Assembly (NCBI GenBank): GCA_965205485.1
Contig: OZ242180.1
Location: forward strand, 409,292 to 473,291
Reading direction: 5' to 3'
DNA length: 64,000 nt
Source: Candidatus Latescibacterota bacterium
GTDB lineage: Bacteria; Latescibacterota; UBA2968; GCA-2709665
A model generated the notes under the pieces. That model saw only the letters and a list, made by a program, of their open reading frames with translations, was not told the DNA's origin and did not search any database. Position numbers and translations under genes: made by a program. Numbering within the stretch: position 1 is the first letter of the stretch; each line of letters opens with the position of its first letter. Of the stretch, positions 1 through 64,000 are shown one piece after another.

Positions 1-1004
1 ACACGGGCCTGACCGGCCTTGGAAGCGTCGCGACCAGCCAGGCGCTGGTCGATGCCGCCCTGGACCTTCTGAAACCCCATTTCATCGGAGAGTCGGCCAT
101 CGAACCGGAGCGCGTTTCCGAAAAGCTCCATCAGTCGACCTTCTGGCAGGGCAGGGGCGGATCGGTCACGCATGCGATTTCCGGCATCGACATCGCGCTG
201 TGGGACCTCCTGGGCAAGGCAAGCGGACAACCCGTGGGGCGCCTCCTGGGCGGATACTACAGGCAGAAGATCAAGCCCTATGGCTCTCTCCTGTTCGAGG
301 CGGACCTCGCTGCATTCAAGCAGACGCTCGAGTCTGCTGTTTCACGAGGATTTCGCGCGCTTAAGCTCGGGTGGGGACCCTTCGGCCGCGTGGACAAGCA
401 TGCCGACGAGCGGCTCGTCAAACTCGCTCGTGATACCGTGGGACCGGACGTCGAACTGATGGTCGATGCCGGCGGGAGCGATCAGTTCTGGCCTCACGGG
501 TACAAGTGGGCGCTCGAAACCGCGCGGATGCTGGCTGACTACGACGTGGTCTGGTTCGAGGAGGCCCTGCCCCCCGACGATCTGGAAGGATTCATCGCCC
601 TCCGCCAAAACGCCCCGGTCCCCATCGCCGGAGGTGAAGTCCTGACCAGGCGGCAGAGCTTCATTTCCTGGATAGCGCGCGGCGCCTTCGATATCGTTCA
701 GCCGGACGCCACCAAAGTCGGCGGCCTTTCGGAGACCCGCCGCATCCTCTGGCACGCCTGCAATCACAACGTGCTGCTGGTCACCCACGGATGGAACACC
801 GCCGTTGGCCTGGCTGCCGACCTCCATCTTGCCGCCGCCCATCCCACGGCCCGCTGGGTGGAATACATCACCCCGTCGCCCTACATAGAAGACATCCTCA
901 CCGAACCTTTCCAGCTCGACGATGCCGGCCTGCTTTCCATACCCACCACTCCGGGACTGGGGATCGAGTTGGACCGGGAAAGGGTGAGACGTTATTCCGG
1001 GTAG
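1..1004 (+). CDS. Enolase-superfamily enzyme (mandelate racemase/muconate lactonizing enzyme family, sugar-acid dehydratase-like). 5'-partial; the ORF is open from the window edge.
   Basis: Frame 3 translates continuously from base 3 (TGLTGLGSVATSQALVDAALDLLKPHFIGESAIEPERVSEKLHQSTFWQGRGG...) into the listed 234..1004 ORF. The C-terminal TIM-barrel region shows typical metal-ligand spacing (KLGWGP...MVDAGG...WFEEALPPDD...IAGGE) for MR/MLE enzymes. Confidence 0.7.
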   Translation, partial: TGLTGLGSVATSQALVDAALDLLKPHFIGESAIEPERVSEKLHQSTFWQGRGGSVTHAISGIDIALWDLLGKASGQPVGRLLGGYYRQKIKPYGSLLFEADLAAFKQTLESAVSRGFRALKLGWGPFGRVDKHADERLVKLARDTVGPDVELMVDAGGSDQFWPHGYKWALETARMLADYDVVWFEEALPPDDLEGFIALRQNAPVPIAGGEVLTRRQSFISWIARGAFDIVQPDATKVGGLSETRRILWHACNHNVLLVTHGWNTAVGLAADLHLAAAHPTARWVEYITPSPYIEDILTEPFQLDDAGLLSIPTTPGLGIELDRERVRRYSG

Positions 1005-1014
1005 GAGTCAGAAA

Positions 1015-2016
1015 ATGAAAATTGGTGCTATGGGCGTCCACTACGGACACATCGGCAGCATGTTCCGGTCCGCCGTCAATGCCCCCAACGCGGAACTGGT
1101 CGGCATCGTGGAACCCGACGACGCCCTTTACGAACAGTACACGCGCGACGTCGACGTCCCCCGCTATCCCACGCTGACGGACATGCTGGACGCGACCAGG
1201 GCCGACGTGGTGATGGAAGGCGTGGGCCACCACGAGAAGGTGGAGATGATCGAGACCTGCGCCGCGGCGGGCGCCCATGTGTTCCTGGACAAACCGCTTT
1301 GCCGGTCACTGGACGACTGGAATCGCATCCATACCGCTGTCCGGGAGCACAATATCCGCCTGACCATGTTCTACACCTCACGCAGTTATCCGCCCTTCAT
1401 CGCACTGAGGGAAGCCATTCTGGCAGGAGAACTCGGCGAGATCGTCAGCCTCATCTCCACCCATCCCCACAAACTCGGCCCCTGGGCACCTGACTGGTAT
1501 TTCGATCCGCAGATCTATACGGGCACCTTCAGCGACGTCGCGTGCCACGGCGTGGACCAGGTCCGCTGGCTCACGGGCGCCGAATGCGTGGGCGTGCATG
1601 CGCTCGGCACGTGCAAGAGGCATACGCACGGCCCGCAAAAGCTTGAGATGGACCACATTCAGGCATCGTTTCAATTGAGTACCGGAGCCTGCGCGCTGCT
1701 CACCGCGGACTGGCTGACTCCCGAAGACTCTCCGTCATTCGGCGACACGCGCTTCATCATCATGGGTACGAAGGGATCGGCCCACCTCCGGGCGTATGCG
1801 TCAGACAGCCTCCTCATCGTTGCCGACGGCAAGGGCGCGTACGAGCCCGAATTCCCACCTGAGCGCAACAGCAGCTTTGTGGAAACGATGGTCAACGCGT
1901 TCTCCGGCGGCGAGGAGAACTTCATCTCCACCTCCGACGTGCTGGCCGTTGCCAGAGCATGCATCATGGCGGAAGAATCCGCGCGCCGGGGCGGCGAGTT
2001 TCTGAGTATCGAGTAA
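1015..2016 (+). CDS. Gfo/Idh/MocA-family NAD(P)-dependent oxidoreductase
   Basis: N-terminal Rossmann segment MKIGAMGVHYGHIG, EKVEM...AAGAHVFLDKP, and a C-terminal alpha/beta domain. 333 aa. Sits 10 nt after the upstream gene, so operonic. Confidence 0.65.
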   Translation: MKIGAMGVHYGHIGSMFRSAVNAPNAELVGIVEPDDALYEQYTRDVDVPRYPTLTDMLDATRADVVMEGVGHHEKVEMIETCAAAGAHVFLDKPLCRSLDDWNRIHTAVREHNIRLTMFYTSRSYPPFIALREAILAGELGEIVSLISTHPHKLGPWAPDWYFDPQIYTGTFSDVACHGVDQVRWLTGAECVGVHALGTCKRHTHGPQKLEMDHIQASFQLSTGACALLTADWLTPEDSPSFGDTRFIIMGTKGSAHLRAYASDSLLIVADGKGAYEPEFPPERNSSFVETMVNAFSGGEENFISTSDVLAVARACIMAEESARRGGEFLSIE

Positions 2017-2040
2017 ACCTGCCACAACAGGAGAACTCAA

Positions 2041-3390
2041 ATGGGCGCTTTACAGGCAGGCGCCGCCACGGCCAACATCACGCCCTGGCTGGGCGTGACC
2101 ATTCCCGGAGGGCATCGGCCGGGATACGCGGAAGACGTCCACGACGAACTCCTGGCCAAGGCCCTCGTCCTGGACAACGGCCATACCCGCGTCGCCTTCA
2201 TCACCTGCGATCTCATCGCCATGCCGCGGAATATCGCGGACCGCGCGAGGCAGCGCGTGGCGCAGCGGTGCGGCATCCCGATCGAAAACACGATGATCAA
2301 TGCGACCCACACACACAGTGGGGGCGGCATCGCCGACTTGCTGGGTACGGACGGCGATTCTGACTATATCGAATGGCTCCACCTCAAGATCGCGGACGCG
2401 GCAGAACTCGCGTGCCGTCGCATGTACCCCGCCCGAATCGGCTTCGCAAGCGTGGAGGAAGACCGCATCGCATTCAATCGCCGCTGGCGGATGAAGGACG
2501 GGACCGTGCGGATGAACCCGGGGGTGGCCGACCCGAACCTGATCGAACCCTCGGGCCCCACTGACCCGGAACTCGCAATGTTCTACGTGGAGGACCTGAA
2601 CGGCAATCCGCTGTCGGCCGTTGCCAGTTACTCCCTGCACTACATCGGCGCCGGAGGTGGCATCTCGGCGGATTACTTCGGGCACTTCTTCAGGCTGATG
2701 CGCCGTTATCTGGGCGGCGAATGCGTCCCCCTGCTGTGGAACGCCGCGTCCGGCCAGATCAACAATATCGACTTCAGCGGGCGCCGAAGGTGGAAGGACC
2801 GGGGCCACGCACACGCGAAGAAAATGGCCAACGTCCTGGCCGGTCACATGCTCACCGAAATCCAGCTGATGGATATGCAGGATAGTCTGGATCTCGCGGC
2901 CGCTACCGGTTCGTTCCATTTCTCGCCCAGAACGATCACGCCCGAAGACCTGGAAATGGCCGAAAGGATCCTTGCCTCGCCTGGCGAAATGCCGGAATAC
3001 GACGAAGGCCCCTTCAGCTGGGTTGTGGGCCAACCCATCCCGCGGTCCATCGTGGATATATACGCCATGGAATGCCAACGCCTGGCGAAGCTCCCGTCCA
3101 GAATGAGCGCCCAGGTGCAGGCATTCAGACTCGACGACGCCGCCATCGTTGCGCTTCCGGGCGAGGTTTTCGTTGAATCGGGCCTGGGTATCAAGTCGCG
3201 GACGTCCGCCAGTCCTGTCTTTATCACCAGCCTTGCCAACGGCTACATCGGCTATATCTGTACCGACAGAGCCCTTACCGAGGAGGGCGGATACGAAACC
3301 TGGGCGGCCAACTCCTCTCTGGGCGGCGTGGGCACGGCCCCGGCCATGGAGACCCTCGCAGACGACCTGCTGGCGCAACTGTTCGGATAA
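2041..3390 (+). CDS. Neutral/alkaline ceramidase-like hydrolase (N-terminal catalytic domain family). No signal peptide, so predicted cytoplasmic.
   Basis: Motifs ITPWLGV...GYAEDVHDELLAKALVL...NATHTHSGGG...FNRRWRMKDGTVRMNPG are reminiscent of the neutral ceramidase zinc-binding HTHSGP region. A clear paralog lies at 55989..57263. Confidence 0.55.
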   Translation: MGALQAGAATANITPWLGVTIPGGHRPGYAEDVHDELLAKALVLDNGHTRVAFITCDLIAMPRNIADRARQRVAQRCGIPIENTMINATHTHSGGGIADLLGTDGDSDYIEWLHLKIADAAELACRRMYPARIGFASVEEDRIAFNRRWRMKDGTVRMNPGVADPNLIEPSGPTDPELAMFYVEDLNGNPLSAVASYSLHYIGAGGGISADYFGHFFRLMRRYLGGECVPLLWNAASGQINNIDFSGRRRWKDRGHAHAKKMANVLAGHMLTEIQLMDMQDSLDLAAATGSFHFSPRTITPEDLEMAERILASPGEMPEYDEGPFSWVVGQPIPRSIVDIYAMECQRLAKLPSRMSAQVQAFRLDDAAIVALPGEVFVESGLGIKSRTSASPVFITSLANGYIGYICTDRALTEEGGYETWAANSSLGGVGTAPAMETLADDLLAQLFG

Positions 3391-3502
3391 AAAAGCCGCC
3401 GCGTCGAGGTGTCAGCGAAGAGGTGGGCTCAGCGTTTTGACAATGGCTATCGCAATACATGTCACTCTGAGCGAGATCGAAAATTCCTTATCAAAACGTG
3501 GT

Positions 3503-3525
3503 CATTGAGCTTGTCGAAATGCCCG
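3503..3525. repeat. 23-bp repeat CATTGAGCTTGTCGAAATGCCCG (copy 1 of 2; the other is at 7395..7417)
   Basis: Exact 23/23 match between the two loci, both intergenic. Confidence 0.8.
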
Positions 3526-3579
3526 TATTGCGGCGTCCCCTGGACATCTCTCGCGAGCATCGGGGTCCAACCGAAGACC

Positions 3580-3612
3580 GGGCAGACAGGAATGTCCGCC
3601 CCACCTTCACAC
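3580..3612. repeat. 32-bp imperfect-hairpin repeat GGGCAGACAGGAATGTCCGCCCCACCTTCACAC (copy 1 of 3)
   Basis: Near-identical copies at 22511..22542 (reverse orientation) and 28514..28548. Arms GTGGGCAGAC / GTCCGCCCCAC can pair. Confidence 0.8.
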
Positions 3613-3616
3613 ACTA

Positions 3617-3656
3617 AAACCCCGTCGCATTCTCTGCCTGCGACGGGGTTTTTTCG
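3617..3656. terminator. Bidirectional rho-independent terminator
   Basis: AAAACCCCGTCGCA-ttctctgcc-TGCGACGGGGTTTTTT: a 10-bp GC-rich stem flanked by an A-run and a T-run. Lies between convergent genes ending at 3390 (+) and 3720 (-). Confidence 0.65.
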
Positions 3657-3719
3657 AAGGTTATTGACGGGTACGATTTCCGGCGAACCTGTTCTTATGA
3701 GCGCGGTCGAGGCGTCCCC

Positions 3720-4829
3720 TTATTCAATCACCTCCCGCATCGCTGTCACCGCATCCAGACGTTCCTGCACCGGATCGAACCCCACGCCGGGCGTTTCGTC
3801 CAGTACGACATTGCAGCTTTCGTCCTGTTCGACCCATCGATCCGTAATGTCCTCAGCGTAGAATTTGGAAGAGGGAAACACGTCCGCCGGATAGGTGAAT
3901 CCCGGCAGCGTTCCCAGCGCAGCGCAGATACCCGCACCCACCCCGCTTTCCAGCATCCCGCCAACCCACGCCGGCATCCCAGCGTCTCGCGCCATATTGT
4001 GAATCCGCACCGCGTTGTACAACCCGCCAACGCGTCCCGGCTTTACGTTGATCACGCGGCAGGCGTCGATTTTCAGCGCCAGCTCGAAGTCGCGGGGGCG
4101 CGTGACCGATTCATCCAGACACACCGGCGTCTCGATCCGACGCTGCAACTCGGCGTGGTCGATGAGATCCGTATGGTCCAGGGGCTGTTCGATCATCGCC
4201 AGGTTGAACCGGTCGAAAGCCGCCAGCGTATCAAAATCCGCCTCCAGGTCGTATCCGGAGTTGCAGTCCACGTGAATCACGGGACCGGGAAAGGCCGACC
4301 TCACGGCTTCCAGCATCTCAATATCCCATCCGTGCTTCACCTTCAGCTTGATCCGCGGAAAGCCCGCGTCCACGGCGCCCTGGATCAGCGCGAGAAGCTC
4401 GTCTATCGTATCCTGGACCCCGAAATCGGCTCCGCACCGCACCACCGGCTCATCCGCCCCCAGCGCGCGCCACAGCGGGACGCCTTTCAACTTGCTGTCG
4501 AGCGCCCACCAGGCCGTTTCCACCGCGGCTTTGGAGAACGGATTCCCCTTGAAGATCGACAGCCGATTCAGTACCTCTTCGGCGGAATCCAGAGTATGGC
4601 CCACGATCCGCGGCAGAAAGAACTCCCGGGCCGTCACATATAAGGACCGCGCGGATTCGGGCGAATAGGTGGGGGCGTAGAACGGCGCCGCCTCGCCCCA
4701 GGCCTCTGCCCCGTCGCCGCACAGTCTGACCATCACGGAATGTATCGACGCGTCCTCGCCGTATGCGGTCCGCCACGGCGATATCAGCGGCAGTTCGACG
4801 TATCTGATCTCGGCAGAATCGATCTTCAC
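3720..4829 (-). CDS. Enolase-superfamily enzyme (o-succinylbenzoate synthase / N-acylamino-acid racemase / dipeptide-epimerase-like)
   Basis: 369 aa. The N-terminal capping domain (MKIDSAEIRYVELPLISPWRTAYGE) and KxK...D...E...D barrel motifs (RIKLKVKHGWD, IEQPL, VCLDES, NVKPGRVGG) are typical of the MLE subgroup. Confidence 0.7.
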   Translation of the reverse strand: MKIDSAEIRYVELPLISPWRTAYGEDASIHSVMVRLCGDGAEAWGEAAPFYAPTYSPESARSLYVTAREFFLPRIVGHTLDSAEEVLNRLSIFKGNPFSKAAVETAWWALDSKLKGVPLWRALGADEPVVRCGADFGVQDTIDELLALIQGAVDAGFPRIKLKVKHGWDIEMLEAVRSAFPGPVIHVDCNSGYDLEADFDTLAAFDRFNLAMIEQPLDHTDLIDHAELQRRIETPVCLDESVTRPRDFELALKIDACRVINVKPGRVGGLYNAVRIHNMARDAGMPAWVGGMLESGVGAGICAALGTLPGFTYPADVFPSSKFYAEDITDRWVEQDESCNVVLDETPGVGFDPVQERLDAVTAMREVIE

Positions 4830-4966
4830 GGAGCGAACCTTTCCAAATGCCGGGTTTCATTGGCTGATGACATTCGTATTCGAGCGCGCAGGTTGCCCGA
4901 GGTTCTGGTTTTGGGTATATTGGGCGACAGTCGAATGTTGCAAAGTCTCAAGGTTGTGAACAAATC

Positions 4967-5275
4967 GTGGAGACCCCGATGGACGATACGAACATGGACG
5001 TAAGAGAAGCCGCACAAGTGGCGAAAGAATATCTGATAGACCTCTTCGACGGCGAGGGGATCACCAACGTCGGTCTCGAGGAAGTAGAGTTTGACGAGAA
5101 TTCCTTTGATTGGAGAATAACCGTCGGCTTTTCACGACCGTGGGACCAAAAGAATCCTCTAACCGCAGCGCTCGGTGAAGGACGCCCGGCGCGGTCCTAT
5201 AAAGTCCTTCGAATCAACGACGAGGACGGCCGTGTCATATCGGTGAAGGAACGCGTCTTTGCGGCTTCGGAATAA
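4967..5275 (+). CDS. Hypothetical small protein; candidate antitoxin partner of the downstream PIN-like gene
   Basis: 102-aa ORF in a locally lower-GC islet. Its stop overlaps the start region of the next ORF. No recognizable motif. Confidence 0.4.
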   Translation: METPMDDTNMDVREAAQVAKEYLIDLFDGEGITNVGLEEVEFDENSFDWRITVGFSRPWDQKNPLTAALGEGRPARSYKVLRINDEDGRVISVKERVFAASE

Positions 5276-5279
5276 GCCG

Positions 5280-5741
5280 ATGCCACGTACCGGGTTATTC
5301 ATTGACGCGAATCTTCTTGTTCTGTTCGTCGTGGGTAGTGTCGACCATGAACTGATCCGCAAGCACCGTCGCCTTCGAGGATTCACCGCGGAAGATTACG
5401 AACGTTTGGTTAACATCATAGACCAGGTGGCGAGGGTATATGTAACGCCGAATACACTCACCGAGACATCCAATCTGCTCGCCCAACATGGAGAACCGGA
5501 GCGATCCCGCTTCTTCGACCGGCTCCGATTCGTCATAGACGAAAGCGAAGAAATCGTCGTTGCAAGCACCACCGCCGCGCACCGCACTGAGTTCAGACGA
5601 CTTGGCCTCACGGACGCCACATTGCTGGAAGTCGTTAGCGGGGAAACGCCGCTACTTACCGTCGATCTGGACCTTTATCTCGCCGCCATCGAAAAAGATC
5701 CGTCGTCCGCCTTTAACTTCACACATCTTCAGGATCTCTAA
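5280..5741 (+). CDS. PIN-domain-like protein (putative toxin of a type II TA-like pair)
   Basis: N-terminal GLFIDANLLV (acidic residue in a hydrophobic strand), later ...LTDATLLE... and ...TVDLDLY... give the D/E/D/D spacing typical of PIN nucleases. ~153 aa. Confidence 0.45.
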   Translation: MPRTGLFIDANLLVLFVVGSVDHELIRKHRRLRGFTAEDYERLVNIIDQVARVYVTPNTLTETSNLLAQHGEPERSRFFDRLRFVIDESEEIVVASTTAAHRTEFRRLGLTDATLLEVVSGETPLLTVDLDLYLAAIEKDPSSAFNFTHLQDL

Positions 5742-5817
5742 GACCAGATCGGCGGTGCGTTTCCTGCGGTCTTGCCCAGCATAACTCCAGCCAACGCCAG
5801 CTAACCCGTCCCCTCTC

Positions 5818-7029
5818 TCACAGCCAGTGCGCGAAGGGCCACAGGGTTGCCGAACGGGTGAAGCGCGCGTCCAGCAGCTTTTCGGGCGCTTCAACGGGGT
5901 CGTGGCCGTAACGGCGCACGAACTCCGCCTCGATTTTTCTCTCGAGTTCGGTGGGTTCACCCAGGGGCAGGTCGACCCAGGTACTTCCCCTACGCGCGCT
6001 TTCCCGCACGGCAAGGCAGATTTCCCAGTCTTTCAGTGCGTTCTCGTGCCCGTACTGCGGCCGGCCGCCATTGGTAATCGCATTGTGAAAGCTGACGAGA
6101 ATGCTCGCCTTGGCGACGTCGTCAGCCGAGCCGATTCGCCACTTTCTGTAAGGATTCTCCCATGAGACCGGCGGATCCGCTTCCACGTGCGCGACATCCA
6201 GAACGTCGCATCCGTCGACTTCCACGTAGCGCTCCCGCAGAGCGTACGCCTGCGAAGATTTCTCGCCGTACAACACGAGTTGACTCTGGTCCAGGTATCC
6301 ACGGGTCCCTTCCACGTGCCAGCCGGTGGGGAAACCCTGTGCCGGGGAAGGGAAGGCGCGCGGCGGCTTTTCGAAGAGGCAGGCGATACCGCCTTCGAAC
6401 TCGACCACCGCGTGGTCCCACATCACCGTGGTCTCCGCCTCCCCGCCGTAGGCCTCGTACGGCAGCGCCGGCGCCTCTCCACAATAGCCCAACACCCGCT
6501 TCGCCTCTCTGTCTAACAACGTACGGACGCCGTTGAACCCGTGATATTGACCGGTCAGGTACCACAAGCGCGAATGCGTCAACTCACCCAGCAGGCCGGC
6601 CTCGATGATTTTTCTCTTCAATCGCTCCCGCGGCCACAGCCACACCTGCTCCGCCACCTCCCAAAGCACGCCGTGTTCTTCGCACGTCCGCGCAACCGCC
6701 CTCGCGTAGCGCCGTGTGAGCCCCACGGGAATCTCGGTGATGACATGAGCGCCGTGCCGCGCGGCCGTCGCCGCGATCACGCCGTGGGAGTCCTTGGGTG
6801 TCATGCTCAGCACCACTTCTGGTGTGGCCGAAGCGAAGAGAGATCTGATGTCCTGAAAACATGCTGTAGAAGCGCCCGCTGAAGCTTCGGCCAGCGCGCG
6901 TTCGTCCCGGTCGCAGATCGCGACCAGTTCATAGTGATCCGTCAACCGGGTGATTGTACTGAGGTACTGACGCGCCCGGGAGCCCGGATCCGCGCCCACA
7001 CCGATCACCGCAATCCTGAGCTTTTGCAT
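5818..7029 (-). CDS. Gfo/Idh/MocA-family oxidoreductase
   Basis: MQKLRIAVIGVGADPGS...VVLSMTPKDSHG...EIPVG: Rossmann plus C-terminal domain. 403 aa. Confidence 0.65.
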   Translation of the reverse strand: MQKLRIAVIGVGADPGSRARQYLSTITRLTDHYELVAICDRDERALAEASAGASTACFQDIRSLFASATPEVVLSMTPKDSHGVIAATAARHGAHVITEIPVGLTRRYARAVARTCEEHGVLWEVAEQVWLWPRERLKRKIIEAGLLGELTHSRLWYLTGQYHGFNGVRTLLDREAKRVLGYCGEAPALPYEAYGGEAETTVMWDHAVVEFEGGIACLFEKPPRAFPSPAQGFPTGWHVEGTRGYLDQSQLVLYGEKSSQAYALRERYVEVDGCDVLDVAHVEADPPVSWENPYRKWRIGSADDVAKASILVSFHNAITNGGRPQYGHENALKDWEICLAVRESARRGSTWVDLPLGEPTELERKIEAEFVRRYGHDPVEAPEKLLDARFTRSATLWPFAHWL

Positions 7030-7229
7030 GAGTGCCGTTTCCTTTCAAAGGCCGTTGCCGGCATCCTTCAATATACCGACCGGTTTCACGGGGTGTCAAC
7101 CCCTTTGCGCCTGAAAGCCGGTCCCTCGTCATGGGCCTCAATCCTCTCCGTTCCCGGTCCGATCTTCCGGCTCATCGTCGAATTGCTGTCTTCCCGGACG
7201 TCGGGACAGTGGCATTTTCCCATCCGCGG

Positions 7230-7258
7230 TTGACTTCAATCCCCTAACAGAGTATATT
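7230..7258 (+). promoter_or_regulatory. Sigma70-like promoter upstream of lepA (TTGACT - 17 nt - TATATT)
   Basis: TTGACTtcaatcccctaacagagTATATT with an exact 17-nt spacer. About 280 nt upstream of the lepA ATG. Confidence 0.45.
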
Positions 7259-7394
7259 CTAACCTTCTATGAGAGGTGTGTAGACGGTTGAATTTTTTGA
7301 AGTTGTAAATATTGTCCTGACACAGAAATATACCGCCCACTTCCGCCGTTTCGTCCCGCCTCGCTACATTGGGCAGACCTCGCAGAAACGCGTT

Positions 7395-7417
7395 CATTGA
7401 GCTTGTCGAAATGCCCG
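7395..7417. repeat. 23-bp repeat CATTGAGCTTGTCGAAATGCCCG (copy 2), inside the lepA leader
   Basis: Identical to 3503..3525. GAGCTTGTCGAA here can pair with TTCGACAAGCTC at 7463..7474, giving a 12-bp inverted repeat around a 50-nt loop. Confidence 0.8.
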
Positions 7418-7540
7418 CGTTTCGTAACCTGTGAGGCCCTCTTCAACACCCTTCGCCGACCCTTCGACAAGCTCAGGGAGCGGCTCAGGTCGCAGTCGCC
7501 GGCTCCAGGGATGGGACGTCAGTTACAGCGTTTCCCGTGT

Positions 7541-9340
7541 ATGAATACCCGGAATATCAGAAACTTCTGCATCATCGCCCATATAGACCACGGCAAATCC
7601 ACCCTGGCGGACCGCCTCCTGGAAACGACCTCGACCCTCTCTCAAAACGAGATGGTGGACCAGGTCCTGGACGATATGGATCTGGAAAGGGAACGCGGCA
7701 TCACCATCAAGTCGCATGCCGTCCGGATGGAGCACGTGCGTCCCGACGGTCGGCGATACATCCTCAACCTCATCGACACGCCTGGGCACGTCGACTTTTC
7801 ATACGAGGTTTCCCGGAGCCTGGCCGCGTGTGAAGGCGCTCTCCTCCTGGTAGACGCAGCGCAGGGCGTGGAGGCGCAGACGATCAGCAACGTGCTGCTC
7901 GCGCTGGAACAGGACCTTGAGATCATCCCGGTTATCAACAAGATCGATCTGCCCAACGTGGACGTGGACAGGGTGGTCCTGCAGATTCACGACCTCCTGG
8001 GCGTCGAAGAGTCCGAAATCCACAAGATAAGCGCCAAAGAGGGCGCGGGCGTGGCGGGTGTGCTGCAGGCGATCATCGAACGGATTCCACCGCCGGAGGG
8101 CGACCCCGGTGCGGCGCTCCAGGCCCTGATTTTCGACTCGATATTCGACCGGTACCGCGGGGCGGTCGCTTCGGTCCGCGTTTTCCAGGGCAGCCTGCAG
8201 ACCGGCATGCCCATCCGGTTCTTCTCCACGGGGCGTCAATTCGAGGCCGAGGAAATCGGCGTGCTGCGACTCAAGCGCGTCAAGACGGGCACGCTGCAGG
8301 CCGGGGAAGTCGGTTATCTCATCGCCGGCGTGAAGGACCTGGAAGAGCTCCATATGGGTGACACCGTTACCGGGTGCGACCGGCCGGCCGGCGAACCGTT
8401 GCCCGGGTACAAGGAAGTGAAGCCGATGGTCTTTTCCGGCGTCTATCCGGTCGACGCGGAAGACTACACCGACCTTCGAACGGCCCTGGAGAAGCTGCGC
8501 CTGAACGACGCGTCGCTCCGTTTCGAGCCGGAAACATCCACGGCCCTGGGATTCGGCTTCCGCTGCGGCTTCCTGGGCCTGCTTCACATGGAGATCGTGC
8601 AGGAGCGCCTCGCCCGTGAATTTGACATGGACATTATCACCACGGTTCCCAACGTAGAGTATGAAATCCTGCTCACCAACGGGGACGTCGAAGTCGTGCA
8701 CAATCCCGCCGAGATGCCCCCGGCCGTACAGATCGAAGAAATCGCGGAACCGGTGCTCAATGCGCAAATTCTGGTTCCGGCGGAATATATCGGCGCGGCC
8801 ATGCAGGTTGCCCAGGACCGCCGGGGAATCTATATTACCACCGAGTTCGTGGATCCCGCGCGCGCCCTGCTGCGGTACGAACTCCCCCTTTCCGAAATCG
8901 TATTGGACTTTTACGACCGCCTGAAATCCGTCAGCAGGGGATATGCCTCGTTCGACTACGAATACAGGGAACACCGGGCCGCCGACCTGGTCAAACTCGA
9001 CCTGCTCATCAATGAAGACCCGGTCGACGCGCTGTCCGCTGTCGTCCATCGCGACAAAGCCTACGAATGGGGACGGGCGATCTGTTCCAAGCTCAAGGAA
9101 CTCATTCCGCGACAGATGTTCGAGGTTGTCATCCAGGCCGCCATCGGCAGGAAAATCATCTCCAGAACGTCCGTACGTCCCTTCCGCAAGAACGTCACCG
9201 CGAAATGTTACGGTGGTGATGTGACCAGAAAGCGGAAGCTTCTGGAAAGACAGAGGGAAGGGAAACGGAGGATGAAACAGGTGGGGAACATCGAGATTCC
9301 ACAGGAGGCGTTCCTCGCCGTCCTGCGTATGGAAATGTAG
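7541..9340 (+). CDS. lepA: Elongation factor 4 (LepA), translational GTPase
   Basis: [22 protein letters not shown] (G1), DTPGHVDF (G3), NKID (G4), and the LepA-specific C-terminal domain. Start placed at the ATG at 7541, ahead of the conserved N-terminus. Confidence 0.95.
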
Positions 9341-9377
9341 AGGATACCCGCGGCCCACGAGCCGCTATACCAGACAG

Positions 9378-10139
9378 ATGGCAAAATCCGCACGTCGTAC
9401 GAGGGCCGGTAAGAAGGCCCCTCCCCGGAAGGCACGGAAGGGACGCACCCGCAGAGGAAAAAAGTCAGTGGCCAGAGAATACCTCGAAGCCATACTGGTC
9501 GCCGTCGCCCTGGCGCTGTTTCTGCGGACCTTCGTCGTTCAGGCCTTCAGCATTCCCACGGGCTCCATGGAGAACACGCTGCTCATAGGCGACTTTCTGC
9601 TGGCAAACAAGATCGTCTACGGCGCCAGGATTCCCTTTACCAACGCGCGACTCCCCGGTTTCAGGGATCCCGAACCCGGTGATATCGTCATTTTCGAGTA
9701 TCCGAAGAATCCGGAAAGGGACTTTATCAAGCGTGTGGTGGCAGGGCCCGGACAGGAGGTTGAAATCCGCGACAAGATCCTCTACGTCGATGGAAAGCGC
9801 ACCGTGGATCCGCCGCTCTCCAAATACACGGACCCGGTCATCCTGCCCGCTTCGTCTCTCGGGGGGATCCGCGACAACATGCGCCTGTCGAGAGTTCCCG
9901 ATGGCCACTATTTCGTTATGGGAGACAACCGCGACAACAGTGAGGACAGCCGCTACTGGAGCTTTTTGGACAAAAGGCGTATCCGGGCGCAGGCGAATAT
10001 CATCTACTGGTCGTGGGCGCCGGACCCCGGGGCGCCGTCGTTCGAAAACATCCTCTCGATTCCCAAGATTGCCGTCTATAACCTGATTCATGGATTCGGG
10101 CGCGCAAGGTGGAGCCGTATCGGACGGATCGTGAAATGA
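9378..10139 (+). CDS. lepB: Signal peptidase I
   Basis: N-terminal TM helix, catalytic-Ser box IPTGSMENTL, KRVVAGPGQEV, and the GDNRDNSEDSRYW box. The classical lepA-lepB adjacency. Confidence 0.9.
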   Translation: MAKSARRTRAGKKAPPRKARKGRTRRGKKSVAREYLEAILVAVALALFLRTFVVQAFSIPTGSMENTLLIGDFLLANKIVYGARIPFTNARLPGFRDPEPGDIVIFEYPKNPERDFIKRVVAGPGQEVEIRDKILYVDGKRTVDPPLSKYTDPVILPASSLGGIRDNMRLSRVPDGHYFVMGDNRDNSEDSRYWSFLDKRRIRAQANIIYWSWAPDPGAPSFENILSIPKIAVYNLIHGFGRARWSRIGRIVK

Positions 10140-10172
10140 TGACATTTTGAATCCAGTACTACCTGTTCCCTC

Positions 10173-11348
10173 ATGCCCAGCCTCTACGTCCACATCCCGT
10201 TCTGCAAATCCAGGTGTCCCTATTGCGACTTCGCATTCGACGTGGGCAAGACGCACATGGCGGACCGATACACGGCGGCAGTCATCCGTGAGTTCCGGAC
10301 CCGGCTGCCGGAGATGGGCGACCGCACAGAGTTCGACACGGTCTATTTCGGCGGCGGTACGCCATCGGAGGTTCCGCCGGAGTCGCTGCGTCGAATTCTT
10401 GACGCCGCTCGATCGATGTCACGAATCACGCCCGATGCGGAGATTTCCGCCGAAGCCAATCCCGAGGACCGTTCGCGGTTTGCGGAGATGGCTGCTATGG
10501 GCATCAACCGTCTCAGCCTGGGCGTACAGGCCCTGGACAGCGCTACGCTCCGGGCCCTCGGAAGGCGTCACACGCCCGACGATGCCGGGGACGCCGTGGA
10601 CGCCGCGCGCCGGGCCGGCTTCTGCAATCTCAATATCGACCTGATGTTTTCCGCGCCCCGGCAGACGGCATCCGTGTGGAGGGAAACCCTGGACCGGGCT
10701 ATAGACCTTTTTCCCGATCACGTCTCCGTTTACGGGCTGACTGTCGAGCCGGGCACCGCATTCGGCCGCAGATTGAAGGGAGGCCGCCTTCCGCTGCCCC
10801 CCGAAGACACCCAGGCGGAAATGTACGAGGTCGCGCAGGAAAAGCTGAGCGAGGCCGGATTCGTCCAGTACGAAGTCTCGAACTTCGCGCAACCCGGCTT
10901 TGCTTGCCGCCACAATATCGCTTGCTGGGAGAGGCGCGCCTACCTTGGCGTCGGGCTTTCCGCCCATTCCTTCTTCAACAACCGCCGGACCTGGAACATC
11001 CGCCCGCTCATGGCGTATATAGATAATGTGGAATCCTCCGGTGTCGCCATTGACGGGGAAGAGGTGATCTCCTCACGTGAGAGGCGCCTGGAACAGGTGA
11101 TGCTCGGTCTCCGCCGCGCCGACGGCATTCCGGAAGGGCTGTTGGGGGCGGGCCGCAAATCGACCTCTTTCATTCCCGATCACCTACTTGAACGTGGTGA
11201 CGGGCGTGTCCGGCTCACCCGCCGCGGACTCCTGCTGGCGGATCTGATCTGTGCGGAACTGGTAAGAAGCTGTTTTAAAATTACCGGTGAGTTCCCGAGC
11301 GCGAGCGAAAAAGTGGCGGTCAAGGCGGGGAGACCCACCCGTATCTGA
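10173..11348 (+). CDS. hemW: Radical SAM heme chaperone HemW (HemN-like oxygen-independent coproporphyrinogen oxidase family)
   Basis: YVHIPFCKSRCPYCDF (CxxxCxxC cluster motif), GGGTPS, and a HemN C-terminal domain. The last ~27 codons are encoded by a MITE (see 11265..11427). Confidence 0.85.
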   Translation: MPSLYVHIPFCKSRCPYCDFAFDVGKTHMADRYTAAVIREFRTRLPEMGDRTEFDTVYFGGGTPSEVPPESLRRILDAARSMSRITPDAEISAEANPEDRSRFAEMAAMGINRLSLGVQALDSATLRALGRRHTPDDAGDAVDAARRAGFCNLNIDLMFSAPRQTASVWRETLDRAIDLFPDHVSVYGLTVEPGTAFGRRLKGGRLPLPPEDTQAEMYEVAQEKLSEAGFVQYEVSNFAQPGFACRHNIACWERRAYLGVGLSAHSFFNNRRTWNIRPLMAYIDNVESSGVAIDGEEVISSRERRLEQVMLGLRRADGIPEGLLGAGRKSTSFIPDHLLERGDGRVRLTRRGLLLADLICAELVRSCFKITGEFPSASEKVAVKAGRPTRI

Positions 11349-11427
11349 AGACACCGGTGGGTCTTACCAACGCCGACCGGCGCTTTTGCAGCCGCGCGAA
11401 GACCGCTGGGAATTTTAAGACAGCTTC
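11265..11427. mobile_element. MITE-like element, family 1 (TIR AGAAGCTGTYTTAAAATTMCC), copy 1, 163 bp
   Basis: The ends GAAGCTGTTTTAAAATTACC ... GGGAATTTTAAGACAGCTTC are inverted repeats, and both termini (~60 bp and ~50 bp) match the copy at 49909..50120. Contains an internal hairpin AGACCCACC...GGTGGGTCT. The hemW ORF runs into it. Confidence 0.75.
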
Positions 11428-11439
11428 TATGGAGACGGA

Positions 11440-12342
11440 ATGGAAATCCGCCTGAGAGCGCCCGGCTCCACCTCCAACCTGGGTCCCGGATTCGACGCGC
11501 TCGGCCTTGCCCTGACCCTCTACAACCGGGTTGTCATTCGAACCCGGTCCGATGACCGTCGCAGGAGGATGTTCATTACCGGAAAGGGCGCCGGGAAACT
11601 TCCGCTGGACGGATCCAACCTTTTCTTCCGGTCGGCGGACGCGGCCGCTCAACGTGCCGGCCGGTCGCTGCCCGGGCTGGAAGTGGAGATGCACAACGGC
11701 ATCCCGCTCTCCCGCGGCCTGGGAAGCAGTTCCACCGCTATCGTAACCGGCGTGTATGCGGCCAACCTGCTCATGGACGAACCCTTTTCCGGTCCCGCCC
11801 TTCTCAATCTCGCTACGGAACTGGAAGGCCATCCCGATAACGTCGCGCCATGCCTCCTGGGAGGCCTCGTCATCTGCTCCTGCGAAAACGGTCTCGTCGA
11901 GACGATCCGGGCCCTGCCGCCTCGGGAACTTCGTGCCGTGGTCGCGGTCCCCCGCTTTGAACTCCAGACGGAAGCCGCGCGAGCAGCCCTTCCGGAACAC
12001 GTGCCGCACAGGGACGCGGTGTTCAACGTGGGCCGCGCGTGCCTGGTGACGGCGGCGCTGATGAGCGGTGAACTGTGCACATTGAAATCCGCGATGCGCG
12101 ACCGCCTCCATCAGCCGTACCGTGCATCGCTCGTGCCCGGAATCGAAGACGTACTCGAAGCCGCGGAAAAAGCGGGAGCCATGGGCGCTTGCCTCAGCGG
12201 CGCCGGACCGACGTTGCTGGCCTTCGCGACCGATGACGCCACGAATATAGCGGGCGCCATGAAGAACGCGTGGGCGCGTCGGAACATGCACGTCGACACT
12301 GCCGTCCTGCGTGTCGATCATGACGGGGTAACCACGGAATGA
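11440..12342 (+). CDS. thrB: Homoserine kinase
   Basis: GHMP-kinase N-terminus APGSTSNLGPGFDALGLAL and the GHMP motif PLSRGLGSSS. 300 aa. Confidence 0.85.
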   Translation: MEIRLRAPGSTSNLGPGFDALGLALTLYNRVVIRTRSDDRRRRMFITGKGAGKLPLDGSNLFFRSADAAAQRAGRSLPGLEVEMHNGIPLSRGLGSSSTAIVTGVYAANLLMDEPFSGPALLNLATELEGHPDNVAPCLLGGLVICSCENGLVETIRALPPRELRAVVAVPRFELQTEAARAALPEHVPHRDAVFNVGRACLVTAALMSGELCTLKSAMRDRLHQPYRASLVPGIEDVLEAAEKAGAMGACLSGAGPTLLAFATDDATNIAGAMKNAWARRNMHVDTAVLRVDHDGVTTE

Positions 12343-14018
12343 CCGGGTTTTTCTCCTACGGTAAGCCGACTCTTGTCCTGCGTCTGATTGCAATCCTGCT
12401 TTCCTTCGGTCTCGTCTCTGAACCCGTCATGCTGTTCGCGCAATCGGGACCCGGGCGGGAACTGGGCCGGAGGAGGTCCGATCGCAAACCCATCGGCGCA
12501 ACGCTGCAGCCGGACGAAATGCAGGGCCTGGACGTGAAGTGGATCGGTAAAATCGCTTACGACGCCATTATCCGCTCCGAACGCTACATTGTCGGTCCAG
12601 GCGATACCTTCAGCATACACATCGAAGCCGGCGAGGAACCGGTGACGCACCCCGTTCTTGTCAATGCGGAAGGCAAACTGGTCATTCCGTACGTCGGCGC
12701 AATCCAGTTGGCGGGGCTCAACCTTGGAGAAAGCCGGAAGAAGATCCAGGAAGCGGTCAGCGAAAGCCTGAACCGGCTCGATATCCAGATCTCGCTCACC
12801 CGGCTGCGCAGTTTTCCGGTCAACGTTGTAGGACAGGTGACCCATCCCGGTACATACATGGTAGAGGGGACCGAACAGGTTTCCGAACTGATCAGCCAGG
12901 CGGGCGGGCTGCTGAAGCCACCGGACGGCAGAGCTTCGCACCGGAATATTCAGATTCAGCGACTTTCCGAAACCGGCAGGCCGATGGAAACGGAACGCAA
13001 CGCGGACCTCGCCCTGTGGCGGCTTTCGGGCGATATCGCCCACAACCCCTTCCTGCTGGATGGCGACCAGATCTTCGTGCCGGCGCTCACGGACTCAGTG
13101 CGTATCTCAGGCGCGGTCTTTAAACCCGGGAGCTACGAATTCGTCTCCGGCGATCGTGTTTCCAACCTGATTGCTCTGGCCGGTGGATTGCACGGAGATG
13201 CCGCTACCGCCAGCGCCGGCCTGCTCCGTTCTCTTTTCGCCGAAGGAAGCGAAGAACGGCACGCGATCCGGATTTCGCAGGCGCTGGCCGGCGACCCGGA
13301 TGCGGACCTGCCGCTTCGCGCGGGAGACAAACTCCACGTGGCCGTGAAGGAACGGCGGGTCAACCTGGAGGGCGAAGTGTACTTTCCCGGAACCTATTTC
13401 ATCGGTGCGGGGATGACGCTGAAAGATCTGATCGGGAAGGCAGGCGGATTCACGTCCAGAGCCTCACTCGCCCAGTCCATCGTAGTCCGCCGCGTGGAGT
13501 TTCCGAAAGGGGTGGCCGGTCCCAGACAGCTGCAGAGCGTTGGTCCCATCAGCCTGACCGACGCCCAGCGGACCTATATGGCCATGCAGAAACAGCAGAT
13601 GTCGGGGCGCCTGCCGGTCGATTTCGTCGCTCTTTTCGAGAAAAAGGACGATTCGCAGAACATCCTGCTCAGAGACGGGGATATCGTCAGGATACCCAGG
13701 CTCGTACCCTCGGTTGCGGTCAACGGATACGTCATCACGCCCGGCGCGATTCCCTACGAGCCGGATCTGGGCGTTCAGGACTACATCAGCAGGGCGGGCG
13801 GGCTTAACGAACAGGCAGAAAGAGGCGAGATATACGTGATACAGGGCAGCACCGGCAACTGGACAAAGGCCTCCAGGGTTCAGCAGGTCAATCCCGGGGA
13901 CACGATTTTTGTCATGGGCAAGAAACCCGTACACGGCTGGCGGCTCTTCCGCGAGACGCTGGTCGTGCTCTCGCAGGTGGCCGCCCTGGTCATTGCGGTA
14001 CGGAGCATCAGTCGTTAA
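12339..14018 (+). CDS. Polysaccharide export protein (Wza/OPX-like; Poly_export plus SLBB domains) with signal peptide
   Basis: Start overlaps the thrB stop (ATGA). N-terminal hydrophobic signal. VGPGDTFSIHI is a Poly_export-like motif, followed by repeated SLBB-like units (GEV.FPG.Y). Confidence 0.7.
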   Translation: MTGFFSYGKPTLVLRLIAILLSFGLVSEPVMLFAQSGPGRELGRRRSDRKPIGATLQPDEMQGLDVKWIGKIAYDAIIRSERYIVGPGDTFSIHIEAGEEPVTHPVLVNAEGKLVIPYVGAIQLAGLNLGESRKKIQEAVSESLNRLDIQISLTRLRSFPVNVVGQVTHPGTYMVEGTEQVSELISQAGGLLKPPDGRASHRNIQIQRLSETGRPMETERNADLALWRLSGDIAHNPFLLDGDQIFVPALTDSVRISGAVFKPGSYEFVSGDRVSNLIALAGGLHGDAATASAGLLRSLFAEGSEERHAIRISQALAGDPDADLPLRAGDKLHVAVKERRVNLEGEVYFPGTYFIGAGMTLKDLIGKAGGFTSRASLAQSIVVRRVEFPKGVAGPRQLQSVGPISLTDAQRTYMAMQKQQMSGRLPVDFVALFEKKDDSQNILLRDGDIVRIPRLVPSVAVNGYVITPGAIPYEPDLGVQDYISRAGGLNEQAERGEIYVIQGSTGNWTKASRVQQVNPGDTIFVMGKKPVHGWRLFRETLVVLSQVAALVIAVRSISR

Positions 14019-15217
14019 TGGAACCCGAAAAGAACTTTCTCGACCATCTGGCCGTCCTTGTGCGCTGGCGGCGAATGATACTTGTCACCTGTATCACCGT
14101 ATCCGTCGTGACGGCGGGCGTCAGTCTGATCATCACCCCGGTCTACCGAGCAAACGCCGTCCTGTTTCCGCCCAGCGAGAGCCAGGGAACGCTGGGCATC
14201 TCCGCCATTCTCGAAAAACTGCCGGTGGGAATGCTGGGCATGGGGGAAAGCGTCGTTTCGGCTACGGAATTCGTGCCGATCCTGAAAAGCCAGCGCGTGG
14301 CCGAAGCCATCATCCGCCGATTCAATCTTCAGAAAACGTACGACGCCGAAACCCGGGAGGAACTCCTGCAGATGGTCGACGACCGGCTGGAAGTGGAACT
14401 CTCCCGCGAACAGTTCCTGACCGTATCCTACGAAGCGGAGTCACCGGAAACGGCCGCCGAGATTACCAATGCCTTCGTCGAAGAGCTCGATCTTGCGTTG
14501 AAGCACCGGCGCGAGCAACAGGCGCGCGACCTCCGCAGCTACCTGGAGAAACGCCTGGCGCAGGCCGAACGCAGCATGATCGAAGCCGAAGTGGCGTATA
14601 ACGCGTTCCAGAAGGAACATTCGGCCATCGACATAGAGAGCCAGACCAAGGCGCAGATAGACGCTTACTCCTCCCTCATCACTTCAACGCTGGGCGAGAT
14701 GTTCATCCGCCGCGAAATCGCCGCCCTTCAGATGAACCCCGACAACAGCAGGGTCCGGCAGCTCGAGATCGAGATCGAGGGTGCGAGAGAGGCCCTGGAC
14801 GGCATCCTCGCGGGGTCGGACACCGACAGCGTAGGGAGCACGGTTCGCGATATGCCCGGCATCATGCTACCGATGGACCGGATCCCGGACCTGGGACTGC
14901 AGGCCATGCGACTGATGCGCGAGATGGAAATCCGAAACCTGATCTATCAGTTCGTACTTCAGGAATACGAAAAAAGCAGTTTTGAAGAGAAAAAGGAAAC
15001 GTCCCTGGTCGTGGTTCTGGACCCGGCCGTGCCGCCCGACTTTCGGAGCCGCCCGCGGCGCGCGCTGATGGTTGGCACCGCCGCCGGTCTGAGCCTGCTC
15101 CTGAGCATCCTGGTCGCATTCGTGATGGAGGCCCTGCGAAGTCCCGCTCCGGAAAACCGCAACCGGCTGGAGGCGATCCGCCAGGAACTCAGGCCCCCGA
15201 AAACCCGGCAAGAGTAA
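14018..15217 (+). CDS. Polysaccharide co-polymerase / chain-length determinant (Wzz/GumC-like)
   Basis: Coupled start (TAATG). Two TM helices, one N-terminal and one C-terminal, flanking a long coiled-coil periplasmic region: PCP topology. Confidence 0.6.
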   Translation: MEPEKNFLDHLAVLVRWRRMILVTCITVSVVTAGVSLIITPVYRANAVLFPPSESQGTLGISAILEKLPVGMLGMGESVVSATEFVPILKSQRVAEAIIRRFNLQKTYDAETREELLQMVDDRLEVELSREQFLTVSYEAESPETAAEITNAFVEELDLALKHRREQQARDLRSYLEKRLAQAERSMIEAEVAYNAFQKEHSAIDIESQTKAQIDAYSSLITSTLGEMFIRREIAALQMNPDNSRVRQLEIEIEGAREALDGILAGSDTDSVGSTVRDMPGIMLPMDRIPDLGLQAMRLMREMEIRNLIYQFVLQEYEKSSFEEKKETSLVVVLDPAVPPDFRSRPRRALMVGTAAGLSLLLSILVAFVMEALRSPAPENRNRLEAIRQELRPPKTRQE

Positions 15218-15259
15218 ATCCCATCACAAGTTGCCGGTATTCCCCACAAAACTTCTGCC

Positions 15260-16261
15260 ATGTCCCATCGCATACTCACCACCGTCGTTGGAAGCTATCC
15301 CGTGCCGGACTGGCTTCAATTCTCTCCCTCCCGACAGACGTTGATCGATGCCATTCGTGTCGTGTTGAAAACCCAGGAAGACGCGGGAATAGACGTCGTC
15401 GCGGACGGAGAACTCTACCGGTTCGACGTCAATCATCCTGAAACCAACGGCATGATCGACTATTTCGCTCGAAGACTGGGCGGTATCGCAACCCGGTTCG
15501 GACGTGAGGACCTGGATGCGTTTCGCTCGGATGCCGGCCTTTCCTATCGTGCGGACCCCGCGGGCATAATCGAGCGCGAACTCGACGAAGGCACGCTCAA
15601 TCTGCCAGAGGACTGCCGCATGGTCCGGCCTCTGACGCGGTCCAGGTTGAAATTCACCCTCACCGGACCGCACATGTTCAGCAAGGTCCTTATGGATCGC
15701 CACTACGGAGACCCGGCGGCCGCGGCCCTGGCGCTTGGCGAACTCCTCGCCAGACAGGTTGCCGATATCGACGCGGACGTGATCCAGATCGACGAAGCCA
15801 ATATCCCCGGACACCCTGAAGAAGCCGACTGGGCTGCCCGCGCGATAAACACCGTACTGGACGCGGTTCAGGGAGAGAAAGCGGTGCACGTCTGCTTCGG
15901 GAATTACGGCGGCCAGACCGTTCAACGAGGCGCGTGGCAGGACCTGGTCCCGTATCTCGCCGCGTTGAGGGCGGACCATCTCGTCCTTGAATTCAAACGC
16001 TGGGGAATCAAACACGCGGCATGCCTGAAGGACGTTCCCGAGTCCGTTCGGATCGGGATCGGTGTGATCGACATCAAGACCAACGCGGTGGAGACCCCTG
16101 ACGAAATCGCATCCGACATCGAAGCCGCGGCGGGCCTCCTCGGGCCGGATCGAATCGCCTGCGTCCATCCCGATTGCGGCTTCTGGATGCTCCAGCGCAG
16201 CGTTGCCGACCGGAAGATCGAAGCCCTCGTAAGGGGGCGGGACCTCTTCGAAGGGCGTTGA
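15260..16261 (+). CDS. Core methionine synthase (cobalamin-independent MetE C-terminal catalytic domain only; UroD/MetE-like TIM barrel)
   Basis: 333 aa, lacking the N-terminal MetE barrel. Zn-ligand-like positions (VHVCFGNY...; CVHPDCGF) sit in the MetE C-terminal-domain arrangement. Confidence 0.7.
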   Translation: MSHRILTTVVGSYPVPDWLQFSPSRQTLIDAIRVVLKTQEDAGIDVVADGELYRFDVNHPETNGMIDYFARRLGGIATRFGREDLDAFRSDAGLSYRADPAGIIERELDEGTLNLPEDCRMVRPLTRSRLKFTLTGPHMFSKVLMDRHYGDPAAAALALGELLARQVADIDADVIQIDEANIPGHPEEADWAARAINTVLDAVQGEKAVHVCFGNYGGQTVQRGAWQDLVPYLAALRADHLVLEFKRWGIKHAACLKDVPESVRIGIGVIDIKTNAVETPDEIASDIEAAAGLLGPDRIACVHPDCGFWMLQRSVADRKIEALVRGRDLFEGR

Positions 16262-16311
16262 ACCCGGCGGCCTTTTTGCTGAACCAATTCACTGTCGCCC
16301 GAATCCAGTCT

Positions 16312-19300
16312 ATGCGTTCAATTCGAAAAAACCACAGTATACTGTTCATCCTTGGCGTTCTGCTCGCGCTGGCCGACGCGTCATTTGCCCAGAATCGCGG
16401 TTCGCTGATTACGATTGCAGGCGGCGGCGACCGGGAAGGCGAGAATATCCCCGCGACCGACCTTGCCCTGAGCGTCCCCCTCGGCGCCGCTACCAGCGCC
16501 GACGGCCACGTCTATATCGCCGATACCGGCACGCACCGCATCCGCAGGGTGGATGCGGTCACCGGGCAGGTCACGACCATAGCCGGAACCGGAGAGGCCG
16601 GATTCGCGGGCGACGGAGGACCCGCCGCCGAAGCGCAACTGGACAGACCCCAGGGCATCGCGGTCGATGAGGCCGGCAACGTATATATCGGCGATACGGG
16701 CAACCGGCGCGTCCGGCGCATCGACGCCGCAACGGGGATCATCACCACCGTCGCGGGAAGCGGCGAGTTCGGTTTCGACGGCGACGGAGGTCCGGCTGTC
16801 TCCGCCGTACTCGGCGAAATCGTCGCTCTGACTATAGGCCCTCGCGGCGGACTCTATATCGCTGACGGGCTGGACGGACAGGCGCGGGGCAACAACCGGG
16901 TGCGGAGGATCGACCTCGATACCGGCGTGATCACCACCCTTGCAGGCGACGGCGATTTCTCATTCGGCGGCGACGACGGCCCGGCGGTTGAAGCCGGACT
17001 GACGGTAGAAGACGTCGCAGTCGACGCGTCGGGAAATATCTTCATCGCGGACTTCAACAATTATCGCATCAGGCGTATAGACGGTGAGACAGGCATAATC
17101 AGCACTGTGGCAGGCCGCGGTCCCGTATTCGGAGGCGGCGGCGCATTCTCAGGCGACGGCGGACCGGCCACCGAGGCACGGCTCGATCTGCCCGGCGGCG
17201 TGGCCGTCGGCGTGGACGGAACCCTCTATATATCGGATACCGGCAACAACCGCGTCCGCGCCGTGGATTCCGGTACCGGGAATATCTACACCCTGGCGGG
17301 CACAGGCAATTTCGGATCCGCCGGTGACGGCGGGCCGGCGCCGCTCGCCGAACTCCGAGAGCCCTCTCGCGTGGTCCTGGACCCTGACGACAACCTGATC
17401 GTCGTGGATACCGGCAACAGCCGCATCCGAAAACTTCTCGACCCTGCTTTCCAGTCGCCCGTTCTCAGTCTGACCGCCGCCCGTGTCGACTTCGGAGCGG
17501 TCGTTGTGGAAGACCAGACGACGCGCACGTTTGCGATCGGAAACGTGGGGAGGCGCACCCTCACGCTGTCCAGCGCTTCGACCGACCGGCGGGAGTTCGT
17601 CCTTCTGAACGCATTCCCGGTCGAAATCGATCCGTCCGGGGAGACTGAAATTCAGATTCGGTTCAGCCCCCTGGACGAAGGTGTCGTGCAGGGAACGCTC
17701 ACCATCAATACCGACGATCCATGGCGTCCCGAAGTCACCGTCCCTCTCTCGGGAACGGGCGCGGCGCCGGACATCGGAGTTTTCCCCGAAAGCATCGAAT
17801 TCGATCGTACGTACGTGGGCCGTGAGCAGTCAATCGTCCTGCGGGTCGCAAACCTCGGCGCAGGCGTACTGACGGTCTTCCGCGCCGAACTGACAGACCC
17901 GGTACAATTCTCCGTCAGCCTGGACGATACCCTGCGCATCCCGTCGAGCCTTAGACAGAGCCTGGACGTCGTGTTCCGACCTGTCAACACAGGCACGCAG
18001 CGAGCGGAACTCACGCTGTACAGCAACGATCCCAACGACCCGGAGCTGGTCATACCCCTCCGCGGCTTCGGAAGGGAATCCCGGCCGGGCGGTTTCCTCG
18101 ACGCGGCGGCAGGCCTGAGGATGGCCGATAGCGGCGCCGGCTTCGGCGCCGCCTGGGCGGATTACGACGGGGACGGAGACCCCGACCTGTACGTGGTGCG
18201 CAGCCTGCAGTCCAACCTGCTCTACCGGAACGACGGGGACGGCTTTACGGAGGTGGGCTCCGTGGTTGGCGTGGCGGACGACGGCGACGGCAGCGCGGCC
18301 GCCTGGGCGGACATCGACGGAGACGGCGATCTGGACCTGTACGTCACGAACTTCGGACAGCCCAACCGGCTCTACCGCAACGATGGCAACCGATTCTCCG
18401 AAATCGCCGCGCAGGCCGGCGTGGACGACGGAGGAGACGGGTACGGCGCCGCCTGGGCGGACGTGGAGGGAGACGGCGACCCCGACCTGTACGTGGCCAA
18501 CTTCGGCGATAACCGGTTCTACCGGAATGAACGCGGCCGCTTTGTCGAAGCCGCCGCGGATGCCGGTCTGGACGACGACAACAGCAGCCTGCAGCCGGCG
18601 TGGGCGGACTACGACGGGGACGGCGACCCGGATCTCTTTCTTGCGAACAGCGGGCCGAATCGACTCTTCAGAAACGACGGCGGCAGCTTTGCGGACGCTT
18701 CGTCGGACGCGGGCCTGGAGGAACTCGGACTGGGCGGAGCGAGCTTCGGAGCGGCCTGGGGCGATTTCGATAACGACAGGGACCTGGATCTGTACGTGAC
18801 CTATTTCGGCGAAGGCAACCGCCTTTATGTCAACATCAACGGCCGGTTCGAGGAGTCCAGCAGCAGATTCGACGTGGCGGGACCGGACACCGTGGACAGC
18901 AGGGGCGCGGTCTGGGGTGATTTCGACAGTGACGGCGATCTGGACCTCTTCGTCTCCAATGCCGGAGTGAAGAACAATCTCTACCGAAACGAAGGCGGTA
19001 CCTTCACCGACATGGCTGACTCCTTCCGCGTGGCGGGCGGCGCCAACAGCCGCGGCGTGGCCCTGGCGGACTTCAACGGCGACGGCGGGCTGGACATCTT
19101 CGTGGTCGTTCAGGACGACGCCGACCATCTGTACCAGAACCGGGAATTCAATGGAAACTGGCTGGCCATTCGTCCGCGCGCCACAAGGAGCAGTCCGGAT
19201 GCCATCGGCACGCGATTTGAAATCGCATTCGACGGCACGGCCGCGACCCGGGAGATCACGGGCGGCGCGTCCTATCTTTCCCAGGACGCCCTGACCGCGG

Positions 19301-21030
19301 TCTTCGGCCTGGGAGACGCCAGCCAGGTCGATACCCTGACCGTTCGATGGCCGTCGGGCATCGCGCAGCGCCTCAGGAACATCGCCGTAAACACCGTCCT
19401 TGAAGTCACAGAAACGGCCCCGGCCCCGCCCGTACGCGTCGCGCTGGATGCCGCTGTGCCCGTTCTGGCGGCCAACGGCGAGGCGCGGACCCGAATCCGC
19501 GCCCGCGTCCTGGACGCCAGGGACGAAGTCGCGCTCATCGGCAACCGCCGCCTGATCTTCAGCGTCTCATCCGGCGACGGCGCGTTCGTGGGGAGCGATA
19601 CGGCGGCGGTGCGGGACGGGCTGGCATCCATCCTCTTTCAGGCCGGTATTACACCTGGCGACGTATCGGCAACCGCGCGGTTCCAGGGCCTTCCCCCCGC
19701 GCAGGTTACGATCCGCCTGCTGCCGCCCATCGGGCCGGACCACACGTCCATGCTCACGCTCGCCGGAATCGGCGGGAGTCAGAGCAGCTTCGGGGGTGAC
19801 GGCGGCAACGCCGACCAGGCTTTCCTGAACACCCCGAGGGGCGTCGCGGTCGCGGCAGACGGCGTCCTCTACATCGCCGACTCGGGCAACAATCGTGTGC
19901 GACGGGTCAACGCGGATGGCTCGATCAACACGATCGCCGGAGATGGAATCGGAATCTCCATCGGAACGGGGGGGCCGGCGACAGAAGCCAGTCTCGGCGA
20001 TCCCCGGGGCCTCGCGCTCACTCCGGAAGGCGATCTGATCGTTGGCGAAGTGAGCGGTCATATCGTGCGCCGGATCGACCTTTCGAGCGAGAACATCCTC
20101 GCCTTCGCAGGCAGGGACATCCCCGGTTACGGCGGCGACGGACGCGCGGCGGCGGATGCGAATCTGTCGGGCCCCGTGGGGGTTGCGGCGGACGCTCTGG
20201 GAAACATCTGGATTGCGGAACGCTTCAACCACAGGGTCCGCAAGGTGGACGCCAGCGGCATCATCTCCACTGCTGCCGGCAGCTTCCAGGAGGGTCACGC
20301 AGGGGACGGAGAACCCGCGACGATGGCTGCGCTGAACGGACCTGAAGGTGTTGCCGTAGATAGTCGCGGCCGCCTGTACATCGCCGATACGGGAAACCAT
20401 CGCATCCGCATGGTGGATACCGAGGGCATCATCTCCACGGTGGCCGGCACCGGAGACGCCGGCTTTTCCGGCGACGGCGGACCCGGCAAAACGGCCCTGC
20501 TGAACGGCCCTGTCGATGTGGCGGTGGACGACAACGGATACGTTTATATCGCGGACACCGGCAACCATCGGATACGGGTCCTGGACTTGAACCTTGGCAT
20601 CATACAGACCGTTGCCGGGACGGGATTTCCGGGATTCAACCAGGCCGAAGGCGCCGGTACCGAGACGACGCTGAATTCGCCGTCGGGCCTCGCCACCGAT
20701 CCCGAGGGCAGGGTCTACGTTGCCGATACGAACAACAACAGCATCCTTCAACTCACCGTAGACTTCCCCCCGGAATACCACCGCGAGGCCCCGCCCGTCC
20801 CGCCTCCGCCGCCACCTCCGCCTCCCGTGGATGGTCGGGCCGATTTCAATGGCGACGGCGCGGTTGACTTTGCTGACTTCATCCTCTTCGCGCGGGCATA
20901 CGGTTCCAGCGATATGCGTTATGACCTCGACGGCGACGGAACGGTCGGGTTCGGAGATTTTATCGCCTTCACCAACGCCTTCGAACAGACCCCGCCTACA
21001 GTGCGATTCCGGCCGGGAAGCCGTTTCTGA
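16312..21030 (+). CDS. Giant secreted multidomain protein: 6x NHL propeller, 2x choice-of-anchor-D-like Ig domains, FG-GAP/VCBS propeller plus UnbV/ASPIC C-terminal domain (CRTAC1-like), Big-like Ig domain, second 6x NHL propeller, poly-Pro linker, C-terminal dockerin-like module
   Basis: Signal peptide MRSIRKNHSILFILGVLLALADASFAQ. Repeated YIADTGNHRIRRVD-type NHL blades. Seven repeats of AAWADYDGDGDPDLYV(T/A)NFG..NRLYRN. A C-terminal DFNGDGAVDFADFILFARAYG...DLDGDGTVGFGDFIAFTNAF pair of Ca-binding dockerin-type repeats. Confidence 0.85.
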   Translation: MRSIRKNHSILFILGVLLALADASFAQNRGSLITIAGGGDREGENIPATDLALSVPLGAATSADGHVYIADTGTHRIRRVDAVTGQVTTIAGTGEAGFAGDGGPAAEAQLDRPQGIAVDEAGNVYIGDTGNRRVRRIDAATGIITTVAGSGEFGFDGDGGPAVSAVLGEIVALTIGPRGGLYIADGLDGQARGNNRVRRIDLDTGVITTLAGDGDFSFGGDDGPAVEAGLTVEDVAVDASGNIFIADFNNYRIRRIDGETGIISTVAGRGPVFGGGGAFSGDGGPATEARLDLPGGVAVGVDGTLYISDTGNNRVRAVDSGTGNIYTLAGTGNFGSAGDGGPAPLAELREPSRVVLDPDDNLIVVDTGNSRIRKLLDPAFQSPVLSLTAARVDFGAVVVEDQTTRTFAIGNVGRRTLTLSSASTDRREFVLLNAFPVEIDPSGETEIQIRFSPLDEGVVQGTLTINTDDPWRPEVTVPLSGTGAAPDIGVFPESIEFDRTYVGREQSIVLRVANLGAGVLTVFRAELTDPVQFSVSLDDTLRIPSSLRQSLDVVFRPVNTGTQRAELTLYSNDPNDPELVIPLRGFGRESRPGGFLDAAAGLRMADSGAGFGAAWADYDGDGDPDLYVVRSLQSNLLYRNDGDGFTEVGSVVGVADDGDGSAAAWADIDGDGDLDLYVTNFGQPNRLYRNDGNRFSEIAAQAGVDDGGDGYGAAWADVEGDGDPDLYVANFGDNRFYRNERGRFVEAAADAGLDDDNSSLQPAWADYDGDGDPDLFLANSGPNRLFRNDGGSFADASSDAGLEELGLGGASFGAAWGDFDNDRDLDLYVTYFGEGNRLYVNINGRFEESSSRFDVAGPDTVDSRGAVWGDFDSDGDLDLFVSNAGVKNNLYRNEGGTFTDMADSFRVAGGANSRGVALADFNGDGGLDIFVVVQDDADHLYQNREFNGNWLAIRPRATRSSPDAIGTRFEIAFDGTAATREITGGASYLSQDALTAVFGLGDASQVDTLTVRWPSGIAQRLRNIAVNTVLEVTETAPAPPVRVALDAAVPVLAANGEARTRIRARVLDARDEVALIGNRRLIFSVSSGDGAFVGSDTAAVRDGLASILFQAGITPGDVSATARFQGLPPAQVTIRLLPPIGPDHTSMLTLAGIGGSQSSFGGDGGNADQAFLNTPRGVAVAADGVLYIADSGNNRVRRVNADGSINTIAGDGIGISIGTGGPATEASLGDPRGLALTPEGDLIVGEVSGHIVRRIDLSSENILAFAGRDIPGYGGDGRAAADANLSGPVGVAADALGNIWIAERFNHRVRKVDASGIISTAAGSFQEGHAGDGEPATMAALNGPEGVAVDSRGRLYIADTGNHRIRMVDTEGIISTVAGTGDAGFSGDGGPGKTALLNGPVDVAVDDNGYVYIADTGNHRIRVLDLNLGIIQTVAGTGFPGFNQAEGAGTETTLNSPSGLATDPEGRVYVADTNNNSILQLTVDFPPEYHREAPPVPPPPPPPPPVDGRADFNGDGAVDFADFILFARAYGSSDMRYDLDGDGTVGFGDFIAFTNAFEQTPPTVRFRPGSRF
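18100..18700. repeat. Intragenic near-identical tandem repeats (~147 bp units encoding FG-GAP/VCBS blades)
   Basis: DNA segments GCCTGGGCGGA(T/C)TACGACGG(G/A)GACGG(A/C)GA(C/T)CCCGA(C/T)CTGTACGTG recur at ~18153, 18300, 18447 and 18595. Confidence 0.7.
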
Positions 21031-21032
21031 CG

Positions 21033-21668
21033 ATGCAACGGGCGCTCATCCTGCCGGCCGACGATCCGGGAATCGTCCGGACTGCCGATTGTATCCGTTC
21101 CGGTGGCGTGGTTGTCTATCCTACCGAAACCGTGTACGGCCTGGGCGCCGATCCGTTCAATCCCGTCGCTTTCGAACGCATCTTCAGCCTCAAGGGCCGG
21201 GAATCGGAAAAGGGCCTGATCCTGCTCATCCGCGGCAGTCAGGACCTGGACGCGCTCGTCGCGGACATTCCACGGGCTGCTGAATTCCTGATGGACGCAT
21301 TCTGGCCCGGTCCGCTCACCCTCGTGTTTCCCGCATCGCCCAGCCTGCCGGATCACCTGCTCGGGTTCACGTCCACAATTGCCCTCCGCGTGTCCGATGC
21401 GCACGTCGCCAGCTCATTACTGCAGCATGCCGGCGGCCCAATAACCAGCACCAGCGCCAACCATTCGGGTCTTTCCCCCGCCCGAAGCGCGCAAGAAGCC
21501 GCCAACGCCCTTGGCGGCGACGTCGATCTGATCCTGGACGGCGGTTCGGCGCCCGATTCTCGTCCCTCCACCCTCGTCGACGTCTCCCTGCCGCATCCAC
21601 GAATCCTCCGACCCGGCCGCATCGCGGAATCGAAAATCAACCGGGTACTGACTCTGGAATCAGATTGA
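21033..21668 (+). CDS. tsaC: L-threonylcarbamoyladenylate synthase (YrdC/TsaC type)
   Basis: YPTETVYGLGADPFN, ...KGRESEKGLILLI, ...GPITSTSANHSG: the YrdC fold signature. 211 aa. Starts 3 nt after the giant-gene stop. Confidence 0.8.
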   Translation: MQRALILPADDPGIVRTADCIRSGGVVVYPTETVYGLGADPFNPVAFERIFSLKGRESEKGLILLIRGSQDLDALVADIPRAAEFLMDAFWPGPLTLVFPASPSLPDHLLGFTSTIALRVSDAHVASSLLQHAGGPITSTSANHSGLSPARSAQEAANALGGDVDLILDGGSAPDSRPSTLVDVSLPHPRILRPGRIAESKINRVLTLESD

Positions 21669-21878
21669 CGCAGGCAAGTTGTGAGCGTATTCTTTGATCG
21701 CGGCATGAAAGGAAGAATATCACTGCTGTCCAAGATAGTTTGAAAAAGACGATCTTGGATACGTAAGTACCTGGTTTTCTTGAAAGTCGTTTCGAAGTAC
21801 CAATGCAGGTCCCCGTCTTTTGGCCACGGCTGTCCAGGACAGAAACCGATTTGTGACCGGTGCGGTTGGCGTTCCCGG

Positions 21879-22024
21879 GAGCGAGGGCATCCTGCCCTCG
21901 ACATCGGATAACTCGTCGCACACGGTGTCTTCCGTGAACCGGTGTCGGATTGAATGGACCCGTCAGTCTCTCGACGCGAATGGGGGTCGGTGACGCGAAG
22001 TTCGAGGGCAGGATGCCCTCGCTC
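21879..22024. repeat. Inverted-repeat element: two 23-bp arms (GAGCGAGGGCATCCTGCCCTCGA / TCGAGGGCAGGATGCCCTCGCTC) around a 100-bp spacer, flanked by 21-bp direct repeats at 21742..21763 and 22058..22079
   Basis: The arms are exact reverse complements of each other, and each is internally palindromic. Flanking GAAAAAGACGATCTTGGATACG / GGAAAAGACGATTTTGGACAGG match at 19/22 positions. Confidence 0.7.
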
Positions 22025-22087
22025 CGGTTGCAGGTGGTTCATGTCGTGACAGTGGTTGGAAAAGACGATTTTGGACAGGTGCGGAAG

Positions 22088-22291
22088 AATATGAAACTGA
22101 ACGTCGACAAGGAAGCCGACGCCCTTTATCTGCGTCTCGACGATTCTCAAATAGTCGAATCCGAGGAGGTTTCCCCGGGAGTTGTACTCGACTACAACGC
22201 ATCGAATGAAGTCGTGGGCGTGGAGCTGCTCCATCTATCAAAGCGCTCATCCAAGCTGAATCTTTCCGCATTGCAGTTCGAGACGGTCTGA
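22088..22291 (+). CDS. DUF2283-family small protein
   Basis: MKLNVDKEADALYLRLDDSQIVESEEVSPGVVLDYNASNEVVGVELLHLSKR matches the characteristic DUF2283 profile (Y.D.e.DalYi.l......s.e..pgvilDyd..G.lvGIEIL.as.r). Lies in a lower-GC islet. Confidence 0.6.
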   Translation, partial: NMKLNVDKEADALYLRLDDSQIVESEEVSPGVVLDYNASNEVVGVELLHLSKRSSKLNLSALQFETV

Positions 22292-22510
22292 TCGCGTCAG
22301 CGTGTCGGAGCAATTGCCCAGGCGATTCCCACGCCCGCAAATCGGTCGAGTGATATCACGCTTCCAGCCCGTCGGCAAATCCCTGACAGTTTCCCTGCCT
22401 CAATCCTGCCTCCCTGACGCACCATTGCCGGTCTGGTCGTGTCACGGGGACCCCGGCATCCCGTCCTGATACAGGCGTCCCGATCTATTCCTGACGTAGA
22501 GGAAGCCGGT

Positions 22511-22542
22511 TTGAGGGTGGGGCGGACATTCCTGTCTGCCCA
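22511..22542. repeat. 32-bp hairpin repeat (copy 2 of 3, reverse orientation), ~140 nt upstream of the 22682 CDS
   Basis: TGAGGGTGGGGCGGACATTCCTGTCTGCCCAC is the reverse complement of the 3580 and 28514 copies. Confidence 0.8.
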
Positions 22543-22681
22543 CATTGATGCCGTCGCTGTCTCGGCTTGCACGTGGCGAAACCTGGGAGACGGCACGTCG
22601 GCTGGCTTTCCGTTGGGCTCAGATTGACTGGTCGGCCGACCAACGCAAGCCGAATGGCAACTTTCTTCCGAAGGACTTACG

Positions 22682-24430
22682 ATGCGATTCTCACCGCGAA
22701 AAATGGTGCAGCGCCCCCTGCGTGAGAGCACGGGCAACAGGGCCCTGCTGGTACTGGTGGACAGCAGGGGCAGCTATACGGACACGAGCATCGTGGATCA
22801 AACCGTACTCGTCGCGTTGCAGCATTTCGGATTTCCATTCAGGATCCACGATCTTGCCGCGGGGCCCTTGACTGCCGACCTGCTTGACGGTTGCGCGGCG
22901 GTCGTTATCGCACAGTCGCGCCTGGGAAATACCCTTTCGTTCGAGGAAACCGAACTGCTGGCCTCGGGCGTGGAGGAAGCCGGGATGGGCCTGGTCAATT
23001 TCGACGGTGAGCTGCGGCTGTACAAACCGCCGCTGCTTCGGCTGTTGGGTCTGGAGGTCGACCGGATTCCCATGGCATCGGACCTGCTGCGCATTGGGGG
23101 CGACGACCACTTCATCAACTGGACGCAGCAGGCGGGCAGAATGGTCCGGCTGAAGCGACCGGTGACCGTTGCGCAGATCAAGCGCATGGGTCGGCACGTC
23201 GTGGAACTGGCGCAGGCCGCGATGGGCAAGGAACAGCTCATCTTCTCACGCCACAACGTCCCGGGCACGGCCTACGAGCCGGACCAGTATCCTGTCGTCC
23301 TCGCCGGGGTCTGCGGCATCGGCCGGGCGGTGCAGTTCGCCTGTTCGCCCCGGATCTGGCACCAGGAGTTTCTGGGCCACGCGATGGGGCTGGACGCCTT
23401 CTTCTGGCGCGCCATCGTCTGGGCCGCGCGCAAGCCGTTCATCGCGCAGATGATGCCGCCCTATGTGACCATCCGTGTGGACGACGGCAGGGGACGCCAT
23501 GATTTCCGCTATACGGAGGTGATGAACCGGCACGGTTACCGCCCGATGATCTCCTGCTTCCTGGACCTCGTACCCGGCGAAGTCGTACCGTTCATGCGCG
23601 AGCGTTACAAGGCGAGACAGGTGGACTGGGACGCGCATGCATTCGACTATTACAAGCTGATTCCATTCGAATTCGGCATCGGGGAGTACAGCGAGGCGGA
23701 GTTGAAGGAAATCTTCGAACGGGTGGACCGATGGTACGACGAACGGGGCATGAAGCCGCCGCGCCGGGCCGCGTTTCACTGGGGCGAGGTGGGCGTGCGC
23801 GTTCTGCCCTATCTGAAGGCCCGGGGGCGGACGTTTGTCTATTCGACCTACCACCTGGGACAGGTGAAGTGGGAGCGGCTGTTCCCCAACTGGTGGCCGT
23901 ACGGTCTCAACAGCCTGTTCTACGACTATATCCCCGAGGACCCGGAGATGTACAACATCGGCGCCATGCTCCCCCGCCACCTCGTGGAGCCCGACGTACT
24001 GACGGGCTGTACGACCTGGGCCGGGGACAATCCGACCAACGATATGGATAAGGCCGCGGATCGGGCGGCCGGCTCGGTCCGCCTGGCGCTGGACAGCGGG
24101 TTCTTCTCGGAGATCACGACGCACGAGCAGAAGTTCGGCGTGCTGTCGCTGGAAGAGATCGACCGATGGCTGTCGCTGGTGGCGCAGCGGACGGAGCGAT
24201 TCGATATCCGGGGCGTGAGCCACGACGAAGCCGCGGAGTATACCCGCTCCCGTGACGAGTCGTGGATCGGATCCGCGTCCACGCCCGACGGCAAGTCAGC
24301 GTACCTCGCCCTGGATGGCAAGGCGAGCGTCGACCAGAAACTGGCCGTTTTCGAAAACGACGGAGACGGCGTGGTCCAGAGGTGGGAGTTGGTCGCCGGG
24401 TTTGAGGGGGAGGTCCGGGTCGATCTGTGA
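22682..24430 (+). CDS. Hypothetical 582-aa protein, possibly a two-domain hydrolase/deacetylase-like enzyme. No signal peptide seen.
   Basis: Long ORF with an alternating hydrophobic-core pattern. No motif I can assign confidently. Confidence 0.55.
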   Translation: MRFSPRKMVQRPLRESTGNRALLVLVDSRGSYTDTSIVDQTVLVALQHFGFPFRIHDLAAGPLTADLLDGCAAVVIAQSRLGNTLSFEETELLASGVEEAGMGLVNFDGELRLYKPPLLRLLGLEVDRIPMASDLLRIGGDDHFINWTQQAGRMVRLKRPVTVAQIKRMGRHVVELAQAAMGKEQLIFSRHNVPGTAYEPDQYPVVLAGVCGIGRAVQFACSPRIWHQEFLGHAMGLDAFFWRAIVWAARKPFIAQMMPPYVTIRVDDGRGRHDFRYTEVMNRHGYRPMISCFLDLVPGEVVPFMRERYKARQVDWDAHAFDYYKLIPFEFGIGEYSEAELKEIFERVDRWYDERGMKPPRRAAFHWGEVGVRVLPYLKARGRTFVYSTYHLGQVKWERLFPNWWPYGLNSLFYDYIPEDPEMYNIGAMLPRHLVEPDVLTGCTTWAGDNPTNDMDKAADRAAGSVRLALDSGFFSEITTHEQKFGVLSLEEIDRWLSLVAQRTERFDIRGVSHDEAAEYTRSRDESWIGSASTPDGKSAYLALDGKASVDQKLAVFENDGDGVVQRWELVAGFEGEVRVDL

Positions 24431-24514
24431 CCGTCAGGGCCGGAGTCCGGTCTTCCGGATCGAGGACGGCCTGCTGAGGAGGAACGGCAACGCAGGATCG
24501 CGAATGCGCCGGAG

Positions 24515-27500
24515 TTATTCCGAATTGCCTGTGATCAGGATACGAATGACGATGTTTGCACGGCCCCCCTTCCCGTCGCCGGACCGCACGATCACGGTAT
24601 ATCCGCGTTTCCTGTTGAAGTCATACGTGCCCTTCGTCAACAACTGCCCGGAGCCGGGGTCAATTTCGAAGTACTCCGCATCGGTGCCCCACAGGCTGTA
24701 CGTGAGCACGTCACCGTCCGTATCGCTCGCAGTGATCGGATCCCCGATCGGTTCTCCCGGTGGCGTGCCGCCGGCCACGGCAAGCGTTGCGGGCTGCACG
24801 GGCGCAAACGCGGGCATGCGGTTCACGCGTTCTCCGAAGCGCCGGGCGAATGCGACGAAATCGCCAAACGTGATCCGGCCGTCACTGTCCAGGTCAAACC
24901 TGGCATCATGCCCCTCATCGCCCTCTGCGGATCCAAACGCGCCGGAGAACAGCACAAAGTCGGCGAAGTCCACCACCCCGCTCCCGTCGAAATCAGGCGA
25001 TAGCGGCGCGGGAGCATGAAGCAATACGCTCACCGTTCGCGTCATCGCCTCCGGATGCTCCCCGCGCACCAGGTCCGCTCCCGCCAACCGGACCTCCGTC
25101 TCCCTAAACCCCTCCGTCGTCCTGAAGCGCACTGTTCCCACCTGCCCGCTGTCGACCGCGGCCCCGCCGCTCAGCGACGAAACGCCGATCTGCACGAACG
25201 TCGAGTCCTTCGCCACCAGCGCCGTCACGCCCGGCAACGCATCGCCCGCGTCGAAGCCCTCATACACAACCTGCGTCGTGTCATAGCCCACCCGGAAATC
25301 CACACCGCGCGTTCCCCGGATATCCGCGCCGAATATCTGTATGGAGACGACTCGACCTGATTCGACGCGCATCGTCCGGAGGTCCTGGTCTTTCTCCGAC
25401 GCATCCAGGTCCAGCGAGAGGGAGAACAGGTCATACAGGACCAGGACCTCCGTCCGTACCAGCCCCAGGGTCAACCAGTCGCCGTCACCCGATGCGCTGT
25501 TCGACCGCACCTGCACCTCGTATTCCGTGTCGGGGTCCAGACCCTCGATGATCGCGCTCGTGTCCGTCACGTCCTGGGGCCCGTCCTTCCATACGCCTTC
25601 GCTGCCTTCACGATACCGCACGTCGTAGCCCGTAACGGGTTCCCCATCATCATTGGTCGGCGCCGCCCAGCCGATGGTCACGCTGCCCGGCGACGTCTGT
25701 GTCACCGCGGGTTCCACCGGCGGTGGCGGCGGCGCGAGCGTACTCACCGGCTTCAGGGACGTCCACGCGCTGTGCTCCGAGTTGCCGCTGGACCGCACCT
25801 GCACCTCGTATTCCGTGTCCGCGTCCAGACCCTCTATGGTCGTGCTGGTTCCCCTCACGTCCTGGGGGCCGTCCTGCCATTCCCCCTCGCTGACTTTACG
25901 GTACCGCACGTCGTAGTTCCTGATCAGAGGACCGTCGCCGGTCGGCGCCTTCCATTGTAACGCCACGCTCGTTGTCGACACTCCAGTCGCCGTCGGCGAC
26001 ACCGGAGGCAGGGGCGGTGTTGGCGGCGGTGGCGGGGTCGGAGGAGGTGGTGGGGGAGGAGGAGGTGGTGGTGGAGGTGGCGGAGGAGGTGGTGGGGGAG
26101 GTGGCGGCGGCAGTTGCTCGTTAGCGTCCTCGCCGAAGACCCAGGGACGGGCCTGCTTGATCGCCAGGATATTCTCACTGGTGATCTTGAACTCGATCTC
26201 CATCGCGAAGGGCTCGCCGGATGCGGGGTTGTACAACCCCTCGAAGTGGTCGTGGATCACGTAGAGGTGATCGCGCAGCTGACGCATCTGGTCTCGGCTC
26301 ATCAACAGTTCCCCGCGCTCTACCAGGTTCGAGAGTGCTCGGATGATGAGTCCATCTCCCGGCAGGAGGACGATCTCCTCGGGTACGGAGTGCGCCTCGG
26401 GATTGGTGACCAGGTCCTCGCCGAGTTGCGAGTTGACGTAGTGTCGGCCCACAATGGAAGTGACGGGGTCGAAGCTGACCGCCACCCCGTTTACCCGCTC
26501 ATCGGAGAAGTTGGGATGGACCAACACGCCCATCGCGGCCGCGAGGTGGTCGACGCGGTGAAACTCCCGCTCCGAAAACGCCCGGAAGGTCCAAAGGCCG
26601 GCGAGCACCTGCTTGAACGACTTGTCAATCCCGTCCTCCGTGGTCTCCTCCGGGTGCTGCGTCTTGGAGTCGTACAGCCCGGCGCCGTTGAACCCGGGAA
26701 GGTCCTCGTTGTTGGTGCTCGACCGGTACCGCAGCGACGTCTCCGCAGGGAAGGTTGCGTGCATGGCGGTGAGGGCGTCGACCATCCACTGGGGCGTCTC
26801 GGCGTCCTTGATGGCATCACGCAGGTCGTCGAGCATCTCGTCCTGGATATCCAGATCGGTCCGGAACTTCGGGTGGGCCAGAATCGCCTCGACGGCCTCG
26901 ACGAGCATCGTGTCGGCCGCCAGTGTGAGTTTCTCGTCAGCGGGCGCGCTCCCCATGCCAAAAACGGTCTCCTCTCCCAACGTTTGTTTCATGAACTCGT
27001 CATAGAAGTAGAAGGGTATGGCGAAGCCGTCGCGTACGGTGCCCTCCGGGAATCCGAGCGTCCGCAGGACCGCCAGATTGGCCGCCTTGACGCCGAAGGC
27101 CTTCCAGTCGTCGAAGCCGATCTGGTCGAGGGGCGTGATCTCCGTAATCGAGAGATCGCGCTGCGGCGTCTGGGTCTCGGCCGGGCGGGACGACTCGTAA
27201 TGGGCCTCGACTTCCTGAAGGGTTGCCGCCCGCAGCTCCCATTGGCGCTCCGTCACTTCGTACCTGACGTAGCTCCCCTCGAGGGAAATGACGTCGGCGT
27301 GGTCGAGGGCGTCCTTCACGTAGGCGTTGGGTATGCCGTCCTGCACCGCGCGCAGGTTTACGTGCGAGAGCGGCGTCTGGGGCGCGGCGGTAAGGATGCC
27401 GGCCACGCGGGGCAGCTCGTTGGGCAGCGTCTCGGAGACGATGATCTCGCGAGGATGGGGGCGTTCGTCCGCCTCCAGGATCCTCAGCCGCCCGTAACCC

Positions 27501-28447
27501 GTTCCGGTGTTGAGCGCCAGGAACTCCACGTCGCCGAAGAGTTCGGAATCGTACACCAGGGGGATCCGGGATGCCCGAAGCTGGGACAACCGATCCTGGA
27601 CAAGCGGAAGCAGAATGCTGTCGACGTGCAGGGTGAGGTTGTTATCAATCACGCCCATGCTGGCAGCGAGCACAGTGTGCAACTTCTCTGCCTGAGGGAC
27701 CGACTCTGCAGCCAGCCGCGGAAAGTATTCGTAGTAGAAGCCCCCGACAGCGCGGCCTTGCACCGTGAATCCCGGATCGTAGGTGATGGTGCCGGTAATC
27801 GCTCCTTCTCGCTGCAGGCCCACCGCATCAAAAAAGTACCGGTGGCTCTGGTACCGCTTCGTGTTCATGAAGTAAACCGCCGGATGCGCGGTATCCAGGT
27901 TCACCAGAACGAACTTCAGTACGGTTCCCCCGTAGAGCCCGGTTCCGAGTGCCTGAAACGCCGCGAGGTCGGGGACGGCCACAGCGCCATCGTTCGGATC
28001 CGAAATCGTGGCAGGGTTGACGGGGTTCATGCTCCCCAGGTTGTCGAGTTCGGTGACGTCGTCGATGCAGTCGCCGTCGACGTCGGCCGGGTCGGCGATC
28101 TGGTACTTCTCCACCCGGTAGCGCTCCGCGGACAAGGCCGCGAGGTTTTCCGACAGCGTGGTCGTGCCCGCCTCCCCCCGGGTCACCGCCACCGGAACCT
28201 GCAGCTCCGTGCCGTCCACGTCGAATGTCACGTAGAGTACGAAGTAGTCGTCGGTCGTAGACGTGACCACGATGGGAACCGCCGTCACTGTGATCTCCGC
28301 CGGCGTCGGGTCATAGCCGCCGCCTTCACACGGCTCCTGCAGTGTTCGAAACGAAGGGAAGAAGCTTCGCCCTTCAACGGCGACAGTGAACAGAGTTAAG
28401 GACAGCACCAAAACAGGAGGAATGGTCCGTACGCTTGTCAATGGCAT
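24515..28447 (-). CDS. Giant secreted multidomain protein: N-terminal region, PPDK_N/PEP-utilizer-like ATP-grasp domain, 25-residue poly-Pro linker, 2x fibronectin type III, cohesin-like domain, dockerin-like module, cadherin-like domain
   Basis: Start taken at MPLTSVRTIPPVLVLSLTLFTVAVEG (signal peptide); the longer ORF-track start runs into the 32-bp repeat. AFGVKAANLAVLRTLGFPEGTVRDGFAIPFYFYDEF and SLRYRSSTNNEDLPGFNGAGLYDS resemble the PPDK_N nucleotide-binding motifs. WKAPTGDGP...YDVRYR...EYEVQVRS x2 are FN3 domains. DFDGSGVVDFADFVLFSGAFG...DLDSDGRITFGDFVAFARRFG is a dockerin pair. The C-terminal DTDGDVLTYSL...FEID is cadherin-like. Confidence 0.85.
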   Translation of the reverse strand: MPLTSVRTIPPVLVLSLTLFTVAVEGRSFFPSFRTLQEPCEGGGYDPTPAEITVTAVPIVVTSTTDDYFVLYVTFDVDGTELQVPVAVTRGEAGTTTLSENLAALSAERYRVEKYQIADPADVDGDCIDDVTELDNLGSMNPVNPATISDPNDGAVAVPDLAAFQALGTGLYGGTVLKFVLVNLDTAHPAVYFMNTKRYQSHRYFFDAVGLQREGAITGTITYDPGFTVQGRAVGGFYYEYFPRLAAESVPQAEKLHTVLAASMGVIDNNLTLHVDSILLPLVQDRLSQLRASRIPLVYDSELFGDVEFLALNTGTGYGRLRILEADERPHPREIIVSETLPNELPRVAGILTAAPQTPLSHVNLRAVQDGIPNAYVKDALDHADVISLEGSYVRYEVTERQWELRAATLQEVEAHYESSRPAETQTPQRDLSITEITPLDQIGFDDWKAFGVKAANLAVLRTLGFPEGTVRDGFAIPFYFYDEFMKQTLGEETVFGMGSAPADEKLTLAADTMLVEAVEAILAHPKFRTDLDIQDEMLDDLRDAIKDAETPQWMVDALTAMHATFPAETSLRYRSSTNNEDLPGFNGAGLYDSKTQHPEETTEDGIDKSFKQVLAGLWTFRAFSEREFHRVDHLAAAMGVLVHPNFSDERVNGVAVSFDPVTSIVGRHYVNSQLGEDLVTNPEAHSVPEEIVLLPGDGLIIRALSNLVERGELLMSRDQMRQLRDHLYVIHDHFEGLYNPASGEPFAMEIEFKITSENILAIKQARPWVFGEDANEQLPPPPPPPPPPPPPPPPPPPPPPPPTPPPPPTPPLPPVSPTATGVSTTSVALQWKAPTGDGPLIRNYDVRYRKVSEGEWQDGPQDVRGTSTTIEGLDADTEYEVQVRSSGNSEHSAWTSLKPVSTLAPPPPPVEPAVTQTSPGSVTIGWAAPTNDDGEPVTGYDVRYREGSEGVWKDGPQDVTDTSAIIEGLDPDTEYEVQVRSNSASGDGDWLTLGLVRTEVLVLYDLFSLSLDLDASEKDQDLRTMRVESGRVVSIQIFGADIRGTRGVDFRVGYDTTQVVYEGFDAGDALPGVTALVAKDSTFVQIGVSSLSGGAAVDSGQVGTVRFRTTEGFRETEVRLAGADLVRGEHPEAMTRTVSVLLHAPAPLSPDFDGSGVVDFADFVLFSGAFGSAEGDEGHDARFDLDSDGRITFGDFVAFARRFGERVNRMPAFAPVQPATLAVAGGTPPGEPIGDPITASDTDGDVLTYSLWGTDAEYFEIDPGSGQLLTKGTYDFNRKRGYTVIVRSGDGKGGRANIVIRILITGNSE
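25320..25920. repeat. Tandem duplicated ~300-bp FN3-encoding modules inside the giant gene
   Basis: Two segments share long identical DNA stretches (CTGCACCTCGTATTCCGTGTC...GTCCAGACCCTC...CACGTCCTGGGG), mirrored by the paired ORF-track shadows at 25341..25628 and 25653..25916. Confidence 0.7.
25990..26110. repeat. GGN-rich microsatellite-like tract encoding a 25-residue polyproline linker (minus strand)
   Basis: GGTGG/GGAGG triplet run of ~110 bp. Confidence 0.8.
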
Positions 28448-28513
28448 GTCATTTACGTGAGATGCGACTTCAGGGAGGTTATGGATTGAACGTGACAGAC
28501 AGGTCTTGCGCAC

Positions 28514-28548
28514 GTGGGCAGACAGGAATGTCCGCCCCACCTTCACAC
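28514..28548. repeat. 32-bp hairpin repeat (copy 3 of 3), in the 5' leader ~70 nt upstream of the giant gene start on the minus strand
   Basis: GTGGGCAGACAGGAATGTCCGCCCCACCTTCACAC is identical to the 3580 copy. Confidence 0.8.
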
Positions 28549-29015
28549 CGGTCCTTCGCGGTAAGGGCGCCGTCGCTGTCCAGATCGTCGCATATTATAT
28601 ATTATTATTGTGATAATATACTAAATTATGATGACTATATAGTGAATAATGCGCTTTATTATCGTGACGTTATCGTGATTTTTCGCTGAAACAACACGGC
28701 TTCCCGGCGATGCCGGTCGGTAGACCTGCAGCAGAGGGTTGCCGTCGGTCGCTGACCGGATCGCCACGTGGTAGAATCAGGTGTACAGTGGGAGGGTATG
28801 GCGTCCGGGGAGAGTCGTGAAGCGACATTCGGGTTGCTGAACCTGACCGTCGAGTGCGAGAAAACGTGGGCGTCCGTGGGTGGGCGCTGCGTGGAATTGA
28901 TAGCAGATAGGTATTGTCGCCGGATGTGCTCCGTTTCAGCCCGGTGGGATCGCAGAGTCGTACAGAAGAAAGGCCCTGCTGACATATTCTCAGCAGAGCC
29001 CGTGGGAAGAAGCCA

Positions 29016-29178
29016 GTGTTCTGTCCCGGAAATAAGTTGCCAAAATTCGACCGCCGAGTCGCCCGGCTCGCAAGGCGACCGAGCGCAGGCGACCTGCGTA
29101 TGGTCGGCGAGCGAGGTGAACGTAGCGAGACGGGATGAATCGCCGGTCGAATGGTGAGGAATTTTTGGGACAGGACAC
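29016..29178. mobile_element. MITE-like element, family 2 (TIR GTGTTCTGTCCCGGAAATA), copy 1, ~163 bp
   Basis: GTGTTCTGTCCCGGAAATAAGTTGCCAAAATTCGACCGCCGAGTCGCCCGGCTCGCAAGGCG...GGGATGAATCGCCGG...TTTTTGGGACAGGACAC. The termini are inverted repeats. Homologous copies lie at 52822..52983 (reverse) and 61703..61863. Confidence 0.75.
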
Positions 29179-29271
29179 TATGTCCGAAAGCAGGGTCACG
29201 GTGTTACGGCACACCCCGTTTCGCACCAGTACCTTCTGTGTCTCGTGTGCTTTTTGCGGCCGATTTAACGG

Positions 29272-31491
29272 CTATCTTTCTTCGAATTGAGGTTGATTCC
29301 TGTCTCGTGACTCCTCACCCGCGCCGGCCCGGATGCGTTGGGGCAGCGAGGTGTACCGGTCGGCAACGCGGTTGTTCTTGATGGCGATGGCCATGGCTTT
29401 GCGCGTGCCGACGATGACGACGAGGTTCTTCGCCCTGGTGACTGCGGTATAGAGCAGGTTTCTCTGCAGCATCATGTAGTGCTGGGTGGTCAGGGGCAGC
29501 ACCACAACCGGATACTCCGATCCCTGGCTCTTGTGGACGCTCGTGGCATAGGCCAGCACGATCTCGTCCAGCTCCGTGAAGTCGTAACCGACGGTGCGCT
29601 CGGGATACCTCACCGCGAGCGCGTGGTTCGTCATATCGATCGCCGCCACCCGCCCGATATCCCCGTTGAACACGTCCTTGTCGTAGTTGTTGCGCACCTG
29701 CATCACCTTGTCTCCCACCCGGAAGCGAACGCCCCCGCGAAGGAGTTCCTGCCCGCCCGGATTGAGCCGCTCCTGCAGCACCTCATTCAGATTGATCGCG
29801 CCCGTCTCGCCCCGGTACATGGGCGCCAGGACCTGGATATCGTCAATCGCGTCAACCCCGTATGCGCGGGGCAGCCTGTTCCGGCAGAGACCGCAGACCG
29901 TGTCCACCACCTCCTCCGGGTCGTCCACCTCCGAAAAGAAGAAATCCGATTTCCTGCTGTTGTCCACCTCCGGAATTTCACCGGCCAGGATGCTGTGCGC
30001 GTTCGTCACGATCCGGCTCTCCCGCGCCTGCCGGAAGATTTCGTTGAGCGCCACCGTTTCGGCCCTTCCGGATCCGATGATATCTTTCAGGATGTTGCCG
30101 GGCCCCACCGAAGGCAACTGGTCCACGTCGCCGACAAGAACAACGGAAGCATTCAGCGGCACCGCCTGCAGCAGGCTGTTCATCAGGCCCACGTCCATCA
30201 TCGAGACCTCGTCAACGATGACCGCGCCCGCGGAAAGCTGATTCTCGAAGTTCTTCTCGAATCGATTCTCTCCGGGACTGAACTTCAGCAGCCTGTGGAT
30301 GGTACTGGCTTCCCGCCCCGTGGCCTCGGCCATGCGTTTCGCCGCCCTTCCCGTTGGCGCCGCCAGCGCAACCTCCTTGCCCCGCGCCTCGAAGAGGGCG
30401 ATCAATCCCCTGATGGTCGTCGTCTTGCCCGTGCCCGGTCCACCCGTAAGCACCAGCAGGCTGTTGGCGAGGGCCTTCTCAAGGGCGACCTTCTGCCGCG
30501 CGGCAAAACGGACGCCGTTCCTTTTCTCGATGGCCGCTATCTCCCGGCCGATATCGCCGGTTTCGATCCGCTCGATGCTGGAAAACTGATGCACCCGCGT
30601 CGCAACGCCCTTTTCGGCAAAGTAGAGCGGCGGAACGTAGATGCGGTCCTCCTCCACGACGACTTCCTCGGCTACCTGTAACCCGTCGATGCACGGGGCG
30701 ATCAGATCCGGCGATACGTCCAGCGTCTCGGCGCAGACCGTCGACAGTTCCTCCCTTGGCAGGTACACGTGCCCTTCTTTTTCCGCGGCCGTATCCAGCA
30801 CGTATCTGATTCCTGCCATGATCCGTTGATCGGAGTGGGTCTCAACGCCCATTTTCTGCGCGATCCGGTCGGCGCTCGTGAACCCGATTCCCCACACGTC
30901 GGCCGACAACCGGTACGGATTCTCCTGGATCAGCCGGATTGCGTCCTGGCCGTATCGTTTCCAGATCTTTACGGCATGCCCCGTGCCCACGTCGTGCGAC
31001 TGCAGGAACACCATCACATTGTGAATTTCGCGCTGTTCCTTCCAGGCATCCTCGATCATCCCCGCGCGCTTCCTGCCCAGCCCTTCCACCTCGATCAGCC
31101 GCTTCGATGCCTTCTCGATCACCTCCAGGGTCTTCGCGCCGAAATGGTCCACGATCCGTCCGGCCATGACCGGTCCGATCCCCTTGATCAGGCCGGAGCC
31201 CAGGTACTTCCTCATCCCCTCGACCGTCGACGGATGTACCTTTTCGTAGGAATCGATCTTGAACTGACGGCCGAACTTCGCGTGGGTCGTCCATTCGCCT
31301 TTCACGGCCACACACTCGCCCGCTGTCAGCGAGAGCGTATTGCCAACCACGGTCACCGGCTCCCCCCGGCCTTCGGGCTGGAATCGGGCAACCGTGTATC
31401 CGCTCTCCTCATTCTGAAACGTGATCCGCTCCACGACACCGTGGATCCGTTCCATGGTTTGAACCCCCGAATCCTCAATAGGAGATTTCAC
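29272..31491 (-). CDS. recD2: ATP-dependent RecD-like DNA helicase (RecD2 / SF1B family)
   Basis: N-terminal HhH/OB region, Walker A LTGGPGTGKTT, DEVSMMD (motif II), and C-terminal SH3/helicase motifs (ATSVHKSQGSEYP; TAVTRAK). 739 aa. Confidence 0.9.
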   Translation of the reverse strand: MKSPIEDSGVQTMERIHGVVERITFQNEESGYTVARFQPEGRGEPVTVVGNTLSLTAGECVAVKGEWTTHAKFGRQFKIDSYEKVHPSTVEGMRKYLGSGLIKGIGPVMAGRIVDHFGAKTLEVIEKASKRLIEVEGLGRKRAGMIEDAWKEQREIHNVMVFLQSHDVGTGHAVKIWKRYGQDAIRLIQENPYRLSADVWGIGFTSADRIAQKMGVETHSDQRIMAGIRYVLDTAAEKEGHVYLPREELSTVCAETLDVSPDLIAPCIDGLQVAEEVVVEEDRIYVPPLYFAEKGVATRVHQFSSIERIETGDIGREIAAIEKRNGVRFAARQKVALEKALANSLLVLTGGPGTGKTTTIRGLIALFEARGKEVALAAPTGRAAKRMAEATGREASTIHRLLKFSPGENRFEKNFENQLSAGAVIVDEVSMMDVGLMNSLLQAVPLNASVVLVGDVDQLPSVGPGNILKDIIGSGRAETVALNEIFRQARESRIVTNAHSILAGEIPEVDNSRKSDFFFSEVDDPEEVVDTVCGLCRNRLPRAYGVDAIDDIQVLAPMYRGETGAINLNEVLQERLNPGGQELLRGGVRFRVGDKVMQVRNNYDKDVFNGDIGRVAAIDMTNHALAVRYPERTVGYDFTELDEIVLAYATSVHKSQGSEYPVVVLPLTTQHYMMLQRNLLYTAVTRAKNLVVIVGTRKAMAIAIKNNRVADRYTSLPQRIRAGAGEESRDRNQPQFEER

Positions 31492-32651
31492 GCCCTGTAG
31501 ACGACCTCACCCCGGACAATCGTCGCCTCGACGGACAGGGCGCGCTGCCCCTCCGTCCAACGGAACAACGTGAGGCTGGCCTCCATCCCGGTCGACACGC
31601 TTCCCAGCCGGTCATCCACGCCCAGCAACCGCGCCGGGTTGGCGGATGCCATCTCCACCGCGTCTGCCAGCGCGGCGTCCGTGTACGCCACCGTATTGGG
31701 AATCCCGTAATCCAGAAACAGCGACGCCCCGGCCAGATACGGCGTGCCCGCCAGGGAAATCTTCCCGTTCTCGTGAATCTCCACCTCGTCGGTCCCGTAG
31801 CTCCGGCCGTAAATGCCCGGCGGGAGCCCGGCGATGGACGACACGTCGCTAACCAGGCAGATGCGCTCTTTCTGCTTGGCTCTGCAAAAACTCTTCACTA
31901 CCGGCGGCGGCAGATGGTGCCCGTCAGGAATGATCCCCGCCCAGAGTTCGTCCGCGGCTAGCTGCTCCCAGATATAGTTGTCGTGGCGGGGAATCTCGGC
32001 GTGGGCACCGTTGCCCAGGTGCGTGGACATCCGCGCTCCGGCCGCCACCGCCTCCCGGATCCTGGCCCGGCTGGCGCCCGTATGCCCCAGGGCCACGATG
32101 ACACCGGCCTCCGCGGCCTTCTCGATAAAGGCCAGCGAACCCTCCCGTTCGGGCGCGAGGGTCAGAATCCTGATCCGGCCCTCCGCCGCATCCTGGTAGC
32201 GGCAGAACTCGTCCCAGTCCGGGTCCCGCGTATGCTCCAGGGGATGCGCCCCCCTCGGACCGTCTTCGGAGGCGATGTACGGCCCCTCCACGTGGAAACC
32301 CACAAACGATGCATTCGCTGCAGCCGACTGTTCGCACGCCCGGGCCAGCGTCCGCAGTCCCGCAATCGCCTGCTCCGCCGGGGAGGTTGTGACCGTGGGA
32401 CAGAACATCGCCGTTCCGGCCCGGTACGGCCACTCGCTGGCCTGAAGCACGCGCTCCACCGTCAGGTCTCCGGAGCTGTAGTTGATCCCGCCCGCTCCAT
32501 TGACCTGAACGTCGAATATCCCGGGCGAAATCCACACCTCGTCGCCTCCGACCGCCGCGGGTGCCCCTTCTTCGATGCCAGCGATCCGGCCGTCTTCAAT
32601 CGATACCGACACGGGGATTTCCGTGCCCACAATCGTTCCGCGAAGAACCAT
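31488..32651 (-). CDS. nagA: N-acetylglucosamine-6-phosphate deacetylase
   Basis: Amidohydrolase metal ligands in NagA arrangement (GIFDVQVNGAGG...; FHVEGPY; ALGHTGAS; STHLGNG; ...DGHH). 387 aa. Overlaps the recD2 start by 4 nt. Confidence 0.8.
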   Translation of the reverse strand: MVLRGTIVGTEIPVSVSIEDGRIAGIEEGAPAAVGGDEVWISPGIFDVQVNGAGGINYSSGDLTVERVLQASEWPYRAGTAMFCPTVTTSPAEQAIAGLRTLARACEQSAAANASFVGFHVEGPYIASEDGPRGAHPLEHTRDPDWDEFCRYQDAAEGRIRILTLAPEREGSLAFIEKAAEAGVIVALGHTGASRARIREAVAAGARMSTHLGNGAHAEIPRHDNYIWEQLAADELWAGIIPDGHHLPPPVVKSFCRAKQKERICLVSDVSSIAGLPPGIYGRSYGTDEVEIHENGKISLAGTPYLAGASLFLDYGIPNTVAYTDAALADAVEMASANPARLLGVDDRLGSVSTGMEASLTLFRWTEGQRALSVEATIVRGEVVYRA

Positions 32652-33248
32652 TGTTTCTCCTTTTATTTACTGTGCAATAAAGCGGTGAAATACTCTCACT
32701 TCTACTGTCCCACCTCTTCCGGCTCTTTGAAATTGCGTTCCGGGCCGACACATGCTCCTGCTTTTCCTTCCGCCCTTATTCTTCTTTGACCTTCATCCTA
32801 TTCGCTTATACGGACCGATCAGATTGGCAACACATGCTCGGGCATCCGGAGGTCTTTTCTTTCTTTCTTATTGATTTTTATTATTTTATGCCCTTTTTCT
32901 TTTTCGCCAAAGAAAAAGGGCCAAAAAGAACGGCGCCGCTCGGCGCGGGGCCGGTTTTTCCGTGAATCCCCTCAGAGGCGCAAATGGGCATTTGATGGCC
33001 TTAGGGCGCCTCGGGCGTGCCCATACATCGGCGATGGACGGATCAACACGGAAAAACCCCCAACTCCACCTCCGGACGGTCATGCGTTTTCCTGGCAAGG
33101 ATCCCCGTTTGGATTCGCATATGAACCGCTCTCGGACGACTGATTTTCTTCGCGCCTTCGTGTCTCCGTGTGAGCCCGGTTTTCTTGCATTTCCCCCGTT
33201 CCTTTAGGAGAGGTTGCCGGGGAGAGAAGTCCCGCGCTGTGTTGCCTC

Positions 33249-33278
33249 TGTAGGGGCGACCGGCCGGTCGCCCCTACA
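33249..33278. promoter_or_regulatory. 30-bp perfect palindrome TGTAGGGGCGACCGG|CCGGTCGCCCCTACA, a candidate operator or hairpin in a 1.18-kb divergent intergenic region
   Basis: The 15-bp half-sites are exact reverse complements. Confidence 0.5.
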
Positions 33279-33548
33279 AACACATACCAATCGCTGCTTG
33301 CACTCAGAATCGCCCGACGGCTGTCTATCCCGGCACCCGACAAAAGCGCTACCAAAGCAGAGCGCGCGGTTCCGTTCAGCGCTGGAGACTGGACGACCTC
33401 CGTAGTCAGCAGGACAGAGGATCGGGTGCATCCCGTGAGGGTATTCGCGCTATGCATTTGGCAGGCCCCGCGCCCAGCGGCGACTTTTGGTTCCTTTTGG
33501 TCGTTTCAAAAGGAACACGCCGTAGGCAGGGAATTTGGGGAAAGGGGT

Positions 33549-33645
33549 TTTGATCTGGGTTTTCGACTTTTGCTTTCGTTTTTGATCTGGGGTTTAAGCT
33601 GATGGCTGATAGCTGCTTTTTCTGACGGCTGATAGCTGATAGCTC
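33549..33645. repeat. Cluster of short direct repeats (TTTGATCTGGGKTTT x2; GCTGATAGCT x3-4), 70-170 bp upstream of the promoter at 33718
   Basis: TTTGATCTGGGTTTT at ~33549 and TTTGATCTGGGGTTT at ~33581, then GCTGATGGCTGATAGCTGCTTTTTCTGACGGCTGATAGCTGATAGCT. Confidence 0.6.
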
Positions 33646-33717
33646 TGTGTGAGGTGTGCGGGGGGTGACGCCGCCTAACGATAACACCCGCGCAACCGTT
33701 CCGCAATATGTTTTGTC

Positions 33718-33746
33718 TTGACATCCCCTGGGGAATTTGGTATACT
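33718..33746 (+). promoter_or_regulatory. Strong sigma70-like promoter (TTGACA - 17 nt - TATACT) for the IMPase-like / LbH / GHMP-kinase operon
   Basis: TTGACAtcccctggggaatttggTATACT: consensus -35, a 17-nt spacer and a 5/6 -10. About 88 nt upstream of the ATG at 33834. Confidence 0.6.
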
Positions 33747-33833
33747 CATTGACTGTTCGATCCAGGCTTGAGAACAGTCGCATTAGTCCCGTAAAAACAT
33801 AAATTTAAACACTTTACGTCGAAGGGTTCATGA

Positions 33834-34781
33834 ATGGGTGACGATCAGGTTTTCGAAAATAGAATCAACAACTTCAGTAGAACCGATAATGTAGACGAAC
33901 ACACGTCGCTCGCCCTGGCCATCGTGGCCGAGACCCTGGATATTCTGCACGATTTACAGGGCGATGCAAGCGGATCCATGGTCATCCGCACCCGCGAGGG
34001 CGACTACAAGGATTGGGACGCGGAGATTTTCGGAGTGGACGAAGCCGCGGAAGGCGCATATATCGGCAGGCTTAACGAGAGCACGCATCCGGTCGTGCTG
34101 CTTTCCGAGGAAGCCGGGATGGTGGACCTCACCGGCGGCAAGGAAGGCGAAAAGATCTATGGCGTTTCAGATCCGTTCGACGGGAGCTGGCTGTACAAGA
34201 GAGGGCTGCCGTTCATGCAATACAGTTCCCTGGCGCTTTTCGACGCCAGCTTCAATCACCTGACGTCCGTAACCGGCGACGTCTTCAACAGAGACCTTGC
34301 CTTCGCCAACGGAAACGGCGCCTTCATGGCCAGGCTGGACGGAAACGCGTTGACCGGCGTTGAGCGGCTCGACGAAAGCTATCGCAGGGAACGGCACGGA
34401 GAGCCCGCATCCGGCCTGGATGACGCCTGTGTCGAATCGTACCTTCTGAAGCCGGCCAAATTCCTCATGCCGCTCATCGACGAATACAGGCCGGTCATCG
34501 ATGCCTTCAAAATGCTCCATCCCAACGGCGGCCCGTATGCTTTTGCAGAGGCGGCTGCCGGGCAGATCGACGTCTATTTTGCCAGGCAGCAACCCTACGT
34601 CGACGTCTTCTCCGGGATCGCCATCGCTGAACAGGCCGGTCTGATCGTCTCCGATTTCGACGGAAACGAAGTCGAGACGCCCACGGAAGACTACGAGACC
34701 GTTTTCGACGTCCTGGTGAGCCGGACGCAGGCCCTGCACGATCAAACCCTCGAGAAAATCGCGGAATGCAGAAAGGAATGA
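33834..34781 (+). CDS. Inositol-monophosphatase/FBPase-family (IMPase-like) phosphatase
   Basis: VLLSEEAG...VSDPFDGSWLY (the DPxDGS metal-binding motif) and a C-terminal WDxAAG-like region (FAEAAAGQIDVYF). 315 aa. Confidence 0.65.
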   Translation: MGDDQVFENRINNFSRTDNVDEHTSLALAIVAETLDILHDLQGDASGSMVIRTREGDYKDWDAEIFGVDEAAEGAYIGRLNESTHPVVLLSEEAGMVDLTGGKEGEKIYGVSDPFDGSWLYKRGLPFMQYSSLALFDASFNHLTSVTGDVFNRDLAFANGNGAFMARLDGNALTGVERLDESYRRERHGEPASGLDDACVESYLLKPAKFLMPLIDEYRPVIDAFKMLHPNGGPYAFAEAAAGQIDVYFARQQPYVDVFSGIAIAEQAGLIVSDFDGNEVETPTEDYETVFDVLVSRTQALHDQTLEKIAECRKE

Positions 34782-34784
34782 GCA

Positions 34785-35756
34785 ATGGCCATTAACGGAA
34801 CCGGCACGAAGGACAATCCGGTCATCGTTACCGAACTGGCGGCTGACGAGGTCCCGGCTGAATTGAGACCGTCCAACTTTTTCGACCTGGACAAGTACCC
34901 GTTCGAGCACCGCTCGCTGGTCGACGGCGCCCGGTCGGTTGTGGACCTCATCGGCAAGGACGGCATCGAAAAATACGCCAGGGAGTGGCTGGCCGAAAAA
35001 ATCGGTTCGGCCGAGGGCGCGGAAGAACGCACCGGTCTGACGGGCGTCGGGAACTACACGGTGCTGGTCGAGCCCGGGGGCGTCTGCGAACCGCTCTTCG
35101 TACACGGTTCCCTTAATGGCGCAGGTCATACGCTCTACGTCGCGAAAGACGCAAAGGTGGTCGGGGCCGTGATCTACCTGGACGGCGGGGACATCTACGT
35201 CGGCTCCGGCGCCGTAATCGAGCCGACGGCCGGCGTCAAAGGCCCTACGATTATCGGCCCGAATAACGATATCCGGCAAGGCGCCTATCTTCGGGGCAAC
35301 ATCGTTCTGGGCGGCCACAGGAAACACGGTGACAACGCCATCCGCGGCGAACTCAAGAACGTCCTCATGCTGGACGAGGCCAATTTCCCCCATCCCTCGT
35401 ATCTCGGCGACAGCCTCTGCGGGTACGCCACCCACTTCGGCAACCAGGCCACGGCCGCGAACCTGGGCATTATCCAGGGCGTTCGGGAACGCGACAAGCG
35501 CGTCAATCTGAAGGTCGAAATCAACGACAAGTGGTACGACCTGGGCGGATCCAAAATGGGCGTCGTTCTCGGCGACAGGACGCAACTGGCCTGCGAGTCC
35601 CTCACGGACCCCGGAACACTGCTGGGGCCGATGTGCATCTCCTACGGCCTCGCTTACGTCAAGGCCGGCTATTATCCGGCAGGCACGATGTTCAAGACCC
35701 GGTCCGAGCGGGTCGTGGATACGCAGAAAGGCATCTTCGATCCGGACAAGTTGTAA
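34785..35756 (+). CDS. Left-handed beta-helix (hexapeptide-repeat) protein, acyl/nucleotidyl-transferase-like
   Basis: Repeated [LIV]-G-x-x-x-x hexapeptides (VGSGAVIEPTAGVKGPTIIGPNNDIRQGAYLRGNIVLGG...). Starts 4 nt after the upstream stop. Confidence 0.55.
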   Translation: MAINGTGTKDNPVIVTELAADEVPAELRPSNFFDLDKYPFEHRSLVDGARSVVDLIGKDGIEKYAREWLAEKIGSAEGAEERTGLTGVGNYTVLVEPGGVCEPLFVHGSLNGAGHTLYVAKDAKVVGAVIYLDGGDIYVGSGAVIEPTAGVKGPTIIGPNNDIRQGAYLRGNIVLGGHRKHGDNAIRGELKNVLMLDEANFPHPSYLGDSLCGYATHFGNQATAANLGIIQGVRERDKRVNLKVEINDKWYDLGGSKMGVVLGDRTQLACESLTDPGTLLGPMCISYGLAYVKAGYYPAGTMFKTRSERVVDTQKGIFDPDKL

Positions 35757-35775
35757 CTCGCCTTCCCGCTACGAA

Positions 35776-35826
35776 AAAGAACGACAACGCTTCTCGAATC
35801 CATTGGAGGCGTTGTCTTTTTCTTTT
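35776..35826 (+). terminator. Rho-independent terminator after the LbH gene
   Basis: GACAACGC-ttctcgaatccattggag-GCGTTGTC followed by TTTTTCTTTT. Confidence 0.55.
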
Positions 35827-35951
35827 AGAGTTCCCCTTGCGTCGTTTCGATATGTTCAGCTGCAGCCCGACGGGCGGAAGTGAACGCCAGTACACACTTG
35901 ATGAGCCGAATGAGGCCGCGTCCCGACGTGCAATTGCGGAAGGATAACAGG

Positions 35952-37535
35952 ATGATTGGCCAGCAGAGTACAAATGGTTGGGACAGGGCGATTCGGAGTC
36001 GCAAGAGCGATCTGATCTCACGGTTGGAGTCCATCTACGGCAACAATGAAGACCTGATTGAAGAACGCCTCGGCGCCCTCCTGGAGACCGTGACTCAATT
36101 CGGAGAGACCTTCGGCGAGAGGGACGTCAGCTTTGTCAGGGCGCCGGGCAGGCTCAACACGGTGGGTATGCACGCCGACCACCGGGGCGCCTTCATCAAC
36201 CCGATTTCCCTCGACAAAGAGATACTCATCTGTTTCTCCCGAAGAGAAGATGACCGCGTGGAAGTCCGCAATCTGGACCCGGCCTATGGAGACCGTCGAT
36301 TCCGGTTGTCAGACATTTATCCGGAAGCGCCAATCCGTTCGGACGCCGAGTGGCTGGACTGGACGCAGGAGAAAACCGACGAACGCAAGGCCGCGGGTGT
36401 GAACGAAGACTGGATCACCAAGCTTCAGGCGCCGCCGGCCTACCTCTACACCCGATACCCCGCGAAGCGACTCCGCGGGTTCGACGGTGTCATGGGAAGC
36501 AGCCTGCCCGACATGGGTGGGCTGAGCTCTTCGTCCGCGGTCATTGTCGCGACCACCGAAATCATGACACAGATCAACGATATCGACCTGGACGACGGGC
36601 AGTTCGTGAGGTACGCGGGCACCGCGGAGTGGTACGTGGGCACCCGCGGGGGTTTCGGCGACCACGCAGCGATAAAATGCGGGCAACTTGGCAAAATCAC
36701 CCACATGAAGACCCTGCCGGAATTGATGATCGACGCCTATCTTCCGTTCCCGGACGGTTATCAAATCATCATCTTCGACTCGGGCATACAGGCGAACAAG
36801 ACCGGCGGCGCGGGGCAAAAATTCAACGAGAAGACGGCGACGTATGAAATTGGAGAGGTCTATCTCCGAAGCTATCTCGAAACGCACCACTCCGATGCGA
36901 TCCGGGGGGTAGTGGCGGCCAGGAAGGATCTGGATATCGAGAAAAAGTTCCACCTCGGCGACGTTATCGAATGTCTCGACCAACCCGAGATCTACGCGCT
37001 GATACAATCCTTGCCGGAACGGATCGACCAGCGTGAGCTCCTGCGCCAGCTACCGGACCAGGAAGCATTTCTCAAACAGCATTTCGCCACCCACGATGAA
37101 CCGGCCGGCGGCTACGAGATTCGCATGGTCATCGCGTACGGCATCGCCGAATCCGCGCGAAGCAGGAATCTCAAGGACGTCCTGAACAGGAACCGCGTGG
37201 ATCTGTACGGGCAACTGATGAACGTCTCCCATGACGGCGACCGCATCCACCTGGACGCGCCCCGATTCGACCCGGAGAAAGACCTGCACCTCCAACCGGG
37301 CGACTACAACTGCAGCATCCCCGAAATCGACGAGATGGTCGACCTTGCAATTGATGCGGGAGCGGTCGGTGCGCAGATTTCCGGCGCCGGTCTTGGAGGC
37401 AGCATGATGGTCCTCGTCGAATCAGGAGGCGTCGAAGGTATCGTCGAGGCCATGCGGGCGCGGTATTATCAACCCCGCGGGATCCTGGAAAGACTGACGG
37501 TCGCGTCTCCGGTTCAGGGGGCAGGGGTGTTGTAG
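35952..37535 (+). CDS. GHMP-family sugar kinase (galactokinase / N-acetylhexosamine- or heptose-kinase-like)
   Basis: APGRLNTVGMHADHRGAF (the galactokinase-type PGRVNLIGEHxDY motif), GHMP motif SSLPDMGGLSSSSA, and a C-terminal GAGLGGSMMVLV. Start at the ATG at 35952, preceded by an AGGA RBS. 527 aa. Confidence 0.75.
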   Translation: MIGQQSTNGWDRAIRSRKSDLISRLESIYGNNEDLIEERLGALLETVTQFGETFGERDVSFVRAPGRLNTVGMHADHRGAFINPISLDKEILICFSRREDDRVEVRNLDPAYGDRRFRLSDIYPEAPIRSDAEWLDWTQEKTDERKAAGVNEDWITKLQAPPAYLYTRYPAKRLRGFDGVMGSSLPDMGGLSSSSAVIVATTEIMTQINDIDLDDGQFVRYAGTAEWYVGTRGGFGDHAAIKCGQLGKITHMKTLPELMIDAYLPFPDGYQIIIFDSGIQANKTGGAGQKFNEKTATYEIGEVYLRSYLETHHSDAIRGVVAARKDLDIEKKFHLGDVIECLDQPEIYALIQSLPERIDQRELLRQLPDQEAFLKQHFATHDEPAGGYEIRMVIAYGIAESARSRNLKDVLNRNRVDLYGQLMNVSHDGDRIHLDAPRFDPEKDLHLQPGDYNCSIPEIDEMVDLAIDAGAVGAQISGAGLGGSMMVLVESGGVEGIVEAMRARYYQPRGILERLTVASPVQGAGVL

Positions 37536-37560
37536 AGTGTTGTCGCGCACGGTCGAAAAC

Positions 37561-37593
37561 AAAAAAGGAGCCGGAAATTCCGGCTCCTTTTTT
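37561..37593. terminator. Bidirectional rho-independent terminator AAAAAAGGAGCCGG-aaatt-CCGGCTCCTTTTTT
   Basis: Perfect 10-bp stem with A- and T-runs, between convergent genes ending at 37535 (+) and 37615 (-). The same hairpin core recurs at 43003..43037. Confidence 0.7.
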
Positions 37594-37614
37594 GTTTTGC
37601 CAACCCGGCTGCGA

Positions 37615-40600
37615 TTACTTGAGCAACATCAACCGCCTGGTGCCCTGAAACTTACCCGCAACCGAGATCCGATAGAAGTAAATTCCACTCGAAACCGATA
37701 CGCCGCGGTCGTCCATACCGCTCCACTGCACCGTATACCGTCCGGGCGCCTGGCGCTCGCGCACCAGCGTTCGAATTTCCTGACCCAGCAGGTTGTAGAT
37801 CCTGAGTAACACGTCGCCGCCTTCAGCCAGGTCGTACGGAATGTTGGTCTGCGGGTTGAACGGATTCGGATAGTTCTGGTGCAGCGCGAACTCCGTGGGT
37901 GTGCTCTGCACGTCCAGCGCGCCAAGCGTCACCACCGGGTTCTGCAGCTGATTCCCGTCGAACACCACGCCCTGTGCGATCTCGAAGCGGGCGACCTCCT
38001 CGAACTCTCTCAGAACCTGGAACGTGAAGGTCACCAGGGCGCCTTCGCCGCTCACCGTTCCCGACTCGGTAATGAGGTTCACCACCGAGACCCGACCCTC
38101 TTCAGGCCAGTTCCTGAACAGCGGCGTCTCACCCCCCTCGGACTTCAGCAGATCGTTGTCGGCGGGTACGGCGCTGACGAACTCAAACTTGTCAGCGTCA
38201 TACATCAGCTCCAGACCGTAGCCGTTTAGCGATTTGGCGTTGGCCATGGACACCGTCAACGAAATCGTCTCGCCAACCAGCACCTTGTCGCCGGCCAACT
38301 CGAGCGTCATCTCCGTATCGGCGTTCGCACCCGGACGCCGCGGAACCACCGCCAGCTTGCTGCCGGCAGGCAACACCGCCGTGCGACCGAATGTCGCTGC
38401 CGCCGCTACGAAGTCCGCGAAGTTGATCACGCCGTCGTCGTTCACGTCGGCCTGCGGGTTGTAGTTTTTATCGCCCTTCCGGCTGCCGAAGGCCGCACCG
38501 AAGGTGACGAAGTCCTCAAAGTCGACCTCGATGCTGCCGCCTTGCGCAGGCAGCGCCATCAGGTAGACGGGATCCCCGTTGGCGTCCACGAAGGACACAC
38601 GGACGGAGATGCCTGTAACCGTGATCAGATCGCTCATCGCGACGTTGTTATCGTCGAATGCGTCGATGCGATAAACCAGCGAGCTTACGCCGTCCGGCAG
38701 GTGGTCGTCGGTGAACCGGTTGGATCCCGGAGCCAGCGTGGCGATCTGCTTGAGGCCGTCGGCAGAAGCGCCTCGCATCACCGTGTAGCCCTTCACACCC
38801 AGGATCGGGACGTTGTAGCCGTTATACGGAATGGAGCCAACAACATGATCGCTGGCCGAGGCCGTCCACCGCAGCACCACACCGCCTGCGCCTTCACCGG
38901 AAGCGTCGGTAACCGCGGCGGGAGCGATGTCGTCAATGGCTGCCACCGGCTCCTCCGTGGCCGTGCGGGCGGACGACAGAAAACTGCCCGCGGACGCATG
39001 GCCGGCGGTCCGGATGTTGGCCGGAATATTGGCGCTGCCGATCAGCCCGCTCACGTCGGGATTCGCCGGCGCGAAGATGACATTCTTCCGATCGCCAATG
39101 AGCGCCTTGACGTAGTCTTCAGGCGCGTTGAACCGATCGTTCAGCTCTTCGTCCGTCAGAAGCTCCGCCTCGGGCATACCCAGCAACTGCACCGTCTGCC
39201 GGATGCTCTCCTTCGTGAACACGCGCTTGCCGGCCGTGGTCACCTCGGATTCTCCCGTACCGGTCACCGCCGTGACGCCCCAGTTGGTGGCCACGTTGTC
39301 AATTGCGGGAACGATCACGGTCTGCATGTCGCCGCCCGCGTCGCCCATTTCGTCACCGGCGTCAGCCGAGAAGCTGACCCTCGTCCACTCCATCCACTCC
39401 ATCCTGGGCGCTTCCAGATCCACAAGATTGCCATCTTCATCCGTGGTCTGCGTGACCTCAACTTCACGCTCGATCCGGTAGTGAGTCACCGCATCGTGCT
39501 GCGCGGAGTTCGGGAAGCTGACCACGACAATGCCGCCCTGGTCGCCCTGCCCGTCCGCGCCCCTGTAGTCCTGCACCACGATATTGGCCGGCGCTGCAGG
39601 CGCGCCCGGATCCGGGCCGTCTCCGTCGCCGGATACGATGCTGACCGTTACGCTGCCCGCGAGGGCGCCGGTTGTCGCGTCGTCGCCCGTTCCGGTTTCA
39701 TAATCCTCTGCAACGGTCCTGACGCTGATCGTCGCGCTGCCGCCCGCGTCGGAGGCCACCGCCCCGTACGTGGCCCCTTCGATGCCGGTCACCATCTGCT
39801 GGCCGGAAGGCACGGTCACCGCGGCATTGCTGGACGCGAAGGTGAAGGCAATCGATTCATAATCCTTCGAGTCCGTATTGTTGTCAATCCTCAAACTGGG
39901 GTTGGCGAACGAGTCGGTCGGTACCACGTGGACCGAAAACGCACCGGCCACGTTCTCAGTCGAGATCTCATCCTCGATGGCCGTGAGGGTGAACTTCGAA
40001 AACTCCGCGACCTCGATGTTGATCGGCTTGGCCGCCTGGCCGCTGATACGCAGCGTGTAGGCACCGGTGGCGGGATCGTAGTCGCCCTCGGCCGCGTACA
40101 GGATCACGCCGGTGAGCGGCTTCTCGGACTTGAACTTGACGGTCCGCGAACCCGCGTGCCAGCCGTCGCCGTTCAGGATGGCGGCCTTCGCCACCATCCC
40201 CAGGGCGGCCAACTCGGCGGGTAGCGCGAACCCGGGCGCCGGAGACACGCCGGCGCCGCTGAAGCTCGCGGCTTCAAGCGCTTCGGCCTGGTCGCCGGAA
40301 ACGATCGCGGCCAGCGCTGACGGCGTGTGATACGTCACCGCCCGAACGTCGGCGGCGTCACTATTCTGTTCCTTTTCGATACGTGTCAGCGTCGTGTCGA
40401 GCACGGACAGCGATATGGCGACGTCCACGCCGGCGACTTGCTTCTCTTCCAGATCAGGATCCGGCACAACCTTGAACATATCGGCGTCCGGATTCCCGAA
40501 ACGCTCGGTGAACGTGAGCGTACCGCCGTCCGCCATTCTGACGTTACCCGCCAGGTCGAACGCCAGAATTTGCAGATGATACCGCTGGCTCTCGACGAAG

Positions 40601-42465
40601 CTGGTATCGTCTACCGGCCAGGTGACCAGTTCGTCCACCGTTTCCAGCCGGACGTGTCCGGGTCCCCAGGCCTGCACGATGGCCGGCCCGCCGCCCTCCT
40701 CGTGATAACGTATGGACAGCGAATCCAGCTCTTCATTGATCTGGAAGACCGGATTCTTGGTGGTCAGGTTGATTGTGGGCGCGTCCTCGTTGTCCGCGTC
40801 CCCGGGCGCGGTCGGGGCTATTTCTTCGCCGTCAGCGCCCGCCAGGCCGGATCCCGTGGGGAACAGATTGCTGATCGTCGGAGCCTTCCAGTCGTACCGA
40901 ATGCCCGATAGGCTCATCTCGGACGCGTTGCCGAGGCTGTCCCAGACCTCGATCTTCAGGTCGTTTTGTACACCGCCAGGTTCGTCGTATCGCCAGAAAA
41001 TCCGCGGCTCGTATGCGGTAGTTGTTGCGCGATCGTAGTCTTTCTGGGTAGGTGGCAGACCCTCGTCAGTAGAGGTGGCCGGATCATCGGTACTACCTTG
41101 ACTGTACGTGCTGTCTCCATGGGTAATTATGACCGAATCGGGCACTTCACTCAAATCAATCCTTAGATTTTTTCCTGTATAAAACACCCTTCTTGCCTGC
41201 TCACCCGGCAATGGAATGTAGTTGCCGATGGTCCTCCCGAGAATCGCGATCAGAGGATCGTGCGATCCGGCCGCGATACTATCGGGATTGGGATAACTGA
41301 CCGTTATCGTCGGCGCGGTCGCGTCTCCGATAATCGGGACGTTTGTCGCGGTTGTCGCATCGGCTGCGACTGTCGGGAATGCCGTATCGGCTGCGAGAAC
41401 GCCATCGGTCCCGTGGAGGACTTTCCAATCGGCAGCGGCGGGCGCCGTAGCCGTACCGCCCACGTTACCGGCTTCGTCCACGAGATAAGCGAAGAGTTCG
41501 AGCCGCTGATTGTCCGCAAACTGCCCCGCTTCAATTTTCGTCTCAGCGCTCGGATTCGGGCTGTACAGCCTGTCCCCGCGCAGCGTGACCTTCAACCGCG
41601 CATCGTCCCTGAAAGCGGCGGCTCTCGCCCCTTCCTCATTACCGACAAAGGGGCGATCCGATTCCTGCAGGGCCAGGATCGAGTCTGTGGGCACAAGGCC
41701 TACCTCGATCCTGTCCGCCCTCGCGCCCAGAATCGAGGCGGTATTCAGTTTCAGCACCGCTTTGAATACCTTGTCTGTGATGATCTGGATCTCTCGGACG
41801 AGTTCCGGGTTGCCGCCCGTCGTATCGGTCAGTACGGTGTTTAACCCGGCCAGGTCCAGATCGATACTCGTAAATACGCCTGCATGAATCGGGCGAGCGC
41901 CGTCGACGCCGAAGAGTACCCCGTCACCCACGCGTGTGGCGCCGAAACCGGCGGTTGCGGGCGTGATCTTCCGGTTCCTCATCAGGTTGTTCAAGGGTTC
42001 TTCGTTGTCCGGATCCACCACAACCTTCAAGGCGTGGTTGGTGGCGCTCTCCAGACCGGCGTTGGCGACAACACCAATCTTGACCTTGAAAGTATCGACG
42101 CCTGACGTCGCACCGTCGCCCTTTACGATCTGATCCGTGTCGGTTGTTCCATTATAATTGTAACTGTAATACACCTTGGTCGCAAAATCGCTGGCGACAG
42201 TGGTGATATCAACGCCTGTGGCGGTCTCACTGACGCTGGAGTCGATCACCGCCAGTTGGAAACCCTGATCGAGCCGGCCGTCGTAGCACAGGACCCGAAC
42301 TCTGATCGTATCACCGATCGCGGCCCATTCATTGGCCTTCGGCGTGTCGACGCGAATCAGGATACCCGGCGTGGCGGCCACCTCAACCTGCGCCGGGGCT
42401 GCACCAACCATTCCGAAAACCAGCAGAAGCGCTATACTTAGACCTGAAACTGTCCTTAACAGCAT
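37615..42465 (-). CDS. Giant secreted T9SS cargo protein (1616 aa): many Ig/Big-like beta-sandwich repeats, dockerin-like module, cohesin-like domain, C-terminal T9SS (Por secretion) sorting domain
   Basis: Signal peptide MLLRTVSGLSIALLLVFGMVGAAPAQ. C-terminal NYPNPFNPQTNIPYDL...VLLRIYNLLGQEIRTLV...GIYFYRISVAGKFQGTRRLMLLK is the canonical T9SS type-A CTD. DVNDDGVINFADFVAAAATFG is dockerin-type. TEMTLELAGDKVLVGETISLTVSMANAKSLNGYGLELMYDADKFEFVS...GEGALVTFTFQVL has a cohesin-like pattern. Confidence 0.85.
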   Translation of the reverse strand: MLLRTVSGLSIALLLVFGMVGAAPAQVEVAATPGILIRVDTPKANEWAAIGDTIRVRVLCYDGRLDQGFQLAVIDSSVSETATGVDITTVASDFATKVYYSYNYNGTTDTDQIVKGDGATSGVDTFKVKIGVVANAGLESATNHALKVVVDPDNEEPLNNLMRNRKITPATAGFGATRVGDGVLFGVDGARPIHAGVFTSIDLDLAGLNTVLTDTTGGNPELVREIQIITDKVFKAVLKLNTASILGARADRIEVGLVPTDSILALQESDRPFVGNEEGARAAAFRDDARLKVTLRGDRLYSPNPSAETKIEAGQFADNQRLELFAYLVDEAGNVGGTATAPAAADWKVLHGTDGVLAADTAFPTVAADATTATNVPIIGDATAPTITVSYPNPDSIAAGSHDPLIAILGRTIGNYIPLPGEQARRVFYTGKNLRIDLSEVPDSVIITHGDSTYSQGSTDDPATSTDEGLPPTQKDYDRATTTAYEPRIFWRYDEPGGVQNDLKIEVWDSLGNASEMSLSGIRYDWKAPTISNLFPTGSGLAGADGEEIAPTAPGDADNEDAPTINLTTKNPVFQINEELDSLSIRYHEEGGGPAIVQAWGPGHVRLETVDELVTWPVDDTSFVESQRYHLQILAFDLAGNVRMADGGTLTFTERFGNPDADMFKVVPDPDLEEKQVAGVDVAISLSVLDTTLTRIEKEQNSDAADVRAVTYHTPSALAAIVSGDQAEALEAASFSGAGVSPAPGFALPAELAALGMVAKAAILNGDGWHAGSRTVKFKSEKPLTGVILYAAEGDYDPATGAYTLRISGQAAKPINIEVAEFSKFTLTAIEDEISTENVAGAFSVHVVPTDSFANPSLRIDNNTDSKDYESIAFTFASSNAAVTVPSGQQMVTGIEGATYGAVASDAGGSATISVRTVAEDYETGTGDDATTGALAGSVTVSIVSGDGDGPDPGAPAAPANIVVQDYRGADGQGDQGGIVVVSFPNSAQHDAVTHYRIEREVEVTQTTDEDGNLVDLEAPRMEWMEWTRVSFSADAGDEMGDAGGDMQTVIVPAIDNVATNWGVTAVTGTGESEVTTAGKRVFTKESIRQTVQLLGMPEAELLTDEELNDRFNAPEDYVKALIGDRKNVIFAPANPDVSGLIGSANIPANIRTAGHASAGSFLSSARTATEEPVAAIDDIAPAAVTDASGEGAGGVVLRWTASASDHVVGSIPYNGYNVPILGVKGYTVMRGASADGLKQIATLAPGSNRFTDDHLPDGVSSLVYRIDAFDDNNVAMSDLITVTGISVRVSFVDANGDPVYLMALPAQGGSIEVDFEDFVTFGAAFGSRKGDKNYNPQADVNDDGVINFADFVAAAATFGRTAVLPAGSKLAVVPRRPGANADTEMTLELAGDKVLVGETISLTVSMANAKSLNGYGLELMYDADKFEFVSAVPADNDLLKSEGGETPLFRNWPEEGRVSVVNLITESGTVSGEGALVTFTFQVLREFEEVARFEIAQGVVFDGNQLQNPVVTLGALDVQSTPTEFALHQNYPNPFNPQTNIPYDLAEGGDVLLRIYNLLGQEIRTLVRERQAPGRYTVQWSGMDDRGVSVSSGIYFYRISVAGKFQGTRRLMLLK

Positions 42466-42779
42466 TGCTCACCTCCATGTGAAACAGGACGTTTGGATTT
42501 ACACTCTTTGAACCTCTCTTACCAGGCTGAATCAAGACCTCTGCATCTGCGAGGCAGCCTCGGGAAAGCGACGGCGACTCTCCGGGAGCGGCCGCAGAAT
42601 CCCTTCTACACCCGCTCTGCCGGTTCCCGCGTCTACCTGCGTCAAGGAGGCCCATACCGGATATAGTGGGAGCGGCAGGGCAACGTCGGCCTCGGTTGCC
42701 ACCTGCGCCGGCGGCCGCCCTCGCGGGGGAGGTTGGTCACCTGCGGCAAAGCCCGCTTGACCGCTCCCACGACACAATG

Positions 42780-42900
42780 TTCACAAATAGCGAGTTTCAA
42801 TCGTTGTATATATGTGATATAGAAACATATGAGTTCTCATATTATACATATTCTCATGTAAATATCATAACTTAAATCTGAGTCGCCACTTCGGACGTGT
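42780..42900. promoter_or_regulatory. AT-rich island (promoter region) ~330-430 nt upstream of the giant T9SS gene, implying a long 5' leader
   Basis: Local GC drops sharply (ATATATGTGATATAGAAACATATGAGTTCTCATATTATACATATTCTCATGTAAATATCATAAC), with multiple -10-like hexamers on the minus strand. An analogous island sits at 28570..28690 upstream of the other minus-strand giant gene. Confidence 0.4.
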
Positions 42901-43002
42901 CAAGCAGGAAGGTTTGTTCAGAAGTCCAAAAATTGTCTTGGGATACTTTTTCTTGTGTATGGAGGTGCGGACGGGAGTGTTTCGGGAGCGTCACATTTTG
43001 AC

Positions 43003-43037
43003 AAAAAAAAAGAGCCGGAAATTCCGGCTCCTTTTTG
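43003..43037 (-). terminator. Rho-independent terminator closing the minus-strand methyltransferase operon
   Basis: AAAAAAAAAGAGCCGG-aaatt-CCGGCTCCTTTTT, downstream of the CDS ending at 43065 on the minus strand. Confidence 0.6.
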
Positions 43038-43064
43038 TTCGGTCCAACCCGAGTTGGCTCTCTA

Positions 43065-43334
43065 TTATTTACCGCCCTGATCGTCGTAAGTCCGTTCAAG
43101 CTCCTCTGCAACGGACAGCAGGACCGTCTGCGGGTCCCCCGGACGTTCCCGCCGCTCACTCCACTGCCAGTGGGCCAGGTATGCGTCTGTTCCGGTCAGT
43201 CCCTCCACCATCGCTCGGCGGTCGATCGCCTCCTGAAATTCCGGAGGCATCTGCCGCGCAACCCGACGCTTGCCGTCGAAGACCCGCACCTGCGCGGGGA
43301 TGTCCTTCCAGTACAACACCTGGTATTCGGCCAC
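43065..43334 (-). CDS. Small conserved protein (89 aa), last gene of the methyltransferase operon. Possibly the Pfam 'virulence factor' family that often accompanies corrinoid-MT/MTHFR genes; this family assignment is from memory and not verified.
   Basis: MAEYQVLYWKDIPAQVRVFDG...AYLAHWQW. Positioned 3 nt downstream of the Hcy-MT gene. Confidence 0.45.
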   Translation of the reverse strand: MAEYQVLYWKDIPAQVRVFDGKRRVARQMPPEFQEAIDRRAMVEGLTGTDAYLAHWQWSERRERPGDPQTVLLSVAEELERTYDDQGGK

Positions 43335-43337
43335 CGG

Positions 43338-44348
43338 TCATCCTTTCCGTTGTCTCCCGTTCATCATCCCGTGGAAGGCCCGGATATGCGACGGCCCGGT
43401 CCCGCAACAGCCTCCGATGATGGCGGCGCCGGCGACGATCAACTCGGGGACGGCCCGTGCCATGTCCTCGGCGGTCTGGGAATAAGTCGTCCGTCCTGTC
43501 TCTCGCTCCAGTTTCGGGAGCCCCGCGTTGGGATAGGCCATCAGCCTGATCCCCTGGACTCCCCGCGACACCATTGCGTCTCTGAACTGCCGGATTCCGT
43601 TGATCGCGTAAGCCATCCCCGTATGTTCCACCCGCCGGGTCTCCGCTCCGCAATTCATCCCGACGATCCCTACGTGCTCCAGCAGATTGTCACCGTCCGA
43701 AAACTCGCCGGAACCCAGGAAATCCAGGAGATCGCCCGGCGAATGCCCCCAGTCCGTCCGGTAGATCACCTCGCCTGTTTTCCGGTCCTTCGTGTACTTG
43801 CACGTGAGATTGATCGCGACGGGCAATCCGGTCTTCCGGGCCACGTCAGCCGCAATGGCGGCCTCTTTTGCGGAAAACATGGTCTCGATGCAGATCAGAT
43901 CCACCCCGGCCTGCGCGAGCGCATGGATGACCTGCTCGTGCGCATCCCTTACCTTCACGTCCGCGATGCCGAAGTCGATATCCCCCGCGTCCGACTCGAT
44001 AGCCCCGGGAGACGGTCCGACGGATCCCGCGATATAGACTGCCCTGTCGCTTTTTTCGACCGCCGTTTTCGCGTGTTCCACGGCCAGCCTGGCAATCTTT
44101 CCGGCATCGTTCGCGGCTTTCCCGGCCATTTCCAGGTGAAGCGGCGAAGCGACGAAGGTGTTGGTGCCGATGACGTCGGTTCCCGCTTCAATATAGGCGG
44201 CATGAATATCGACCACCGCAGCCGGGTGCAATTCATTCGCGAGCGCACTGTTCGTCAGTTCGATGCGCCCCTTGAACAACTCCGAACCGAATCCCCCGTC
44301 GTAAACCATAGGCCGGGCGTCTTCCATCCGATCGAGAAATTCCTTCAT
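43338..44348 (-). CDS. Homocysteine S-methyltransferase-domain protein (stand-alone MetH-type Hcy-binding domain)
   Basis: MVYDGGFGSEL..., ...IGTNTF..., C-terminal ...AAIIGGCCGTGPSHIRAF (the MetH GGCCGTTPEHI Zn/Hcy motif). Start at the internal ATG with a GGGGAGAAG RBS. 336 aa. Confidence 0.75.
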   Translation of the reverse strand: MKEFLDRMEDARPMVYDGGFGSELFKGRIELTNSALANELHPAAVVDIHAAYIEAGTDVIGTNTFVASPLHLEMAGKAANDAGKIARLAVEHAKTAVEKSDRAVYIAGSVGPSPGAIESDAGDIDFGIADVKVRDAHEQVIHALAQAGVDLICIETMFSAKEAAIAADVARKTGLPVAINLTCKYTKDRKTGEVIYRTDWGHSPGDLLDFLGSGEFSDGDNLLEHVGIVGMNCGAETRRVEHTGMAYAINGIRQFRDAMVSRGVQGIRLMAYPNAGLPKLERETGRTTYSQTAEDMARAVPELIVAGAAIIGGCCGTGPSHIRAFHGMMNGRQRKG

Positions 44349-44374
44349 CTTCTCCCCTGTTCCCCCCTTGAGCG

Positions 44375-45421
44375 TTAACGGTAAGCGTCCAGCGCACCCT
44401 TCCGATACGCACGCAAAAATGCCTTGCACATGCGGTCCCTGCCCAGAAGCATGTCTTCCGCTATCCGGTACGGTTCCGTGTCCCGGTCCATGGTGAAAAC
44501 GCGCTGCGGGCTGCTGGTTACCGGGTCGACAAGCCCGCTGTCCGCCCCGGCCTCGACGGCCAGAATGGTGAACACGTCGTTGATCAGGCGCCGGCACGGC
44601 AGCCCGAATGAAACGTTGCTGAACCCGCCGGTGACGTGAATCCCGGGGCCGAATCTCGCGCGAAGCCTGCGAATCGCCTCGAAGCAGTGGTTGCCGAAAC
44701 CGCCGTCCACCGATATCGGAAAGACCAGGGCATCCACGAAAACATCCTCGATCCCGATCCCCCTCGACAACGCCGCGTCCACCATCCGGGACGCGTTTTC
44801 GACCCGCTCCTCCGCGTCCTGGGGCATACCGCTCTCGCCGGCGGCCGTCACGACAACCCTGGCGTTGAACCTCAAGGCCAGGTCCAGCGCCTCCAGGCGC
44901 TCCAGCGATGCCGAGTTCAGCAGCGGCCGTCCAGCCCCGCCGTTGCAGGCCCCGAGTCCTTCTTCAATGGTCTCCACATTGGAGGAGTCAACGGATATCG
45001 GAACGGGGCTTACCTCCTGAACGGCGCCCACCAGCCATCGCATGGCCTTCTTCTGTTCGTCCAGTCGCAGTGAGACCTCGTCTACGTTCAGGTCCAGGTA
45101 GTCCGCCCCCGCTTCCACCTGGCGCTGAATCATCCGGTGCAGGTACGCCAGCCCGTCGTCCGCCTGTGGCGCAAGGCCGGACATCGCCGCCTGCACCGCG
45201 ATCTTGACGTACTTGACGCGCCCTTCTTCGTAGTCCTGCGTCCGCTTGAAATCGTCGGGAATGGTCAGGAAGCGCCGCCTCTTGCGGGTGTCGTAATAGC
45301 GGACCGCTTCCACCCCATCGGGGTTCTTCACGACGAGTCGTCCCTTTCTCAGGACAATCCGTGTCGTGTGGATGTTCTCACCGATGACGATGAACTCGCC
45401 GTCCCGACCCTCCAGTTTCAT
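44375..45421 (-). CDS. Pterin-binding (DHPS-like) methyltransferase: methyl-H4folate:corrinoid methyltransferase (MetH pterin domain / AcsE / MtrH-like)
   Basis: VIGENIH, VPISVDSSN, NGGAGRPLLNSASL, VVTAAGE, GGFSNVSFGLP all align with conserved blocks of the MetH pterin-binding domain. 348 aa. Confidence 0.75.
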   Translation of the reverse strand: MKLEGRDGEFIVIGENIHTTRIVLRKGRLVVKNPDGVEAVRYYDTRKRRRFLTIPDDFKRTQDYEEGRVKYVKIAVQAAMSGLAPQADDGLAYLHRMIQRQVEAGADYLDLNVDEVSLRLDEQKKAMRWLVGAVQEVSPVPISVDSSNVETIEEGLGACNGGAGRPLLNSASLERLEALDLALRFNARVVVTAAGESGMPQDAEERVENASRMVDAALSRGIGIEDVFVDALVFPISVDGGFGNHCFEAIRRLRARFGPGIHVTGGFSNVSFGLPCRRLINDVFTILAVEAGADSGLVDPVTSSPQRVFTMDRDTEPYRIAEDMLLGRDRMCKAFLRAYRKGALDAYR

Positions 45422-45431
45422 CGTATACCCC

Positions 45432-47033
45432 TCATTCTCTGCGTGCGTGGTGGTCCCGCTCCAGAAACGCGTTCGCCCAGGCGCTCGTGCCTTTGAGAGC
45501 GCCGTCCCTGAAGACCGCCGGCCCGTCCAGCATCGTCTCCTCCTCGCCGTACGCCTTGAGCCGCTCGTAGGCCAGCGACCAGATGCATTTTTTCTCCCCC
45601 ACTTCGCACCGGCCCCCTCGGGTTCCGCCGCAGGGACCGTTTCGCTGATTCTTGACGCACTGAGACTCGGGACACAGGAACGCGATATCCGGCAGCGAAC
45701 AATCGCCGCAGTCCCGGCAATCGAAGCACGGAATCTTCACCGCCTGCTCGGCGCCGTGCAAAACCCTGCGCACCCTGCTTCCGGCGCGGTCGACGGCCTC
45801 GAAGAACCTTCTGCCGATGCGAAAGGCCGGACGATCCTTCTCGAAAACCTGTTCGTGCACGAAGCGGTTTATCTTGTAGGCCGTGGATACGCGGCTTCTG
45901 GCGGCCCTCAACAACTCGGGTTGTTTCGAATGACGATACGCGCGGTTGACCTCGTCCGAACTCAGCCCCGTTTCCCTGTCTGGTTCGAAGAAGAAGAACT
46001 CTTCCGGCTGCTGGAAGCAAATCCCTGAAACGAAGTCTTTCCAGTCCGCGTCTCCGTAACCCCCGCAGATGTCCAGAATCCGCGCATAGTCCTCGAACTT
46101 CAGGTGCCCGCCAAGGTACACCCCGCGGTACCCCAACCCCCGGGCGATTGCGCACTGCTTCGCGGCGAACTCCAGAAAGAAAGCCTTGCCCTTGTCGCGG
46201 GAACGGGAATGCTTCCGCGTGAGTTCAAGCAACTCGTCGGTTACGATCACGCCGGGGATATTTCCTCCATGGAAGAACCTGGCCGAGGCGGGGCTCAGCA
46301 CGTACACGTTTGCAATCGCCGGCGTGCGAAGGCCGCAACGAGCCATGTACTTCAGCAGTTCGTCCTGCTTGCGCGAGTCGTACCCGATCTGGTTGATGAT
46401 GAACCCCGCGCCGTTCCGGATCTTTTTTTTAAGCTTGAAGTACTGCGGCATCACCTCGCGTTCGTACCGCTTGTGGTTGTTTGCCACCGCACCCAGGAAG
46501 AAACGTGTGGGCTTCAGGACCTGATCGCCTCTGACGCCTTCGAGCCGCATGCCTGAATTCATCTCCGAGAGCATCTTCAGGAGGCCGACCGAATCCGTAT
46601 CGAACACGGCGCCCGCCTGCCCGTGATATCCGGTTGCGGGGTAGTCGCCTGAGAGCGCGAGTACGTTTTCGAATCCTTCGCTTGCCAGCTCCCAGCCCCG
46701 GCTGAGCAGCGCATTCCGGTTCCAGTCCTTGCACGACAGGTGAATGATGACTTCCTTGCCCCGGCCCAGCAGGTCCATCCCCATCGCGTCCGGGCTGTTT
46801 GTGGCGTTCCCGCCGGGATTGTCCGTGATGCTCAGGGCGTGTACGCCGGGGTGGTCGGCCAGCGCCCGCGCGAGATTCAGAACCTGGCGTCCGCGACGCT
46901 CGGTGATCACCCCCCGGGAATTGACCAGTTCCACGCAGACGACGAACTCGTCCGTTTCCTCGAGCAGATGGCGCAGGGAGCGTTTCTTCCCGTCGTCGGG
47001 GGCTGGATCTGATTTTCCTAAAGTTGCCGCCAT
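45432..47033 (-). CDS. Methylenetetrahydrofolate reductase fused to a MetV-type Cys-rich C-terminal domain
   Basis: MetF barrel motifs (VVCVELVNSRG...; ALSITDNPGG; IIHLSCKDWNRN; LALSGD) and a C-terminal CFDCRDCGDCSL...CPESQC...GPCGG...C zinc-ribbon (MTHFR_C-like). 533 aa. Confidence 0.75.
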   Translation of the reverse strand: MAATLGKSDPAPDDGKKRSLRHLLEETDEFVVCVELVNSRGVITERRGRQVLNLARALADHPGVHALSITDNPGGNATNSPDAMGMDLLGRGKEVIIHLSCKDWNRNALLSRGWELASEGFENVLALSGDYPATGYHGQAGAVFDTDSVGLLKMLSEMNSGMRLEGVRGDQVLKPTRFFLGAVANNHKRYEREVMPQYFKLKKKIRNGAGFIINQIGYDSRKQDELLKYMARCGLRTPAIANVYVLSPASARFFHGGNIPGVIVTDELLELTRKHSRSRDKGKAFFLEFAAKQCAIARGLGYRGVYLGGHLKFEDYARILDICGGYGDADWKDFVSGICFQQPEEFFFFEPDRETGLSSDEVNRAYRHSKQPELLRAARSRVSTAYKINRFVHEQVFEKDRPAFRIGRRFFEAVDRAGSRVRRVLHGAEQAVKIPCFDCRDCGDCSLPDIAFLCPESQCVKNQRNGPCGGTRGGRCEVGEKKCIWSLAYERLKAYGEEETMLDGPAVFRDGALKGTSAWANAFLERDHHARRE

Positions 47034-47207
47034 GCGAATTTACTCGTGTTTTTGCGGGGGACCTTGGCGCACGGTCCCTCAAAGGCGGGAAGAAGTGAGC
47101 CGGAAGAAGGTAGAGATAACCTGCCTTGAAAGGCTTCTTCTCATGCCGGAGTCAAGAAGGTATAACATACCCGGCGAAGATTTCTTCTCCCGTCTTGCGT
47201 CTTGCGT

Positions 47208-48830
47208 CTACCCGGCTTTTAGAGAAGGCATCGGCTTGAACTGGCAGCCTTCCACGAACACCTCGAAGAAGTCCGGCGTCGTTTCGAGTTCGACATGCTC
47301 GATTTCCTTCACGAGCGCCTCGACGGTCGCCCTTTTCTCACGCGAAAGCAGGACCTCACGGGCGCCCTGGACAGCCGCATTTCCCGTCTTCACCACGCGT
47401 TCCTCGTCGACCGGCGCCAGGAATCCGATCTCGATCGCGTTCCGCACGTCCACGTAATTCGCGAATCCCCCGGCCAGGTATAGTGTGTCGATATCTTCCG
47501 GCCCAACCCCGAGGTGTCGCATCAGGATGAACTGTCCACAGAAATTCGCGGCCTTGGCCTGGGCCAGGTTGCTGGCGTCTTCGCGGGACAGCGTGATCCC
47601 GTAATCCGGGACAACCGGGATCTCGAAGGACCGGTCGGCAAACATCCCTTTGGGCGCCATGAGTTCGTGCCGCCGTAACTCCGCCAGCAGATCGATCAAC
47701 CCGGACCCGCACATTCCCTCCGGCTCGACGTTTCCAATGGTCCTGTACTGGAACCCGCCGTCTTGCAGACGGATCGACTCGATGGCGCCCTCGTGGCCGG
47801 GCATCCCGTACCGGACCAGCCCGCCCTCGAACGCGGGCCCGGCCGGACACGAGGCAGTGAGCAGTCCGTTGGCGCCTCGCACCACCACCTCGGTATTGGT
47901 CCCCACGTCCACCAGCATCACGACGCCATCCTGAGACATCAGGTCCGTCGCCAGGAGGTCTGCCGCCGTATCCGCCCCCACGTGGCTGGCGATCAGGGGC
48001 ATCCCGTAGACCTTTGCCCGCGGATTGGCGCGCAGCCCCAGTCGCCTGGAACCCTCCAGCAGGGAAGTCGTCTCCCGCACGCCCTTGAGAAATGCGTGCT
48101 CCACGCGGGACTTGTACGGTCTCTGGCCGATGCTCTGCACGTCCAGCTTGAAGAAGATGTCCCGCATCGTGGCGTTTCCCGCCACGACGATCTCGTAGAT
48201 TTCCTGCCGGACAAACCCGAATCTTCTTCCCAGATCGAGGATTTCGTGGTTGATCGCGTTGACGACCGCTTTCTGCAGTTCACCCTGAAACTCCCCGTCG
48301 TAGGAGATGCGATTCATCACGTCGCTGCCGCCGAAACGCTGCGGGTTCTCGAACGAACTCACGTGGACACTCTTGCCCGTGGCCAGATCCACCAGGTCCA
48401 TGACCACCGTTGTCGTGCCCAGATCGATCGCGATTCCGTAAAGGTGGCCGCGATACCTGTCGACGGCGACGCCGTCATAATAAACAACGTCCCCCAGGCG
48501 CGTGACCAGGGGGTCCGGATCCAGCGATTTTTCCAGGGAATGTGAAAGAATCCTGGGTTTGCGCCTCAACGGCGAGAACTCGATATCGGCTTCGTCGTTT
48601 TCAACCACCGCCTGACAGGCGAGGCGGTAATTCTCCCGCAGGAACGACTCCACGTCGTTCCGCGGCCGCAATGCGTCCATCCCGCACCCGATTTCAACCA
48701 CGCACTCGTGACAGTGTCCGGTGCGTCCGCAGGAAGTGGGCACCTGGACCGCCAGTTCGTCCGCATAGTCGAATATCGTCTTCCCGGCTGCCAGCGCCCG
48801 CCTCTTCCCGTCGTGAGATATGGTACCCAT
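47208..48830 (-). CDS. RACo-like reductive activator of corrinoid proteins ([2Fe-2S] ferredoxin N-domain plus ASKHA ATPase, DUF4445-like)
   Basis: N-terminal MGTISHDGKRRALAAGKTIFDYA...SCGRTGHCHEC (plant-type 2Fe-2S C-x4-C-x2-C), followed by ASKHA-type phosphate-binding loops (IAIDLGTTT; VDVGTNTE). Start at an internal Met; ~541 aa. Confidence 0.7.
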   Translation of the reverse strand: MGTISHDGKRRALAAGKTIFDYADELAVQVPTSCGRTGHCHECVVEIGCGMDALRPRNDVESFLRENYRLACQAVVENDEADIEFSPLRRKPRILSHSLEKSLDPDPLVTRLGDVVYYDGVAVDRYRGHLYGIAIDLGTTTVVMDLVDLATGKSVHVSSFENPQRFGGSDVMNRISYDGEFQGELQKAVVNAINHEILDLGRRFGFVRQEIYEIVVAGNATMRDIFFKLDVQSIGQRPYKSRVEHAFLKGVRETTSLLEGSRRLGLRANPRAKVYGMPLIASHVGADTAADLLATDLMSQDGVVMLVDVGTNTEVVVRGANGLLTASCPAGPAFEGGLVRYGMPGHEGAIESIRLQDGGFQYRTIGNVEPEGMCGSGLIDLLAELRRHELMAPKGMFADRSFEIPVVPDYGITLSREDASNLAQAKAANFCGQFILMRHLGVGPEDIDTLYLAGGFANYVDVRNAIEIGFLAPVDEERVVKTGNAAVQGAREVLLSREKRATVEALVKEIEHVELETTPDFFEVFVEGCQFKPMPSLKAG

Positions 48831-48835
48831 GCGTA

Positions 48836-49111
48836 CTATTCGTCGCCCCCGACGAATGCGCCCAGTTTCTCCTCCGTTTCCCAGGCGCCGCGGTAGTCCA
48901 GCTTGTCGTCTCCACCGCACATCAGCAGCGTTCCGCCCGGACGCGGCCTCCGCTGATTTCTGCAGCCGAACCTGGCGGTACACTCGTCGAAACGGTTCTT
49001 GTACGGGCACCGTACGGTTGAGAGTTCATCGGCATGGGCGATCATGCCGGCAAACAGTTCCGTGATCCTGTCCAGCCGCTTCTGATATTCCTCTTTTTCG
49101 ATCTTATGCAC
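48836..49111 (-). CDS. Small Cys-containing hypothetical protein (~70-92 aa) between the corrinoid protein and RACo
   Basis: ORF tightly packed between stops and starts (stop 6 nt before the RACo start). CPYKNRFDEC...C...C spacing suggests a small metal-binding module. Start ambiguous: GTG at 49111 or ATG at 49045. Confidence 0.35.
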   Translation of the reverse strand: MHKIEKEEYQKRLDRITELFAGMIAHADELSTVRCPYKNRFDECTARFGCRNQRRPRPGGTLLMCGGDDKLDYRGAWETEEKLGAFVGGDE

Positions 49112-49119
49112 GGTCGGGC

Positions 49120-49890
49120 TCAGGGGTTCAGGTTGGTCTCTACCTTCATCTCTTCGAGCAGGTCTTTGGCCAGGGCCACGCACGCCATCGCGTCTTTTCC
49201 GTACCCGTCCGCGCCCATATCGTCGGCGAATTCCTGCGTGACGGGCGCGCCACCCACCATGATCTTGACGTCTTCACGCAAATCCGCATCGATGAACGCC
49301 TCGATCGTCTTGCCCATATTCGGCATGGTTGTCGTCAGCAGCGCCGACATCCCAAGCAGCGGAGCACCGTGTTCCTCCACGGCATCCATGAATTCGTCCT
49401 CCGACGTGTCCACCCCCAGATCGTGAACGACAAACCCCGCGCCACGAAGCATCATGATGCACAGGTTCTTTCCAATGTCGTGCAGGTCGCCCTTTACAGT
49501 TCCCATGATGACCGTTCCGATCGGCTCGATGCCCGACGCGGAGAGAATGGGTTCGATATAGGCCATGCCGGCCTTCATCGCCCGGGCGCAGGCCAGCACT
49601 TCCGGAACGAAGATGAAGTTCTCCCGGAACTTGATCCCGACAATGCCCATTCCCGCGATCAACCCGTCGTCCATCACCTCCAGCGCCCCGGTTCCTGCAT
49701 CCAGTGCGGCTTTGGTCAACGCGTCCACTTCGTGATGGTCGCCGTCGATCAGGGCCGCGGCAATGGCCTGCATATCGGGAGTGACTCCGGCAAACGTGGC
49801 GATCGCCCGCTCCCGTTCTTCTTCCCGCTCGAGGAACTCCTCGATTTCGTCGCGGATGAATTCGTTTCCAATATCGGTAATTTCCGCCAT
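49120..49890 (-). CDS. Cobalamin-binding corrinoid protein (MtaC/MtbC/MetH-B12-domain-like)
   Basis: B12-binding helical cap then a Rossmann-like domain with the DxHxxG motif (KGDLHDIGKN) and ...MSALLTTTM.... 256 aa. Confidence 0.8.
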   Translation of the reverse strand: MAEITDIGNEFIRDEIEEFLEREEERERAIATFAGVTPDMQAIAAALIDGDHHEVDALTKAALDAGTGALEVMDDGLIAGMGIVGIKFRENFIFVPEVLACARAMKAGMAYIEPILSASGIEPIGTVIMGTVKGDLHDIGKNLCIMMLRGAGFVVHDLGVDTSEDEFMDAVEEHGAPLLGMSALLTTTMPNMGKTIEAFIDADLREDVKIMVGGAPVTQEFADDMGADGYGKDAMACVALAKDLLEEMKVETNLNP

Positions 49891-49908
49891 TATTCACCTG
49901 CCCCCTTA

Positions 49909-50120
49909 GAAGCTGTCTTAAAATTCCCAGCAGTCTTCGCACGGCTGCAAAAGCGCCGGTCGGCGTTGGTCAAACCCGCCCAAGAGTGGCGAGGGGCGCG
50001 CAGCCACGATACATTGGATATGGGCGAGTTTTCCCGTCGGCGCTGCACGCCCTTCGCGCCTCATAACCGCCGCTTTTTCGCTCGCGCTCGGGAACTCACC
50101 GGTAATTTTAAGACAGCTTC
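49909..50120. mobile_element. MITE-like element, family 1, copy 2, 212 bp, flanked by a TTA/TTA 3-bp duplication
   Basis: GAAGCTGTCTTAAAATTCCC...GGTAATTTTAAGACAGCTTC. Both ends are homologous to 11265..11427 but the internal segment differs. Its terminal TIR provides the last three codons and stop (K-L-S-TAA) of the UroD-family MT gene. Confidence 0.75.
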
Positions 50121-51166
50121 TTATCCGCCGGCGTCTCCCGGTGCCAGTCCCGGACCGCACCTGGAATCTCCTTCAGGTTTTCGATTGACGTCTGCAGCGG
50201 GATGGCGCACTCCGGACCCACGAGATGCACGCCTGCGTCCAGGTTCCTGAAAACCTCCTGCCTCACGGCTTCAGGCCCTTTTGAAAACAGCGTTTCCGGA
50301 TTGTTGATGTTGCCCACCAGCGAGATCCGCTCCTTAACCGCCGCCATGGACTCTCCCGGTTCGTTCTTCGAGTCGTAATGGAACGCGGACATCCCGGTCT
50401 GCGCGATGTACTCCATACGATCGACGGTCCGCCCGCAGATGTGCAGAATCAGCGGAATGGGGATCCTCTCCACGAACTCGATATGCAGGTCACGCAGATA
50501 CCGCTTGTAGTATTCCCCGCTCACGAGGTCGCCCGTCGCGTGATCGGGCAGCGTGAGCGCATCAGCGCCCGCCTCGATCTGCGCCACCCCGAAGTCCACC
50601 GTCACTTCCTTCATCCTGTCCAGACATGCCTTTGTCTTGTCCGGGTCGTCCAGCGACATGAGCAGAAAGGGCTCCACGCCGAAGCAGTGGTATCCCAGCG
50701 ACCATGGGCCCATTGTCTTGCCGATGACGGCCACGGCGTCTCCGTATTCCTTTTTCAGAATCCGGATCGCGTCCAGTACGCACTTCGTATCCTGGTGCGT
50801 GAGCAGGTCCGGCGGAATCTGAATGTCGTCCACGTCTTCCCAGATGGGCTCGCGCATCCTCACGGTGGGCCAGTTGTCTTTCTGCTCCCACTGGATCTTG
50901 CAGCCCATTGCGGACGACTCCTGGATAATTGTGAACACCGGCATGATCGAATCGAACCCCAACTCCGTATGCCCGGTGGCGGCAAGACGGGCCATCAGTT
51001 CCGGATCGCGGTTCGCATCCGGAAATGGCGCGTCCACGAGATCCATCAACTCCACGGTCGCCACCGACGTTGGATTGCACACGGGCGTCCGGTCCACCGG
51101 CTCCCGGTTCAGCGCCGCCAGAACACGCTCGCGGCCGGTCATTGGACCCACTGTGCGAGTCGCCAT
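50108..51166 (-). CDS. Uroporphyrinogen-decarboxylase-family methyltransferase (MtaA/MtbA/CmuA-N-like; methyl donor unknown)
   Basis: MTGRERVLAALNREPVDRTPV... is the classic MtaA/UroD N-terminus, with a TIM barrel and a Zn-ligand region (H...C...C). Start at an ATG with a CAGGAGAC RBS. 352 aa. Confidence 0.75.
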   Translation of the reverse strand: MATRTVGPMTGRERVLAALNREPVDRTPVCNPTSVATVELMDLVDAPFPDANRDPELMARLAATGHTELGFDSIMPVFTIIQESSAMGCKIQWEQKDNWPTVRMREPIWEDVDDIQIPPDLLTHQDTKCVLDAIRILKKEYGDAVAVIGKTMGPWSLGYHCFGVEPFLLMSLDDPDKTKACLDRMKEVTVDFGVAQIEAGADALTLPDHATGDLVSGEYYKRYLRDLHIEFVERIPIPLILHICGRTVDRMEYIAQTGMSAFHYDSKNEPGESMAAVKERISLVGNINNPETLFSKGPEAVRQEVFRNLDAGVHLVGPECAIPLQTSIENLKEIPGAVRDWHRETPADKKLS

Positions 51167-51212
51167 GTTCCAAGTCTCCTGTCTGTAACCTCGTTTACGC
51201 GGCCCGCCGGCG

Positions 51213-51842
51213 CTACCGCTGCTGGCTGGGCGCAGCCAGGACGCCGCGGGCGCCCGACGTCTCCTGTTCGCGAACCGCCGCCCGGACGTTTGGGGCCCGG
51301 ACCAGAAGCAGTCCCACAACAGCGTCGTGGTCGTATCCGCACGAAAACAAGACCGTATCCGGGCTTAGGGACTGCATTTCACCGAGCTTGGCCAGCCCGC
51401 CCGCGATTGCCGAAATTCTCCGCGCGGCGTCCCTTCCCTCCCCCTCAGCCTCGACGCGGTACTCGCCGCTGCCCGCACGGGACACCCTGATGTTCAATCC
51501 GGACTTCCTGTCGACGATCGTCAGCGGACGGGCTTTCAGTTCGCCGCCGGAAGCCAGCTTGCACGCTTCGAGAAAGACCCGCCGGCAGGCCAGTTCGTGC
51601 GCTTCTCCGCACGGAAACCGCAGCAGCCCGTCGGGTGTCTGCACCATTCCGCCCAGCACCGCCATCCCATTGGTGACGAATGCGATCCGCTGGTCGGCCC
51701 CTGCTCTTCCGCTGTACGTATGTACGCGATACACGGGAGCCCCATCGTGATCCTGGCTGTAGAGGCCAATCGTGATATCACGAAAATGCGGATCCATGGG
51801 CACCAGTTCGATGCGCGTTCCGATATCGATGGTTTGGCCCAT
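51213..51842 (-). CDS. Hypothetical protein (~210 aa), first gene of the corrinoid-MT operon
   Basis: Start at the second ATG, 8 nt after a GGAGG. No motif assigned. Confidence 0.5.
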   Translation of the reverse strand: MGQTIDIGTRIELVPMDPHFRDITIGLYSQDHDGAPVYRVHTYSGRAGADQRIAFVTNGMAVLGGMVQTPDGLLRFPCGEAHELACRRVFLEACKLASGGELKARPLTIVDRKSGLNIRVSRAGSGEYRVEAEGEGRDAARRISAIAGGLAKLGEMQSLSPDTVLFSCGYDHDAVVGLLLVRAPNVRAAVREQETSGARGVLAAPSQQR

Positions 51843-52027
51843 TGTGCCATCCTCCGGCAAGTTTTCCCTTGACAGCAGGGAACCCCGTCTGTTCTTTTAC
51901 TGTTATGATGATGGTCAGACCAATTCTGGATTTAAGGGTAACCTAAATAGAAGCCATTGTAAAGCGAAATCTTTCTGGCGCGACGAACTGGCGGCTTCGC
52001 GCATCAAGAAGAAAGGTTTAAGATATC

Positions 52028-52795
52028 GTGACTCGAAAACCGAAGGCCCCGGCACTCGAGCAGATGACGCCCGTCAGACGCACGTCGCTGAGCGACGAAA
52101 TCGTCGGCCAGATCATCGACCTGATCTCTCGGGACGTGCTGAAACCGGGCGATCAGCTGCCGCCGGAACGAAGCCTGTGCAAACAGTTCGGGGTCGGCCG
52201 GACCTCCCTCAGGGAAGCCCTCCGTACACTCTCCGTGATGGGCATCCTGGAACCCCGGGTGGGTGAGGGTACGTTCGTCAGCGACAATACTGGCCGATAC
52301 CTGGAGAAATCCCTGAGCTGGGGCCTGCTGCTGGATCCGAAGGAAGTCACGGACCTCGTGGAAACGCGGCTAATGCTGGAATCCCGTAATGCATTCCTTG
52401 CCGCCGGGCGCGCCACGGAAGCCGACCTCCTTGAATTCGAGCGGACGACCCGTGGAATCGAGGCATCTCTGAACCGGCCCGGCGAATTCCTGGAATTCGA
52501 CGTACAGTTCCATCTGGCCATTGCCCGGGCAACCCAGAATTCTATCCTCTGCAACCTCCTCGTGATGATTCGCAACTACCTTCAGGAATGGATCCGGGCC
52601 AGCCTGGAGGAACCCGCGACCCATACGGTGGAGGTGCGGGCCCGGATGTCGGTGGAAGAACACGTAAAAATCGTGCGGGCCATCCGGAAACGCGACGCCG
52701 AAGCCGCACAGCGGGCCATGGAGGAGCACATTCTGTCCAGCAGCGTGGACCTGCGGGCGCGTATCGACGGTGATTCCGAAAACCGATCGGGGTGA
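52028..52795 (+). CDS. GntR-family (FadR/FCD subfamily) transcriptional regulator, divergent from the corrinoid-MT operon
   Basis: N-terminal wHTH (PGDQLPPERSLCKQFGVGRTSLREALRTLSVMGILEPRVGEGTFV) plus an all-helical C-terminal effector domain (FCD-like). Confidence 0.75.
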   Translation: MTRKPKAPALEQMTPVRRTSLSDEIVGQIIDLISRDVLKPGDQLPPERSLCKQFGVGRTSLREALRTLSVMGILEPRVGEGTFVSDNTGRYLEKSLSWGLLLDPKEVTDLVETRLMLESRNAFLAAGRATEADLLEFERTTRGIEASLNRPGEFLEFDVQFHLAIARATQNSILCNLLVMIRNYLQEWIRASLEEPATHTVEVRARMSVEEHVKIVRAIRKRDAEAAQRAMEEHILSSSVDLRARIDGDSENRSG

Positions 52796-52821
52796 GACGC
52801 TAACCGTCCGGCAGGTATACG

Positions 52822-52983
52822 GTGTCCCGTCCTGGAAATATGTCACCATTCTTCGGCCGATTCATCCCGTCTTGCTTCGTTGCCTTCGCTCGCTGACCTT
52901 GCCCAGGTCACCTCGCTCAGGCGCCTTGCCAGCCGGGCGACTCGGCCACCGAATTTCGGCAACCTATTTCCAGGACAGAACAC
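52822..52983. mobile_element. MITE-like element, family 2, copy 2 (reverse orientation), 162 bp
   Basis: The reverse complement reads GTGTTCTGTCCTGGAAATAGGTTGCCGAAATTCGGTGGCCGAGTCGCCCGGCTGGCAAGGCG...GGGATGAATCGGCCG...TATTTCCAGGACGGGACAC. The terminal TIR supplies the last codons and stop (…SWK-TAG) of the HAD hydrolase gene. Confidence 0.75.
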
Positions 52984-53821
52984 TCGCCACGGTCTTCGAG
53001 AACCCTTCATGCTCCAGCGGTTCGCACGTCCGCACGCCCGCCTCGGCGGCTGAATCCCTGGTCAGACGGTCCGCGTTTCCCATCAGCACGCCGATGCCCG
53101 CCGCCTTCAGCATCGGCAGGTCGTTATCCCCGTCTCCAATCGCAAGCGACTGGGCAAGGGCGACGCCGCACGCATCGCAGATCTCCCGCAATGCCACCGC
53201 CTTGTTCACGTCCGGATGCATGATCTCGATCCGGTCGTCGCCCGTGCGGGCGAGATAGAACCGCCGCCCGAACGCCGCACGCATCCTCTCGAACAAGTCT
53301 TCCCGTCGACCGGGACCGGGCAGCAAGATCATCTTCGGCGGGGGAACCAGATCCCGCGCCATGGACAACAGGTCCGGCTCCAGCACGATATTCACGCCCG
53401 TCATCCGCACAAGATTTCGGATCCACGCGGTCTCTTCGTCCGTAATATAGGCCTCGCTGAGGCCGGTCTGATCGGTCTCGCACCGGCAATAGATGAAGTT
53501 CACACCACTATTGCCGACAAAATCAACAAGATCGGGAAAGCCATCCGCCGGCAATCGCTGTTCGTGCAGCAACGACCGCTCGTTATCCGCGCCGGTTCCC
53601 AGCACCATCGCGCCGTTGTAGCTTCCGACACTCAAAACCGGCCGGACATCCGGGGGAAACGGCGCCAGGCTCTTCCCCACGTTTCGACCGCTGATCGACG
53701 CCATCGCGATTCCGGCTCGCGCCAGCCGTCGAAGCGCCTCGACAGTCGTGCTTGACATCCGGCCCCTGTCGTCGAGCAGCGTACCATCCAGATCGAACGC
53801 CACGAGCCGCACGTCACCCAT
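52964..53821 (-). CDS. HAD-IIB (Cof-type) phosphatase
   Basis: VAFDLDGTLL (motif I), ...ASISGR (II), ...AIGDGDNDLPM (IV). 285 aa from the internal Met. Confidence 0.75.
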   Translation of the reverse strand: MGDVRLVAFDLDGTLLDDRGRMSSTTVEALRRLARAGIAMASISGRNVGKSLAPFPPDVRPVLSVGSYNGAMVLGTGADNERSLLHEQRLPADGFPDLVDFVGNSGVNFIYCRCETDQTGLSEAYITDEETAWIRNLVRMTGVNIVLEPDLLSMARDLVPPPKMILLPGPGRREDLFERMRAAFGRRFYLARTGDDRIEIMHPDVNKAVALREICDACGVALAQSLAIGDGDNDLPMLKAAGIGVLMGNADRLTRDSAAEAGVRTCEPLEHEGFSKTVASVLSWK

Positions 53822-53855
53822 TCTGCCGACCTCCCGACGACATACCGATATCCCT

Positions 53856-54872
53856 TCAGAAATCCGTGACGACCCTGGCGGGCCTGCCGGTCTTAATCGA
53901 TTCCACAACCGCGAAACACGCCGCCATCGTCCGGGCGCCTTCCTTTACGTCGATCATCGGCGTTTCGCCCGTATCCAGGCAGTGCAGGAAATGCGACAAT
54001 TCCTCCGCGCAGGCGTGTACCTCTCCCAGCACAGGAAACGGGATCTCCGCGAATTCCTCGATGTCACCGAACTCTTTGAGATAGAGCCGGTTTTCCTCTA
54101 CCGTGCCCTCGGTGCCATAGAGATTGAACGTCATGGAATAGGGCCGCGGCGCACCCACGGACACCAGGCACTTTCCCACCGCGCCGTTCCTGAATTTCAG
54201 CGAAGCGATCACCGTATCGTGCCAGTCGACGTCGTGAAGGACCTTCGTAACACCATAGGCCGACACTTCCTCCATTTCCCCCACGATCCAGCGCATCAGG
54301 TCCAGCGGGTGGCACGCCCCGCCGATCACCGCGAATTGACCCTCGTCAGGGTGCCGCCACCACTGGTGACCAGGACCGGTGAGAAACGGCTCCAGCGAAT
54401 GGACGTAGTCCGACTCACAGAAACAGGCTTCGCCAAGCTTGCCCGAGTCGAACAGGTCCTTCACGGCCCGGTGCAATTGCCTGAAACGCGCGCCGTGGCC
54501 CACCATCAGCTGCCGGCCCGAACCTTCGACCGCGGCAACCATGCGGCGGCAGTCCTGCAACGTGGTCGCCATCGGCTTTTCACAGAACACATGCTTACCG
54601 GCCTCCAGCGCGGAAACGGCCTCGTCGGCGTGCAGCCGGTTGGGCGTGCAGAGGTACACCACGTCAACCGCCTCGTCCGCGACAATCTCTCCGAAGTCCG
54701 TGGTCACCTGCTCGGCCCCGTATTCGGCCTTCATCTCCTCCAATCGACCCGCGCCGCGCGACGATCCGCAGATCGAACGCAGTTTCGCCCGCGGATCGGA
54801 CGCAATCGCCTTGATGTGCTCCAGGCCGATATACCCCGTACCCACTACCGCGATTCGATATTCAGCTGCCAC
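53856..54872 (-). CDS. Gfo/Idh/MocA-family oxidoreductase
   Basis: YRIAVVGTGYIGLEH..., VYLCTPNRLH, EKPMA. Confidence 0.75.
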   Translation of the reverse strand: MAAEYRIAVVGTGYIGLEHIKAIASDPRAKLRSICGSSRGAGRLEEMKAEYGAEQVTTDFGEIVADEAVDVVYLCTPNRLHADEAVSALEAGKHVFCEKPMATTLQDCRRMVAAVEGSGRQLMVGHGARFRQLHRAVKDLFDSGKLGEACFCESDYVHSLEPFLTGPGHQWWRHPDEGQFAVIGGACHPLDLMRWIVGEMEEVSAYGVTKVLHDVDWHDTVIASLKFRNGAVGKCLVSVGAPRPYSMTFNLYGTEGTVEENRLYLKEFGDIEEFAEIPFPVLGEVHACAEELSHFLHCLDTGETPMIDVKEGARTMAACFAVVESIKTGRPARVVTDF

Positions 54873-54898
54873 GACAACGGTCCTTTCGGATCATGCGA

Positions 54899-55942
54899 TC
54901 AGTCCACCAGGGGCAGATGCACCACGCCGCCCCGTTCCACGGATCGGAAAACCGCCTCGGTAAACGCCATGTACTTCAGGCCGGCTTCGAAGGTCGTATC
55001 ACCTGGAGGTCCGCCCTGGATCGCGCTCACGAAATCCTGCTCCACGGTCCACTCGCGCGCTTCGTCATCGGGAATTGGCATCACCGACAGCTCACTGTCT
55101 CCGGACCGCCCGCCCAGAATGGTGTCGCTCTCCAGCTTGTAGATCAGTGTCCCCTCGCTGCCGTAGAGCTCCACCTGCGGGTCTGTGCCAAAGCGCGCCA
55201 CGGAGGAGAACAGAAACGCGGCCTGCGCGCCGTTCTCCATCTGTCCCAAGATATGCACCGAATCGGGGCGTTCCACCGGTCCCGTTCCCTGGCCGTCGGC
55301 CAGCGGCCGCGTCCTGGTGAACGTCTCCGCGTGCGCCGATATCGTCTTCATCTGGCCGGCCCAACGTTGCACGATCTCCACCAGGATGCCCATGTTCAGC
55401 GCGTTCAGACCGGAAAACCGGTCGATCTGCCGCCAGTGCAGCGGCTGTTCCGGATCGCAGTTGTCGCCGCTGAACGACCGGGTATAGACATGGTAGATAT
55501 CTCCCAGGTATCCCTCCCGGATCAGCCGTTGGATGAACCAGTCGCCCTTCATCGCCATCGGCGACGGGCAGATCTGCGTGACGAGGCCCGTCTCCCGCGC
55601 CCTGGCGTACATGGCCTTTGCCTCGCCAAGGTTCATGGCCATCCTCGCCTGCACGAAGACGTGCTTTCCCGCGTCAAGGGACGCCAGCACGTATTCGCAG
55701 TGGCGGTACGGCCACGTACCGATCATCACCGCGTCCACGTCCTCGCTCCCGATCAACGCGTACGGATCCGACATCAGTCTCGGCGACAAGCCGAATTCGC
55801 GCGCGATCGCGCCCGCGCTTGCCTCGCTCCGGTTGCAGATGGCAACCACCTCCGCGTCCCCGATCTTCGCCAACCCGGGGAAATGACGGCTCCGGAAAAT
55901 GCCGCCGGCGCCGATAATTCCAATTCGAATCTTGTCCGACAT
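54899..55942 (-). CDS. Gfo/Idh/MocA-family oxidoreductase
   Basis: IRIGIIGAGGIFRSRH..., AVMIGTWPYRH.... Confidence 0.75.
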   Translation of the reverse strand: MSDKIRIGIIGAGGIFRSRHFPGLAKIGDAEVVAICNRSEASAGAIAREFGLSPRLMSDPYALIGSEDVDAVMIGTWPYRHCEYVLASLDAGKHVFVQARMAMNLGEAKAMYARARETGLVTQICPSPMAMKGDWFIQRLIREGYLGDIYHVYTRSFSGDNCDPEQPLHWRQIDRFSGLNALNMGILVEIVQRWAGQMKTISAHAETFTRTRPLADGQGTGPVERPDSVHILGQMENGAQAAFLFSSVARFGTDPQVELYGSEGTLIYKLESDTILGGRSGDSELSVMPIPDDEAREWTVEQDFVSAIQGGPPGDTTFEAGLKYMAFTEAVFRSVERGGVVHLPLVD

Positions 55943-55988
55943 TTTTCCTCCTTGGAAGCTGTTTCAAAACCCCCATCGTATCACGGGT

Positions 55989-57263
55989 CTACGCCCGGTA
56001 CAACCTGTCCAGCAACTCAACGGCCGCTTCCACGATCTTCTCGCCGGATCCCGGCGTGAAGAGGGCCGCTTCGGGTTCGTAACCGCCTTCTCTATAGGCC
56101 TGTTCGTCCGGCAGATATCCCACACTGTCGTTGGCCAGTTCCAGGACCATCGTCTGACCGAAAGGAGACCGACGCTTGATTTCCAGGCCGAGTCTTACCA
56201 ACAGTTCTCCCGGTACACCCACGAGGGCCAGGTTTCCGATTCGAAGCGCCTGCACCCATGTTCGCGACGAGTCCGGCACTTCCGCCATCCGACGCAGAAT
56301 CCGCCGGGCGAACGCCCGCTCCGCCATGGTCCCTCGACCCTCTTGGTCGATTTCCCTGGCCCGGGTGATATCGGCCGGCGAAGGGCCGGCCTTGCGCTGA
56401 AGCGCCACTTCCACCATTTCAGCGCCGAGAGGCAGGTCGCGGGCGAAATCCATCCCGTTCCATGCCCAGAAGGCCTGGGCAGCCACCAACGCGGCGACCC
56501 GTTCCGAATGCTGGTGCCGGTCGTTCGCGCTTCGGCTGCCTCCAATCACGTCGTGGTTGTTGATGTCGCCCGAAGCGCCGTTCGAAAGTGCCGCCGTAAA
56601 CCGTTGGCCTCGCATGCGCTGAATGAGACTCGAAAAATATCCGAAATAGTCTGCCGAGATCTCCCGCTCGTGGTCGCCGCCGCCCACGTAGTGCAACGCG
56701 TAGTTGCACAACAGTCCCACGGGTGCGCCATCCGTTTTCTGAATACAGAGCACACCCACGTCCGGGTCAACCGGGCCCGCGGCCCTCACCACGTCGGGAT
56801 TGCCGGTACCGGGGTTGGTCCGCACCGTGCCGTCTGCCATATGAAACCGCCGGTTGAACACCGGCCGGCCCTCTTCCGCGCGCCCCCAGCCTGCGCCCAC
56901 CGCATCGCGTCCGTCCCAGGCGATGCGCACGGAATCGGCAATCCGTTCCACCAAGAATGCCGTATATGCGTCATCTCCCGTCTGGGCGCCGGAGTGGGTG
57001 TGGGTACAGCAGATCATCACCCGTTCGGGAGCCAGACCGGTGGTCCCGGCAATTCGCGCCCTTGCCGCGTCCAGGTATGTCCGCGACACACCGACGAGAT
57101 CGCAGACGGCGATCGCGATGCCCGCACCGTCACGCTCCAGAACGAAACTGCGGACGTTCAGCGGATCGTGGATCCCCTCCGCCCTGCGTTCGTGAAACAG
57201 GCCCGGAATCAGCGTTCCCAGCGGCGGTGTGATATCCAGTGTGATCGCGCCCCCGTTCAGCAT
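55989..57263 (-). CDS. Neutral/alkaline ceramidase-like hydrolase, paralog of the 2041..3390 gene; cytoplasmic
   Basis: Shared blocks with the first copy: ITPPLG, CCTHTHSG, FNRRFHMADGTVRTNPG, NYALHYVGGG...ADYFGYF. Confidence 0.55.
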   Translation of the reverse strand: MLNGGAITLDITPPLGTLIPGLFHERRAEGIHDPLNVRSFVLERDGAGIAIAVCDLVGVSRTYLDAARARIAGTTGLAPERVMICCTHTHSGAQTGDDAYTAFLVERIADSVRIAWDGRDAVGAGWGRAEEGRPVFNRRFHMADGTVRTNPGTGNPDVVRAAGPVDPDVGVLCIQKTDGAPVGLLCNYALHYVGGGDHEREISADYFGYFSSLIQRMRGQRFTAALSNGASGDINNHDVIGGSRSANDRHQHSERVAALVAAQAFWAWNGMDFARDLPLGAEMVEVALQRKAGPSPADITRAREIDQEGRGTMAERAFARRILRRMAEVPDSSRTWVQALRIGNLALVGVPGELLVRLGLEIKRRSPFGQTMVLELANDSVGYLPDEQAYREGGYEPEAALFTPGSGEKIVEAAVELLDRLYRA

Positions 57264-57306
57264 GTCATCTCCTCAGGATCATGTACGACAATATCGGTAC
57301 GCCGGC

Positions 57307-59637
57307 TCAGCTCATCAGCCGCCGCAGCCAGGCTTTGCCGCGGCCTTCTCGCTGTTTGACAAGCATCACCGACGTCTTGGCGAAGCGTCCCACCCGGTCC
57401 GGCACCTCGCCGAACAGAAGTTGCTGGAACAGGCCGGTATTGGCCGCGCCCATCACGATCAGATCGAAATCCGCGCCTGCCCTGGCAATGCCCGCCGGAA
57501 CGGACCGGGAACGGATCGCACGGCTTTCCACGTCGCCCAGATTAGCGTTCGTCAGGGTCTGATCGATCCACCCCATGGCCTCCCTCTCCCGCTCGGCGGC
57601 CGCATCTTCGGGTATCACGGAGCAGGCTGTCACGCGGGAGCCGTAGGCCGCCACGATCGGCTCGAGCAACTCGACGGCGAACCGCGTATGGGGCCCGCCG
57701 GCCGTTGGCAGCAGAATGCGATCGAACCTGGCCTGGTCCTGCAACTTGACAACCACCACGTCCGCGGTTGCCCGGTTCACCACCCTGTCCAGCACTTCGC
57801 CGAAAATCCGCTCACGCGTGGTGGTAAATCCCTTCCATCCGATAACCAGCAGGTCCGCGTGCTCGTCCGACACCGCCGACAGAATGCCTTCGTCCACGCG
57901 ATGCGCCACGCGAATGTCCGAAACCATGCGGAGGCTCTGCTTCTGCGCGTAGGCCTGCGCTGTTCTCAGCAGCGGCATCCGGTGGTTGATGTACTTCATC
58001 CCTTCCTGGATCGGCAGCTGAATCGGGACCTCCACGGTGGTATTGACGATCAGGTCGCCGTTCCTCGCTTTCACGATGGGTATGGAGATATCCAGCAGCG
58101 ATTCGATCGTACCCGGATTGGCCACGGGTACCAGGACCCTGTAGGGCGCGCGGGCGGTCTCGAGGGGCAGCGCGTCCAGCACGTGGGGCTCGGCCTCGCC
58201 CGATTCCTTCCGGAAATGGATGGTGTACGCGAAAAACCCCGCCACGATCCATACCAGCGCGACGTACCACGCCATTGGATCAAAACGAAACTGGTAGACA
58301 GCCAGCAGCATATTCGACGCCGCGCCAAGCAGCGGCAGCCAGGGGAATAGCGGCACTTTGTACCTGCGCTCGATTTCCGGCATCCGGCGCCGCAGGACGA
58401 GCAGCGACAGGTTCACGAGCGTAAACGTAAGCAGGAACATCAGGCTGGCCGCCGACCCGACCACGTGGATGGGCAAGAGCAGCGCGATGCCCGTCAGAAT
58501 CGCGCCGGTGACCAGAATCGCGACGTGCGGGGTCCGCCTGTCGGAATGAATCGCGGCCATACCCACCGGCAGCCACCGGTCCCTGCCCATGGAGAAGGCC
58601 ACGCGGCTGGAGGCCAGCACGGTCGCGTTCAGCGCGGACATGGTGGAGAGCAACCCGCCGAAAACGATGGTTGCCACGCCGAACGCCGGCATGAAGCTGT
58701 CTGCTGCCTTCACAATCGCCGTTTCCTGGTACCGGCCCAGAAATTCCCACGACGTGGTGCCTTCCGGTTGGACCGCGGCCAACGACACAAAGACGATCAG
58801 CAGATAAACGACCACGGTTACGCCAAGGGAAATGAACGTGGCCTTGGGAATATTGATCTCGGGCTGTTTGATTTCTTCCGCGACCGTCGCGATAAGATCG
58901 TACCCTTCAAAAGCGATAAACGTCAGTCCCATGGCCACCAGCACGCCCCCCAGTCCCTTCGGGAAGAACGGAGAGAAGCTCTTCGCCGCCTGTACGGGCG
59001 TCGCGAAGATATGCGCCAGCCCGAACCAGACGAAAACCAGCAGCACGAGAATCTTGGACATGGTGATCACGTTCTCCGCCTTGCCCGTGACCTCCGTGCC
59101 GCGCACGTTCAGCCAGACAAAGACGCAGCTTACGATCACCGTTACGAACGCAACAGACGGCTGAACCCCCGTCGTCGCCTGGATCGTATAGCTGACGTCC
59201 GGCAGGTACTTGTGGAAAAACTCCCAGAAGTAGCCTGCAAAGCCCAGCGCATAAAGGCTGCACGCCACCGTGTAGGCGAACCAGAGCATCCATCCGGACA
59301 GAAACCCCACCGGACCGGGAAACGCCTTCTTGACGAACGAATATCCACCGCCGGCCTCGGGAATCGCAGAGGCGAGCTCGGCGTAGCAGAACGCCGTCAT
59401 CAGCGTCACGAGGCCGTTCAGCGCAAATGCCAGAATTGACGCCGGCCCCGCCTCACCGGCGGCAATCCCGGTCAGAACGAAGATCCCCGCGCCGATCATC
59501 GCGCCGATGCCGATCATCGATGCGTCGAAGCAACCCAGACTCCTGGCAAAGGTGACCCTGTTGGATTCCGGCGGAAGGGAGGATACTGCCACTGAGACCT
59601 CGGTCTGAAAAGCAAAAAGGCCAGGGACGCGAGACAC
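57307..59637 (-). CDS. APC-superfamily amino-acid/polyamine permease fused to two C-terminal universal stress protein (UspA) domains
   Basis: ~12 TM helices (MIGIGAMIGAGIFVLTG, GGYSF...), then two Usp-like alpha/beta units (RVLVPVANP...; RILLPTAGGPH...VVMGA). Confidence 0.75.
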   Translation of the reverse strand: MSRVPGLFAFQTEVSVAVSSLPPESNRVTFARSLGCFDASMIGIGAMIGAGIFVLTGIAAGEAGPASILAFALNGLVTLMTAFCYAELASAIPEAGGGYSFVKKAFPGPVGFLSGWMLWFAYTVACSLYALGFAGYFWEFFHKYLPDVSYTIQATTGVQPSVAFVTVIVSCVFVWLNVRGTEVTGKAENVITMSKILVLLVFVWFGLAHIFATPVQAAKSFSPFFPKGLGGVLVAMGLTFIAFEGYDLIATVAEEIKQPEINIPKATFISLGVTVVVYLLIVFVSLAAVQPEGTTSWEFLGRYQETAIVKAADSFMPAFGVATIVFGGLLSTMSALNATVLASSRVAFSMGRDRWLPVGMAAIHSDRRTPHVAILVTGAILTGIALLLPIHVVGSAASLMFLLTFTLVNLSLLVLRRRMPEIERRYKVPLFPWLPLLGAASNMLLAVYQFRFDPMAWYVALVWIVAGFFAYTIHFRKESGEAEPHVLDALPLETARAPYRVLVPVANPGTIESLLDISIPIVKARNGDLIVNTTVEVPIQLPIQEGMKYINHRMPLLRTAQAYAQKQSLRMVSDIRVAHRVDEGILSAVSDEHADLLVIGWKGFTTTRERIFGEVLDRVVNRATADVVVVKLQDQARFDRILLPTAGGPHTRFAVELLEPIVAAYGSRVTACSVIPEDAAAEREREAMGWIDQTLTNANLGDVESRAIRSRSVPAGIARAGADFDLIVMGAANTGLFQQLLFGEVPDRVGRFAKTSVMLVKQREGRGKAWLRRLMS

Positions 59638-59667
59638 GCACCCCTGGCGTTGTCGGCCCGCGACGAC

Positions 59668-60675
59668 TTAAGACGCGGGATTGGAGATATCTTCGTAGCC
59701 CGTCAGACGATAGTCGAACTCCAGGTAATCCAGAAGGCGGCAGAGACTTCGAAATGCCACGCCGAACCCGTCCACGCCGCTGACGCCGCCGAACTGGCCG
59801 CCGCCCTTCACGTGCGGCTCCAGGTCCACGAATACGCCCGGCACACCCAGCGGAGACAGGCGCTCGTGAATCTCAGGCACCAGCGTCCGGAAATCCCGCA
59901 GCACCTGCTCGTGGCCCGAATCGCCCCGGTCCACCGGGATGAACCGGGTCAATCCCCGCTCCCCGGCCGCATCCAGCATACCCTGGTTCGACGGATTGTT
60001 GAAACCCTTGATGTGTATCCACCCCACGCCGGGCTTCATTTTGACGTAGTGCTCGTATGCGCTGTCCGGACTGTGACCGCTGGATTCCATGTTTCCCACG
60101 TCCGGAATGATGCAGACATAGGGACTGTTGACTTTTTCATACAATGCGATCAACGTGTCCCCGTCTCCGCCAATCAGGTCGGCCTCCACCTCCATACCGT
60201 AAACCACGCCTGCAGAAGCGCATTTCTCGACAATCTGTCCGAGTTGATCCGCGGCCTGGTCCAGGTACGGCCATGGATCCTGCCCGTGTGGATGGTAATA
60301 GCTGAACCCCCGCAGCAGTTTGGTATCGAAGGCGTGGGCCAGGTCGATAGCCCGCTGAACGTCGTTTTTCAGATAGGATTCAAACGGGACGTACCGGTTC
60401 TGTGTGCCGTCGTCCTCGTCGACGAGCTTGACCTTACCGAGTGGAGATCCCACGCTCGACACGCCGACCTGAAACGCGCCGTGCAGGTCCTGAAGCCGTT
60501 GTACTTCTTCGTCTGAAAGCTCCATGACGTTCTTCACGCCGTTGCCGAGATCGATGAACCGGATCGTGTAATAGGATAGGCCGAGCGCGGACATCATTGT
60601 CAGTTGCTCTTCGGCCCGTTTGCTCACCGGACCCTCATCCGCAAATCCGGAAAGAATCACTTCGGATGTTGCCAT
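59668..60675 (-). CDS. Sugar-phosphate isomerase/epimerase (xylose-isomerase-like TIM barrel)
   Basis: Metal-binding E/D/H/E positions in a TIM-barrel pattern (...GMEVE..., ...IPDVGN..., ...IHIKG...). 335 aa. Confidence 0.6.
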   Translation of the reverse strand: MATSEVILSGFADEGPVSKRAEEQLTMMSALGLSYYTIRFIDLGNGVKNVMELSDEEVQRLQDLHGAFQVGVSSVGSPLGKVKLVDEDDGTQNRYVPFESYLKNDVQRAIDLAHAFDTKLLRGFSYYHPHGQDPWPYLDQAADQLGQIVEKCASAGVVYGMEVEADLIGGDGDTLIALYEKVNSPYVCIIPDVGNMESSGHSPDSAYEHYVKMKPGVGWIHIKGFNNPSNQGMLDAAGERGLTRFIPVDRGDSGHEQVLRDFRTLVPEIHERLSPLGVPGVFVDLEPHVKGGGQFGGVSGVDGFGVAFRSLCRLLDYLEFDYRLTGYEDISNPAS

Positions 60676-60740
60676 ATTCAGACACCTCGACGTTAGTGAA
60701 TAATGGATGATTTACGTTCTGCGTTTCGTGACCCGATCTC

Positions 60741-61457
60741 TCACGTAGTCAGTTCCGGCGTAAGATGAGCCACGCGAGCCAGATATCGCATCTGCACCCG
60801 GCCCTCACCATCGAAATCCAGGCGGCTGACGGCCGTGTTGGGGCTTTGGAAATAGACTCCGTCCGGCATACCCGCAAACACGGCGTGGAGCAGGTCGTTG
60901 GCGAATCCGCCGTGGCAAACCAGCGCTATCCGTTCCTCGGTACCGGCAAATTGATTGTGGATTACGGATGCCACCGTCCGCGCCCGCGCCCGCCACTCCT
61001 CCTTTATCTCGGGCGGCCGGTTCCACCAGCCCTCGTCCGTGACCGCTTCGGGTACCGTGAATTCCGGGAACCGCCCCTCAATCTCGCTGCGCGTGAGACC
61101 GGGATACCCCACCTCTCCCCTGCCGTCCCCCTCATCCAGCCAGATTCCGCCCTCTTCGTGAATATCGATCCAGATTTCGGGCCGGACCCCCAGCGCCTTT
61201 CCTACCGGCGCCGTCGTCTGAATTGCGCGCAGCATCGGGCTCGAAAATATCCGGTCGAAGACAAAACCGCCGCAATTCTGCTGCATCCCGGCGGCGTGGA
61301 TTTCCTCAACCCCTTCTCCGGCCGAGGCCAGGTAGTGGGCCAGCCGTTCGGCCTGAGCTTCGCCGATTTCCGTGAGCGGCGGGTCGCAGACACGCTGACC
61401 GACGTCCGCCGTCGCGTTATTCGCAGACTGCCCGTGCCGGATAATATAGAGCTCCAT
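60741..61457 (-). CDS. Histidine-phosphatase (phosphoglycerate-mutase-like) family protein
   Basis: YIIRHGQS (catalytic RHG) and a later ...CHGG... Start taken at the Met preceding RHG. Confidence 0.7.
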   Translation of the reverse strand: MELYIIRHGQSANNATADVGQRVCDPPLTEIGEAQAERLAHYLASAGEGVEEIHAAGMQQNCGGFVFDRIFSSPMLRAIQTTAPVGKALGVRPEIWIDIHEEGGIWLDEGDGRGEVGYPGLTRSEIEGRFPEFTVPEAVTDEGWWNRPPEIKEEWRARARTVASVIHNQFAGTEERIALVCHGGFANDLLHAVFAGMPDGVYFQSPNTAVSRLDFDGEGRVQMRYLARVAHLTPELTT

Positions 61458-61702
61458 CCATTCCTCTCCGGGCGAAAAAAAGCCCGGCAACGTTGCCGGA
61501 GTGTAAGTTCCTGTCACCGGGAAGGGGTCGGAACATACCACATTCATGGAGGGCGATCAAGGCATTTCTGGCCTAACAGCCCGTTGAAAAAGTCCATCCG
61601 GGCTGCGGCCGGCCTTTGCGGTCGAAATACTGCGTTGCGCTCCCTCACCGAATCGACGGATGGGACTCGGTCGCGCGCCTTGTCTTCAACCACAATGGCA
61701 AG

Positions 61703-61863
61703 TGTTCTGTCCCGGAAATAGATTGCCGAAATTCGACCGCCGAGTCGGCCGGCTGGCAAGGCGCCTGAGCAAGGAGACCTGTCCGTGGTCGCCGAGCGAA
61801 GGCAACGCCGCCAGACGGGATGAATCGGCGGATGAATGGTGACATTTTTCCGGGACGGGACAC
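61703..61863. mobile_element. MITE-like element, family 2, copy 3, 161 bp
   Basis: GTGTTCTGTCCCGGAAATAGATTGCCGAAATTCGACCGCCGAGTCGGCCGGCTGGCAAGGCG...GGGATGAATCGGCGG...TTTTTCCGGGACGGGACAC. Confidence 0.75.
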
Positions 61864-61900
61864 CATGCCTCGCCTGCAGAGCGACTTTCTCAACGGACTG

Positions 61901-62296
61901 CTAACCGGATACGGGATCGAACGTCGCCACGTTCCTGAGTCCTGCGACACTCTCCCGGGCCTCGAATTCCACGGTCAACGTCACGCGCCTGACGTCGCCC
62001 GGCTCCATATTTCCCTCCAGCCGTCTCGACGTCTGCCCCACGGTATCGTTCTGATCGTCCACCAGCCGCCACGTCAGCACAAACGGCTCTTCGATCGGCA
62101 CGTCCCCAACGTGCACCACGTCCGCGTCGATCCGCACCGCGACGATCTGGGGCGGATCGCCCTGATTGAGCACCGGGTGCGCGGACAGGTTCGTTATCGA
62201 CAGCATATTCGACAGTTCTTCCGCCTGCAGACCTTTCGGATTCCTCCCGCACCCCGCCACTACGACCAGGACAACAAGGCATATCGCCATTCGCAT
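61901..62296 (-). CDS. Putative lipoprotein (~131 aa)
   Basis: MRMAICLVVLVVVAGCGRN is a lipobox (VVAGC). Follows uppP with a 9-nt gap. Confidence 0.45.
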   Translation of the reverse strand: MRMAICLVVLVVVAGCGRNPKGLQAEELSNMLSITNLSAHPVLNQGDPPQIVAVRIDADVVHVGDVPIEEPFVLTWRLVDDQNDTVGQTSRRLEGNMEPGDVRRVTLTVEFEARESVAGLRNVATFDPVSG

Positions 62297-62307
62297 ACAG
62301 AGCCCCT

Positions 62308-63093
62308 TCACGAATCCAGCCAGAAGATCGTCAACGCCGTGAATCCGATCGCCCAGCAATAGTACGAGAACCGGTCCAACCGGCCGCCCTGCAACAGGGC
62401 GAACAGCCACCGGATTGCCACCACGCCGGAGAGGAATGCGACACCAAGACCGATCAAGAGTGGACCTGCGACGTTCCAGTCAGGCGGATCGGCGATGAGG
62501 CTTCCCGCCTTCACTACGGTCGCACCGAGGATCACGGGAATCGACAACAAAAAAGAAAAAGACGCCGCTTCCCGGCCGTCGATACCTCGCCATAACCCTG
62601 CCGAGATTGTCAGGCCGGAGCGCGAAATCCCGGGCAGTATTGCAAACGCCTGTGCGAACCCGATAAGCAGCGCATCGCCAACCCCGATCTCTTCCCGGCT
62701 GCGCGTAACGTAACGGGTGCTCCAGAGTACGGCTCCCGTTGCCACCAGGCATCCGGCCGCCGCCGCGGGATTTTGGAACGCAAACGTCAGATAGTCCTCT
62801 AAAAAAAACCCGACGGCGCCGGCCGGTATGGTGCCGACAGACAGCAGCAGCACCATGCGCCAGGACGCAGGGTCCCGCCGGACGCAGCCGGCTGCCAGTG
62901 CCCTTATCCGGTCCCCAAGTACCGTGAGCACTGCGAGCAACGTGCCGAAGTGGACGATCACCTCGAAAACCAGGTCTCCGGGCTGCATCCCCAGCAGCGC
63001 CTGTCCCAGCACGAGATGCCCGGAACTGCTCACCGGCAGGAATTCGGACAGTCCCTGCACAATTCCCAGAAGTAACGCTTCGTGGAACGTCAC
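62308..63093 (-). CDS. uppP: Undecaprenyl-diphosphatase (BacA/UppP)
   Basis: Signature ...GLSEFLPVSSSGHL... and ...PGISRSG.TI..., with eight TM segments. Confidence 0.9.
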   Translation of the reverse strand: MTFHEALLLGIVQGLSEFLPVSSSGHLVLGQALLGMQPGDLVFEVIVHFGTLLAVLTVLGDRIRALAAGCVRRDPASWRMVLLLSVGTIPAGAVGFFLEDYLTFAFQNPAAAAGCLVATGAVLWSTRYVTRSREEIGVGDALLIGFAQAFAILPGISRSGLTISAGLWRGIDGREAASFSFLLSIPVILGATVVKAGSLIADPPDWNVAGPLLIGLGVAFLSGVVAIRWLFALLQGGRLDRFSYYCWAIGFTALTIFWLDS

Positions 63094-63271
63094 CTCAGAC
63101 GCTCCCCCATCGCGACTATGGACGACGTTGCGGCGAATAAGTCGTTATAAAAATAACCCTTAACGGTCCTCCCGGCAAACAGAAACCTCCACGGTAGGGG
63201 ATGTTTGGGATCTCGAGGGAGCATTGAGTAACACATAGCCGGTTGGATGTCCTGCGAGATTTGAAAACCGA

Positions 63272-63300
63272 TTGACAGGATCAGCGAACTTTCATTTAAT
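63272..63300 (+). promoter_or_regulatory. Possible sigma70-like promoter (TTGACA - 17 nt - TTTAAT) with a ~280-nt leader before the 63583 CDS
   Basis: TTGACAggatcagcgaactttcaTTTAAT. Confidence 0.35.
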
Positions 63301-63582
63301 GTCCATACGTTTAATGTATCCCGAAAACGCACATCCTGGATTCCCGGCGCGCACTGTCGCGCCAGTGATCTGCGAGATAAGATTTGGAAATGCAGCAAAC
63401 TGTCCGTGCCGCCGTATAGTCGAACAAACACCTTGCAATCAGCGGGGTAGTCTACGTCTGGGAGACTTGCCTGTGTGGCCCGATACGCATATCGAACACT
63501 CCGTAAGCGCGAGGTAGCGCCGAAATCAACGATATTGCGGGGTTGGTCTGTCTCTTTCAATCCATTTCGAGTGAATCTCTCA

Positions 63583-64000
63583 ATGCTTCGAATCGTCATA
63601 TCCTCCGCTCTCGTTCTCGCGCTGATGTGGCCGCCGTGTCCGGCCCGGGCTCAGATCGACAAACGCGACATTCATATAGGCCTGCTGCTGGATTTCGCGG
63701 CTCCCGCAATCGATACCGGAAACAGACTCGTTGCCTTGAAGGAGGAAATACACAAGGTACTTGGAACCGAAAAGTCAGTCCACCTCCTCACCGAGCACAT
63801 CCACTTTTCCGCTGCGCTCGCAGACTATCTTTCGTTGACCAACGACCCCGCGGTCGATCTGATCATCGCCGTCGGGCCCGCCAGCGCCGGGATTCTGATC
63901 GCCCATGGAGACTTTCCGAAACCGACGATCGCCGTTGGAATACTGGACGCCGAACTACAACAGATTTCCCTCGCCGAAACCGGCGCTTCCGGCGTCGCCA
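63583..64000 (+). CDS. Secreted protein, 3'-partial (runs off the window). Possibly an ABC-transporter substrate-binding-like protein.
   Basis: ATG at 63583, then MLRIVISSALVLALMWPPCPARAQ signal peptide. Open to the window end. Not in the supplied ORF track because there is no stop inside the window. Confidence 0.45.
   Translation, partial: MLRIVISSALVLALMWPPCPARAQIDKRDIHIGLLLDFAAPAIDTGNRLVALKEEIHKVLGTEKSVHLLTEHIHFSAALADYLSLTNDPAVDLIIAVGPASAGILIAHGDFPKPTIAVGILDAELQQISLAETGASGVA

Follow-up and report, generated by a model that had tools for sequence, protein, structure and literature searches.

A cluster of nine genes in the 64,000-nt window of Candidatus Latescibacterota DNA analysed here raises the question of where the methyl group that passes through a cobalamin-dependent methyltransferase system comes from and where it goes. 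A sequence-only reading of the window had proposed a fully split methionine synthase with a separate corrinoid protein, a RACo-type activator substituting for the AdoMet domain, and a UroD-type methyltransferase that loads the corrinoid from a non-folate donor, the methyl group then flowing to H4folate and/or homocysteine. Comparative genomics favors this logic. With moderate confidence, we propose that the nine genes encode a modular, corrinoid-dependent system for methyl transfer built on the chassis of MtgBCDE and split MetH. The first two gene products, g1 and g2, would act as the MT1 that moves the methyl group of a small methylated sulfur compound (or else of a selenium compound or halide) to B12, from which it would pass to folate or methionine.

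A regulated operon of nine genes

The gene set is a real, regulated operon: a divergently transcribed GntR/FCD gene, associated with a conserved operator palindrome, flanks it on one side, and a strong intrinsic terminator closes it on the other. Its nine co-directional genes, numbered here g1 to g9, lie on the minus strand at 43065–51842 in the order originally described, and Pfam and NCBIfam profile searches bore out every domain that had been named, which establishes the domain identities discussed below. The gene order stood, but the packing is less uniform than the "3–30 nt gaps" of the sequence-only reading: along g1 to g9 the gaps are 46, 217, 8, 5, 174, 10, 26 and 3 nt, with two much longer spacers (217 and 174 nt) and one of 46 nt. 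Because the same set and order recur in dozens of genomes from several phyla, the arrangement is more than chance. The window also encodes a short MetE-like protein (15260–16261).

The divergent regulator (52028–52795, plus strand) matches Pfam GntR (69 bits) and the FCD effector domain (90.5 bits), as the earlier reading had it. An operator-like palindrome read directly from the DNA, TGGTCTGACCA (51912–51922), lies some 80 nt before the start codon of g1; we take it to be a FadR-type GntR operator. A GntR homologue is divergent in 42 related loci, and TGGTC[A/T]GACCA is present in 19 of these 42, compared with 0 of 42 loci that lack a GntR gene. It is positioned at −68 to −110, with one locus at −226, and the background is 0.02 per kb for TGGT-N3-ACCA, the looser pattern that was searched. 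We propose that the repressor would bind TGGTCTGACCA and thereby make the operon inducible. At the other end, 35 nt past the g9 stop codon, direct reading confirms the terminator that had been noted: an 8-bp GC-rich stem, GAGCCGGAATTTCCGGCTC, followed by nine T (43003–43030, minus strand). This palindrome also scored on the plus strand.

A common chassis with two proposed acceptor branches

At the center of the operon is the corrinoid (B12) carrier g3 (49120–49890), which has the expected cap and Rossmann domains (Pfam B12-binding_2, 74 bits; B12-binding, 94.5 bits) and whose predicted DxHxxG motif reads GDLHDIG. It is 45–51% identical to corrinoid proteins of Mtg-type clusters in Azoarcus, Sinorhizobium and Terrarubrum. 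The RACo/RamA-type ATP-dependent reductive activase g5 (47208–48830) combines a [2Fe-2S] ferredoxin domain with ASKHA domains, all three profiles of the activator that had been called being found in one chain (Pfam Fer2; Raco_middle, 141 bits; RACo_C_ter, 215 bits); it scores 288 bits against NCBIfam AcsV, under the 800-bit cut-off, and is 28–32% identical to ASKHA proteins of the proteobacterial clusters. In our model, g5 would hold g3 in the Co(I) state, assisted by two small accessory proteins, g4 and g9, for which gene-fusion links are established. The 91-aa four-Cys protein g4 (48836–49111), previously described only as a small Cys protein, has no Pfam match but carries a conserved RCPYKNRxDxCTAxFGCRNQ...C motif, and it reads in frame into the RACo N-terminus in 9 of 23 sampled related loci; it is predicted to be an accessory N-terminal module of the activase. 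The small conserved protein noted at the operon end, g9 (43065–43334), is indeed present and can now be identified as a PF13769 ("Virulence_fact") protein (76.7 bits). Genes of this family adjoin corrinoid protein, DUF1638 and MetV genes in Azoarcus and Sinorhizobium. In Terrarubrum the domain forms one chain with RACo, at the N-terminus of the latter, and in Gemmatirosa it is joined to the C-terminus of the corrinoid protein. These links point to g9 as an accessory of the corrinoid protein and activase.

Two alternative acceptor modules would unload CH3-Co(III)-g3. In the first, g7 (44375–45421) is a stand-alone pterin-binding TIM barrel (Pfam Pterin_bind, 82 bits), in line with the earlier call, that would act as a methyl-corrinoid:H4folate methyltransferase. 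Its closest solved chain is 4o0q/4o1e/4o1f (130 bits), followed by AcsE/MeTr (102) and MetH (77); 4O1E and 4O1F are (CH3-)H4F-bound structures that served as the template for the MTII CdmA (PMC13222342). The methyl-H4folate that it made would then be oxidized to methylene-H4folate, for C1 oxidation or assimilation, by g6 (45432–47033), a methylene-H4folate reductase. The fusion of MetF and MetV that had been read from this gene holds up, with an MTHFR domain (41 bits) and a Cys-rich C-terminal DUF5981/MetV-like domain (85 bits) in a single chain. This is the MetVF-type architecture, a MetF catalytic domain and a Cys-rich MetV domain (PF12225) in one polypeptide, and it matches separate MetF (25–28%) and MetV-like (36–37%) proteins of the Azoarcus and Sinorhizobium clusters; no solved relative of g6 was found. 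In the second branch, g8 (43338–44348) is a stand-alone homocysteine-type zinc S-methyltransferase module (Pfam S-methyl_trans, 183 bits), again as proposed, with the motif GGCCGTGPSHI. Its closest solved chains are the Hcy domains of MetH (78 bits), followed by BHMT (46) and HMT (44), and its Cys and Cys-Cys zinc ligands align with those of MetH 8g3h. Annotated Hcy methyltransferases, MetH and bmt proteins share only 27–34% identity with g8, whose substrate is assigned at the family level only; g8 would be expected to convert homocysteine to methionine. The g7 reaction is probably reversible, such that, in the absence of the substrate, g7, g3, g8 and g5 could together take the role of a split methionine synthase.

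How these parts are combined elsewhere bears directly on function. We scored companion genes within 10 kb of g1 and g2 in the 67 loci with enough flanking sequence. The g1–g2 pair is present in all 67; g3 and g5 accompany it in 45 (the full core), and no corrinoid protein lies within 10 kb in the other 22. Among full-core loci, the MTHFR and the pterin methyltransferase are the commonest companions (35 of 45), the Hcy methyltransferase is found in 23, both methyltransferases in 17 and the Hcy methyltransferase only in 6, so that the acceptor side may consist of the tetrahydrofolate branch, the homocysteine branch or both. The core of g1 to g5 is constant, and the pterin/MTHFR and homocysteine branches are each dispensable and are found singly or in combination. 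Every observed combination is explained by a donor side that stays constant and acceptors that can be exchanged, and because the Hcy module occurs in only 23 of 45 full-core loci, methionine synthesis is an optional output rather than the defining function. Host phyla include Latescibacterota, Poribacteria, Acidobacteriota and others.

This pattern weighs against a reading in which the operon is a housekeeping split methionine synthase, with g7, g3 and g8 reactivated by g5, g4 and g9 and fed by g6, and with g1 and g2 as auxiliaries, for example in B12 handling or reactivation, like DUF1638 in Phaeobacter. In its favor, each MetH module other than the AdoMet domain has a gene of its own here, proven split systems use a RamA-like activase instead of that domain, and g1 resembles DUF1638 in size and in being an unexplained small partner. 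However, 22 of the 45 full-core loci lack g8, while none lacks g1 or g2. Moreover, g1 and DUF1638 are not homologs, and g2 is not only a complete zinc methyltransferase but also better conserved than any other protein of the set. Repressor control is atypical for an essential biosynthetic enzyme, and the MetE-like protein in the window also speaks against this reading. We regard this reading as very unlikely.

The g1–g2 pair and the direction of methyl flow

The most distinctive component of the operon is one that the sequence-only reading passed over as merely "hypothetical". The g1 gene (51213–51842) encodes a 209-aa protein with no match in Pfam or NCBIfam and no match found for its fold. 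It is internally duplicated, each repeat ending in F-x-C-G-x-x-H (C78/H82 and C168/H172), and it is an obligate partner of the UroD enzyme, adjoining g2 in every one of the 67 assessable loci. Homology to DUF1638 was ruled out by an hhalign probability of 0.1% against the DUF1638 profile.

Its partner g2 (50108–51166) is a UroD-fold zinc methyltransferase of the MtaA/CmuA family (Pfam URO-D, 230 bits), which agrees with the earlier family call. It clears the NCBIfam cut-offs for TIGR01463 mtaA_cmuA (251.6 versus 235.4 bits) and PRK06252 (264.7 versus 244 bits), but its scores lie below both equivalog cut-offs, for MtaA (241.8 versus 400 bits) and MtbA (204.9 versus 600 bits), and we therefore rejected its assignment as either methylcobamide:CoM methyltransferase. 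The conserved zinc ligands are established as His242-Cys244-Cys320, invariant in 121 sequences; in the alignment with Methanosarcina mazei MtaA (4ay7), to which g2 is 32% identical, the HxC and C ligands coincide. MtaA is its sole solved methyltransferase match among PDB chains at E ≤ 0.001, a threshold that O-demethylase and CdmB chains do not reach. With His-Cys-Cys kept and no OdmB/MtvB/CdmB-like match, membership of the UroD-type O-demethylase/CdmB lineage was rejected, and the sequence places g2 in the MtaA-like lineage. At the zinc-site position, a Gemmatirosa UroD protein reads LYHND, in contrast to g2. More than 565 loci, spanning six phyla, match the enzyme, and in the best 80 of them its identity is 82–97%.

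We infer that g1 and g2 form a lineage-specific substrate-side unit (MT1), in which the His-Cys-Cys zinc enzyme would take the methyl group off a small methylated compound and pass it to Co(I)-g3. MtsA and MtpA, of the same lineage as g2, demethylate DMS and MMPA onto Co(I). The donor would most likely be a methyl-thioether or thiol, such as DMS, methanethiol or methylmercaptopropionate, with a methyl-selenide or methyl halide less likely. The His-Cys-Cys site of MtaA-like enzymes has been linked to sulfur and selenium substrates (PMC10418091). The chemical class is suggested by this lineage and site; gene neighborhoods gave no consistent sulfur, selenium or halide signal.

Since CmuA also has a His-Cys-Cys motif, the motif of g2 leaves room for halides, and a methyl halide donor (CH3Cl, CH3Br or CH3I) has to be weighed, with methyl flow in the same direction; the operon would then correspond to the CmuA/CmuB/MetF2 chloromethane pathway with its parts disaggregated. 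In the cmu pathway, too, a UroD-type methyltransferase and corrinoid work with a pterin methyltransferase and a MetF of their own. In addition, g2 clears the mtaA_cmuA subfamily cut-off, and its extreme conservation would be in keeping with a substrate that is very small and does not vary. Roseobacter MtgC-type corrinoid proteins are close to CmuA (PMC12478193). Against this, FCD-type regulators usually sense carboxylates, not gases, and the operon contains no folD or purU. CmuA belongs to an early-diverging UroD lineage (PMC13222342). We consider a halide donor the least probable of the alternatives.

The direction of flow could also be the reverse. To our knowledge, all characterized MtaA and MtbA enzymes act on the acceptor side, moving a methyl group from methyl-Co to a thiol, so g2 could instead be an MT2. 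The system would then be biosynthetic or detoxifying: g6 would make methyl-H4folate, g7 would load the corrinoid, and g2 would methylate a thiol, selenol or sulfide, possibly presented by g1, with g8 as a second acceptor branch. The namesakes of the g2 lineage use zinc-activated thiols, its His-Cys-Cys site suits thiolate activation, and the prevalence of the MTHFR and pterin methyltransferase fits as well. However, in six loci g1 to g5 are accompanied by the Hcy module only, and neither an MTHFR nor a pterin methyltransferase lies within 10 kb. Methionine being a poor donor, these loci would have no plausible source of methyl groups. The divergent GntR/FCD repressor points to catabolism, as does the analogy with Mtg clusters, in which it is the donor-side MT1 that varies. 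Reverse flow thus appears unlikely, and the evidence argues for demethylation by g1 and g2 toward the two acceptor branches.

Relation to known corrinoid systems

Among anaerobes, the three-component systems (O-demethylases, MtgABC and CdmBCA) share with this operon the series of MTI, corrinoid protein, H4folate-specific MTII and RACE activase, and g7 is closest to the H4folate-bound structure used to model CdmA. Their UroD-type MTIs, however, lack the Cys zinc ligands and are distant from g2 (no PDB match), and the systems have no Hcy module, PF13769 protein or g1. Type 1 mlp clusters, proposed for methyl-sulfur or methyl-selenide metabolism (Kountz & Balskus, PMC10418091), share MtaA-like His-Cys-Cys enzymes, a corrinoid protein and a RACE activase, but they need two or three UroD paralogues (Mlp2, Mlp3), have no H4folate methyltransferase and occur in strict anaerobes. 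The single UroD gene, here paired with g1, and the presence of a pterin methyltransferase, alongside MTHFR and Hcy modules, led us to reject the assignment of this operon to that type.

The methanogen systems MtaA/MtbA, MtsA-MtsB and MtpA-MtpC are related through g2, with its MtaA-like His-x-Cys...Cys ligands, through an MtaC/MtbC-like corrinoid protein and through a RamA-type activase. They pass the methyl group to CoM, whereas the proposed acceptor here is H4folate or homocysteine and g1 is an obligatory partner; we know of no evidence that the host bacteria make coenzyme M. With the Cmu pathway of aerobic methylotrophs, the operon shares the proposed logic, again in aerobic bacteria, of a UroD-type enzyme that loads the corrinoid, a pterin methyltransferase that makes methyl-H4folate and a dedicated MetF that oxidizes it. 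CmuA, compared here by description, fuses the methyltransferase and corrinoid domains that are separate in this operon, and that pathway has no Hcy module, RACo, PF13769 protein or g1, all present here.

Canonical MetH has homologous Hcy, pterin and B12 modules, the first with the Cys3 zinc site also found in g8, but it is one polypeptide with an AdoMet reactivation domain (PF02965), which no protein of the operon matches; here there are three proteins and an extra donor-side methyltransferase. Split MetH activated by RACo/RamA has been genetically established in Phaeobacter (Price 2018, PMC5764234) and as MtgBCDE in Ruegeria (Mausz 2025, PMC12478193), and in Ruegeria pomeroyi one corrinoid protein serves both a catabolic methyltransferase and methionine synthesis (PMC12478193). 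The known chassis consists of a corrinoid protein, a PF13769 protein, MetV/MetF, a pterin methyltransferase, a RamA-like activase and an optional homocysteine module (PMC5764234, PMC12478193). In Azoarcus and Sinorhizobium, the annotated chassis comprises a corrinoid protein, DUF1638, PF13769, MetV, MetF, a pterin methyltransferase and an ASKHA protein, adjoining an MttB-family gene or glycine-betaine transporters, and the 25–51% identity of the window proteins to these clusters supports a common chassis.

The operon shares with the systems of R. pomeroyi and Phaeobacter inhibens separate corrinoid, pterin and Hcy proteins and a Fer2 and ASKHA activase replacing the AdoMet domain; these four proteins are 28–51% identical to those of the proteobacterial clusters. 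A PF13769 protein and a MetF dedicated to the system, along with a MetV-like partner, are common to both as well, and a single corrinoid protein would likewise serve a catabolic methyl donor and methionine synthesis. The operon differs in that MetF and MetV are fused, the activase comes with a four-Cys g4, one operon contains all parts and the host phyla are others. The MtgBCDE donor is an MttB-superfamily glycine-betaine methyltransferase with a required DUF1638 protein, whereas here g1 and the UroD-fold g2 take their place: no Pfam match to DUF1638 was found in the operon, and no MtgB-type gene of the MttB superfamily in it or in 84 related loci. The split, RACo-activated chassis is known from Phaeobacter and Ruegeria; our literature searches found no characterized system with exactly this gene composition, as the sequence-only reading had also said. 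The new part is the donor module of g1 and g2, a narrower novelty than that reading implied. This presumed substrate-handling pair is retained across hundreds of bacterial species that live in soil or as symbionts of sponges.

Operon layout and regulatory signals

Nine co-directional ORFs, which we number g1 to g9 in order of transcription, occupy positions 43065–51842 on the minus strand of the window, whose G+C content is about 61%. Pfam and NCBIfam profile searches matched every domain that had been named in the sequence-only reading. g2 is a URO-D protein (230 bits in Pfam) that exceeds the curated cut-offs of the NCBIfam models TIGR01463 (“MtaA/CmuA family”) and PRK06252. The corrinoid protein g3 carries B12-binding_2 and B12-binding domains with a GDLHDIG motif (DxHxxG), and the RACo activase g5 has Fer2, Raco_middle and RACo_C_ter domains. 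In g6, a MetF–MetV fusion, MTHFR and DUF5981 (a MetV-like “MTHFR C-terminal” domain) form a single chain. The remaining matches are Pterin_bind for the methyltransferase g7, S-methyl_trans (183 bits) for the homocysteine (Hcy) methyltransferase g8 and PF13769 (“Virulence_fact”) for g9. Neither g1 (209 aa) nor the four-cysteine protein g4 (91 aa) had a family match in Pfam or NCBIfam.

The genes had also been described as tightly packed, with gaps of 3–30 nt. The measured gaps from g1 to g9 are 46, 217, 8, 5, 174, 10, 26 and 3 nt, so that range is inaccurate for two spacers. The 217-nt g2–g3 spacer (49891–50107, minus strand) is predicted to form a somewhat more stable fold than shuffled sequence (z = −2.4), and the 174-nt g5–g6 spacer (47034–47207, minus strand) is not (z = −1.1); spacer lengths range from 15 to about 340 nt across related loci. 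No riboswitch or other RNA family in Rfam matched anywhere in the window, including the two long spacers, and a promoter scan gave no gain over shuffled sequence. A strong terminator, GAGCCGGAATTTCCGGCTC followed by nine T residues, lies 3′ of g9 at 43030–43003, and a GntR+FCD regulator gene (52028–52795) is divergent to the operon. About 80 nt upstream of g1 is a palindrome, TGGTC[A/T]GACCA (TGGTCTGACCA in the window), which occurs in 19 of 42 loci with a GntR gene but in none of 42 without one; the background for the looser searched pattern TGGT-N3-ACCA was 0.02 per kb. We take this palindrome to resemble a FadR-type GntR operator.

Upstream of the regulator, a block at 52964–61547 (minus strand) encodes a HAD hydrolase, two GFO_IDH_MocA oxidoreductases, a ceramidase-like 424-aa protein, an APC permease–Usp fusion, an AP_endonuc_2 TIM-barrel protein and a histidine phosphatase. 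It is syntenic with loci L001, L004–L013, L048 and L073, from MAGs labelled Latescibacterota or Gemmatimonadota. The block looks like sugar or cyclitol-phosphate metabolism, and may or may not be functionally tied to the operon. Elsewhere in the window, two proteins of about 1616 aa (16174–21030, plus strand, and 37615–42465, minus strand) resemble secreted or surface proteins in their repeat domains, one with NHL, FG-GAP and ASPIC/UnbV repeats and the other with cohesin and Por_Secre_tail (a T9SS-type sorting signal).

Distribution and modular gene content

When one genome per species was scanned, a relative of g2 was encoded at more than 565 loci. In the best 80 of these, protein identity to g2 is 82–97%, and its unusual conservation between phyla is a puzzle. 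The hosts of these 80 are Latescibacterota, Poribacteria, Gemmatimonadota, Acidobacteriota (including ‘Ca. Versatilivorator’), Verrucomicrobiota (Opitutales, ‘Ca. Moanabacter’) and Lentisphaeria, often from sponges and in some cases from soil, groundwater or the deep sea. The loci nearest to the window come from MAGs labelled Latescibacterota or Gemmatimonadota.

We mapped the window proteins onto 84 loci by tblastn and counted gene presence in the 67 with sufficient flank. g1 and g2 are adjacent in all 67, and a corrinoid protein and RACo accompany them in 45, which we call full-core loci. Among these 45, a pterin methyltransferase is present in 35 (33 of them with a MetF–MetV gene) and an Hcy methyltransferase in 23; 17 have both methyltransferases, and six have the Hcy enzyme without any folate branch at the locus. 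The g1–g2 pair stands alone in the other 22 loci, 21 of them in Poribacteria. From these counts, the conserved core is therefore g1-g2-g3-g4-g5, and the acceptor-type modules (pterin/MTHFR and Hcy) are interchangeable.

Individual lineages add features of their own. The 21 pair-only loci of Poribacteria (L002, L029–L031, L034–L037, L042, L043 and others) adjoin mraW/division or Rieske/cytochrome b genes, with no corrinoid protein or activase gene within 10 kb. Eight other Poribacteria loci (L014, L016, L021, L022, L024, L026–L028) have a conserved gene for a 265-aa PhyH-family protein (Fe/2-oxoglutarate dioxygenase) between the RACo and MTHFR genes, and several of them also have an inserted methyltransferase/restriction-like module of 3–5 kb. 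In L004, from one Gemmatimonadota-labelled MAG, a GH43 glycoside hydrolase gene lies between RACo and the Hcy methyltransferase and a sulfatase gene follows PF13769 (locus coordinates 13771–14787 and 16147–17610); pterin/MTHFR genes are absent from this locus.

The g1–g2 module, direction of methyl flow and donor

g1 has no recognisable fold, a second puzzle. It has 1204 relatives in a large protein collection and forms 273 clusters among 1.84 billion representatives, nearly all of them stand-alone proteins of about 210 aa, with no domain fusions among these representatives. In P0382, which seems to join g1 to g2, the linker is Arg/Pro-rich junk, as if from frameshift read-through, and a relationship to DUF1638 was rejected at an hhalign probability of 0.1%. 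Residues 34–83 and 125–174 of g1 are an internal duplication (37% identity), and both repeats end in an invariant F-x-C-G-x-x-H, which makes C78, H82, C168 and H172 a possible Cys2His2 metal site. At the C-terminus is a conserved tail, RGVLSAPSQQ, with predicted disorder.

g2 and Methanosarcina mazei MtaA (4ay7) share 32% identity over 328 residues, and the zinc ligands of MtaA (H-x-C and C) align with H242, C244 and C320 of g2, which are invariant in 121 sequences. g2 falls below both NCBIfam equivalog cut-offs, for MtaA and for MtbA. We also rejected a place in the O-demethylase/Cdm lineage, given that the His-Cys-Cys site is kept and no O-demethylase or CdmB structure appears among the matches of g2 to solved structures. 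Nor is the operon a type 1 mlp cluster as defined, since it has a single UroD gene and a pterin methyltransferase is present. A search of the plasmid collection, made for a comparison with CmuA, gave only matches of at most 28% identity, mostly hemE, with no CmuA among them.

Among the acceptor enzymes, the nearest solved chains to g7 are 4o0q/4o1e/4o1f (130 bits), followed by AcsE/MeTr (102) and MetH (77). 4O1E and 4O1F are the methyl-H4folate- and H4folate-bound structures and the basis of a model of the MTII protein CdmA (PMC13222342). The nearest solved chains to g8 are MetH Hcy domains (78 bits; BHMT 46, HMT 44), with which its zinc cysteines align. Because identity between g8 and its annotated homologues in the plasmid collection is only 27–34%, we assign its substrate only at the family level and do not call it an orthologue of proteobacterial MtgE/bmt. 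No solved structural relative of g6 was found. The window also encodes, at 15260–16261 (plus strand), a 333-aa single-domain Meth_synt_2 protein, a short “core MetE”-like methionine synthase homologue (Pfam 78.9 bits; NCBIfam PRK04326 157 bits against a cut-off of 406). This protein may make methionine without any need for g8, or may itself take methyl groups from a corrinoid protein.

The most economical reading of these sequences is a model in which g2, with g1, would act as the donor-side methyltransferase (MT1) and methylate Co(I)-g3, and RACo g5, with g4 and g9, would repair oxidised Co(II). The methyl group could then be unloaded by two routes, either to H4folate by g7, with g6 oxidising the methyl-H4folate, or to homocysteine by g8. 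This direction is favoured by the modular gene patterns, the analogy to Mtg clusters and the repressor-type regulation. Reverse flow, in which g2 would be an MtaA-like acceptor-side methyltransferase (MT2), is the main rival and the less likely direction; it does not explain the six full-core loci whose acceptor genes, counted at the locus level, include the Hcy enzyme and no folate branch, unless pterin methyltransferases are encoded elsewhere in those genomes.

In the UroD superfamily, His-Cys-Cys sites go with S- or Se-methyl chemistry and carboxylate-substituted sites with O-demethylation (Kountz & Balskus, PMC10418091). By this zinc-site rule alone, the donor of the g2 reaction would be a methyl-sulfur or methyl-selenium compound. 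MtsA and MtpA, of the MtaA-like lineage, demethylate thioethers onto Co(I). CmuA also has a His-Cys-Cys motif, so methyl halides are possible donors as well. Gene neighbourhoods differ between phyla and hold no consistent clue: common neighbours are HAD, two GFO_IDH_MocA, ceramidase-like, APC permease–Usp and AP_endonuc_2 genes in Latescibacterota and the PhyH dioxygenase in Poribacteria, and single loci have a Cys/Met PLP enzyme, an aminotransferase, cupins, GH43 or a sulfatase. We therefore call no substrate.

A cobalamin-dependent route for dimethylsulfide (DMS) and methanethiol in aerobes was postulated in 1993, and its enzyme was still “unidentified” in a 2019 paper and a December 2025 preprint. 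The operon is a candidate, weakly supported, for an aerobic cobalamin-dependent DMS methyltransferase. We consider it unlikely that g1 and g2, with g3–g5, are this long-sought route for degrading DMS and methanethiol (or methylmercaptopropionate) if the reading is taken whole, with its hosts, methyl fate and role for g1. If so, it would be active in dominant sponge symbionts (Poribacteria, Latescibacterota and Acidobacteriota) and in soil Acidobacteriota, methyl-sulfur carbon would pass to folate-bound C1 units and directly to methionine, and the chemistry would require g1 as a new Cys2His2 metalloprotein subunit.

Comparison with Mtg and split-MetH clusters

Modular corrinoid methyltransferases that share a carrier with a split methionine synthase are of a kind already known. 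Fitness genetics identified a three-part MetH with a RamA-like DUF4445 protein and a DUF1638 protein in Phaeobacter, and a MetH dependent on a RamA-like protein in Desulfovibrio (Price et al. 2018, PMC5764234). In Ruegeria, MtgC (a corrinoid protein) and MtgD (a pterin methyltransferase) have two roles: together with the MttB-type MtgB and MetF2 they contribute to demethylating glycine betaine, and together with the Hcy module MtgE to making methionine (Mausz et al. 2025, PMC12478193). Searching plasmid records with g9, we found annotated clusters in Azoarcus sp. KH32C and Sinorhizobium meliloti, in the order corrinoid protein, DUF1638, “virulence factor” (PF13769), MTHFR C-terminal-domain protein, MTHFR, “dihydropteroate synthase” and ASKHA protein, adjoining glycine-betaine transporters or a trimethylamine-methyltransferase-family gene. 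Identity to the proteobacterial counterparts is 45–51% for g3, 42–49% for g9, 34–35% for g7 and 28–32% for g5; the N-terminal part of g6 is 25–28% identical to MetF and its C-terminal part 36–37% to the MetV-like protein.

Three gene fusions tie the small proteins g4 and PF13769 to the activation machinery: g4 is in frame with the RACo N-terminus in nine of 23 sampled loci, Terrarubrum has PF13769 joined to the RACo N-terminus, and Gemmatirosa has it joined to the corrinoid protein C-terminus. The Gemmatirosa cluster (L088) lies at about 8231–16290 of a locus on plasmid 1 of the cultured soil Gemmatimonadetes G. kalamazoonensis (NZ_CP007129.1, 916611–940844). Its order is a UxuA-like gene, a UroD-family methyltransferase, the corrinoid protein–PF13769 fusion, RACo (45% identical to g5), a 403-aa ORF without assignment and an Hcy methyltransferase (34% to g8). 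The UroD protein is 21% identical to g2 and has LYHND at the zinc site, without the Cys ligands; this cluster may put the same chassis to O-demethylation, in a tractable organism.

Literature searches on Poribacteria/MtaA, sponge/corrinoid, PF13769, Versatilivorator and combined annotation names turned up no account of the cluster. No earlier description was found of the g1–g2 donor module, the MetF–MetV fusion, the g4 module or the phyla involved, nor of a characterised system of exactly this composition, as the sequence-only reading had supposed. If the proposed function is correct, widespread and mostly uncultured phyla, including the main symbionts of high-microbial-abundance sponges, hold a B12-dependent demethylation route masked by annotation, since such genes are currently labelled “MtaA/CmuA family methyltransferase”, “dihydropteroate synthase” or “hypothetical protein”. 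The estimated B12 requirement of these communities would go up, and there would be concrete candidates for missing steps in methyl-sulfur (or methyl-halide or methyl-selenium) cycling. In Mtg clusters the variable gene is the MttB-type donor enzyme, whereas here that place is taken by g1 and g2. The shared catabolic and methionine-synthesis chassis, so far known from marine Proteobacteria and glycine betaine, would then extend to another class of donor enzyme and to other phyla.
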